Source of the DNA: Ministeria vibrans ATCC 50519 | Taxonomy: Eukaryota; Protista; Filasterea | Reading direction: 5' to 3' | Length of the DNA: 55,949 nt | Assembly (NCBI GenBank): GCA_943704425.1 | Contig: CALSCP010001523.1 | Location: 1 to 55,949 of the forward strand | Part shown: positions 1 to 55,949 of the stretch, one piece after another | Layout: each line of letters begins with the position of its first letter | Numbering within the stretch: the first letter of the stretch is position 1 | The notes under the pieces: model-generated | What the model was told of the DNA's origin: nothing | Database searches by the model: none | The model's input: only the letters and a program-made list of their open reading frames with translations | Program-made: the position numbers and the translations under genes

Positions 1-1021
1 TGTCGATCTTGACTACGCCAATGAGGTTAGATACTTAATGTATTGTGTTGGTGGCAGGCTTCTCTAACTGTTACTCCGGGGCTGGGTCACAACCCTAATA
101 AATAAACTTTTATTATTTTAACTTTTTATTAATATTTATTTAATTTTAATCAATTTTAATAAATTTTAATAAATTTTCTGTATATTACTCATTATTATCA
201 TATTCACCTTTCTTCTTATCGCTTACTCGGCTCGTATCATCTTCACTTTTTTTAAATTATTATATTTACTTTTTACATTCTCTTTAATTACATCCTTCCT
301 TTCATATCTTACTCTCTTATTTTAAAGACAATCCGTACTTTACTTTATTTACTTTACTTAATTAACTACTCTTAATTCTTTACACTTTGTAATAGACTTT
401 ATTTATAGCTTTTTTATAATTAATATTTCAATATAGTCAACTTCTTGTCAGTCTTTCGATTGTTAGATATTTACATTCTTTATGTACTCACTTTAAATGT
501 TACTTTTTCAATATCTTCCTTTAAACTCTAGTTAATATACTCTAGTCTCCATCTTCCATGTTTATCTATTAGGGCGCTTTTTTTCTTTTTTTTTGTTTCG
601 CTTTATCATATATTTCTTTTTGATATTATCTATCTTTAGACTTTCTTATATTTTCTTTATATATCTTTATATATATATTTATTCATATCTATCCATCTAA
701 TTTAGTTTAATAACTCACTTACGTATACTTTAAATACTACTATCATCTTCACTTTTTTCATATTAATATATATCTTTTCAATATCTTATTCATACACCAA
801 TCTATATATATATTAATACTACCTTTTATTTCCTATTTATCATATATTTATTAATCACTTATTATTAATAAATATATGTTAATAGTACTCTCTTTTGTTT
901 TTAATTAATACTATCAATAATTTTACTTATTTTTTCTTAATTAATCCCGGACATAGCTGGATTCGAACCTGCACCCTACATCTCGACAAGATGTTAATCT
1001 ACCTTTGATCTATATGTCCTT
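1..1021. repeat. Left terminal inverted repeat (1021 bp)
   Basis: Reverse complement of 54929-55949 with symmetric coordinates; match breaks at 1022/54928; one mismatch noticed (G17 vs A55933). Confidence 0.97.
948..1019 (-). tRNA. trnD: tRNA-Asp(GUC), TIR copy 1
   Basis: Acceptor GGACATA/TATGTCC; anticodon arm ACATC-TT GTC GA-GATGT; TTCGAAT T-loop. Confidence 0.95.
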
Positions 1022-1059
1022 TATTTAACCATTTAATCTTTTATATTCATATTTATATA

Positions 1060-1347
<288 letters not shown>

Positions 1348-1390
1348 CTATTTTACCTTTCCTACTTTTTCTGTCATTATCTGTTAAAGC

Positions 1391-2101
1391 TTATCGCGCT
1401 CACAGCTTTAGACCAAATACTCCTTTCTTGTTCATTATTTTTGTTATTTTTATTATACTTTGCTCTTTTTCTCATTTCTTTGCTTTTCTTTTTAATTTTC
1501 CTATTATCAATCTTTCTTTTACTTTTTTTAGATCTTTACTTAATTTACCTTTTATCTCTAATCTTAATCCTTCTTTTTTTAATGTTTTTTCTCTATCTTT
1601 TATATAGAGCTCTTTTGTTAATTCTGTTCAGTGGTTCTCTCTTTCTTTCTTATTATCCCTTCTTAATTCTTTACTTATCTCTTTGTTTCAATTGTTTTCT
1701 CAATTCTTTAATCAGAGTCTTTTTCTTATTTTATTATCTCAACCCTCTTTTTCTTCTTCTTTAAATGTTTTAATCTCGTTTCATCAGTATATTGTGTCTT
1801 CTATTACTCTGCTCTTTCATGAGTCTATTCCTTCTTTCTTTTTTCCTAATTCTCATTTTCATTTTAATAAACGTCATTCTCTTATGTTTTCTGTTGTCTT
1901 TATTATTCATATTATCTCTTTTTTACTTTCTACTTTTAATCATTTTGATATTTTAATTATATCATTAATTAGTTTTTCTTCTTTTTTTGATCATATTAAT
2001 ACTTTTATTACTCATTTTTCATTTTTTATCCTTTCTATCTTTTCTATTACTATTCCTTTATTTAATCAATTTCTTATTGTTTTACTTAGATTTTCTTTCA
2101 T
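1391..2101 (-). CDS. rps3: Ribosomal protein S3 (236 aa, divergent)
   Basis: Start and stop are in frame under code 4; C-terminus KKGVFGLKLWAR matches the uS3 YGVIGVKVWI motif; follows rps19 as in the S10 operon. Confidence 0.75.
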
Positions 2102-2105
2102 TCTT

Positions 2106-2324
2106 TTATCTTTTTCATTTTACTGTCTTTTTTGTTCAAATGAATTTACCTGCTTTTTCTCCTATTCAATTTGCTTTTGTGTTTACTTTTTTTCAGATTT
2201 TACCATTGTGTATGTAATATGACTTCTTTATCATGTCTAAATCTATTGTCTCATTTCTTTCTATCTTGCTAAATGGATCTTTATTTTTACTTGTTCATAT
2301 CTCTTTTCATTTTGATCTTATCAT
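2106..2324 (-). CDS. rps19: Ribosomal protein S19 (72 aa)
   Basis: MIRSKWK...YYIHNGKIW...WIGEKAGKFIWTKK matches uS19 HNGK...VGHKLGEFAPTR. Confidence 0.9.
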
Positions 2325-2325
2325 C

Positions 2326-2398
2326 CAGGAAAAGTCAGATTCGAACTGACTATCTTCAGGTTTGAAGCCCGATGTTTATCCTCATAAACTTTTTTCCT
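2326..2398 (-). tRNA. trnW: tRNA-Trp(UCA)
   Basis: Cloverleaf, anticodon arm TCGGG-CT TCA AA-CCTGA; consistent with TGA=Trp. Confidence 0.95.
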
Positions 2399-2416
2399 TA
2401 TCCACTTTTAGACTTT

Positions 2417-2487
2417 TTTTCCTAGTTGGAGTCGAACCAACAAATTTAACTTGGAAGGTTAATGTTATGCCATTTAACTATAGGAAA
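2417..2487 (-). tRNA. trnG: tRNA-Gly(UCC)
   Basis: Cloverleaf, TTAAC-CT TCC AA-GTTAA. Confidence 0.95.
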
Positions 2488-2519
2488 TTCAGTATACTAC
2501 ATTTTTACTTTTAGTATAC

Positions 2520-5500
2520 CTACTCTTTCTTATTTTTAATATATCAAAATAATCATTTTTTTTTATATTCTATTATTTCTTTATATTCTAAATAATTTAT
2601 TTTATTTTCTTTATTTTCTTTAATATTTAACATTGCTAGCTTTTGCTCTTTAGACACTTTATCCATTCTGTTTTTATTGATTAATAAACCACCATATTTG
2701 TTTAATTTTCATTTTCCTATTGTTTCTATTTTTGTTTTTTTAATCTTTCTTTTCATTTCTTTTAGTTTATCTAATCAATCTTCTACTTCTTTTAGATTTA
2801 GGTCTATTTCGCTATTCTTTTGTGTTTCATATTTAAGTATTTTTATCAGTTTATTTCCTGGGTTCTTTTTTCAGTCTAATGTTTCTAATTCTTCAATTAA
2901 ATATTTTATTTCTTCTTCATTTTTAGGGTTGGTCTTAATTATTTCTTTTAAGACTTCTACTGTTAGATCCCTAATAGTTTCATATATATTAATTAAATTA
3001 TTATTTTTATTTAGACTTCCTTTTTTATCCAGGTCTATAATTGAATATATATATGGTTTTGACTCTTTTTCTATTATATTAGAAAATTCATTTTCACCAT
3101 ATATACCACAGAGTTTCTTACCTTCTGAGATTTCTATGCTTTTATCTTCTCCATTTTTTATTAGATTTTTTCTTCTATCTTTAACTGACCTTAGTGTTTC
3201 TTTTGATCATTTAGAGAATTTTTCTTGTCTTTTAATGGATACTGATCTTCACTTTTCTTTTCTCTGGTTCAATATATTCTTTTTATCCATCTTTCAAATT
3301 AGATATTTAAATATATTTAGGTTTGTTTTTAACTCTACATTTTCTATTTCACCATTTATTTCTTTATCTCATCTTATATATGAATATTTCTTCTTTTTAG
3401 TAGAATATAATTCATATATTTGATTTTCTATAATTCAGAATTCTATATTTTCTTTATTTAAGTTCATAAATAAATATTTATGGTTTCTTTCCGTTTTTCT
3501 TTTAGAAATGTTTTCTTCAAGTCATTTATTATTTATTTCTGGATGATAACTCCTATTCTCCCTTTCCTTTTCTTCATCCATTTCATCAAATGTCTTTCAG
3601 AGTTTTTTTCGATATGTATCCGCATCTATTACTAAGAGACTTTTTTTAATATCTTCTATATATTTTATTATTTTTTTGTCTAACCTATTATTACTTTTTA
3701 GATTATACTTAGTACCAATATAATTTTTACTTAATCTATTTTTAATTTCTTCTAGATCAGTCTTTTCTTTTCCTTCATTTAAAACTTTATCCAATTTATT
3801 ATTAGTTTTTTCTATTCAATCTAGGTTCATTATTACTTCAAGAGTGTCTTCTTTAATTAATTTCATATCTAAATTGAATAGTTTTTCTAATTTATCTTCT
3901 GTTTTTTCTAATAGTAATAATTCTGATATTATTTTTATTAATTCAACAAATTCTTTTTCTAAATTTTCTTTTTTACTTTTTTTATATTCTACTTCTAATT
4001 TTTTTAGATTTACTATTATTTCATTTATTGTTTTTATTATTACTTCTGTCTCTTTTCCTATTTTTCTGTTTGAGTTGTATGCTCTTATATCTTCCGCCAT
4101 TTCCATATCTTTAATAAACATTTTAAGTAGTGGGTTTTCTTCTGTACCTAAATTGTTTCTCTTTATATATATTCAAGTTATTGGTGTCAGAATTAAGCTT
4201 CATTCAAATCCTATATATGGGAATCTATCTAATTTTGATATTAATTTAAATATGTTTACTTTTATATTAGCTAGGCTTCTTAATTTATCACTTATTTCCT
4301 TTTGTTCTACTGTTCTATTCATTCCAGTTATTTTTTTTTCTATTTTTTCTTCAACTGAGATTTTTTTAATTCATTCATCTCCATCTTTTTTTTTATCTTT
4401 TTTATTTGTTTCTTTATTTATTCATTTTCCTTTTTCTCTTAGTTCCTCTGCTCTATCTATTTTTTCCATTTTTATTCTTTCTTGATCTTCTTCGTACTGT
4501 CTTCAATGTTCTTTTTCTAACATTATTCTATGTACTTTCTCCGATTGTGTTTCTGCTACTCCTCTTTCTATGTCTCTTTTTTTTGTCTCGATTTCTTCCG
4601 CAAGTCATATTTGATCTTCCAATAGTCCACTTCTCGCATCTTTTACTAGTTTCTTTATTTCGTTTTCTGATGGCTTTTTTATATATTCTTTTATTTCCGA
4701 TAGACCATCAACATATGACAAGTAGGGGCTTTTTGAGAGTGCTTCTCTTTCTGCTTTCTTTGCTCCCTCAGACATTTTATTACCTAATTCTTTAGTTATT
4801 TTAAATACTTGAGATTCATATTCCTCTAGAATATCTCAATTTTGATTTATTGAGATTCTTTTTGAGAGTTTTGAAAATCAACTATTTAATTTAACTATTT
4901 TTTTATAGGTGCTTTTATCGAACTCTGTACTTAATTTATCTATTTTTTTAAGTTCATGTCTTAGGAATTCATTTCATTTTGTTTTAATTGGAGTATTTAG
5001 ATTTCCATATTCTAATCCTTGAGCATCTTCGTTTCTTTTATTTTTTTTATCCATCTCTATTTCTTTTGGGAATATGTGATCTCCTTTTATTTTTTCAAGA
5101 GATGTTATTTTATTATTAATTTCAAACCATTTCTTATTTATTGGTGTGAAGCTTTTTTCATCATTTAGATTTTTAAAATCTTCTAAGAAATTATCTTCTT
5201 TTTCCCTCAATTCTTCATCTTTATCTCTATTATATGGTCAAGTTCAGTATTCTTTTTCTTTATTTATTATATTTATAGTTTCTAAATAACCGAATTTTAG
5301 ATCATTGTATATTACTCATTTTTTAAGAATATTATTTTGATTATTCTTTAGAGTTTCTTTAATTAATTCTTCATTAATTATATTATTATTTTTTTCACTT
5401 CTAGCTTTTACTTCATTGTTAAAGTCTTTTCTGTTCAGGAAGAAGAAATTATCTCATTCTTTCTTCCATCCTGTTAATCATTTAAATCTTTCTTTTGTTA

Positions 5501-8500
5501 TGAATTTAGCTTTTAGGGCGTCCATATCAAGTGTTACTATATTTAATTTTCAATGTTTAACTATTCATTTTGTTAATCAATTTAATATTGTTAGTGTAAC
5601 TCAACTCATATTTCTTAGTTTAGGTACTTCATAGTCATCTTCTTTTTTTTTTAATAATTTACTTTTATTAGGATTAAATATTAAATTTATTCTATTTAAT
5701 ATTTCTTCCTTTTTCAGTCTATTAGGATGATTTCAAAGTATCTTTCTAATTAAATTTAGTCAGTATTCGTATATATTTATTGAATTTTTAGTTGAGTCAT
5801 CATTATTTCAATATATTATATTTCTTTTTATAAAGATTTCTCCTCACTTTATTACTACTTTTTCATCTCAATATGATTTTTCATGGTTTCAGAATACTTT
5901 TCTGAAATTATATTTTGATGAGACTAAGCTATAATCTAGTTTTGATTCCCCTATTTCTTTTGTTTTTAGGTATGCGAAATTTACTATTTCTGGGGATTCT
6001 GAATATTCATTAGTTATGTCTCAGGGGAATATTGTTAATTTATTTCCTTTTCGGTTTTTTTGCATTTGCTCTTGTATTTTATTATAAATAATTTCATTAC
6101 ATTCATATTTATAATTATATCTAATTCAGTCTGTTGTAAAATATTTCATTATTCTCATTAAGTCTATGTATCTTCTTTTGTTTTCTTCCTTTATCATATG
6201 GATTTTTAATTTATTAAAATAATTATTTAATCTATTTTTACTTCAATTTCCTCATTTTGATTCTATCTTTTCATTTAGATTATAATTTACTTTTTCTGTT
6301 GTTACCATTAGATTTACTATTTTATTTTCTGAATTTTGATACATTAATAGATTTCATGTTGTTGGTTTTATTTCCTCTATATATGTGTATTCCTCTTTAT
6401 TTACTTTCCATTTATTTATTGTACCTTTATTAATTGATTTAAATAATATTTTACTTAATTTATCATTTATTCTAAAATAATTATTATAATTTGCTTCTAT
6501 TTCTCATTCGTAAATATCTTGTTTATTTAATAATCTTTCACTTTTAGGGGTTTGTTCCAAGTTTTCTATTTTTACCTTTTCTACCTCTTTTAGAATCTCT
6601 TTAAATTTTTTATTATTAATATATTCATTAATTTGCTTATCTATTGTCTTTACTCTACCTTCTTGCTCTATTATTCTATCTTCTTTATTTACTGCTTTTA
6701 GTCCTTTTATTTTTTTCTCTTTTATTAGTGCCTCTATCTCTTTTTCTGCTTTTTCTTTTAGTTTCTTATTTCTTTTTCGAACCTTATTTGGGATCTTTTC
6801 TTGTGGCGCTACCTTATTTCAATTTGTCAGTTCTAATCTTTCACTAAAGCTTATTAGAGGTCATATTATTATTGAGAATTTTACACTATCTTTTCTTTCT
6901 ATTATTTTTGTTTCTTCTATTAACATTTTTTGGATTTTTTTTCATTCTTCTTTTTCTTTATATGTTTTTTTAAATTTCATATTTTTTTCTATTACTCAAT
7001 CTTCTATCTCTTGTCTTAGTGGTAAACCTATTGGTGGACGATTCTTATAATATATTTGTAAGTCTTCTTCATCTAGATCATATTCTATGTTTCCTTCTCA
7101 TTCTTCTTTATCTATTATTTTTTCGATATCTAGTTTATTGTCTATCTCTAGATTTAGTTCTTCTAATATTAATGAAATTATTGAATTTTTATTAGAATTT
7201 ACAATCATATTATTTGGATATAAATCTGTTAAATTAATCATTTGTTCTAGGTTTAATTCTAGATGTTTTTTTTCTTCATTTCACACTTTTATTTTTTCAT
7301 ATTCTATCATTTCGCTTTCTATTCTTTCGCCTTCTATTTTGTTTTCTATATTGTCTTTTCAACCTTTATTTAAATCCATCTTTATTCTAGGCTTTATATA
7401 GTTTTTTGAAATACCTTCTAGGATGTTTAATATCATCTCAATTGTAGTGTAAATATCTAATGTTTCTAATATTAGATTTAACTCTTCTTTTGTTGATACC
7501 AATTCTATTTCTTTTTCTAATATTTCTTTTTCTTTTATATTATTTATTTTTATTCCTAGTTTTTCTTCGTATTTTGTTTTTAGTTTTCATATTAGACATG
7601 ATAAATTAATATAATTATATTCTGTTATATTATTTTTTCATTTATTATTTCCCAGTTCTTTAATATCTTGTTCCCTTTTTATAATTCAATTTTTATAATT
7701 ACTTGAACTTGATTCTCTTCCATACTTTTCAATTATTCATAATAGTTCTTTTCAATCTATTTTTAATAATTCTGATATTAATTCTACACTTGCTATCTTA
7801 CCTATCTTTGTTCTAGTTCTTATGTCATTTTCGTGTAAATTATTAGTTTGAGCTGAATTTGAAAAATACTTTGTAATTATACTAAATGTATTAAAATCGA
7901 ATATGTTTAGTTTTTTAATTGATTTAATTAATATTGTTATTAATGGGTTTTCTGCAACTATATTTTTTGATTTTTCTATTACATAGTAACCTATTTCAAC
8001 TTTTTCACTATTTTCTTCTTTAAATGTTGTCTCTACTTTTTTTATCATTTCTTCAATCAATTGGATTTCGCTTTCTGTTTTTTCAATCTTTTCTTTAATC
8101 ACTTCCATTTCGTTTTCTGTTTTTTCTATTTCTGTTTTTTCTTTTTTTATTTTTTCTATTTCATTATTCTTTCTTGTTTTAATTATTTTATACATTTCTT
8201 TTAATGATTCAATTGTTAATTCTTTTCTTCCTCTTTCATTAGTTTCAATTCACATTTTTTTGTATTCAAGCTTTTGCTCTTCTGTAATTAGGTTACCAGC
8301 TTTGTCACGTTGATCTAATAAACATGTTATTAATTTTTCTGGATTTTTATTTACTCTTGAATCATCTATATTTATTATAGATGACTCTTCGTAACACTTA
8401 AATGATTTTACAAGGAATTCTTTTAGTTCTTCCTTGCTTCTGTCATTAAACACATTCAAGGAGTATTGTCTTATTATTTCGTTATTACTTTTTGTATTCA

Positions 8501-8636
8501 CAAATACTCCTTGTTTGTTATAACTTATATATATTAAAATTATGAGATTTCACACTTGCCTTTTTTCTTTTCCTTCTATGTTTTTCTTCGAGTTTATATA
8601 ATTAAATAATTCAAACATCATTCTGTTGTTTTCCAT
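2520..8636 (-). CDS. Giant ORF, 2038 aa (orf2038); possible uS11-like N-terminus
   Basis: Frame read by hand: no TAA/TAG between ATG 8636 and TAG 2522-2520; joins five track fragments in one frame; K/E/I/N/W-rich. Confidence 0.85.
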
Positions 8637-8644
8637 CTTTTTTT

Positions 8645-9076
8645 TTATTCTAAAAGAAATCTTGTTTTACCAAGCTTTCTTTGTGTTTTTCCGTTAGTTC
8701 TTAATCTTTGACCACGTGTTGTGTAGCCTAACTTATGTCTTAATGATCTGTAATCACCTAGATTTAACATTTCTCTTACATCTTTTTTATATTTGTTAAA
8801 ACTTTTTTTAGATATATCTGAATTATATCTTTTTCATTTTTCTATCATCTTTTCATTTTCTTTGAATAATTTACCTTTCTTAAAATCTTGCTTATATTCA
8901 TTTCCATTTATACTTTTACTTACTCCTTGTCATTCTAAGAATTTATTAATTTGAGTTAATCCTACTCATTTTTTTATTAAAATTCGGCTATTTTCTAAGG
9001 TTCCTTTCTTTCAGTCTTTTAATAAGTTTATATTATTATTGTTAGCATTTGATTTATTTATTATTATTTTGTACAT
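8645..9076 (-). CDS. rps13: Ribosomal protein S13 (143 aa)
   Basis: C-terminal YRSLRHKLGYTTRGQRLRTNGKT matches uS13 [23 protein letters not shown]. Confidence 0.92.
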
Positions 9077-9122
9077 TTTTTTTATAATTTACATTTTTTA
9101 CATTTTTAAATTTAAAATGTAA

Positions 9123-9203
9123 TGAGAACGAATTGATTCGAACAATTGTACCCTAAGGACCAGATTTACAATCTAGCGCATTTGACCGCTCTGCTACATT
9201 CTC
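9123..9203 (-). tRNA. trnY: tRNA-Tyr(GUA)
   Basis: CTAGA-TT GTA AA-TCTGG with a long variable arm. Confidence 0.95.
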
Positions 9204-9350
9204 TTATATAATTATATAAGGAGTTAGATTATTCTTTATTATTATATAAGGAGTTATAATTCTTTTTTTTTTTATTCTAATTTACTTTTTAACGTCCAAA
9301 AACTTTTTACAAGATTAACCTAAATACCTGCAATTATGCTGTTTCCTTCA

Positions 9351-9372
9351 GTAACTATGCAAAGTTACTATC
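9351..9372 (-). promoter_or_regulatory. Conserved 22-bp palindromic motif GATAGTAACTTTGCATAGTTAC, copy 1
   Basis: One of five near-identical intergenic copies, all oriented with transcription; function is inferred. Confidence 0.55.
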
Positions 9373-9725
9373 AGATTTACTGCATTTTTTTTATGTAACT
9401 ATACTGTTTTTTTTGTGTGTTTACACTGTCTTTTTCCTTTTTTCTGTATGTTTTACCTTAACGTTTTTCAACTTTTCTTAATTTCGACTTTTCCTCAAAT
9501 CTTCTTTTTTATAAGGGAACATATCACAAATCACTCAGCTTTTTCACTTTTATTTCTTCACCTTTTTTCTTCTTTTACCTAGTTCATTCTTCTTTTTATT
9601 CTTCTCTTTTTTCCTCTTTTTTCTTCTCTTTTTTCTTCTCTTTATTCTTCTCTTCATTCTTCTTTTCATCCTTTATTTTTCTTTTCATCCTTTATTTTTC
9701 TTTTCATTCTTTTTTTTTTGTTCTT

Positions 9726-10388
9726 TTATCTTTTAGCTAGTTTACCTCATCTTGTTTTATGTACTTTGTTTGGTGATGATCCACCGTTTGGATGATCTAC
9801 TGGGTTTTTAGTCATTCCTGTTACTCTAGGTTTTAGTCCAAAATGAATGCTATCTCCTGCTTTTGTTTTTTTACATCTTTTAAGATCTCCACTTAAAAAT
9901 GGCTTTTGAACTGATCCTGTTTGACAGAATGAGTCTTTTGATATTATAATTAGTTTTTCACTTGGCAGTTTAATTAGGGCTTTCTTTTCTTTTGTAAAGC
10001 CTATTAATAGACAACTATTTCCTCCCGATTTTCCATATTTTCCATTTAGATTGAATAGTTCTGTTCCTGGTAAGAGGTTCTTTAAATTTGAAAAATACAT
10101 TGGTCAGATTCCTTCTTCTTTCTTTAATAATCCAATTACTATTTTGTCATTTATTTTCATTTTATTATTTGGAATTAGTCTTAGACTTCCAAATCCATTC
10201 AAATATTTACAATTTGCTAATGCTGAATTTCTGTATCCTGTGTATTCTCATTTTTCTACTATTAATTTTTTACTTGAATATCCTAAACAACTTTCTTTTA
10301 ATCCGTATTCTTTGTATATTCGCTTTTCTCTCTTTCCTTTTGAATATACTGTTATATTACCATGTCTATTTCTTCCTGCTTTTCACAT
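9726..10388 (-). CDS. rpl2: Ribosomal protein L2 (220 aa)
   Basis: AGRNRHGNITV, PRVTGMTKNPVDHPNGG, TRWGK. Confidence 0.93.
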
Positions 10389-10451
10389 TCTTTTTATTTA
10401 TTATTTTTAGTATCTATCTTTCCCACCCTTATCACGAGGTCATAGATTCAC

Positions 10452-10883
10452 TTAGATGCTCTTTTCTTTTTCTATCTTTATTTTAAATGGTAATCAATAT
10501 GATATCTCTTTAATTAAACTTTTAATTAATAATTCTTGTTCTTTTGTTTTATATAATATTATATAGAGTAAGTTTCCTTTCTTAATGTATCAAATGTATT
10601 TTTCTATATCTCCTTTTCCTCTTCCTAGTTTTGATTCATTTGGCTTTTTACTTAATCCTACTGTTGCTTTTATTTTACAATTTACTTTGCAGTCTAATTT
10701 GCTTATCTCTTTTAATCTTTTTTTTAATGTTTTTGAAATTTGTATTAATGTTTTCTCTTCTATTATGTTGTTCTCTTTACTTACCATTTTTAATACTTCT
10801 TTCTTTCTTTTCATACTCTTCAATCCTTCTGGACTTCTTTCTTCTGTTAATATTATTCTTTTATTATCTCTTCTGTTATTCAT
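10452..10883 (-). CDS. rpl16: Ribosomal protein L16 (143 aa)
   Basis: SKKPNESKLGRGKGDIEKYIWYIKKGNLLY matches uL16 KP.E.RMGKGKG...W...G. Confidence 0.85.
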
Positions 10884-10887
10884 TTCT

Positions 10888-11262
10888 TTATATTAATTCT
10901 GGATCATTTAATATTAATTTTATATTCTTACTTTTCTCTAAGTATTCTCCTATTGGACTTAGGATTCTATTTCCAATTGGTGTTCAGTTTCCTTTATTGT
11001 TCTTTTTTACTATTATTATACCTCTCTTGTCATATCAAAATGAACTTCCATCTTTATCTTTATGTTTCTTTGTATCTAATACTATTAGTCCATGTAGTAA
11101 ATTTCCCTTTAAATATGTTTTTGACACTTTTGGCGATACTTCCTTTATCACAACTTTGCAAATTGTTCCAAATGAGGGAATTTTCTTTTTTCCTATAGTT
11201 TCTATTGATTCTACTTCTATTATTCCTGAACTATCTAGTACCTCGAATTTACGTTTTAACAT
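10888..11262 (-). CDS. rpl14: Ribosomal protein L14 (124 aa)
   Basis: EVLDSSG...KDGSSFWYD...PIGNRILSPI matches uL14 VADNSG...DGS...FD...PKGTRIFGPV. Confidence 0.9.
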
Positions 11263-11335
11263 TTATTTAAATTTTAATTTAAATTTTAATTTAATTTATT
11301 CATTTTTATAACTCTTTACTCTTTACTCTTTATTT

Positions 11336-11406
11336 ATGGATGTGCTGGGATCGAACCAACTATCATACTATCAAAAAGTAATGCTTTACCATTTAGCTTA
11401 CATCCA
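11336..11406 (-). tRNA. trnQ: tRNA-Gln(UUG)
   Basis: Cloverleaf, loop TT TTG AT. Confidence 0.93.
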
Positions 11407-11420
11407 TTTTTCCATTTTTA

Positions 11421-11493
11421 GGCGATTAATGAGGATCGAACTCAATTCTTTTAACGCCACAAGTTAACGCTTATCCATTCAGCTTCAATCGCC
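11421..11493 (-). tRNA. trnH: tRNA-His(GUG) with encoded G-1
   Basis: TTAAC-TT GTG GC-GTTAA; G-1 faces C73. Confidence 0.93.
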
Positions 11494-11497
11494 TTCT

Positions 11498-11568
11498 TAT
11501 CTCTAGAAAGATTTGAACTTTCTCTACTTACACGAAAAGCAAGTGTACTACCTATATACTATAGAGAC
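11498..11568 (-). tRNA. trnE: tRNA-Glu(UUC)
   Basis: CTTGC-TT TTC GT-GTAAG. Confidence 0.93.
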
Positions 11569-11592
11569 TTGGGAATAGGAACTCCTTCAACA

Positions 11593-11649
11593 AATACTAA
11601 TACTAATACTAATACTAATACTAATACTAATACTAATACTAATACTAAT
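11593..11649. repeat. (AATACT)9 microsatellite
   Basis: Direct reading. Confidence 0.95.
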
Positions 11650-11669
11650 CTTTATTTTAGTATCAACAA

Positions 11670-14417
11670 TTAATTTGTTTTGCTTTTATCCTTTTCTTTT
11701 CATTTATCTAATTTCCATCTTGTATCTGCCTGTTTTTGGATTTTTTCTATTCATTTTTTGTTATTGTTTAATTTTGAGATGTTATTCATTCTATCTATTT
11801 TTGTCTTTCTATCTAGAATTATTCATTTATTTAATGGGTTTAATTCTCCTTCTTTTCATGGTACTTCTTCTCAGAATTTAGGCATTTCTGGATGTTCTGT
11901 TTCTATTTCTATTGGGCCCATTCTTTTCTTTTCTACTTCACTTACATCACTTAGATTACTTTGGTCATCTTTAATTATAGAAAATGAACTTTCTAGACCA
12001 CCATGCCAATCTTTGTATCCGTACACTTTTTCTACTAACTTATCTAACTTTTCTCTTGGACCTTCTGTTATTCAGGTTTTAATTGATAGTATTTTTTTTA
12101 TGTAGTGAAGTGTCAGTCTTAGAGTTGTTTGTTTTCTTTTATCTATATACTCTATTTCTGGACCTAATCAATTAATATTCTTTTTTCATAAATAATCAAT
12201 CATTTTCTTTGTCTCTTCTGTACTTCTATTTAAAGTTATTTTTGGATCTATTCATTGTCATATTCCTTTTTTTAACTGTAAACTATTTACTACCTTTAAT
12301 TTTAATGTTTGTGTATTCTTTAATTTTTGTAATCAATGTAATTTATATAACTCTTTTGATCTTCGCTCTTTTACTTCTGCCATTCTTTTTTTTTCATTCA
12401 AAGTTACTTTTGGATTGAATGGCAGTATTACTATTTCTGAATATTTATTTACTGATTCTAAACTTGTCTCTATCTTTTCTCTTTCTCAATGGGCTTTTAA
12501 GTGCCTTTTAGTTTCTATTTCTGATCTAAATGGCTCACAGTCTTTCTTTCAATTTGTTTCTATTCCTGATCCAGACATTTCAATTCAATAGTCTTCATTA
12601 TCTCACTTGAAGAATGCTTCTTCTAATGATGGCTTTAGTCAAGTCATGTTAATGTTTCCTACTATTTTGGTTTTAACATGGTCCACTCTGTGGGGATTTT
12701 GGTTTATTCCCACTATTTCTTCTTGACCTTTTTCATTTAATTCAATTATGTTTTCATTAAAATATTTCTTTCTTATTTTTAGTTTGTCGTCTGGATCAAA
12801 TAGAATCTCATTTTCTACATTTTCATTTTTTATATATTCTGAAATTATAGAGACTTTTTTTAGATTTATTTTAGTAAATGGTTCTTCTTTATTTATACCT
12901 TTATCTTCAGCTTCGTATATACTGTTTTTTCATCTTTCTATATACTCTTCAGCATCTATATATACTCTTTTATTCATACCTTTATATTTTTTTCTATCAT
13001 CTATATCATCAAGTTTATTATCATTATCATCTTCATCTTTATCATCATCATATACTTCAATCAAATTATTATTATCATCATAATCATCATCATCATTATC
13101 ATCATCATTATCATTATCATCATCATTATCATTATCATCATCATTATCATTATCATCATCATTATCATCTTTATCATCATTATCATCATCATTATTATCT
13201 TGTTCGTATTCTTTTCCTTCTTTAATTGGAACCATTACTCATTTTATTATTTCTTTTAATTCTTGGCTTTTATCTTCTTCCTCTTCTTCCAATTTCAAGT
13301 TTTGTCTTTGCAAATCTTTTATATATATTATTTCGCAATTATCTATATATAAACTACTTCTATTTGGTCTATATTCTTTACCATAAACAAATGATAGTTT
13401 AGATTTATCTTGATTGTTAAAGAATCATTTTTGAATATCTTTAGTTTCTAATAGATATTCTGTTTCTTCGATTTCTCCTTTAGAATTTATATTATTTGAA
13501 ATAACATAATTTACATTTATTTCTATGTTTTGATCATTAGCAAAATTCATTATTTCTAATCAATTTATTCCTTTTGCTTCACCTTCTTCAAATATTATTG
13601 AGTTTTTGAATCTAACCCACAGTTCGCGATATAATAGGTTGTTTTCATTTAATATTTTTGTTATTCTATTTGTGTTTGGTAAAAGGCCATTTGTCTCGTA
13701 CAGAGTTATATTATAATTATCTATTATTAATTCTTTTCTTGAATTTAATTTTAAATTTATAATTAGATCTAATACTGTTGATCACTCTATTTCAAATGTT
13801 TGTCTTTCTATTGTCTGTCTTATTAATTCTTTTTTCTTATCGTTACTTCAATCAAAATTACATCATTCACTTTCCAATGGCTCTTTTCTATCTTCCTTGT
13901 TTTCGATATTTCAATAATCTATCATGTATTCTTCCTCTAGATCTTGGGCGCATTTATTACAATTTTTTTCATTTTTATTTCCTTTAATAATTGTTGTCAG
14001 TAATGATGACCAATATTTTCATGTTTCTAGTCTTTGTTTCCTTTTTATGTCTTCTACTCCTCACATCTCTTCAATTTCTAATAATGTAGTTATCTTTTCA
14101 TCCTTTTTTATTTTTATTTTGCTTATCTTTTCATCTGATCAAGTGTGTATCTTGTATATATCTGGGATCTTTTTTATATTTTCTATTAGAATATTTTCTA
14201 CATTCACTTTTTGTTCTTTGTAAATTACATTGTCTATTAGAACTTCTTTTACTTCGTTTTCTTTGTAAAAGTTTCGAAATGTTTCTTTTTTATTATTATT
14301 CAAATATTCCCCTATCATGCTTAAATATCAAATAAATATTATCCTTTTCTTTCGGTTGAGTTTAAGTCAATTAGCATCTCTTATTATTTTTCACTTTTCA
14401 ATTAGTTCTTTATTCAT
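11670..14417 (-). CDS. Giant ORF, 915 aa (orf915); uS2-like C-terminal region and internal Asp/Asn repeat
   Basis: Open under code 4 from ATG 14417 to TAA 11672-11670; YIDKRKQTTLRLTLHYIKKI and YKDWHGGLESSF resemble uS2 motifs. Confidence 0.85.
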
Positions 14418-14452
14418 TTTATTTATTTTATTTATTTTTAATTTAACTTACA

Positions 14453-14526
14453 TAAAGATAGTAAGACTTGAACTTACAGAGGATAGTGCCTAAAACTATT
14501 GCGTCTACCTATTCCGCCATATCCTT
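14453..14526 (-). tRNA. trnL: tRNA-Leu(UAG), short variable loop
   Basis: Leu-type D arm GCGGAATAGGTAGACGC; ATAGT-TT TAG GC-ACTAT. Confidence 0.9.
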
Positions 14527-14555
14527 TTTAAAGGGCTTATGTCTTTTATCTCTTT

Positions 14556-15299
14556 TTAATGTGTACTATATACATCTTGTATGTAGATAGATGTTAAAAG
14601 TGTAAATACATATGCTTGTATTAATGCTACTGCTAACTCTAGTAAAGTTAATACTATTAATAATAATACTATTATTATTCCTACTATGTTTATAATTGTT
14701 GATTTAATTAATAACATGTTTAATGCAAATCCTGCTATTATTCCTAGTAGTATATGACCACTTGTTATATTAGCTGCTAATCGAACTCCTAGTGAAATTG
14801 CTCTTGCAATAAAACTAATTAGTTCAATGTTAATCAGTAAAATTGCCATTACAAATGGTGATTTGTCTGGTAAGAAATTTGCAAAGAAATATGATTTTTG
14901 AATCTTTAATCCTAATTGTAATACTCCTAGCCATATAGCACATGATAAAAATAATGTTATTATAGCCTGTGATGTAATTGCATATGCATATGGAACCATT
15001 CCTATTAAATTTAATATACATATAAAGTTAAATAATGTTAGTAAATATCCAAGGAATTTACTTTTATCATTACCTAAAATATCTAAAACTGTTCCCTTTA
15101 CGAATTTATATGTTCCTTCTACAAACATTTGGTAATGGTTTGGTTTTAAATTTGGTTTTCTAAGATTTGGTAATAGATAAACAAATATGCTTAATGTCAT
15201 TATAATTGATATTGTAGCATTTGTTATACTAAGGTCTAATGAACCCACTTTAATTGGTATTAGTTCGATTATATTGAATTGTAATAATGGTGATGACAT
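14556..15299 (-). CDS. atp6: ATP synthase subunit 6
   Basis: SPLLQF, ISLGVRLAANITSGH, LELAVALIQAYVF. Confidence 0.98.
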   Translation of the reverse strand: MSSPLLQFNIIELIPIKVGSLDLSITNATISIIMTLSIFVYLLPNLRKPNLKPNHYQMFVEGTYKFVKGTVLDILGNDKSKFLGYLLTLFNFICILNLIGMVPYAYAITSQAIITLFLSCAIWLGVLQLGLKIQKSYFFANFLPDKSPFVMAILLINIELISFIARAISLGVRLAANITSGHILLGIIAGFALNMLLIKSTIINIVGIIIVLLLIVLTLLELAVALIQAYVFTLLTSIYIQDVYSTH

Positions 15300-15474
15300 T
15301 TATTTCTTTTTTTATTTCTTTTCATTTGCTTGTGGCGGGCGCAATCTTTTGATTTTAGCTATTTTTATTTTAGTTATTAGTTAGAATTTTATATCTTGTT
15401 TATTCATTTCTTTTTAGCTATTCTTCTTCATTTTGCGCCCCTCTTATTTTTATTTACTTTTATTTACTTTCACT

Positions 15475-16896
15475 TTAAATTAGTATTCATCCAAATATTG
15501 TGAAAAAGAGGATTTGACTTAGTCATATTACTTCTAATTCATATTTATTCTTTAGTCTAATTTGTGACATTAGGATCTTAATTGTTCATTTCTCTTGTTT
15601 TCCTAATTTTAGGATTCCTCCTTTTTTTAAACTTGAGAATTTGTTAAACTCTGTTCAACCTCTATTGTCTAATGTTAATTGTTCAATTATTCTTAAATAA
15701 TAATATGAACTTATTACTGATGTTACTAATATTCAACAAAGAAATCAATACATGTTTGATTCAATTGCTGTTACCATAATTAATGCTTTTGAAAAGAATC
15801 CTAATAATGGTGGGATTCCTATTAATGAAAATAATAGTATTGTTAATGTTATTTTCTCTATTTCTCTATAAGTGTTTAATCTTAATAAATCTTCTAACTT
15901 TTCTATATTATATCACATTAATATATAGAATATTCCTATTATTGTAATTGCATATACTCCCATATATAAAGTTAATATTTCATTATTTAAATTATTTACT
16001 CAATTAAAACAGTAAATACCAAGGATTATAAATCCATTGTTCATTATTGTACTGTATCCCATTAATCTTCATAAATTTCTTTGATTTAATCCTTGGATTG
16101 CTCCTATCACTGATGATCAGAGCGAGATTATCATTCCTATTCAATAGAATGTTTGACCATATATTACATTTCAATGTGCGTATAATATCATCATTCTCAT
16201 ACTTAGGAATTGGATTACTGCTACTTTTGGTATTGTAGCTAGGAACTTTACTATTCACTTTTGAGCTGCTTCATATACATCCACAATTCAATAATGTAAT
16301 GGTGCTGCTCCTAATTTGAAAAATAATCCAAATATTAATACTTTGAATCCTATTGTTTCTCATTTCTCTATATCTAAATAAATTTCTAATTCTATTCAGT
16401 TATCTAGACCTGTGTTCATTCAGATTTGTATTAATCCTAATAATATTATACAAGAATTTAATCCACTTAGGAAAAAATACTTTAATGTAGCTTCAATCCT
16501 TTTTCCCTCTTTTTTGTATTTATAACTTATTAATAATACTGTTGAGAGAGATTGGATCTCTATACTTAGATAGAAACTAAGTATTTCTTTACTATTAATC
16601 ATTATTATAATTCCTAGAATATTAATTAATACTAAAAATACTCATTCACTTTCTTTTACTTTTAATACTATTGTTAATATCATTAATCCTCCAATTAGTA
16701 TTAACCAATTGTTGAAATTTATTAATGTTATTCCTATTATTCATCCTAATGTTTTATTTAATATTGCGTGTCGATCAGAGTTTTCTTTTCCATCTATGTA
16801 ATATGAATACACTCCTACTATTATTGACATTCAAATTAATGATCAGTATTCTGTTGAATATATTCAATTTGTTGTTTCTATTCAATTTAATTTCAT
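15475..16896 (-). CDS. nad2: NADH dehydrogenase subunit 2 (~473 aa)
   Basis: EATLKYF, FKLGAAPLHYWIVDVYE, SLIGIPPLLGFFSK. Confidence 0.93.
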
Positions 16897-16949
16897 TTCT
16901 TTTATTTTTATTATTTTTATTATTTTTATTATTTTAATATTAAAGTTAT

Positions 16950-19740
16950 TTATTACTCTAATTAATTCTAAGCTCATTCATCTCAAAAAATATATCTAAT
17001 TAATTATAAATTAGATTTTATTTTTTAAATAGACACTAGAATCAGTCGTTATAGTCTATAACTGTTATATAAGATTAAAAGGTGTCTTCGCTCTTGAGAT
17101 ACTTTCAGAGCTTATACACTAATTCGTAGCTACTAAACAATGCGCAAAACAATTTATTCACCAGAGGAATTTAAGATTTGGTCCTTTCGTACTAAAATCT
17201 TAGCTTTTTACTTATTAGAAACAAAAGATAGAAGCCTTACTGTCTTACGACGTAATTAACCCAACTCATGTAATGTTTTAATGGACGAACAGTCCAACTC
17301 TAGATAGCATATGCAACTACCAAGCTACATTAAGTCGACATCGAGGAACCGAACTCAAACATCAATATGAACTTTCAGTTTGAACCAGCCTGTTATCCCC
17401 AGCGTAACTTTTATTCTTTAGCAATAATCTTTTCATTTAGATTTATTGGATGATTATAACCTACTTTTAATATCAGTTTGAATTGTCATTCTTACTGTTA
17501 AGTGGTAATATCTATTAAAATATTAATAACATTCTTGTTATTAAAACCACCTTTGTTATTCTTCGTTATCTTTTAGAAGAAATTCGCCCCAAATAAACTG
17601 TCTGGATATAATTGTCTTTAATTAAAAATGAGATCTATATATCTAATAGTAAGTATTCCATTGTTGTTTTTTACTCTTACTCCTCTCTTTTATTTAAATA
17701 TATATAATCTATTATACTTAACAGTAAAGTTGCATGGGGACTTCTCGTCTAATTGCTTCAAATTGGAATTTTAACCAATACTTTAATTTCACCTGATTAA
17801 AAATAGAGACAGTGGAACTTTTGTTAAACCTTTCATACTGGTCACCAATTAAATGACGATTGATTTCGCTACTTTTACACAGTCAGAGTTACTGCGGCAA
17901 TTTAGATTACCTTGTAGAAATAAAACTTCTTTTTCTCTTAAAGTTAATCCATTGAGCAGGTCTCACATTCTATACTTCGGTCCTTAACCTTTGCAGAATG
18001 ATATTTTTTTGGTAAAAAGCCCAAGTTCCCGAGTTATCTGAGGCCTAAACATTCTTTTAATACTATGCACCTTTTCATTCCACTCTATTTATTTTATTAC
18101 AACCTAAATTAATCTAGACTTTAACTCTGTAAATATTTAAATTACTTTATGCATTTTTAATATTAAAAGAATTTACTTTCGTTTTAATTTAAGCAGCTTT
18201 TCTTGTTATCTTACAAGCTCAATTTGCCGAGTTCCTTTATTTTTATTATTCAGCTAACCTTGATACATTCACATCTGATCACTTGTGTTAGTTTAAGTAC
18301 AGTTTTATTTTATTTACTATTCTTTCTAGGATTTGATTCTTAAATATATTTTATTATTCAAATTAATACTTTTAACATATTAATTTCTTTATTTTTTCCT
18401 CCACTCATATTTCATTTCTTTTTATTTATTTTGGACTAATATATCTAATTTTACTAATCGTTATAGTAATTTTTTCTCATCATATTTTACTTTCGTTTAA
18501 TACTAAGAGGCTCGTACTCACACTTGTTAATCATTGGTGTGAAAACCTTGATCTTTCGGCCTATTGTATTTATTATTTATATTCTTTTATTTCATACTGC
18601 TATTCAGATTTTCATTATTCATTATATATCTTTATAACTTAACTTCATATCTTAATATAATTTTAGAACAATATGGGAGTTACTCATTCTTACATTAGCT
18701 CTTCTGAATCTTCAGAATATTCTACTACCTTATCTTTTAAATTTGTTTTGGTTAGAAACTTATTAACCAGCATTTTTAATACATTATAATCTTAGATTCG
18801 TCAACTATTACGTTTTGTTGATAAGATGGCTGTTTCCAAGCCTACTCACAAATTGTACCTGATTATATATATTTTCATAATTAGCTTCTATTAATTACCT
18901 TAACATAAATTCTGGGCTGTTTCCCTTTTGACTTATTCACCTTGTCGCAAATAGTCCGTCTATTGTATTGTATTTTTTAATTCAGAGGTAATCTTAATTA
19001 CATAATCCTTATGTGACCCATAATTAAAATTGTTACTTTACCTTTAAAACACTTTTATACAATGAACTGCTTAAACAGTTTTCGTAGAAAACCAGCTATT
19101 TACTAACTTGATTAGTATTACGCCACTTTCCAAAAGTCATCGGATGATATTGCAACATCAACCCGTTCACACATCATAATCTTCAATTTTCAAATTACTC
19201 TTGTTGCCTTTGGAAAGATCGTTAGTTTTCGGGTCTTTTATATTTTACTATTGCTTTATACTTGTTTTCACTATGCTTTCTTATTTTTATATTAAACTTG
19301 TAACTTATATAAACTCGTAAAACCCTGATACAAAAGGTATATTGTCAATCTTTATTTCCAATTTCCATTATTGAATATTTCCTACTTTCCTTCACAGTAC
19401 TATTCACTATCGATATATAATTGTCTTTATATTAATATACTTTTTATTAATATTTTGAAGATGATGAATCACCTTTCTTATCTATATGATAATACTCTTC
19501 TATTTACCTCGCGCTCTATAATCAGATTTACTCCTGAAATTTGAGTTAAGCAGTGTCTTAGGATTTCTTTCGCCAATACTTTCCCTTACTCGGTTGATTT
19601 TATTTTAGGATACTCAGATGTTTCTTTTTTCCTTTCTTTATTTATAGATTTCTCTTAGGATTTATCTCTTTAAAGATATTTCTATTTAATAGTCCTTCAA
19701 TTATATTCTAGTATTCTATATTCAACTTTTATTACTTTAA
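16950..19740 (-). rRNA. rnl: Large-subunit rRNA (ends approximate)
   Basis: Reverse complement holds conserved LSU blocks (GGGATAACAGGCTG, CCTCGATGTCGAC, AGTACGAAAGGACC, AAGGAACTCGGCAAA, TACTGTGAAGGAAAG). Confidence 0.95.
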
Positions 19741-19751
19741 TATTTTTTAAA

Positions 19752-19823
19752 AAGTGAAGGTAAGATTTGAACTTACTTATATTTGTTTTGCAAACAAATG
19801 CATAACCATTTTGCTTCTTCACC
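19752..19823 (-). tRNA. trnC: tRNA-Cys(GCA)
   Basis: TTTGT-TT GCA AA-ACAAA. Confidence 0.93.
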
Positions 19824-19920
19824 TTTATCGTATCTTCGACTTTTCGATTTTACGATCATTTAGATTTTCAGTCGCAAGGTAATAATACTTTACTACTACC
19901 CCAGGATTCTTTATCTTCTT

Positions 19921-20175
19921 ATTTACTAGGGGCGCAATCTCTTTATTTGCCCACCTTTTTATCTATTTTAAGTATTTATTACTTATTTTATACCATAAGC
20001 AATTGTGGGCATCTTCTATTGACTCGCGCCCCTCTTAATATTTATTTATCTTTATTTTGATTTACTAGGGGCGCAATCTCTTTATTTGCCCACCTTTTTA
20101 TCTATTTTAAGTATTTATTACTTATTTTATACCATAAGCAATTGTGGGCATCTTCTATTTACTCGCGCCCCTCTT
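19921..20175 (-). repeat. GC-rich fold-back element, 2 tandem copies
   Basis: AGGGGCGCGA...TGCCCAC...GTGGGCA...TTGCGCCCCT on the minus strand, twice. Confidence 0.9.
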
Positions 20176-20202
20176 TATCTTTTTTATTATTTCTTTCTTT
20201 TT

Positions 20203-20799
20203 TTATTTTAAGTAGTTAAATGTTTCTAATTGAAGATATAAATCTTGTCTTTTTACTTTCTTGTTATGTTCTAATGATAATATTATTGCTCCTACCATTC
20301 CTAATAATAATAACGTAGAACTTAGAATTAGTAAACTATCTCCTTTTTTATATAGTAAATCTCCAATGTTTTTTATTCCATCTATTACTTCTACTTGGTT
20401 TATTCAATTAATTTCAATTAGGTTTTCAACCTTTATTACAGTGTTTAATTTTGATCCTCAAACAGGAATGAAACTTTCTAAGTATTTTAATCATTCTTTG
20501 TTTAGTATGTATAATACTATTATACTACTACCATATATTGGTAGGATTTGAGTTGTTAATTCTGAATTCTTTATATTAAGCATCATTACTACAAATAAAA
20601 ATAATATTGCTATGGCTCCTATATATACAATTAAAAATATTAATCCTATAAAATCTGTTCCCATAGCTATTATTAATATTACTCCATTTAAAAAGACGTA
20701 AATTAAACTTAATAATGAATGTACTGCATTTCTTACATTAATACAAATTATACTTCCTAATAGCAAATTTATTCAAATTCATGCTCAGAGTTCTAACAT
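20203..20799 (-). CDS. nad6: NADH dehydrogenase subunit 6 (198 aa)
   Basis: NAVHSLLSLI, VYIGAIAILFLFVVMML, KRQDLYLQ. Confidence 0.95.
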
Positions 20800-20813
20800 C
20801 TTTTTTTTATATT

Positions 20814-22298
20814 TTATAATTCTAATTCATATAGATTGAATGAGAATACTCCTATGTATATTACACTCATTACTATTAGTATTAATATACTTGTTTCTCT
20901 TCAATCTACATCTTTTAATTTATTCATATTTTCATATTTATATTCTCACACTTTTGATTCTATTACTATACTATTTAATATAGCTTTATTTAATTCACCC
21001 ATGCAGATTCTATTATATAAAAATAATGAGTAAGCTGCTGATAATACAATTGAGATTCCTGCTATTATTACTAAGATTAAACTATTTTTTATTATTGATG
21101 TTAGGATTATAAATTCTCCTACAAAATTACTTGATAATGGTACTGCTGCATTAGCTAATGACAATGTTAAAAAACATGTACTAAATACAGGCATTACATA
21201 ATTTAATCCTCCATAGTAATTTATAATTCTTGTATGTCATCTTTCATAAAGTATTCCAACTGCTATGAATAATCCACCACTTACTAATCCATGTCCTAAC
21301 ATTAAGATTATACTTCCAACTATTGCATCTAAATTTTCATTTAGTATAGCTAGTGTTACTAATCCCATATGTGCTACTGATGAATAAGCTATTAATCTTT
21401 TATAATCATTTTGTCTTAAACTATTTAAACTTCCGTAAATTATTGATAAAATACTTAATGTTCAAATTAAAGGTTTGTAATATATTGATGCATTTTCAAA
21501 TAACATGTAATTATATCTTAATAAACCATAACCTCCTAATTTAAGTAATATTCCTGCTAATATTGTTGATCCATAAGTAGGTGCTTCTACATGTGCTTGT
21601 GGTAATCATAAATGTATTGGAAATAATGGCATTTTAACACCAAATGCAATGAAAAAGGCTAATCATAATCATCTTTCTATATTTTCATCTCTATTGTTTC
21701 ATGTTTGCAGTCATAAATAATCTGTTGATCCTACATTTGTGTATATTCATAAAATAGCTATTAACATTAATAAGGATCCTATTAATGTGTAGTAGAATAA
21801 ATAATATGATGCTTTTATCTTTTCTCCTCTTGATCCTCATATACCAATCATTAGAAACATTGGAATTAAGATTGCTTCGAATCCAATGTAAAAGAATACT
21901 AAATCATTTATCATAAATACAAATAGTACAAATCATTCCAAGATTAAACATAATTCTATAAATCTTTTTCTTTGCTTTTTAATACTATTTCAACTTATTA
22001 ATAATGATCAGATACTCAATCAACTTGTTAGTAATATTAAGTATAAACTTAGATTATCAATACCTAGTCTAAGATATCAGCTTCAATTTGTATTCAACTT
22101 AATGTGGAAATCTCAATTGAATAATCCAATTGGGTTTTCATACCACATTCAGATGAATGTTATTCAGATAGCTACTGCACATTTACATTTTAAACCTAAT
22201 CTAAATACTGCAATGTCCTTTTCATCTTTTTCATCTTTTTCTAGTAATCAAATATATATCAACATTACTATTGGTATTACTAATATTCCACTTAGCAT
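20814..22298 (-). CDS. nad4: NADH dehydrogenase subunit 4 (~494 aa)
   Basis: [31 protein letters not shown]. Confidence 0.96.
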
Positions 22299-22306
22299 TT
22301 TCTTTT

Positions 22307-22380
22307 CGAAAGAAATTGGATTTGAACCAATGAAAATATGCTTTCAAGGCATACACCTTAGACCTCTCAGACATTCTTTC
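22307..22380 (-). tRNA. trnS: tRNA-Ser(UGA), short variable loop
   Basis: TATGC-CT TGA AA-GCATA; G73. Confidence 0.9.
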
Positions 22381-22400
22381 TTACCTCAATTCTTTCTTAT

Positions 22401-22730
22401 TTAACCTTTTAAAATTTGTTTTCCAATTATTCCTGCATTTCCTTTTATTCTGTAATATGCAACTAATATAGCTAATCCAATAGCTGATTCTCCGGCTGCT
22501 ACTGTTAGAATATATATACTTCATAATATTGGATATGCATTGTTTGTTAAGACTGCCAGTGAGATCAAGATTATATTCAATGAGAATATTACAATTTCTA
22601 ATGAAATTAACATAATTATTATATTTCTTCCATTTATTATAATACCAATTATACCTATTATGAATAAGTAAATTGAATAATGTAAATTTTGTGTACTGAT
22701 TAATTCAAATGGGATGTAATTAGATAACAT
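22401..22730 (-). CDS. nad4L: NADH dehydrogenase subunit 4L (109 aa)
   Basis: [30 protein letters not shown]. Confidence 0.95.
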
Positions 22731-22778
22731 CTTTTTATTATTATTTATTTTTTATTATTTATTATTTATTATTTATTA

Positions 22779-23135
22779 TTATTGTCATTCTAGACCACCT
22801 TTATTTCATTCATATATCAATCCGAATACCAGAATTAATAAGAATATTGAAATTACAAATCAAGAAGTTAGATCAATATATGCGAAAAATCTAGTTAGCG
22901 GAAGTAAAAATACTATTTCAAGATCAAATATTATAAATAAAATAGCAACCAAAACAAATTGAATATCAAACTTTTGTCTAGCATCTTCAAATGGCTCAAA
23001 TCCACATTCATATGGAGTTATTTTTGAATTATGAGTGTTTTGAAGAGATATTATAATTGATGCAAACATTAATATACTTGATAATAAACAACTTATTATT
23101 ATAGTAACTCAAATGTGTGAATATTGTATAAACAT
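22779..23135 (-). CDS. nad3: NADH dehydrogenase subunit 3 (118 aa)
   Basis: [29 protein letters not shown]. Confidence 0.97.
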
Positions 23136-23189
23136 TTATATCTTTATATCTTTATATCTTTATATCTTTATATCTTTATTTATCTATTT

Positions 23190-23298
23190 CGGGCGCAATC
23201 TCTTAATTTGCCCATCTTTATTGTGGATCTTTTATTTCCCACTTTTTTTATAAATTATAGCAAGTTATGGGCATCTTCTATTGACTCGCGCCCCTCTT
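23190..23298 (-). repeat. GC-rich fold-back element, 1 copy
   Basis: Same family as 19921-20175. Confidence 0.88.
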
Positions 23299-23396
23299 AA
23301 TCTTTATTTATATCTTTATTTATATTTATCTTTCTCTTAATCTTTATTTATATCTTTATTTATATTTATCTTTAAATTTAAATTTAAAGTATACAA

Positions 23397-24895
23397 ATTA
23401 TCTAATTCTAAAACAGTTTCCACTACCTTAACCAGTTATGACTTTTGCGTAGGAGTTAAATCTTTATTAAACAGGTTATCTTCTTAAATTAAAATCTATA
23501 TACATAAAATATAAAGAATCATAATTAAGAGTCATACCTTAAATACGTCAATAAACCTCCACGCAGTGACAGGCGATATGTACTCATTCCAGGGAAAAAT
23601 ATATAATATTTAAAAAATCTTTTATTCATCTGTGATTCTTATTATTATTCATTAAATCGTTCTATAATTTAATTACTTCTGATTCCTTCTTCATGTTTTC
23701 GAGTTCCAGAAAACAGTCCGTACTTAATAGAAATTAATTCTAAACAAAGTTAAGTATTTTGTTTTCTTTTTTGTATCTATTAATGTAGCACAAATGCGGC
23801 CCAAAATATATAGGTCATAAGGATCAGTTTTAGTCTATAAGTAGTCGAATTTAATTAATTATAATTCGGTAGGTTTTGCCCGTTCTAAAGTCTTGGTTAA
23901 AAACTCAAATCACGAACTGAAAACGACCATGCAACACCTGTTATTTTTAATTTAATACTTTAAAAAAGTATATTAATTAGAATTCTAATTTTGGTAAGTT
24001 TCTGCGCGGATTATCGAATTAAGCTTCATACTACACCAGTTTTTTGGAATGCCGTCAATTTATTTGGATTTGAATCTTGCGATTTTAGTTCCCAGATAAA
24101 ATGTTATTGATTTCTCTTAGAGAAATATGTTCTTCTCAAAGATAAAATACCTTTAATTAAATCATAATTTCCCCAACATTTATAGTTTACAGTATGGACT
24201 AAACAGGTATCTAATCTGTGTTGCTTTCCATACTTTCACCCTGCAGCGTCAATATATAGAAGTAAATATTTTTCAAATATGGTTTTCTTATAGATGTTAA
24301 CACATTCTACTGCTTTATCTACACTTCAATTTACTTTCTGTCTATTCAAGCATTAAATAAAAACTTTCTAGTTTTATACTAGTCTTTCAACTTTTTTATC
24401 TTTATATGCAGCCTTCAGGTCTTTAAAATCTAGTAATACTGATATAAACTCGAGCTCGTTGTATAACCGCGTCTGCTGGCACAACTGGTTAGACAGCCCT
24501 TACACTAATTTTAATCATTTTTTTATTAGTTTCTATTAGTTTACAGTTAATACACCTTCTTCCTAAACGTAAATTAACTTGGTCAAACTTTCGTTCATTG
24601 CCAAATACTCTTAACTGCAGCCTATTTTATTAAAAAATAGACAGATCCTTTCTCATAATCTGCATGACTGTTCGCTCGATAAAGCCAGTTACTGATCAAC
24701 GACTTGGCTAAGCTTTTACCTTATCCAACAATCTAATCAGGGGATCTTGATTCTTTATATTATTAATAATTATAAAGGTATCTTTAATCCTTTTACTCAT
24801 TTTTACGCCACATTATATTTATCATATATTATTCGACTAGCATGTTTATTCTTATTTACTAGCTTACATCTGTGCCATAATCAAACACATCTATT
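23397..24895 (-). rRNA. rns: Small-subunit rRNA (ends approximate)
   Basis: Reverse complement holds GTTTGATTATGGCACAG, GTGCCAGCAGACGCGGT, ATTAGATACC, TGCATGGTCGT, AAGTCATAAC; no CCTCC anti-SD at the 3' end. Confidence 0.95.
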
Positions 24896-24996
24896 TTATT
24901 CTTTATTTCGTCCTAATCATTTTATTTTATTATTCTTTATTTTGATCGTAAATTTACCATCTTGATATTATGAAGAGCTTATTGGGTTTCGTATCT

Positions 24997-25068
24997 AGTA
25001 GATGATTGGATTTGAACCAATATCTTTTACAATGTAAATATAATTCTTTACCTTTAAGATACATCTAC
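24997..25068 (-). tRNA. trnV: tRNA-Val(UAC)
   Basis: Acceptor GTAGATG/CATCTAC; TTATA-TT TAC AT-TGTAA. Confidence 0.9.
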
Positions 25069-25092
25069 TTTATTAAGAAATCAAAGAGAGAT

Positions 25093-25172
25093 GGTAGATG
25101 ATTGGATTTGAACCAATAACATTTATAATGTGCCAAAGCTAGTTATAAATCTTCCCCTTAAGACACATCTAC
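25093..25172 (-). ncRNA. tRNA-like paralogue of trnV with enlarged anticodon loop
   Basis: Acceptor stem and T arm identical to trnV; D stem intact; the 5-bp anticodon stem closes a 16-nt loop ACTAGCTTTGGCACAT. Confidence 0.7.
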
Positions 25173-25334
25173 TTTGAATTTAATTTAACTTTTTTTAATT
25201 CTTAAAGCTGTCACCGGCAAGTAGACACTTTAAGAAAGAAAAAGATTATTTAATTTTATATTCAAGGTGTTAAAATAACGACAAAATATTGTTTTCAAGA
25301 ATTCAATTTTTTACAGAAACTTTACGGAAAAAAT

Positions 25335-25356
25335 GTAACTATGCAAAGTTACTATC
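25335..25356 (-). promoter_or_regulatory. 22-bp palindromic motif, copy 2 (upstream of trnV-rns block)
   Basis: Exact copy; ~100 bp of downstream similarity to the copy at 40438. Confidence 0.55.
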
Positions 25357-25547
25357 AGAAATGTGGAAATTCATGCTAGTTTTCTTGCCACTTTTTGATA
25401 TTCTCTGAGCCGGTTTTACAATTAGTACTATTAAAAAGTTCCAGCAAATATAATGTTTTTTATAAAAGCAATCTTTCAAATCTTTCTTTTCAATGACTCA
25501 AGTCTCTTTGGTTTTCTTTTATTTTACAATTTTTATTTATTTTTAAA

Positions 25548-26132
25548 TTATGATCCAAACTTGTTATACAATGGTGTTAGAGCATTTGGTAATATATAAT
25601 TTGAAGGTTTCTTTAATACTTTAATATAACCTATTTTATAATCTATTATTAAATGAAATGGTGGCTTATATCACGCAATATCCTTTCAAATATCTTGTTT
25701 ATTACTTTTTTCATTTTTAGATTTAACTAAATTCATTTTACAGAAATATCCTTGGTTAATAGGATCTCAATTTAATACTTGGATCTTTGATCCAGGAAAT
25801 ATAATATTATTACCTTTATAACATTTTTTACCATTCACTAATATTTGCCCATTTTTAATAGCTTTAATTACATCTGAAAGATTATTAAAAAGTCCACTTC
25901 TAACTAATATAATTTCTAGTTTAAGTTCTAAAGCTTCTAAAACTGTTAAATTAATATTAGTTACATAATCTATTATTTTATTAATGTGAGACTGGTTTTT
26001 TACATTATATAAATTAAATAACAGTTTATAATTGGGTTTATATGATACCAAAGGTAATAAAAAAAGTCAATTTAATTTTGTAATATTAGTTTTATTAAAT
26101 GTAATTTTTGTTATCTTATTGTTATTTAACAT
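25548..26132 (-). CDS. rps4: Ribosomal protein S4 (194 aa)
   Basis: S4 domain LELKLEIILVRSGL...IKNGQILVNGK; C-terminal PPFHLIIDYK. Confidence 0.9.
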
Positions 26133-26146
26133 TTATTATTCATATA

Positions 26147-26409
26147 AGGTGCCCCTCTTTATTATTCAGGTACATAGGTGCCCCTCTTTATTATTCAGGT
26201 ACATAGGTGCCCCTCTTTATTATTCAGGTACACAGGTGTATAGGTACACAGGTGCTTAGCTACACAGGTGTATAGGTACACAGGTGCTTAGGTACACAGG
26301 TGCATAGGTGCCCCTCTTTATTATTGTGGTGCCAATTCATTTAGATTAAACTTTATCATTATTATCATGACAATTCACTTAGATTGCACCATTCGTCTTG
26401 AATTTGGGC

Positions 26410-26444
<35 letters not shown>

Positions 26445-26700
26445 TTAGATTAACCTTGATCATGAATTTTAGATTAAACTTTATCATGAATTTTAAATTA
26501 AACTTTATCATTATTTATCTTTAGATTTTACTTTATGGGTGCACAAGTGCATAGGTGCCCCTCTTTATTATTGTGGTGCCAATTCATTTAGATTAAAATT
26601 TATCATTATTATCATGACAATTCACTTAGATTGCACCATCCATCTTGAATTTGGGCACTATCAACTATCTACTATCTACTATCTACTATCTATTATCTTT
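26147..26700. repeat. Complex repeat block: AGGTGCCCCTCTTTATTATT units, ACACAGGTG units, duplicated ~140-bp segment with CTATCTA runs
   Basis: Direct reading; ~26300-26445 is nearly repeated at ~26548-26700. Confidence 0.9.
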
Positions 26701-26735
26701 AAATTAAATTTAAATTAAACTTGATTTGGTTTAAA

Positions 26736-28652
26736 CTATATAATTAAGATAGTTAATAATAAGAAGAGTATAGTTTGTATAGGCTGAAAAACTAATAAAG
26801 TAAAAGCAATTAAAGTAAACAAAGTATAATGGAATAGATATCCAGATTGTATTTTAGAGAAAGAAGCAGAATAAGGTAATTGATTGACTATATTAGTTGG
26901 TCCTATTACTTCTAAGAATCCTTTATCAATTAATTTAAAACTAATATGGTATCCAAAAGACATAATTGGTTCTACAATTAATTTATTTTGTAAAGAATCA
27001 ATATATCATCTAGAAGATAAAAAGGAGTGAATCATGATTCTAATTTTATTATTTAAAATAAAATTATGATTATTAAAAATAATAAGTGATAAAATGATAC
27101 TAATAATAGATAATAATTGAGGTAAAATTTTCCACTCTCAAGTTAAGAATTCAGCATCTCAAGTGTAATAATGATATGGATGAATATATATAGAAGAATT
27201 TAAAGTAGTATTAAGAAAAAGAAAATAATCACTAAATAAATATCCTATAAAGATTGATCCTAAAGATAATATAAATAAGACAGTTAAAATAATAATACCA
27301 GATTCATGAATATTAATAACAGATTTCTTTCTTGCTAAAGGTTGAGTTCAAAAAGTAATACTTAATAACCTAAAAGAATAAAAAGTAGTTAAAAAGGCAG
27401 CTATAGAGATTAAAAGATAACTAAATTTCCCTAATATAGTTGGATAAATTAATCCTACTTCTAAAATAGGATCTTTAGAATAAAATCCAGCTAAGAAAGG
27501 AGTACCAGATAAAGCTAAAGAACCAATTAACATATTGATATAACTAAGAGGTAAAAAGACAATTAAATTTCCAAATTTCCTAATATCTTGTTCATTTTGA
27601 AGTGCATGTATAATAGATCCAGCACTTAAAAATAAAAGAGCTTTAAAGAAAGCATGAGTTAATAAATGAAATAAAGCAATAGAATAATTGGATAATCCAC
27701 AAGCAGTCATCATAAAACCTAATTGACTACAAGTAGAAAAAGCAATAATTCTTTTGATATCATTTTGTATTAATCCAATAGACCCAGCAAAAATAGTTGT
27801 TAAAGAACCTAAAATAATAATTAATTTTCTAATACTTTCAATAGATTCAAATAAACTACTTAATCTGATTATTAAATATATTCCAGCTGTAACCATTGTT
27901 GCAGCATGGATTAAAGCTGAAACAGGAGTAGGAGCTTCCATAGCATCAGGTAATCATGTATGTAATCCTAATTGAGCAGATTTTCCAACTGCTCCTAATA
28001 CAAGTAGAAATCCTATCAATTTCTTTTCATCTAAATTAATACTATAATTTAGAATTTCTATTTCTTTAATATCTAAAGTTCCATAATTTTTCAAGATTAA
28101 TCCCATACCAACAATTAAAGCAAAATCACCAACTCTATTAACAAGCATTGCTTTAATAGCAGATTTATTAGCTTCAATTCTAGTTCATCAGAAATTAATT
28201 AAAAGATATGAACAAATCCCAACACCTTCTCAACCAATGAATAATTGAACTAAACTTCCTCCTGTTACTAAAATAAACATAAAGAAAGTAAAGAAGGAAA
28301 GATAACTCATGAACCTAATTATATGAGGATCTTGATACATATATTCTACAGAATATAGGTGAACTAAGAAAGAAATAGTTGAAATTACAAATAACATAAT
28401 TATTGTAGTAGCATCAACTCATATTGAATAATGTATAGTTCCAAATCAATTTCAAGTATTTCCTATTTGTCCTTTTATTACAATTATTGTTTCTTCTATT
28501 ATTAATTCTCATAATAAATATATTATAATACTTCAAATTAAAAACATATTTAAACAAATTATTTGTATACTTCCTTTCTTTCCTATATGATTTCCTAGTA
28601 CTGAGACTATTAATCAATTCATAAAAGATAGATATAAAATACTAAGACACAT
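26736..28652 (-). CDS. nad5: NADH dehydrogenase subunit 5 (~638 aa)
   Basis: [53 protein letters not shown]. Confidence 0.97.
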
Positions 28653-28753
28653 AACTTTTTTTTAATCTTTTTTTTTAATTCCAATTGCAATTTATATCAA
28701 CAAAAATTTCCTGCAAGATTACATTAATTTTTTGTTGGTTTTTTTCCTTTTTA

Positions 28754-28775
28754 GTAACTATGCACAGTTACTATC
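28754..28775 (-). promoter_or_regulatory. 22-bp palindromic motif, copy 3 (upstream of nad5; one substitution in the spacer)
   Basis: Plus strand reads GTAACTATGCACAGTTACTATC. Confidence 0.55.
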
Positions 28776-28942
28776 CTCATTACTGTAAATTTTACACCTA
28801 ACTTTTCCTATTGTGTTAACAATATATTACTTATATCTTTGTTTCGTATACAGAACAACTATTCTTCTCTTTACTTATTATACTTTTTTATTCGTTTTTA
28901 AAATCTTTGTTTCCTATATAGAACAACTATTTAAAATCTTTG

Positions 28943-29030
28943 TTTCATATCACTTTCATATCACTTTCATATCACTTTCATATCACTTTCATATCACTTT
29001 CATATCACTTTCATATCACTTTCATATCAC
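28943..29030. repeat. (TTTCATATCAC)8 tandem repeat
   Basis: Eight perfect 11-mers. Confidence 0.95.
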
Positions 29031-29079
29031 ATCAATTAAATATTAACACTAAATAAAAGATTCATATGGGCACGAGTAT

Positions 29080-29650
29080 AGGGGCGCGAGTCAATAAAAG
29101 TTGCCCACAATAAATGATTATGAAAAAGATGATTATTCATTACAATAGGTCAAAAAAGGTGGGCAAATAAAGAGATTGCGCCCCTAGTAAATAAAGATAA
29201 AGATAAATAAAGATTAATAAATATTAAGAGGTTCGCGAATAAATAGAAGATAAAGAGGGGCGCGAATAAATAGAAGATGCCCACAATATCTTATGATATA
29301 AATAAGTGATAAATACTTAAAATAAATAAAAAAGGTGGGCAAATAAAGAGATTGCGCCCCTAGTAAATCAAGATAAAGATAAATAAAGATTAAGAGGGGC
29401 GCGAGTCAATAGAAGATGCCCATAACTTCCTATAATTCATAAAAAAAAGTGGGGAATAAAAGATCCACAATAAAGATGGGCAAATACAGAGATTGCGCCC
29501 CTAGTAAATAAAAATAAAGATAAATAAATATTAAGAGGGGCGCGAATAAATAGAAGATGCCCACAATATCTTTTGATGAAAAATAAATTATAAATACTGA
29601 CAATACGTGAAAAAAGGTGGGCAAAATAAAGAGATTGCGCCCCTAGTAAA
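29080..29650 (+). repeat. GC-rich fold-back element, 4 tandem copies
   Basis: Units begin near 29080, 29256, 29395 and 29536. Confidence 0.9.
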
Positions 29651-29895
29651 TCAAAATAAAGATAAAGATAAATAAAGATAAATATAAATAAAGATAAATA
29701 TAAATAAAGATAAATAAAGATTAAGATGGGGGCCCCTAATGACAGTAATCTATAAGAAAAACAAAGATTTGAGGAAAGGGTTAAATTAAATAAAGTGTAA
29801 AAGTGTTAAATGAGTCAAAGGGTAAAAACAAGGATTTCCTACAAAAGTTTATGTGAAAAAGTGGCAATCTAAACAGGGTAAAATGCAGTTTTTAT

Positions 29896-29917
29896 GATAG
29901 TAACTTTGCATAGTTAC
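29896..29917 (+). promoter_or_regulatory. 22-bp palindromic motif, copy 4 (upstream of cox2)
   Basis: GATAGTAACTTTGCATAGTTAC followed by ATTTTTCCGTTAAAGTT as in copy 5. Confidence 0.55.
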
Positions 29918-30003
29918 ATTTTTCCGTTAAAGTTCTAAAAAATAAAAGTAAAAAATGTTGGTCTAAATCGTGTGATAAAAACTGAATAAGAATAAAAAAA
30001 AAA

Positions 30004-30759
30004 ATGAATAATTTTATCTTGAATATTTTATTAATGAATGATTATCCAGTGAATAGACAATTTTCATTTCAAGATCCTGCATCATCAATAATGGAAAAAT
30101 TAATTTTACTTCATGATGGTATTATGTTTTATCTAACACTAATAGTAATATTAGTTGGATGATTCTTAGCATTTATAGTTTTAAATTATAATAAAACTAA
30201 AAAAATAATAGTAAATAGAACATTTATACATGGATCAACATTAGAGATCTTGTGAACTATTATACCAGCATTTATATTAGTATCAATAGCAATCCCATCA
30301 TTAAAATTATTATATTTAAGTGATGAAGTGATTAATCCAGCAATGACTATAAAAGTAACAGGTCATCAGTGATATTGATCTTATGAATATGGAGATTTCC
30401 ATGATTATAAAGAAGAATTAATTTCTTTTGATTCTTATATGGTAGCTGAAGAAGATTTAGAAGAAGGTGGTAAAAGATTACTAGAAGTAGATAATCGAAT
30501 AATAGTACCAGAAAAGACTCATATTAGATTTATAGTAACAGCAGCAGATGTATTACATAGTTGAGCAATTCCAAGTTTAGCAATTAAATTAGATGCAATG
30601 CCTGGAAGATTAAATCAAACAAGTACATTAATTAAAAGAACAGGTGTTTTCTATGGACAATGTTCAGAATTATGTGGATTTGGTCATTCATTTATGCCAA
30701 TTGTAGTAGAATCAGTAACTTTAGATGAGTTTATTAATGTATTCTTAGCAAATTGATAA
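30004..30759 (+). CDS. cox2: Cytochrome c oxidase subunit 2 (251 aa)
   Basis: FQDPA, GHQWYWSYEY, DVLHSW, CuA motif [15 protein letters not shown]. Confidence 0.98.
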
Positions 30760-30803
30760 TATTAATAATATAAATAATATTAATAATATAAAAAGTAAAC
30801 AAA

Positions 30804-30875
30804 GGGACCCTAATTTAAAAGGTAAAATATATGTATTGCAAACATATTTTATAGGTTCAATTCCTATGGGTTCCA
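30804..30875 (+). tRNA. trnA: tRNA-Ala(UGC)
   Basis: G3:U70 pair; TATGT-AT TGC AA-ACATA. Confidence 0.95.
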
Positions 30876-31009
30876 AATAAAGAAATGATACGAAAACTAG
30901 TAATAAAATTCATTAAGAAAAGATTTTGAAAACTATTAAATGGATTAATCCCAAAAAGATTAACAAAGCCATTTAAGAAATGAAAAAAATGATTAAAACT
31001 AGTTACGAA

Positions 31010-31082
31010 GAAGAACTAGCTAAATGGTTAAAGCAGTAGCATGCTAAGTTAAAGATTAGAAGTTCGAGTCTTCTGTTCTTCG
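31010..31082 (+). tRNA. trnS: tRNA-Ser(GCU), short variable loop
   Basis: Acceptor GAAGAAC/GTTCTTC, G73; loop AT GCT AA. Confidence 0.88.
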
Positions 31083-31110
31083 TACTTTTTTTCCTAGCTC
31101 CATTTTCGAA

Positions 31111-32700
<1,590 letters not shown>

Positions 32701-32730
32701 ATTTAACTTAAATTTTGTAAATCAAAATAA

Positions 32731-33348
32731 ATGAATCAACACATCAATTATAAACTAATATTTATTAAAAATCATACTTCTTATCAAAGACCAATAGAAA
32801 AGGATTTAGTTATTTATAATCAAATTCAAATTAATAAAAAAGAATTAATTAATCATAATAATCATAATCAAACTAATCAAACTAATAAAACTAATAAAAC
32901 AAAGATAAGTAATGATGATGAAATTAAAGGCCGTTTATATTGAATAGAAAAAGAGGGTCGTTATAAGTATGATAAAGACACAGAAAAATTAAATAAAGAA
33001 ACAAAAAATTATACTTATATGTATAATTTAAAATGACCAATTCAATCATTACAAAGAAAAGGCCAAGATTTAATGTCTGGAAATAAAACAGTCTTGATTA
33101 GGATAAAAGGAACAGGAAATAAATTCTATCTAATCAAAGATAACAAAGGACAGAAATTAAAGATCAAAGCAGGCAAAAGCCATCCATTTTTATTAAAGAT
33201 TGCTAAAGATATCAATCTTTTCCCTATTTCTAGAAATCAAATTATAATTGAAGCTAAAAATAAGGATAGAGTTGCAAGATTAGTTAATATTTTAAAGAAA
33301 ATTAAAAGGCCTGATAAATACAAAGATAAAGGAATTCATATTAATTAA
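32731..33348 (+). CDS. rpl6: Ribosomal protein L6 (205 aa)
   Basis: Two track ORFs join through TGA; IKGTGNK, AGKSHP, KRPDKYKDKGI match uL6 GVGY, LGFSHP, RPPEPYKGKGI. Confidence 0.88.
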
Positions 33349-33369
33349 AAGAGATTAATATGTTATAAA

Positions 33370-33442
33370 AGGTTCTAAGTTCAAATGGTAGAATGTTCGA
33401 TTGATAGTCGAAAGGTAATTGGTTCAATCCCAATAGGACCTA
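33370..33442 (+). tRNA. trnI: tRNA-Ile(GAU)
   Basis: TTCGA-TT GAT AG-TCGAA. Confidence 0.93.
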
Positions 33443-33446
33443 TTTT

Positions 33447-33518
33447 CAGAGTATAGTTTAATTGGTAAAATATCTGCTTTGGGTGTAGTTGATGTTAGTT
33501 CAAATCTGGCTACTCTGA
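33447..33518 (+). tRNA. trnP: tRNA-Pro(UGG)
   Basis: Acceptor CAGAGTA/TACTCTG; loop TT TGG GT. Confidence 0.95.
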
Positions 33519-33562
33519 TAATAAAGAATAAATAATAAAGATGGGGCAAATTAAATCAAGAT

Positions 33563-33975
33563 TAAGAGGGGCGCGAGTAAATAGAAGATGCCCATAAGTG
33601 GCTATTGCTATAATTGATAAAAAAAAGTGGGGAGTAAAAGATCCACAATAAAGATGGGCAAATACAGAGGTTGCGCCCCTAGTAAATAAAAATAAAGATA
33701 AATAAATATTAAGAAGGGCGCGAGTAAATAGAAGATGCCCATAAGTTGCTATTGCTATAATTGATAAAAAAAAGTGGGGAGTAAAAGATCCACAATAAAG
33801 ATGGGCAAATACAGAGGTTGCGCCCCTAGTAAATAAAAATAAAGATAAATAAATATTAAGAAGGGCGCGAGTCAATAGAAGATGCCCACAATATCTTTTG
33901 ATGAAAAATAAGTTATAAATACTGAAAATACGTGAAAAAAGGTGGGCAAATAAAGAGATTGCGCCCCTAGTAAAT
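33563..33975 (+). repeat. GC-rich fold-back element, 3 tandem copies
   Basis: Units near 33566, 33715 and 33862. Confidence 0.9.
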
Positions 33976-33993
33976 AAAGATAAAGATAAAAAA

Positions 33994-34064
33994 GATACAA
34001 TAATTTAATGGTAAAATATTGATTTCATGAGTCAATTATTTAGGTTCAATTCCTAATTGTATCC
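33994..34064 (+). tRNA. trnM: tRNA with CAU anticodon (Met, or Ile if C34 is modified)
   Basis: Acceptor GATACAA/TTGTATC; TTGAT-TT CAT GA-GTCAA. Confidence 0.85.
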
Positions 34065-34125
34065 AAATTTTAGATTAAAAGATCTAAAATAAAAAGGAAA
34101 ATGTCAAATAAAAATAATAATAAAA

Positions 34126-37100
34126 ATGTCAAATAAAGATTGAAAAAATAATAATGAAAATGAAAGTGGTTACTGACTAAGTGAAAGCATAAAGGGGAAT
34201 CAAGAATTAAATTTAAATAAAAAGCACTGCGTAATAAGTAGTGTAGATAGTATTAATAGTATTGATAGTATTAAAAAAGGTGAAAATCACCATATAGATT
34301 TAAAAAGTAAAGAATGAATCCTTCCTCTTGAAAAAGAGATGACAATTGCTACAAGTAAATTTTGAGATTTTGATAATTGAAAAAATAAATTAAAGTTGAC
34401 AAGAAATTTAGATTATAGAAATTATGAAAATGAAAATAATTGAGACATTGATCAATTAAAGATAAAAAGACCATATTATCAAAAATATTTGAATGAAATA
34501 TCAAGAGGATTAGAACCAAAGAAAAATAAATATATTTATAAATTTGAGCATAACACATATTATAATAATAAGTATAATAGTCTAATTCCAGATATAAAAA
34601 ATCGTCATTATGATTTTGACAATAAAAAATGAAAATATTGGAATGAAATATATAATGATAAAAAGAGAAAAGACCCAGAAAGTGTAAATAAAATAATAGA
34701 GTTGATATATTTAAATTTTTATGAAAAAAACTATATAACTCTAACAGGTAAAAATGATAATTGGCCATTAATATATGGATCAAATTTATTAGAGACAAGT
34801 GAAAGATTAAATTTAAATTTAAAAAAACCGAGTTATTTAAAGATTTGAGAAGAAAGTAAAGGAGAAAATATAAATAAGTTAAATTTGAATTGGAATTTGA
34901 ATAATATTGAAATAATAAATGAAACAAAACTAAATTGAATAAATATAATATTAAATTGAGAAAATGCAGCTTGAAAAAAAAGAGAAGCAGAATCTCAATT
35001 AAAATATTGAAGAATGTTATTATCAAATAAAAAAAAGAAGTTAAAAGAAATAATAAAAGGAAAGGATAGAGAAAAAATCAAGATATTATTAAAAGGTGAT
35101 TTGTTATTGAAAAATATTTGAATAAATATAGGAGAATGAAAAAGAAGAAGTGAAAAGAAAATCTATAATTCTCGAGAATTAATAAAAAGAGAAGAAAAAA
35201 ATACAAAATACATTGGAAAAGAAAAACAAGATAGAATAAAAAATCGCCGTCTTATTTGACAAAGAAATGTAATTAAGTATTATAGAGAATCATTGAAACT
35301 TCATATAAATGATATTAAGGGAGAGTATATAGAACAAAAGTTAATTAAAATAAGGGAAGAATGTAATAAGTGAGAGGAATTACTAAAAAAAAGAAAAGAA
35401 GTATTTTACAGTTGTAAAAAAGCAATGGTAAGAATGAATAATCTAGATTGAGAACTAAAGAAGGAAATCGAAATTAAAATGGAAAGATTACATAATTGGT
35501 ATTCAAAATATGTTTCATTTTCTTGAATGAGCAGAAATCACTATTTAAAAATGAAAAAGATAGAAAATCCAGATTTTAAAGAAGAAATGAAGGATCATTC
35601 AAAGATCATTGAGTTAATAGTGGATCTAAGAGACGACCTGGTAAACTGACCTATGCCTTATCTTCTAAATAAAAGATGAAAGGAAGAAGACAAAGTAAAC
35701 CAAGAAATACAACATAGAGCAGAGTGAAACCATATAAGATTGTTAAAAGCAAGAGAAGCAGAAATTGAAATAAAGATAGAAAGGAAAGATATAGATAAAG
35801 ATCTAATTAAAGTAGAAAGTAAAATAATAAATTTAATTAAAAGACCAGAAGATTGAAATGAACTGAAAGAGGAGGTAACATGAGAATGATTAAATAAAAA
35901 ATTAGAAAAATATATAAAATTGAATACTTGAATAAATATGGCAAATAAATGAGTAGGTTTAAAAAGAGATGAAAAGAAGAATAAAAAGTTATTTGAAAAA
36001 AAAGTGGGTGATTGATTAATAAAAAGAGATAATAAAATTTATAAAATAGTAGAAAATATAAAACTATTAGAGAAATTAATATTTGAACAAGAACTAAAGG
36101 AAAAAGAAAGACAAAGAGATTTAAGAATAACTGGACATTATAAAACATTAACAGAAAGGGAAAGACGGTTATCATTCGAAAACAGTAAATTAAAGAAATA
36201 TGATTTACTGAGTGAAGAAGGACTGACACCAGCTAAAACAGGAATGTTTGAGTTATTTGGTTCTGTAGGAATACAAAAATTCTCAAAAAGAATGGCAATT
36301 AAAAAATTAGAATATAATGTAGATAAATTCGGTCCTTCTAAAAAATGAATAGAAACTCCAAGAACTATAAGAAAATTAGAAGTAGAAATAGAGAAAGAGA
36401 AAGAGAAAGTATTAGAAGACAAAATGGTAAAAGGTCAAGTGTTAAAAGTAACTCCAGGTTTAATTAAAGATTCTAAAGATTGAAGTGAATGAGAAAAATC
36501 GGAAGAAAAGGAGCAATCAAAAATAATAGAAGAGATAGTAGAAAGAGGAGAAAAGGGGCACAATTTACCAATTGACTTAATAAATAGTGTGATTAAAAAT
36601 TATGGTAAAAAGGAAGGAGAGAAGAAAAAAATTAAAGTTGAAACAAGGAACTGAAAGATCACAGGAATGTTTTTTGACTCAACATGGTTATGATGATCAA
36701 ATTTAAAAAAAATGAATATGGATAAGAATTGATGATGAAGTCGGGTAGAGACTAAAAAAATGAAGAAGACTTCAAATAAAGGAATTCTAAATTCTTTATT
36801 AGATTTTAAAAATGAAATAAAGAAAGAAGGAAATCATAAATTGGCTGAATATTATAGACATGAAGAACAAGATTACCTAAATTCAGAAGAATATAAATCT
36901 ACAAATGCAAATCCATATAAACCATTTTCTTATTATAAAAAAAAGATTGATCCTAAATTAAAAAATAGGAAAACACTGATTGACTTAAAAGAAAACAGAG
37001 AAAAATTTAGAAAAATAAATTTAAGATTAATTAAGAAGCTTGTTATAACAACAAATGATTATTTGAAATACAAACGAGAAAGAATTGAAAAATGGAAGGA

Positions 37101-38175
37101 ATCAAAATCAATTTTAACTACAAGATATAAAAATCTTGATTTATATAAAAAGAAGTTAAGAATAATAACTCTTGCATATAAAGGTCAATATAAAAAATTA
37201 AAAGGTAGAAAAAAGAGATCATGGACGGTATCATCAAACTTTCATATATTTGATATATATAAATGAAGAGTAGGTCAAAATGAAAATCAAAAATGAATAA
37301 TTAAAAATAAATATAATAAATGATTTTCAAAGCAAAATTGAACAGAATGATCATATAATAATAAATTTATAAAGACAAATAAATACATTAAAACAACAGA
37401 GATATATAAATCTCTAGACCAAATCTCAAAGATAAACAAGAGAGATAAGGTAAAAATCTGAGAGATAGAAGAGCGAAGTTTTAAGGAGATAAAATGAAGC
37501 TTTGAATGTAAGAATAGAATAGAGAAGGTCGAAAATCTAAAACTAAAAGAGGTAGCAGATAAAAGTTACCTTTGAGCGAATGTTGATGGAAAGGATGAAG
37601 AGGATGGAAAGGATAAATGAAAGAAAAGCTTATTATTTAATTATAGAGAAGCAAAAGGTGAAAATGGTCCAGATTTAAAAAGACTGGAAAGACTTTGAAT
37701 CCAAAGATTAATTAATATTCGGGTAGAGAAAGAATTTCATTTTAAAAAGATAATTAAATGAATGGAGAATGAAAATAATAGTTTCTGAATTCTAATTAGT
37801 CCAGAAATATATAATTTGAATGGTATAAATTGTTCTAAATGAAAAAAGGAAGAAATAATAAAGATAAGAAAAGCTTGAAAAAACTATATACAGTATAGTG
37901 AAGAAGAAGAAGTAATACAAGAACATCGTTTGACAAGATCAATACCATCAAATTACAATAAAGAACTAAAATTAGTAAAGACTCGACCTATTAAAAACTT
38001 CCCTAATTTAAAAGAAGACCAAGGATTGACTCGTAAATGAATAATGAATCCAAGATTTGAACATTATGGAGTACATGATAAAACAATCGAGGAAAAAACT
38101 TGATTAAAATGATTAAAGGAAAGACCAAGAATGAATAAAATGAATAGTAAAAATGAGCATACTATCGAAAAATAA
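34126..38175 (+). CDS. Giant ORF, 1349 aa (orf1349), unknown function
   Basis: Read by hand: open under code 4 from ATG 34126 to TAA 38173-38175; overlaps cob by 23 bp. Confidence 0.85.
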
Positions 38176-39337
38176 TCCACAATCACTAAGAAAATCAAAT
38201 GTATTAATTTCATCATTAAATGGTTTATTAATAGATGTTGCAGCACCATCAAATTTATCATATTGATGAAATTTCGGATCTTTACTAGGACTAATATTAG
38301 TATCACAAATAGTAACAGGAATAGCACTAGCTATGCATTATACAGCTAATATAGAATTAGCATTCTCATCAGTAATGCATATAATGATTGATGTAAATAA
38401 TGGTTGATTCTTAAGATATGCACATGCAAATGGAGCATCATTATTTTTCATATTTGTATTTTTACATATTGGAAAAGGTCTATATTATGGATCATATAAT
38501 AGACCAAGAACAGATTTATGAAATGTTGGAGTAATAATATTCTTTTTAATGATGGGAACAGCATTTATAGGATATGTACTGCCATGAGGTCAAATGTCAT
38601 TTTGAGGAGCTACAGTAATAACAAATTTAGTATCAGCAATTCCATATATTGGTCAAGACATAGTATATTGAATATGAGGAGGTTTTTCAGTAGATAATGC
38701 AACATTAAATAGATTTTATAGTTTCCATTTTGTATTACCATTCATATTAACAGTATTTGTAATTATACATTTAGTATTATTACATGAATATGGATCAAAT
38801 AATCCATTAGGAGTAGAATCAAGTTCAGATAAAATCTGGTTCCATCCATATTATAGTATTAAAGATTTAGTAGGAGTAATAATAGCATTAATGTTATTTA
38901 CATTACTAATATTCTTTTATCCAAATACATTAGGCCATGCAGATAATTGAATTCCAGCTAATCCATTATCTACTCCAGCACATATAGTTCCTGAATGATA
39001 TTTCTTATTTGCATATGCTATCCTAAGATGTATACCATCAAAATTAGGAGGAGTATTAGCATTAGTATTAAGTATAGTAATATTAGTATTCATACCATTA
39101 CTTCAAAGTTTCCCAACAAGAAGTTTATCATATCAACCCTTAATGAAATTAAGATTCTGATATTTTATAACAAATTTCCTAATATTAACATGATTAGGAG
39201 GAAATCCAGTGGAAGAGCCATTTGTATTATTAGGAATCTGAGCTACAATTAGCCATTTTAAATATTTAATAGATATTTGATTTTATGGATTAATTCAGTT
39301 AATAAGTCAAAATTGAAGAATAATAAAAAAGGTATAA
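38153..39337 (+). CDS. cob: Apocytochrome b (394 aa)
   Basis: YWWNFGSLLG, HANGAS, LPWGQMSFWGATVITN, HIVPEWYFL. Confidence 0.98.
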
Positions 39338-39343
39338 ATAAAA

Positions 39344-39727
39344 ATGACAATTATACAATTATGCAAAAAGAAAAACAATAGGAAAAAGAAAAAAAGGCTA
39401 GGCCCATTAAAAGGTTTAAATGGCTCACCACAAACTAAAGGTATTTGTGAAAAGCCTAGAATAGCTACTCCTAAAAAGCCTAATTCAGCTCAAAGAAAGA
39501 TTGTAAAAGTAATAATAAGCAATGGAATGTCAGTAATAGCTAGAATAATTGGAGAAGGTCATACACTTCAAAAACATTCAATGGTATTAATTAGGGGTGG
39601 AAGAGCAAATGATCTTCCAGGAGTAAGATATACAATAATAAGAGGAAAATATGATTCAACACCATTACTAAAAAGAAGAACTTCATTATCCAAGTATGGA
39701 ATGAAAAAAGAATGAATTAAAAATTAA
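39344..39727 (+). CDS. rps12: Ribosomal protein S12 (127 aa)
   Basis: TPKKPNSAQRK, GEGHTLQKHS, RGGRANDLPGVRY. Confidence 0.98.
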
Positions 39728-39739
39728 AAGATAAATAAA

Positions 39740-39810
39740 GGGTGTATAATTCAAAGGTAGAATATACGGCTTTTAACCGTCCTATATGGGTTCAATTCCC
39801 ATTGCGCCTA
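39740..39810 (+). tRNA. trnK: tRNA-Lys(UUU)
   Basis: ACGG-CT TTT AA-CCGT. Confidence 0.92.
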
Positions 39811-39859
39811 TATAAATAATAAATAGAAGATAAAGAGGTTCACGAATAAATACAAGATT

Positions 39860-40205
39860 AAGAGGGGCGCGAGTAAAGAAAAGATGCCCACAATATCTTA
39901 TGATATAAAATAAGTGATAAATACTTAAAATAAATAAAAAGGTGGGCAAATAAAGAGATTGCGCCCCTAGTAAATAAAAATAAAGATAAATAAAGATAAA
40001 TAAATATTAATAAATATTAAGAGGTTCGCGAATAAATAGAAGATAAATAAATATTAATAAATATTAAGAGGTTCGCGAATAAATAGAAGATAAAGAGGGG
40101 CGCGAATAAATAGAAGATGCCCACAATATCTTATGATATAAAATAAGTGATAAATACTTAAAATAAATAAAAAGGTGGGCAAATAAAGAGATTGCGCCCC
40201 AAGTA
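39860..40205 (+). repeat. GC-rich fold-back element, 2 copies plus partial units
   Basis: Units near 39864 and 40096; partial GAGGTTCGCGAATAAATAGAAG units between them. Confidence 0.9.
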
Positions 40206-40437
40206 AATAAAGATAAAGAAATAATAAAGAAATGATAAAGAAATATAAATAGAAATGCGTGAAAGAAAAAAGTAATAAATATGAAAGAGTAGCTAGTGAG
40301 AAAAAGAGTAGTTTTAAAGAAGTGAAAAAAGAATAAAAGTAAAATTTGCTGAACATTTGTGATAGTGAAATCAAGAAAAGCGGGTGATAAAGAATACAAA
40401 AAGTGGAAAGATAAAGGGGTACAATTGTAACTTTTCT

Positions 40438-40459
40438 GATAGTAACTTTGCATAGTTAC
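40438..40459 (+). promoter_or_regulatory. 22-bp palindromic motif, copy 5 (upstream of trnT-trnM-orf883 block)
   Basis: Exact copy, extended similarity to copy 2. Confidence 0.55.
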
Positions 40460-40629
40460 ATTTTTCCGTTAAAGTTTTAATTAAAAAATGAATTCTTGAA
40501 ACAAATATTTTGTCGTTATTTAAGCACTATGAATATAAAAATAAAAGATTAATTATATAAATGATATATTAAATAATAATATATGTATTAATATATTAAT
40601 ATATATTAATATAATTAGATTGAAGAAAA

Positions 40630-40701
40630 GTCATTGAAGCATTACGGTAATGCGATGGTCTTGTAAACCATAGATAATTAGTTCAATTCTAATCTGTGAC
40701 A
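40630..40701 (+). tRNA. trnT: tRNA-Thr(UGU)
   Basis: ATGGT-CT TGT AA-ACCAT. Confidence 0.92.
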
Positions 40702-40719
40702 ATAAATAGGAAGTATTTA

Positions 40720-40791
40720 AAATATGTAGTTTAATGGCAAAACACTGTGCTCATGATACAGGTCATATAAGTTCGATTCTTATCATATTTA
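40720..40791 (+). tRNA. trnM: tRNA with CAU anticodon (Met, or Ile if C34 is modified)
   Basis: Acceptor AAATATG/CATATTT, A73; CTGTG-CT CAT GA-TACAG. Confidence 0.85.
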
Positions 40792-40810
40792 ATATTAAAT
40801 AATAAAAAGG

Positions 40811-43462
40811 ATGAATAAAGAAACAAGAAAAGGAATAATGATGCTAATGGATATTAAAAAAGAAAAGCCAAAGGGAATAAGAAATTTAAAAGAAGTAAGA
40901 TATGAAAGTGAAAAAGCCTCAATAGAATTAGAAAAGACAGGAATAAAAGTCTCAAGTTATTATGCTATTAAGGATTATGATTTAGTAACATATGTATACA
41001 GTATAATAGATAACATAAATGTAAGCAGTACTAAAATAGGAAGTAGTTTAGAGCATGAAAAATGGCTATGAACAAAGATCCAAGATATAAAGAGAGAGTT
41101 AATATGAGTTGAAAGCTGATTAAAAACAGGAGAAATAACAACAATAAACAAAGAAGGAGAAGAGTTGAAAGAAGAAGAGCTAAAAGAAAGAGAAGAAGAA
41201 ATATTAACTAAGACAGAATTAAAAATGACAGAACACAAAAAGTATATATTAGAAAATATGGTTGATGGTCGAGGTATAAATACAGACAATATTGAATATC
41301 AAATAGATATGTCAAATTATGATAAAAAATTTAATTTAAAATATATATTAGGAAATGAAATAGGAGATGATATAATGTGAGGAAGTAAAATGTCGCATAT
41401 TCTAGTAGAATTACAAGAAAAGATATTAAAAAAAGAAAAAGAAATAACATTCACAGAAAAAAATGTAGAAAGTAAATCAGAAAGAGAAGAAGGGAAATAC
41501 GTAATAGATGGTTATGAAATTACAGATATAGAGAGAAAAGTAGATAATAGACTTGGAGAGATAATATTAATAGTAAATATAAGATTAATTGCACTACTGC
41601 AAGAGGTGTGAAAGATGAAAATGAATTTTAAGAAATGGGTAAGTAAGACAAAGACAGAAGAAGAAAACAAAAAATTACAACAAAAATTTTTTATAATGTT
41701 AACAAATAAATTAAGATGAGAATTTGGCTCAATAAATAAAGATATAAATAAAGGAACATTAATAGGTTTTAAAGAAAAAGCATGAGAAATAATCCCGGAA
41801 TTGATAGAATACTATGAATCAAGATATTTAGAATTTTTAAATTCAAAATCATGAAAAGTATCATATTGATTCGATGCATTAATGTCAGAACAAGATTACT
41901 TACATATAAGAGAATTAGAAGAATGAAAAAAGGAAGCGCCTAAAGTAGGAATTGGAGAACCAAGCATAGGAACAATAATAGGAGAAAAGGAAATAAGTAA
42001 AATAAATAAAATAAATAAAATAAAGAAAGAAGAGGATAAGGAAGAGATAAAAGAAGAAGAAAAGATAGAAATAAAAGAAGAAGAAGAAACAGAAGAAGAA
42101 AAAGAAAAAAGAAAGGAAAAAGAAGTGAAAGAAGCATTTGAAAGAATATGAATAAAATGAAAAGAAGACTGTAAAGAAACAGAGATAAACGTAAATAATG
42201 AAATTAAAGACTGAGAAATAAATAAAGAATGAAATGACTCAGTCCATTGATATAAAGAAGCAGAAAGGCTATATAATAAAAGAGAAGAAAAGAATAAAAA
42301 GCATAAAAAATGAAATGATGCAAGATTAACAAGAGAAGTATTAAATTATAATAAGAGACTAGGAAAGATAGAAAATATATCTAAAGAAAGAATAGAAATA
42401 AAAGGAAAATATAATGGCTCATTAGAGCGTCAAAGAAGTGGATACAAAAGATATGATGAAGAAAAGTGAAAAGAAGAATTTTTCACAGAAGAAGAGAAAG
42501 ATCTATTGAGACCAAGTATAAGAACAAGACTTAAAAATAATAAAGGATTATTATCACGAAAATTAGAGAAGCTAATAATAAGAGTAGAGAAAGAAACAGT
42601 ACATTTAAGAAGAAATGAAAAATGGATAGAAATGAAACCAGAAATTCAAAAAGATTGATTATTCATAGACCCAATTATAAAAGAATATAAAGAAGTGAGA
42701 ATGAAGAATGAGAAGGCAAGATATATAAAGAAAGAAAAACGAGAAGATCAATTAGGATATGACAAATCAATAAACCATGGATATGATAAAATAATGCTAC
42801 TTAAAGAAGAAAGGGAATATGTATATGATGGACGTAAAAAATGAAACTGATTAAAATTCCAAGGGATAATGGTAAGACGTAAAACAAACATGGGAGGTCA
42901 CGATCAAAAGCGAGGTATGGTAAGAGTAAAAAAAGTAGTAGAATCATTGAGTACAGGATTAGACATAACAAATAGGACAATAATAAGAAGAGAAGGGGAA
43001 AATAATAAATGAAAAATAAAAGGAAAGAAATGAGAAAAGATAGAATCAGAAAAAGACTATTTTAAGAGAGAATCAGAAGCGTACATTAGAAGTAAAAGTG
43101 TAGAATGAATAAATAAAAAAAGAGTAGGAGAAAATGTATATGAAAGTGAAGAATACTTAAAAGGATTATTTAAATTTCTAAGTAAATTCGAAACAGTAGA
43201 ACAGAGAGTAGGAAGAAATGCAAACTTCAAACCTTACTTATGAATAAGAAGAGAGCTAACAGAAGGTACAAAGAAAAGTTTATTCATAAGACATAGTAAA
43301 GAGTGGTATGAAGTAAGAGATTCAGATTGACTTCAATACTCAAATTTCAATGGAAAAATAATTAAAGAAATAAATTACAAGACAGATGAAATAGATAAGA
43401 TGTCAGACTGATTTAAGAGTTATATAATAAATTTAAATAAATTTTTAAAAGAGTGAAAATAA
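40811..43462 (+). CDS. Giant ORF, 883 aa (orf883); uS7-like C-terminal ~200 aa
   Basis: Open under code 4; KFQGIMV, ETVEQRVGRNANFKP and KTDEIDKMSDWFKSY occur in uS7 order. Confidence 0.85.
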
Positions 43463-44131
43463 ATGTGACTAATAAGTATAGTAATAATTTATAAGATAAT
43501 AACATATAGTATAATAAATACAATAATAGAGATAAATGAATCATGATTTTTAGGACTATTATATAATTCGTATATAGATATTACATTTTATGCATTCAAG
43601 GTATTAGAAAGAGAATATTTGTACCATTCATTAATAAAATGAGTAAGTATATGAATATTAATAATATTTTGAATAAAAGGACTAAAAGGTTTAATAAGGT
43701 CATGATTACTAAATCATGAATGAAACATATATAATCAATACAATTGAATCTGAATAATATATTGAATAGGAAGTATATTTTGATTTTATTGATTCGGATA
43801 TTTAACTCATTTATATTCAATATCAATATATTGATCCCAATCATTAAATTTAATAATGTTAGAAGCAATATATGAATTATTAAAAAAGGGTTGAATCTGA
43901 AACATAATAATAATAATAATAGGATGAAAAACATTAATGTACTATAAGATAAATAAATTAAAATTAAGAAAGACTAATATAAGTACAATAATCTGAATAT
44001 TAATAATAATAATAATAATATACACAAACATAAATATAAAGTATAATAATTTAATTTGAATATATTGCATAACAACATGAATAATTAAAACCATCCATAA
44101 AAATTATTTAAAAGAATATAAAAGAATATAA
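43463..44131 (+). CDS. tatC: Hydrophobic 222-aa ORF, probable divergent TatC (MttB)
   Basis: Multiple hydrophobic stretches; GLIRSWLLNHEW resembles TatC AFIAPGLYKHER; size fits. ORF is secure, identity is tentative. Confidence 0.5.
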
Positions 44132-44147
44132 AAGGAGGGGGGATGGA

Positions 44148-44218
44148 GTTTAAATAGCTTAAAGGTAAAGCAAAGCACTGAAAATGCTTAGATGTTGGTT
44201 CAATTCCTTCTTTAGACA
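44148..44218 (+). tRNA. trnF: tRNA-Phe(GAA)
   Basis: AAGCA-CT GAA AA-TGCTT; two T-stem mismatches. Confidence 0.92.
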
Positions 44219-44228
44219 TAAGAAAGAA

Positions 44229-44696
44229 ATGAACTACAAAAACAAAGTAATAGACTGAATAAATAAAGAAGAAAGAAGTGAAATAGTAATAAATATATTA
44301 CTAAAAGAAACATTAAAAGAAAATGCTAAAGGAAAGATGATGATATTATGAAGTCAAGAATTATTTGGATATAGACCAAAATGAATATATAAAGGAAACA
44401 ATTATGAAATAAAATATACAAATATAAAATCAAAAGAAGACTTAAAGATGAAAGAATGGTCTAGTATATATGGATTACAATTTAAAATTAAAAAGAAAAA
44501 AGAAATAGAATACATAATAAAGACAATTTGACCATTATTAGAAAAGTTTGATCTAGAGTTCTGAAACAATTGACCTAAAATTAAGATAAAAGAAAGTAAA
44601 ATATATGGAATAAAGAAAATAATAAATTCAGACATACTAAATGATAAATATTATATTCCTACAGTACCAATTAACATTCAAATAATAAAAAAATAA
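44229..44696 (+). CDS. rpl5: Ribosomal protein L5 (155 aa, divergent)
   Basis: EIVINI...ELFGYRPKW...IYGLQFKIK parallels uL5 KIVVN...ITGQKP...PIGCKVTLR; directly precedes rps14 as in the spc operon. Confidence 0.7.
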
Positions 44697-44699
44697 AAG

Positions 44700-44948
44700 A
44701 TGAAAAACAAGTATAAGTATGAGTATCTAATAGCAAAAAGCTATAAAAGAAGTACAAGAGTAAGAGTACCAGTACCAATAAAGATGGAAAGAGAAAAAAG
44801 CGGCCCACTATATTTAAAAAAAAGAGATAAATGTTTAATTACAAATAAAGAAAAAGCATTAATAAGACCGTATAATATATCAAGAATAAAGTTAAAAGAA
44901 TTGATGAATGAAAACAAGATAATAGGATTCAAAAATGTAGGTTATTAA
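44700..44948 (+). CDS. rps14: Ribosomal protein S14 (82 aa)
   Basis: RDKCLITNKEKA...ISRIKLKELMNENKIIGF matches uS14 RNRC..TGR.R...LSR...RE.A..G.IPG. Confidence 0.88.
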   Translation: MKNKYKYEYLIAKSYKRSTRVRVPVPIKMEREKSGPLYLKKRDKCLITNKEKALIRPYNISRIKLKELMNENKIIGFKNVGY

Positions 44949-44963
44949 AACTGAAATTAAAGG

Positions 44964-45036
44964 ATATCTGAAATTCGCTAGGTAGAATGTTTGATTTCGG
45001 CTCAAAAAGTTATAGGTTCGAATCCTATCAGATATT
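44964..45036 (+). tRNA. trnR: tRNA-Arg(UCG)
   Basis: TTTGA-TT TCG GC-TCAAA. Confidence 0.9.
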
Positions 45037-45051
45037 ATAAAAAAAGTAAAA

Positions 45052-45123
45052 GTGTAAATAGCTCAAAGGTAGAGCATTGCTTTTCTAAAGCAACGGTTAT
45101 AAGTTCAAGTCTTTTTTTACATT
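45052..45123 (+). tRNA. trnR: tRNA-Arg(UCU)
   Basis: TTGCT-TT TCT AA-AGCAA. Confidence 0.9.
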
Positions 45124-45143
45124 AATAATAAAAATAAAAATAA

Positions 45144-45764
45144 ATGCCTCATTTAGACACATTAACATATAGCAGTCAATTATTTTGATTTTTAATTGGA
45201 TTTATAATTTTGTGAATATATAACTCAAACTACATGATTCCAGTAATGGAATCTTTAAATTTCTTTAGAAAATTATTCAAAGGAAAAAACCAGGATAATT
45301 TAAAAAACAAGATAGCTATAGTAATAGCTAAAAGAACAGGACACTCATTAATGAAAACGGAACATTCATTTAATGACCTAAGTGATATGATACATAAAGG
45401 ATACAGAAATACCTTAAAAACGTTCGAAGAATCACCAGAAAGAGCGTACGGTACAGAAAAGCTACTTAAATACAAAATGAAAGGTAGATTTTCAGGTATA
45501 ATAGATCAAGAAAAGTTAAAAGAAGAAGAATTAGCATACAGCTTTGCTTGTAAATGAGAAAAAGAAGAATTATCTAAATTAGAAAAATGAGATAATAAAA
45601 TAGTGATTAAATTAACATCAAAGTTAATAAAAAGAACTTGCAATATACTGGATATATTAATATATCCACATATACAAACTAGCGATGGAATTCCAGATAT
45701 AGATATTAAAGCAATTGATAATGACAAATTCTTGTCAGATACATTAAGTATGAAAAAGAAATAA
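45144..45764 (+). CDS. atp8: ATP synthase subunit 8 with long hydrophilic tail (206 aa)
   Basis: MPHLDTLTYSSQLFW (MPQLD-type start) followed by one transmembrane segment. Confidence 0.88.
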
Positions 45765-45809
45765 AAAAGAAATAAAAAAGAAATAAAAAAGAAATAAAAA
45801 AGAAATAAG

Positions 45810-48800
45810 ATGCCTAGAAAAGTGGAAATAGTACCATTCATAAAATTATGAAAATTCAACAAAAAAACGAAAAGAAAGGAGGTAAACAGGGAACTGTTAA
45901 ATAAATATTATATAGAATTATTAAAAAATAAAAAAAAAGAAGAAATAACTAAAATTATTACGGAAATAAGTTCAAAAGAAAATCTAAATAAAATAGAAAT
46001 GATGGAAATAGATAACATTGACTACATTCTGGAAGAAAAAAGAGATATAACAGAAATAAAGACAGAGACAATACTAGATTTAATAGTAACATTTTCATAT
46101 TCAAATAAAGAAAATATAGAAAATAAGATTGAATGAAAAAGTTACAATTTTAAGTTATATAAACAAGAAAGTATAGTAACTGGAATGATAAATATCTCAA
46201 AAATCTATAAAGAAGGAGAAAGTCTGTATGAAGAAATAAAAGAAGAAATAAAAATAAATTTTAAGAATAAAATTGATCAAATAAAATTAATAAATGAATT
46301 AATAAAAAAAGAAATAAAATTCAATATAAATTATATAATATTATACAACGAAGAAGAATTAGAATTACTAACTCAAGATATAAGTCTAAGTCATAGAGAA
46401 ATAAGTAGTTTATTGTACAAAAGAGAAAATGAAAACGAAATAAAAGGCGATGAAATAAAAACCTTTATAGATTATCAAAATAAACAACATAAAGTAAAAA
46501 TCTGAGAAGAAAACTCAAAGAAAAAATTAGTAAGATTAACACAAAAAATATATAAAGAAAAGATAAAAATAGGACAACTGCACATATCTCAATTAGAGAT
46601 ATCAATTTCAACCAAATTAGAAAAGTGAAGTAAAATTGATAATTATCTTGAAGGAAAAGAAGGAATAGAATTTAAAACAGAAGAAGAAAATAAAAAGAAA
46701 ATAAAAGAATCGCTAAAAGAAAATAAGATAATGCACAATGATAATATTAAAAACATGAATGAAAAATGTAAATTAGAAAGAGATCTAAATGGACTAAACA
46801 AAAAGCATTGATTTTTAAAAAGCTCATATAAAAAACCAAGAACAATAATATATGCAATATTGACAGAAGATCAAATAAGAAAAAGAATAAGAAACTGAAT
46901 AATAGAAAAGACAAAAGAAAATAAAAAAATAAATTTAAATTGAATAAAACTAGAATTAAAGAGAGTCTGAAAAAATAAAATATACTGATATGAAAAAGAA
47001 GAGAAATGAATAATAATAGGAATAAAATCAAATTGAGATATAGAATGAGGAATCCAAGAGACAACAGGAACAGGAAGATTATCAACACATTGAATTAAAT
47101 CACCAAGATTACTAGAAACAATAGAAGAAAAGGAAGACGAAACAAATAAAAAGAAGATAAAAGAGATAAACATGTATAAAAAATGAAAATGAATAATAAA
47201 AGCACAAATAGATATTTTAAATAAATTAAAAAAAATAATAAAGTTAAAAAAAGATAATAAAACAGATAGAATAAAAAAGATAGTTGAGTGAATAAAGGAA
47301 AAAGAAGAAGAACTAGAAAATGTAATAGAAGACGAAAATGAAGATTGAATAAGAGAATGAGAAATAAAAAAAGAAGAATACAAACTAAAAGAGAATCAAA
47401 TAATAATTAATGAAAAGATAGGAATAATAAAAAGAGAAATAAATAAAAAAAGAAATTTTGTAAATTATAAGATAATAAATATAATAAAAGAATTAAATAA
47501 GAATGGATGAATAATAAAAGAAGAAATAAAAAAAATAGAAAAAAAAGAAAGAGAAATAAAAATAAAATTAAATGAAATAAACTGAATAAATAATTTCTCA
47601 AGATTTAATAATTTTGAATTAGATCTAACATACATAAACAGAGAAATTAAAAATGGAATAACAGATAGCTCTAATGTAATAAATAAACTGACAGGTGGAT
47701 TAAAAGACCCAGCTCTGATTGGAAAAGAATACAAAAGAGAAGAGCAAGAAATGATCCAAAAAGGAATGGCAAGGTTAGGAAAAATATATTATAATCCAAG
47801 AAAAGAAAATCAAGCAGGATCGCATTTTAATAACGAAAATGTAAGACCAATAATAAATAAATTGATAAAAGATTGATTAGAGGATGAAAATGAAATAGAA
47901 AAAACAAATATAGTATCAAAGTGAGTAACAGGAAGTATAAAACTAAAAGGAATCTCATTACTTCCTCTTAGAGAGAACGATCTTAAATTCGAGGTAATAC
48001 CATATAGTAATGATCCAGGTAAATATTGAGAACACAATCCAATAGATTCACCACACAGATTAATTAGATGAGAAAGAGAGTTCAACACAGAGAATGAGAG
48101 CAATACAATAAGTAAAAAGAATGACGAAGTAAAGGAAGTAAAGGAGAAAAAAGAAAACAAACTATTAAACAAGATAAATGATATAAATAGGAAAGAAATA
48201 ATAAATAATATATATGAGTATGATATAAAAGCACTGTACACATCAATAATAAAAAACAATATAATAGCTATTCCTAAATTACATAATTTACAAGAAATAA
48301 TCGATCAGAAAGAATCATTTATGAGTAAAGATCTAATTAATCTAATAGAAACAAAAAAGATAGAAGAAGAAAGCTGATTAGTAAAAGAAAATAAATGATT
48401 GAATACTGATATAGAAGAAAAAGAGTGAATTAAAAATTGAATAGAATGAAAGAAAAAAGAAAATTGAATATACATATTAAAGAAAATAAATCAAAAAGAG
48501 TCATCACATTTAATAAAATGAATGCTAAAAGAAAAGAACTGAAAACAAAAGATAAGAGCAAAATGGTTAATAGATTGAAGGAAAAACGAAGAAAAGATGA
48601 TAGGAATAAGACAAAAAGATAGGAAAAGAAAGTTAGACAATAAGATAAGAGCATTATGAAGAGAATTAAGAAAAAAGCAAGATTTAATCTGAAACACAGA
48701 AACATACAAAATAATAGTGGAGGAAATAATAAATAAAGAGCTAAATCTAGAAGGAATAAAAGGAAAAGAGGTAGAAGATAAGGAAGAAAAGATAGAAAAT

Positions 48801-50387
48801 AAAGAAGAAGAGGTAATAGAAAATAAGGAAGAAGAGGTAATAGAAAATAAGGAAGAAGAGGTAATAGAAAAAGTAAAAAAAAGAAATAAAAAAAAAGAAA
48901 TGAAAGAAAAAGAAATAGAAGAAATGAAGGAATTAAAAGGAAAAAGAAGAGAAAATAAAATATGAGAAAATAGTAAAGAAGAAATTAACTGATATAATTA
49001 CAGAAGAGAATGAATAATTGAAACAATTAAAAAATCATTAAATGAAGATTGAATAAAGTATAAAGAATTAAGTAATAAAGAAAGAAAGAAAGCAAAATTC
49101 ATAAAAAGCCATGGTAGAATATTAAGAATACACAAGATAAGACAATCAACGAAAAGAGCAAGAAAAAATTTAGACATTTTTCCAAATTGAAATTATACAC
49201 AAAATTATTCAGAAAGCAAAATAAAGGAAAGTAAAAGAAAGGAAAATAGAAATGTAAAATGAGATTTAGCAGAAAAATCATTACTAGAATTAAAAAAAGC
49301 AGGAATGCTTTGAGAAAAATGAGAATGAGGATTGGAAGAACTAGAAGTGGAAGGAGAAGAAGTAGAAAAAAAATCTACAAAATACAAAGATAAAACATTT
49401 AAAATGAGAAACCAATTAGGCCTCCAATATTTAAAAGAAACACAGAACACAGTATCAAAGAAGCACTGAACAACTAACGATAGATACAGAAAAAAAGTAC
49501 ATAGAGTAGTATTATTTTTAGATAGACCAGATAAATATATTATAATAAGAGATTCAAGCATTGTGATTGGTACATATTTAGAAGAAACAAATCCAAGATT
49601 AGGATTAAGTCCAAATGCGTACGCAAGAAGACCAAGAGCATATTATGGTGAAGAAGTAAACAATTTAGTTCTAAATCATGGATTAATATTCAAATGTATA
49701 TTAGTGATTAACTTAGAAGAAAAGTATTTATTAGAACGAAAAGAAATTTTATCAATGATTTTATGAAGAATAAATGAAAAATCAGAAATAAAAAGCTCAA
49801 CAGGAAAATTATATGCAAATTCATATATAGGACTAAAGAGTATTAGAAAATCACTAAAATCTAATAAAACAAATAACAAACTATTAAATACTTCTAAAGA
49901 AGATAATTGAATCTTTAAAGATAATGAAAATAAGTATGTAGATGTTAAATTTAAAAATGACTCAGAAAAAAGTTATCATGATTTATTAACAACTAAAGAA
50001 AGTCATAAAGTAATGTCAGAAAGTCTAAAAGATCATTGATTAGAAGAATTTGAAAAAATCCATTCAATTGAAGGACTAGCTGTAAAATCATTAGCTAAAA
50101 AAAAGATAGCAGAGATCTGAGACAATGAAATAAGAAAAAATACACTAAATAAAAGCAAACAAGAATTATTTTATTCAGATACAGATAGTTTATTTGTAAA
50201 TGGAAGAATATCAAATGCTAACCTGGCTTGACAAATAAAGGATAGAAGCAAGGTAAAAAGACAAATAAACTATGAAAGAGATCAAAAAGAATTTATAAAT
50301 AAAACAGAGTTTATAAATAAAGAGATAAAAAGAGAGGGGATGATGATTAATTACAATTTTAATCTTAACTATAAAAAGGAAAATTAA
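45810..50387 (+). CDS. dpoB: Divergent, expanded family-B DNA polymerase, probably protein-primed (1525 aa)
   Basis: Open under code 4; motif A YEYDIKALYTS (48213-48245), motif B KLYANSYIG (49806-49832), motif C LFYSDTDSLF (50166-50195) in the correct order. Confidence 0.8.
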
Positions 50388-50476
50388 GAATATAAAGTAT
50401 AGTTAAATTATAAAGTAATAATAATACTAATTAAAAATAGGATAATAAAAGGTAAATAAAAGGTGAAAGGTCCCAC

Positions 50477-50548
50477 TCTTTGGTAGCTTAAAGGTAAAGC
50501 ATATGACTGTTAATCATAGAAGTGTAGGTTCAAGTCCTATCCAGAGAG
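50477..50548 (+). tRNA. trnN: tRNA-Asn(GUU)
   Basis: TATGA-CT GTT AA-TCATA. Confidence 0.93.
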
Positions 50549-50557
50549 AAAAAAGAA

Positions 50558-52879
50558 ATGATAAAAAATAAAATAGATAAAATAATAATAAATTCAGAAA
50601 AAGCATATTTAACATCAATCGGTAAATTCAAAAATGAACTATCAGAGTTAAATCCAGAGATTAAATTAAAAATGATCTCAGAAATATGTAATAGAACTGA
50701 AAAGAGATTAACAATGTATCCTAGTAGAGCCTATTATGAAGGAACTAAAGAAGGGATCGATTATTGAGAGAAAGGTAATTTTCTAAATATTAAAAATTAT
50801 ATATTATATTCAAAAAATTATAATTGAATAGATTCAAAAAGAATTAAAGAAATGCAAAATAAAGAATGAACAGGATCAATAAATCAAAGAATAATTTATG
50901 ATGTTTGTTCAATAATAAAAATAGAATATAAAAATGAAATAGAAGAAATCTCAGTAAGAATAGAGATAGAAGATTTAAAAAACCTCTGAAAAAGAAGTAA
51001 ATCAAATTTCGAAAATGCTAAAGAATTATATTTAAAATTCTGAGACGAAAAGTTAGAAGAATTAGAATATTTAGAAATAGAAAACAAATACAATGTAAGT
51101 CAATACAATATAAAAGAAGAAGAAAATGAAATAACAGAAAAAGAATGAAATAAAATAAATATAATATTAAATAAAAAGATTAAAGAGATATTTAACCTAG
51201 ATATAAAAGATTATGAAGAAGAAATTAGAAGAAAAGAAATAACAAATAAAATGTGAAGTTTAGAAAAATGATCAATAAACAACCTATTAAGAATCTGAGA
51301 AGAAATGTGAAAAGAAAATAAAAAATTAAATAAAAGACTATATGAAAAATATGCATGAATTACATTTAAAGAAATAGATATTTCAAAAAATTATAAATTC
51401 ACAACATCAGGTACTATAGAAGAAAATCATTCATTATTAAATTGAAATAAAGATTTATGATTCAAAACTAAAGAATATAAGCAATGAGAAAAATATAAAG
51501 AAATTATAGAAGGAATTAAAGATATAATAAAAAACAAGAAGATAAATGAAGAAACATGAAATAAATATTTTAAGAATAGAATATATGAAATAGAATGATG
51601 AAGTAAAAAAAAGATAACAAAAGAAGAAATAGAAGACAATAAAAAATGAAAATTAATTTTAGAAATAATTAAATGATTAAAATGAGGAAAAAAAGACTTA
51701 AAAAATTATTTAAGAATAGAAAAAAATAAGATACCAATTATAAGACACATAAAAATAAAAGAGATAAAAGAAAGTTACTTAGAATTACTAGAAGCTCAAA
51801 GATTTTTAAATACAAGTGATTCACAATCAAAGTTAGAAGAAAAATTAGAGAAAGATGTAATACCAAACGAAAAAAGACAAAGAAACGTATTTAAAGAGAT
51901 AAGTTGAGGTAAAAAAAAAGGAGAGAGGGTAAAAGAAATAATAGAAGAAGAGGAAGAAGAAGAAGAAGAAAGAGAAAGATTAATAGAATGAAAAAACAAA
52001 AAAGGAGGTTGATGACAAGAAGAAAAGGAAGAAATAGAAAATGTAAGATGAACAGAAGAAAATGCACTAATAAATAAATTAAAAACAGAGAAATGGTATG
52101 GAATAAAGATCTATTTAGAAAAAAGGAAAAAATTAGAAAAAATAATTAAAAAAATAATAATACATCCAGTAATAAAGATAGGAGAAAACAAGCTAGAAAC
52201 GGAAATATGAACTCAAATATATTTAATAGGAATGGAAAACAAATATTGAAAAGACAAAAGAAAAGAAGAATTAATAAAATGAAAAAATGATAAAAAAAAT
52301 AATAAAAAATTAAAGGAAAGATTATTAATAGAAATAGAAGAATTAAAATTAAAAATAAAAAAAGAAATAAATCTAGAATTAAAAAGTAAAGTAAATAAAT
52401 CAAATAGAACAAATAATAAAGTAAAATTAGAATTAGAAAGTAGTAAAAAATACATTAGAGATTGAAATAAAAAGATAAATAATAAAGAGGAAATAAAAGA
52501 AAATAAAGATAAAGAAAAGGTAAAGAAAGATTACATATACTATTTATTTAATGCAGAACCAATAGATGCATACAAATTAAAGGAAAAAGAACCAAAATTA
52601 GAGAGTATAGAAAAATATATATCATGAAAAAGAACAAATAAACTAGAAAAAGAGACAAATAAAATAGTAGGAGAATACAAAAGAAAATTAGAAGAAAAAC
52701 TAGAAGAATTAAAAGAAATAAATAAAAAAGAAAATGAAGAATTAAATAGAATAATAAAATGACAAGAGGAAGAAGATCTAAAGAAGAGTCAATATAAAAG
52801 ATTAAAATTAGGCCTAAAAATGAGGAAAAACAATTATAAACAAATAAATAAAGAAAGAAAGATAAAGATACGTAAATAA
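50558..52879 (+). CDS. Giant ORF, 773 aa (orf773); possible uS10-like N-terminus
   Basis: Open under code 4 to TAA 52877-52879; TEKRLTMYPS...FLNI aligns with uS10 spacing. Confidence 0.85.
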
Positions 52880-52922
52880 TAGTAAAGAAGATAGGAGTAA
52901 GGGTGAAAACCCCGAAACTGTA

Positions 52923-53001
52923 CTTTATCTGGTGGAAGGGTAGACACGTTTGACTTAAAATCAAATGCAATAGCATACTGGTTCAAATCCAGTGATAAAG
53001 A
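52923..53001 (+). tRNA. trnL: tRNA-Leu(UAA)
   Basis: TTTGA-CT TAA AA-TCAAA; 11-nt variable arm. Confidence 0.93.
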
Positions 53002-53026
53002 AAGGTAAGTAAAGAAAAAGATTGAA

Positions 53027-53812
53027 ATGGGAAGACATAGTTTTCACATAGTAGATGAAAGCCCATGACCATTCACAGCAGCAATTGGTACATTAGGATT
53101 AACTAGCGGATTTGTAATGTACTTTCAAAAAACACAATTAGGTATAGAAACAATGACATTAGGATTAATATTAGTACTACTAACAATGTATTACTGATGA
53201 AAAGATGTAATTAGAGAATCAACATACCTAGGAAAACATTCATTAGTAGTACAACAAGGATTAAAATATGGAGCAATACTATTCATAGTATCAGAAGTAT
53301 TCTTATTCTTCAGTATATTTTGAGGATTCTTTCATTCTAGTTTAGCGCCAACAATAGAATTAGGATCACAATGACCTCCAGTAGGAATAAAAGTATTAGA
53401 TGCCTGAAGCGTACCATTACTAAACACAGCAATACTACTAACATCAGGAGCTACAGCTACATGAGCTCACCATAGTTTATTATGTAAAAATAGAAAAGAT
53501 ACAATAAATGGATTAGTCTGAACAATAGGATTAGGAATAATCTTCACAGGACTTCAAGGAATGGAATATTGAGAAGCGCCATTCACAATAACAGATTCAG
53601 TATATGGAACTACATTTTTCGTAGCTACAGGATTACATGGAATTCATGTAATAATAGGAACATTATTCATACTGGCATGTTTAGTAAGATATATAAAACA
53701 TGAAATCTGAGATAGACATCATTTCGGATTAACATTTAGTTTATACTACTGACATATGGTAGATGTAGTATGATTATTTTTATTTTTCGTAATTTATGCA
53801 TGAGGTTCATAA
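53027..53812 (+). CDS. cox3: Cytochrome c oxidase subunit 3 (261 aa)
   Basis: [41 protein letters not shown]. Confidence 0.98.
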
Positions 53813-53850
53813 AATAAATAAAAAAGAAAAAAAGAAAAAAGGTAAAAAAG

Positions 53851-54861
53851 ATGAATTGAATATTAAAAATAATAGAAATAATACTAATAATAATACCAAT
53901 ATTATTATCAATGGCATTTTTAACATTAAAAGAAAGAAAAGTATTAGCTAATATCCAAAGAAGGTCAGGTCCAAACATAGTAGGAATATATGGTATACTT
54001 CAACCATTTAGTGATGCAATAAAACTATTTTTAAAAGAGACAGTAATTCCATCACATGCTAATAAAATAATATATCTAATAACACCAATAATAACATTAA
54101 GTTTAGCATTAATAAGTTGATCAGTAATTCCATTCAATAACAATATAATAATAGGAGATATAAATCTTGGATTATTATATTTATTAGGAATTTCCTCACT
54201 AAGTGTATACGGAGTATTAGGATCAGGTTGAGGAAGTAATTCAAAATATGCATTTTTAGGAGGCCTAAGATCAACAGCTCAAATGATAAGTTATGAAGTC
54301 TCAATGGGTTTATTATTACTCTCAGTATTAATATGAACAGGTAGTTACAATTTATCAGTAATAGTAATAACACAAGAAGAAGGTTGAAACCTAATAGGTT
54401 TATTACCAACAAGTATATTATTCTTAATCTCAATACTAGCAGAAACAAACAGAAGTCCATTTGATCTGCCAGAAGGAGAATCAGAATTAGTATCAGGATT
54501 TAATGTAGAATACTCATCAATGACATTCGCATTATTTTTCTTAGGAGAATATGTACATATAATATTAATGTCAATAATATTCACAATAATATTCCTAGGA
54601 GGATGAACAAACGTAATAACAGATAAATATTGAAACATAATAGGATTAGAAGATTTAGACTTAGGATGACTAAAATCATTCAATATGAGTATAAAGACTA
54701 GTCTAATTATATATTGATTTATCTGAGTAAGAGGCTCATATCCAAGATTCAGATATGACCAATTAATGGGATTAGTTTGAAAGAACATACTCCCATTAAG
54801 CATAGGTTTAATAATGTGAAATGGAAGTATAATAATTGCAACAAACAGTCTAAATTGATAA
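53851..54861 (+). CDS. nad1: NADH dehydrogenase subunit 1 (336 aa)
   Basis: [58 protein letters not shown]. Confidence 0.98.
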
Positions 54862-54928
54862 TAAAAGAAGATAATAAAAGAAAAAAGGATATAAATAATA
54901 TATAAGATAAGAAGAATATAGAAGAGGG

Positions 54929-55949
54929 AAGGACATATAGATCAAAGGTAGATTAACATCTTGTCGAGATGTAGGGTGCAGGTTCGAATCCAGCTATGTC
55001 CGGGATTAATTAAGAAAAAATAAGTAAAATTATTGATAGTATTAATTAAAAACAAAAGAGAGTACTATTAACATATATTTATTAATAATAAGTGATTAAT
55101 AAATATATGATAAATAGGAAATAAAAGGTAGTATTAATATATATATAGATTGGTGTATGAATAAGATATTGAAAAGATATATATTAATATGAAAAAAGTG
55201 AAGATGATAGTAGTATTTAAAGTATACGTAAGTGAGTTATTAAACTAAATTAGATGGATAGATATGAATAAATATATATATAAAGATATATAAAGAAAAT
55301 ATAAGAAAGTCTAAAGATAGATAATATCAAAAAGAAATATATGATAAAGCGAAACAAAAAAAAAGAAAAAAAGCGCCCTAATAGATAAACATGGAAGATG
55401 GAGACTAGAGTATATTAACTAGAGTTTAAAGGAAGATATTGAAAAAGTAACATTTAAAGTGAGTACATAAAGAATGTAAATATCTAACAATCGAAAGACT
55501 GACAAGAAGTTGACTATATTGAAATATTAATTATAAAAAAGCTATAAATAAAGTCTATTACAAAGTGTAAAGAATTAAGAGTAGTTAATTAAGTAAAGTA
55601 AATAAAGTAAAGTACGGATTGTCTTTAAAATAAGAGAGTAAGATATGAAAGGAAGGATGTAATTAAAGAGAATGTAAAAAGTAAATATAATAATTTAAAA
55701 AAAGTGAAGATGATACGAGCCGAGTAAGCGATAAGAAGAAAGGTGAATATGATAATAATGAGTAATATACAGAAAATTTATTAAAATTTATTAAAATTGA
55801 TTAAAATTAAATAAATATTAATAAAAAGTTAAAATAATAAAAGTTTATTTATTAGGGTTGTGACCCAGCCCCGGAGTAACAGTTAGAGAAGCCTGCCACC
55901 AACACAATACATTAAGTATCTAACCTCATTGGAGTAGTCAAGATCGACA
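54929..55949. repeat. Right terminal inverted repeat (1021 bp)
   Basis: Reverse complement of 1-1021. Confidence 0.97.
54931..55002 (+). tRNA. trnD: tRNA-Asp(GUC), TIR copy 2
   Basis: Identical to the copy at 948-1019. Confidence 0.95.

Follow-up and report, generated by a model that had tools for sequence, protein, structure and literature searches.

Does the linear mitochondrial chromosome of Ministeria vibrans carry a DNA polymerase gene of its own, and if so, is the product still a polymerase? Linear mitochondrial DNAs (mtDNAs) with terminal inverted repeats (TIRs) and a family-B DNA polymerase gene (polB) are known from Medusozoa, the sponge Acanthella (ORF1535) and fungi (PMC5633667, PMC11358620). 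The M. vibrans mtDNA has been described as linear (PMC7194472). A polB is absent from its published gene list. The window analysed here is this whole linear mtDNA (55,949 bp, TGA = Trp), agreeing with the published one in size and in the lengths of its genes, and its TIRs have the form expected of an invertron, being 1,021 nt long, 100% complementary and extending on both sides to the contig ends; no further TIR copy was found in the assembly. The locus in question, orf1529 (see the table), lies downstream of atp8 and is separated from the right TIR by trnN, orf783, trnL, cox3 and nad1. A preliminary annotation made from the letters of the sequence (the sequence-only reading) had placed it mid-arm among ordinary genes, which is roughly right given atp8 upstream and five genes or ORFs before the right TIR. 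Neither a second copy of orf1529 nor a free plasmid was found in the assembly.

Table. Positions of orf1529, its sequence blocks and the chromosome ends in the 55,949-bp mtDNA of M. vibrans.
Feature	Position	Strand	Residues and sequence	Remarks
Left terminal inverted repeat	1..1021	.		contains trnD
orf1529, probable PolB-derived gene	45798..50387	+		code-4 ORF, first ATG 45810, stop codon 50385-50387
Motif A block	48213..48272	+	aa 806-825, YEYDIKALYTSIIKNNIIAI	Asp809 and Tyr814 kept
A-B spacer	48246..49806	+	about 520-528 aa	K/E-rich, holds 24-nt tandem repeat
Ordinary-composition island before motif B	49470..49763	+	aa 1225-1322	includes YYGEEV...HGLIF
Motif B block	49800..49847	+	aa 1335-1350, TGKLYANSYIGLKSIR	rank 1 on both matrix sets
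Tx2GR-like block	50061..50105	+	aa 1422-1436, HSIEGLAVKSLAKKK	rank 3/1,515, 6.0 bits
Motif C block	50169..50207	+	aa 1458-1470, FYSDTDSLFVNGR	Asp1461 and Asp1463 intact
Right terminal inverted repeat	54929..55949	.		complement of 1..1021

Under genetic code 4, orf1529 (45798-50384, + strand) comprises 1,529 codons with 50 TGA, one TGG and neither TAA nor TAG. As TAA/TAG would be expected in 8.5% of codons at the regional base composition, the probability of such a stop-free run is about 1e-59, and the remaining two forward frames over the same interval contain 243 and 119 stops. Translation with table 11 yields only fragments of at most 106 aa on the + strand, which is why the gene is, as had been remarked, invisible in the supplied ORF track. 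The predicted protein is dominated by a few residues (K17 E13 I12 N9), and its composition, codon habits and strand skew are those of the neighbouring genes, in keeping with the earlier impression of a shared codon style. We conclude that orf1529 is a real, selected ORF.

All of the strings from which a family-B polymerase (PolB) had been proposed are present in the code-4 translation and in the order quoted, namely YDIKALYT (aa 808-815), YYGEEV...HGLIF (aa 1282-1297), KLYANSYIG (aa 1337-1345), GLAVKSLAK (aa 1426-1434) and YSDTDS (aa 1459-1464). The catalytic aspartates, Asp809 in motif A and Asp1461 and Asp1463 in motif C, are intact as claimed, and the ordered motifs A, B and C within 1,529 open codons agree with the proposal of a real gene in the main mitochondrial chromosome. 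The blocks were scored on two separately built sets of matrices, one from 13 phage protein-primed PolBs (pPolB) and one from 8 RNA/DNA-primed PolBs (rPolB). Motif C has the YxDTDS form with two catalytic aspartates expected of family B, and scores 25.9 bits on the pPolB matrix and 28.2 bits on the rPolB matrix (exact tail p of 1e-9 and 2e-10 per position). Motif A retains the catalytic aspartate, the leucine and the tyrosine at the steric-gate position, with Ser replaced by Ala and Pro by Thr, and its block is the top-ranked site among 1,510 on either matrix set, with 8.2 bits for pPolB and 5.8 bits for rPolB (hhalign P=0.03). Motif B, which lies 124 aa upstream of the motif C aspartate, retains Lys1337, Asn1341, Ser1342 and Gly1345 with Tyr replaced by Ile; its block leads 1,514 positions at 8.2 and 10.8 bits on the two matrix sets, and hhalign aligned it differently between runs. 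On the same matrices, genuine PolBs of the other class reach 16-32 bits for A and 11-30 bits for B, more than either motif attains here. The Tx2GR-like block (GLAVKSLAK) between B and C is weak taken alone. At the level of motifs, the A/B/C constellation is real and beyond chance.

The best overall explanation, to which we assign a probability of roughly 0.55, is that orf1529 is the PolB-derived gene of a captured invertron, its core retained and its product still a polymerase with a job at the chromosome ends. It would be a translated mitochondrial gene descended from a family-B DNA polymerase, probably one encoded by an invertron-type linear plasmid that the linear, TIR-bearing mtDNA took up, and would have acquired the base composition and codon habits of its host over a long residence, with K/E-rich padding of the kind seen in five other mtDNA ORFs inflating it. 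Judged by its motifs, orf1529 most probably goes back to a linear plasmid captured very long ago, of which it is a heavily padded remnant, and long residence and padding together would explain why only the catalytic core (A, B, C and perhaps Tx2GR) is recognizable. The survival of the catalytic residues amid drift, in a frame open over 4.6 kb, suggests that the protein may still bind dNTP and metal and polymerise DNA. Pol gamma is encoded in the nucleus, so orf1529 is not needed for bulk replication, which would fall to the nuclear enzyme, and a plausible job for the orf1529 protein would be filling in or priming the linear chromosome ends. We infer such a role at the ends, together with a terminal protein; plasmid origin, protein priming and polymerase activity are all presumed for orf1529. 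A terminal-protein domain in the unassigned N-terminal 400-800 aa is conceivable but purely speculative. The more specific proposal, that an active, hugely padded PolB in the linear mtDNA serves the inverted-repeat ends, either priming their replication or completing it, is tentative and in our estimation somewhat doubtful.

The polymerase had been described as inflated, and the distance between motifs A and B amply justifies the word: 528 aa separate them, including a live tandem repeat (24-nt unit, 4.3 copies, 48772-48871, ENKEEEVI), and positions 48755-48988 of this spacer are 71% like 41974-42207 in another giant ORF. The 3'-5' exonuclease motifs ExoI, II and III expected in the N-terminal part lack statistical support under either matrix set. 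The ExoI candidate WDIEW (aa 413) ranks 61 on the pPolB matrices and falls outside the top 5 on rPolB, the ExoII candidate FNNFELDLTYIN (aa 603) ranks 4 and 3, respectively, and no ExoIII Yx3D motif was found in the right place in orf1529. These unrecognizable exonuclease motifs, the low-complexity insert of >500 aa with a live repeat inside the catalytic domain, the badly degraded motifs A and B (6-11 bits versus at least 11-16 in true PolBs) and the nuclear Pol gamma, with which a polymerase role is not required, are what one might see if orf1529 were PolB-derived but no longer a polymerase, either an exapted relic with a DNA-binding, end-binding or structural function or a frame otherwise kept open, the catalytic motifs being the last to decay. 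We nevertheless regard such loss of activity as unlikely, as the three carboxylates, the motif B lysine and the motif A tyrosine are intact though the remainder has drifted beyond detection. Moreover, five further ORFs of this mtDNA are padded alike and stay open over 783-2,048 codons, and padding alone is therefore no argument for lost function.

Quite improbable, in our view, is that orf1529 is an orphan or an inflated ribosomal-protein ORF in which PolB-like strings arose by chance. It would be in the company of five other giant K/E-rich ORFs, several of which the sequence-only reading had assigned to ribosomal proteins, and many known motifs were open to matching in that reading. Significance was not reached by any profile method. 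Pfam and PHROGs were queried with the TGA-free pieces of orf1529, among which the motif C piece was the sole responder, matching PF00136 below its curated threshold (11.5 bits versus a cut-off of 23, E=0.13) and the protein-primed phrog_1907 (E=0.015), and no polymerase-unrelated match of note was returned. Our own PolB HMMs gave negative or about 1-5-bit scores against orf1529, none of them significant, whether built from 120 phi29-like polymerases (the source search for which returned only close relatives) or from 13 diverse phage protein-primed PolBs, and phmmer of three motif pieces against the PDB found no matches. In hhalign comparisons with both PolB profiles the C-terminal 330 aa were the best of 82 windows drawn from the six giant ORFs and their reversals (P=0.009 and 0.003), at a probability for orf1529 of only 4-11%. 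Given motif C, the p value of A and B together is about 0.016-0.02 (pPolB) and 0.04-0.05 (rPolB) under the conservative null of local-composition shuffles, as against p<3e-4 under global shuffles, and that of the polymerase blocks is 0.006-0.012 under local shuffles. Against a chance origin, motif C alone has a probability of about 1e-4 (pPolB matrix) or 2e-5 (rPolB matrix) anywhere in the six-frame translation of the window, falling to about 1e-6 for C jointly with A and B in correct order and spacing. The block chain of orf1529 scores 76.9 compared with 31.9±5.7 in 1,000 global shuffles, and 51.0 compared with 31.1±5.6 when motif C is left out (2/1000 global shuffles). Across the 230 six-frame code-4 ORFs of the window (35,032 aa), the loose patterns Y.DTD and K...NS..G occur once each, both in orf1529, and D..[SAG][LM]Y twice, one of them in orf1529; the strict forms D..S[LM]YP and NS.YG are absent from all 230. 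The ribosomal-protein assignment was itself rejected: no ribosomal-protein Pfam match was found on any piece of orf1529 or of the other giant ORFs, uS3 family members were found only in the nucleus, and no paralogy between orf1529 and the other giant ORFs was found.

The island preceding motif B, whose composition is ordinary, yielded as homologues only its own 67-aa fragment in searches of 1.84e9 representatives and a 5.8e9-protein set, and the AlphaFold2 model of these 98 aa is unusable (pLDDT 43.8). Weak FHA-like leads for the island (ESM Atlas, 0.88) were below recognition level and were discarded.

The assignment to the protein-primed type made in the sequence-only reading received no clear support. 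PF03175, the HMMER check proposed there, gave no match on the pieces of orf1529 and nothing in the window in a six-frame read-through search of the assembly, the Pfam and PHROGs matches point to different classes, block scores are equal for protein-primed and RNA/DNA-primed PolBs, and the TPR1/TPR2 regions are not recognizable in the sequence. Descent from an RNA/DNA-primed family-B polymerase of viral or nuclear type, rather than from a protein-primed plasmid enzyme, is nonetheless the least probable of the alternatives, since its points in favour, that is, classical-like flanks (ALYTSII versus SLYPSII, KLYANS versus KLTANS, DTDSLFV versus DTDSMFV, the second of each pair being found in the organism's own nuclear Pol alpha and in the C1655 PolB), slightly higher rPolB scores for B and C, hhalign scores of 32.4 (rPolB profile) versus 27.8 (pPolB profile) and a Pfam match to PF00136 instead of PF03175, are differences within noise and are countered by the better pPolB score of motif A, the protein-primed PHROGs match, the protein-primed nature of all polB described to date in mtDNA and mitochondrial plasmids (PMC5633667, PMC11358620) and a TIR architecture of the sort associated with protein priming.

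If orf1529 is indeed the PolB-derived gene of a captured invertron, it joins several known systems. The medusozoan cnidarian polB (with ORF314) is likewise a family-B ORF inside a linear TIR-bearing mtDNA and has been explained by the capture of a linear plasmid (PMC5633667). It has, however, 'significant sequence similarity' to PolB and adjoins the chromosome end with its partner ORF, whereas orf1529 is unrecognized by Pfam, is two to three times longer, and has cox3 and nad1 before the TIR and no partner identified. In the demosponge Acanthella acuta, the linear mtDNA likewise has inverted terminal repeats and carries the plasmid-derived ORF1535, which is almost equal in length (1,535 versus 1,529 codons) (PMC11358620). 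InterPro recognizes two domains in ORF1535, first a DNA polymerase and then an RNA polymerase; in contrast, a search of all ORFs of the window for T7-type RNA polymerase motifs found none, and orf1529 has its PolB motifs in the C-terminal half (aa 809-1463) and owes its length to K/E-rich padding. With the PolBs of mitochondrial invertrons and phi29/PRD1-type phages (PF03175, phrog_1907) orf1529 has in common the motif order A, B, Tx2GR-like, C and the association with TIRs, and Clostridium phage CPS1 shares its YSDTDS variant. It departs from the protein-primed enzymes in its A-B distance (528 aa versus about 131 in phi29), in the missing PF03175 match and in its unrecognizable TPR1/TPR2 regions and unsupported exonuclease motifs. 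Decaying dpo/polB remnants in fungal, plant and algal mtDNAs are plasmid-derived polB in a mitochondrial chromosome, as orf1529 probably is, but these are usually stop-fragmented yet alignable while orf1529 is fully open over 4.6 kb and almost unalignable.

Capture of a plasmid would explain why the M. vibrans mtDNA is linear with inverted-repeat ends, and the published gene list, which has none, would gain a polB. orf1529 would then also be an extreme natural case of polymerase drift and padding with the catalytic residues kept. Should the protein prove to be an active PolB, its catalytic core would tolerate a low-complexity insert of >500 aa between motifs A and B, and if it also primes or completes end replication, M. 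vibrans would be the first example among the non-animal Holozoa. 'Plasmid capture and linearisation', a pattern observed in jellyfish and in a single sponge, would then hold for protist relatives of animals too. Standard annotation, through the wrong genetic code and profile thresholds, overlooks such genes in fast-evolving organelle genomes. In RNA records, part of the stretch is contained in 6 runs, and half of its words are present in one polyA RNA-seq run.

The linear mitochondrial chromosome of Ministeria vibrans likely harbors a gene derived from a family-B DNA polymerase (PolB), and we put the probability that this gene, orf1529, descends from a PolB at about 0.85. The chromosome is one complete contig within a 29.7-Mb eukaryotic assembly, has a G+C content of 22-31%, and encodes bacterial-type LSU and SSU rRNAs, 25 tRNAs including trnW(UCA), and the proteins of atp6, atp9, cob, cox1-3, nad and several ribosomal-protein genes. 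Both ends consist of a perfect inverted repeat of 1,021 nt (TIR), strand skews change sign close to the middle, and gene orientation is minus in the left half and plus in the right. TGA encodes Trp (14 TGA versus 1 TGG in cox1). The lengths of atp8 (206 codons) and atp6 (247 codons), the size of 55.9 kb and the linear form agree with the published M. vibrans table, in which no dpo or polB is listed among the mtDNA genes (PMC7027106, PMC7194472); literature searches combining Ministeria with polB or dpo yielded no report. Because trnD(GUC) falls within the TIR, the chromosome has two copies of it (Table); atp9 begins within the left TIR, 42 nt from its boundary.

Under code 4, orf1529 is open on the plus strand from 45798 to 50384 (1,529 codons, first ATG at 45810), with 50 TGA, one TGG and no TAA or TAG codons. 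The chance of such a stop-free stretch is ~1e-59 given local base composition, and the remaining two forward frames are stop-rich. In G+C, third-position composition, codon choice and strand skew it matches its neighbors, in line with the shared codon style noted in the sequence-only reading. That reading also correctly described the gene as invisible in the ORF track, since it breaks into fragments under table 11. Six very long K/E/I/N-rich ORFs, orf1529 among them, together make up ~40% of the mtDNA; orf1529 is laid out as islands of ordinary composition with low-complexity stretches between them. A 24-nt tandem repeat encoding ENKEEEVI repeats in the spacer between motifs A and B suggests that this padding grows by slippage. 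Part of the spacer (48755-48988) is 71% like 41974-42207 in orf887.

The PolB motifs reported from the sequence were confirmed, every quoted string being found in orf1529 in the stated order, including motifs A (YDIKALYT, aa 808), B (KLYANSYIG, aa 1337) and C (YSDTDS, aa 1459), with B 124 aa upstream of C. Among 230 six-frame code-4 ORFs (35,032 aa), the loose patterns Y.DTD and K...NS..G have a single occurrence each and D..[SAG][LM]Y has two, and orf1529 contains all three; the strict consensus of motifs A and B is absent from all 230. Block matrices were built with a K/E-rich background from 13 diverse phage protein-primed PolBs (pPolB) and from eight RNA/DNA-primed PolBs (rPolB) including the organism's own nuclear Pol alpha. 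Motif C scores 25.9 (pPolB) and 28.2 bits (rPolB), with exact tails of 1e-9 and 2e-10 per position and a chance across the window in six frames of ~1e-4 and 2e-5. Motifs A and B score only 5.8-10.8 bits, compared with 16-32 (A) and 11-30 (B) for true PolBs on the other class's matrices, yet their sites are the highest-scoring positions in all of orf1529 with both matrix sets. A ten-block colinear chain scores 76.9 versus 31.9+-5.7 for global shuffles, and 51.0 versus 31.1+-5.6 without block C (2 of 1,000 global shuffles). Shuffles keeping local composition give p=0.01-0.03 for the chain remainder, 0.006-0.012 for the polymerase blocks and 0.016-0.05 for A and B alone. When 82 windows of 330 aa, drawn from the six giant ORFs and from the same ORFs reversed, are compared by hhalign, the C-terminal window of orf1529 takes first place with each PolB profile (P=0.009 and 0.003). 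Together, these results put chance at roughly 1e-6, a figure not yet corrected for the number of different motifs that might be recognized by eye.

Other results do not support the PolB reading. The sole Pfam match of TGA-free orf1529 pieces is PF00136 on the motif-C piece (11.5 bits, cut-off 23); PF03175, proposed as a check in the sequence-only reading, matched neither these pieces nor a six-frame search reading through stops. Our own HMMs gave no significant score against orf1529, and hhalign probabilities versus PolB are 4-11%, with motif B placed differently between runs. Statistics support neither exonuclease candidate (WDIEW at aa 413, FNNFELDLTYIN at aa 603). For the best island (aa 1225-1322), no homologue turned up in 1.84 billion representatives or a 5.8-billion set, and its AlphaFold2 model is unusable.

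Whether orf1529 is of the protein-primed or the classical type divides the evidence. Block scores are equal for the two classes, and the flanks ALYTSII, KLYANS and DTDSLFV are somewhat classical-PolB-like. The PHROGs match is to phrog_1907 (E=0.015), shown here to be the phi29/PRD1/GIL16 family, while the weak Pfam match goes to PF00136 instead. PolBs in mtDNAs and mitochondrial plasmids are of the protein-primed type and accompany TIR-bearing linear molecules (PMC5633667, PMC11358620). Prior knowledge leans towards protein priming, whereas our data are neutral; that orf1529 is protein-primed, active and replicates the ends is a hypothesis.

The three carboxylates are all intact, as are the Lys of motif B and the Tyr of motif A, in a sequence otherwise drifted past recognition; these surviving catalytic residues and the open frame argue that catalysis may be retained. 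As main replicase orf1529 is dispensable because a clear DNA polymerase gamma is encoded in the nucleus (E=2e-119 to human POLG in the PDB). It may plausibly act at the chromosome ends, and its unassigned N-terminal part may hold a terminal-protein domain. Six runs recorded as RNA contain part of the orf1529 stretch, and one contains half, which weakly supports transcription. Marine metatranscriptome and metagenome runs (X15-X20, several studies) contain 10-50% of orf1529 31-mers, indicating that this organism, or one very closely related to it, is present in environmental samples, which could yield natural variants. orf1529 joins the known polBs of TIR-bearing linear mtDNAs; unusual are the extent of its decay and padding, and its occurrence in a protist related to animals.

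Table. Positions of features associated with the M. vibrans mitochondrial chromosome
Feature	Position	Remarks
Five further giant K/E/I/N-rich code-4 ORFs	2523-8666(-), 11673-14447(-), 34093-38172(+), 40799-43459(+), 50528-52876(+)	783-2,048 codons
trnD(GUC)	948-1019 and 54931-55002	within TIR
24-nt tandem repeat	48772-48871	4.3 copies, 91% matches
Dispersed repeat family	19900-20200, 23130-23320, 25250-25400, 29150-29930, 33620-33940, 39850-40550	central non-coding stretches
Nuclear Pol gamma gene	G000:C2647:54329-57091 (L010:22-2784)	PF00476 and human POLG match

In the five other giant ORFs, TGA (Trp) makes up 3-4% of codons, and their TGA-free pieces had no Pfam matches, so the uS7, uS2, uS10 and rps11 assignments made there from the sequence are tentative. 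The dispersed repeats are ~65-150 nt each, 71-95% alike and inverted in orientation between the two arms; they are candidate promoters, origins or mobile elements. Exact copies of 48662-48714 (53 nt) and of TIR positions 630-664 (35 nt) on nuclear contigs (G000:C760:16789-16841 and G000:C1577:2838-2872, respectively) are tiny NUMTs or chance simple-sequence matches.
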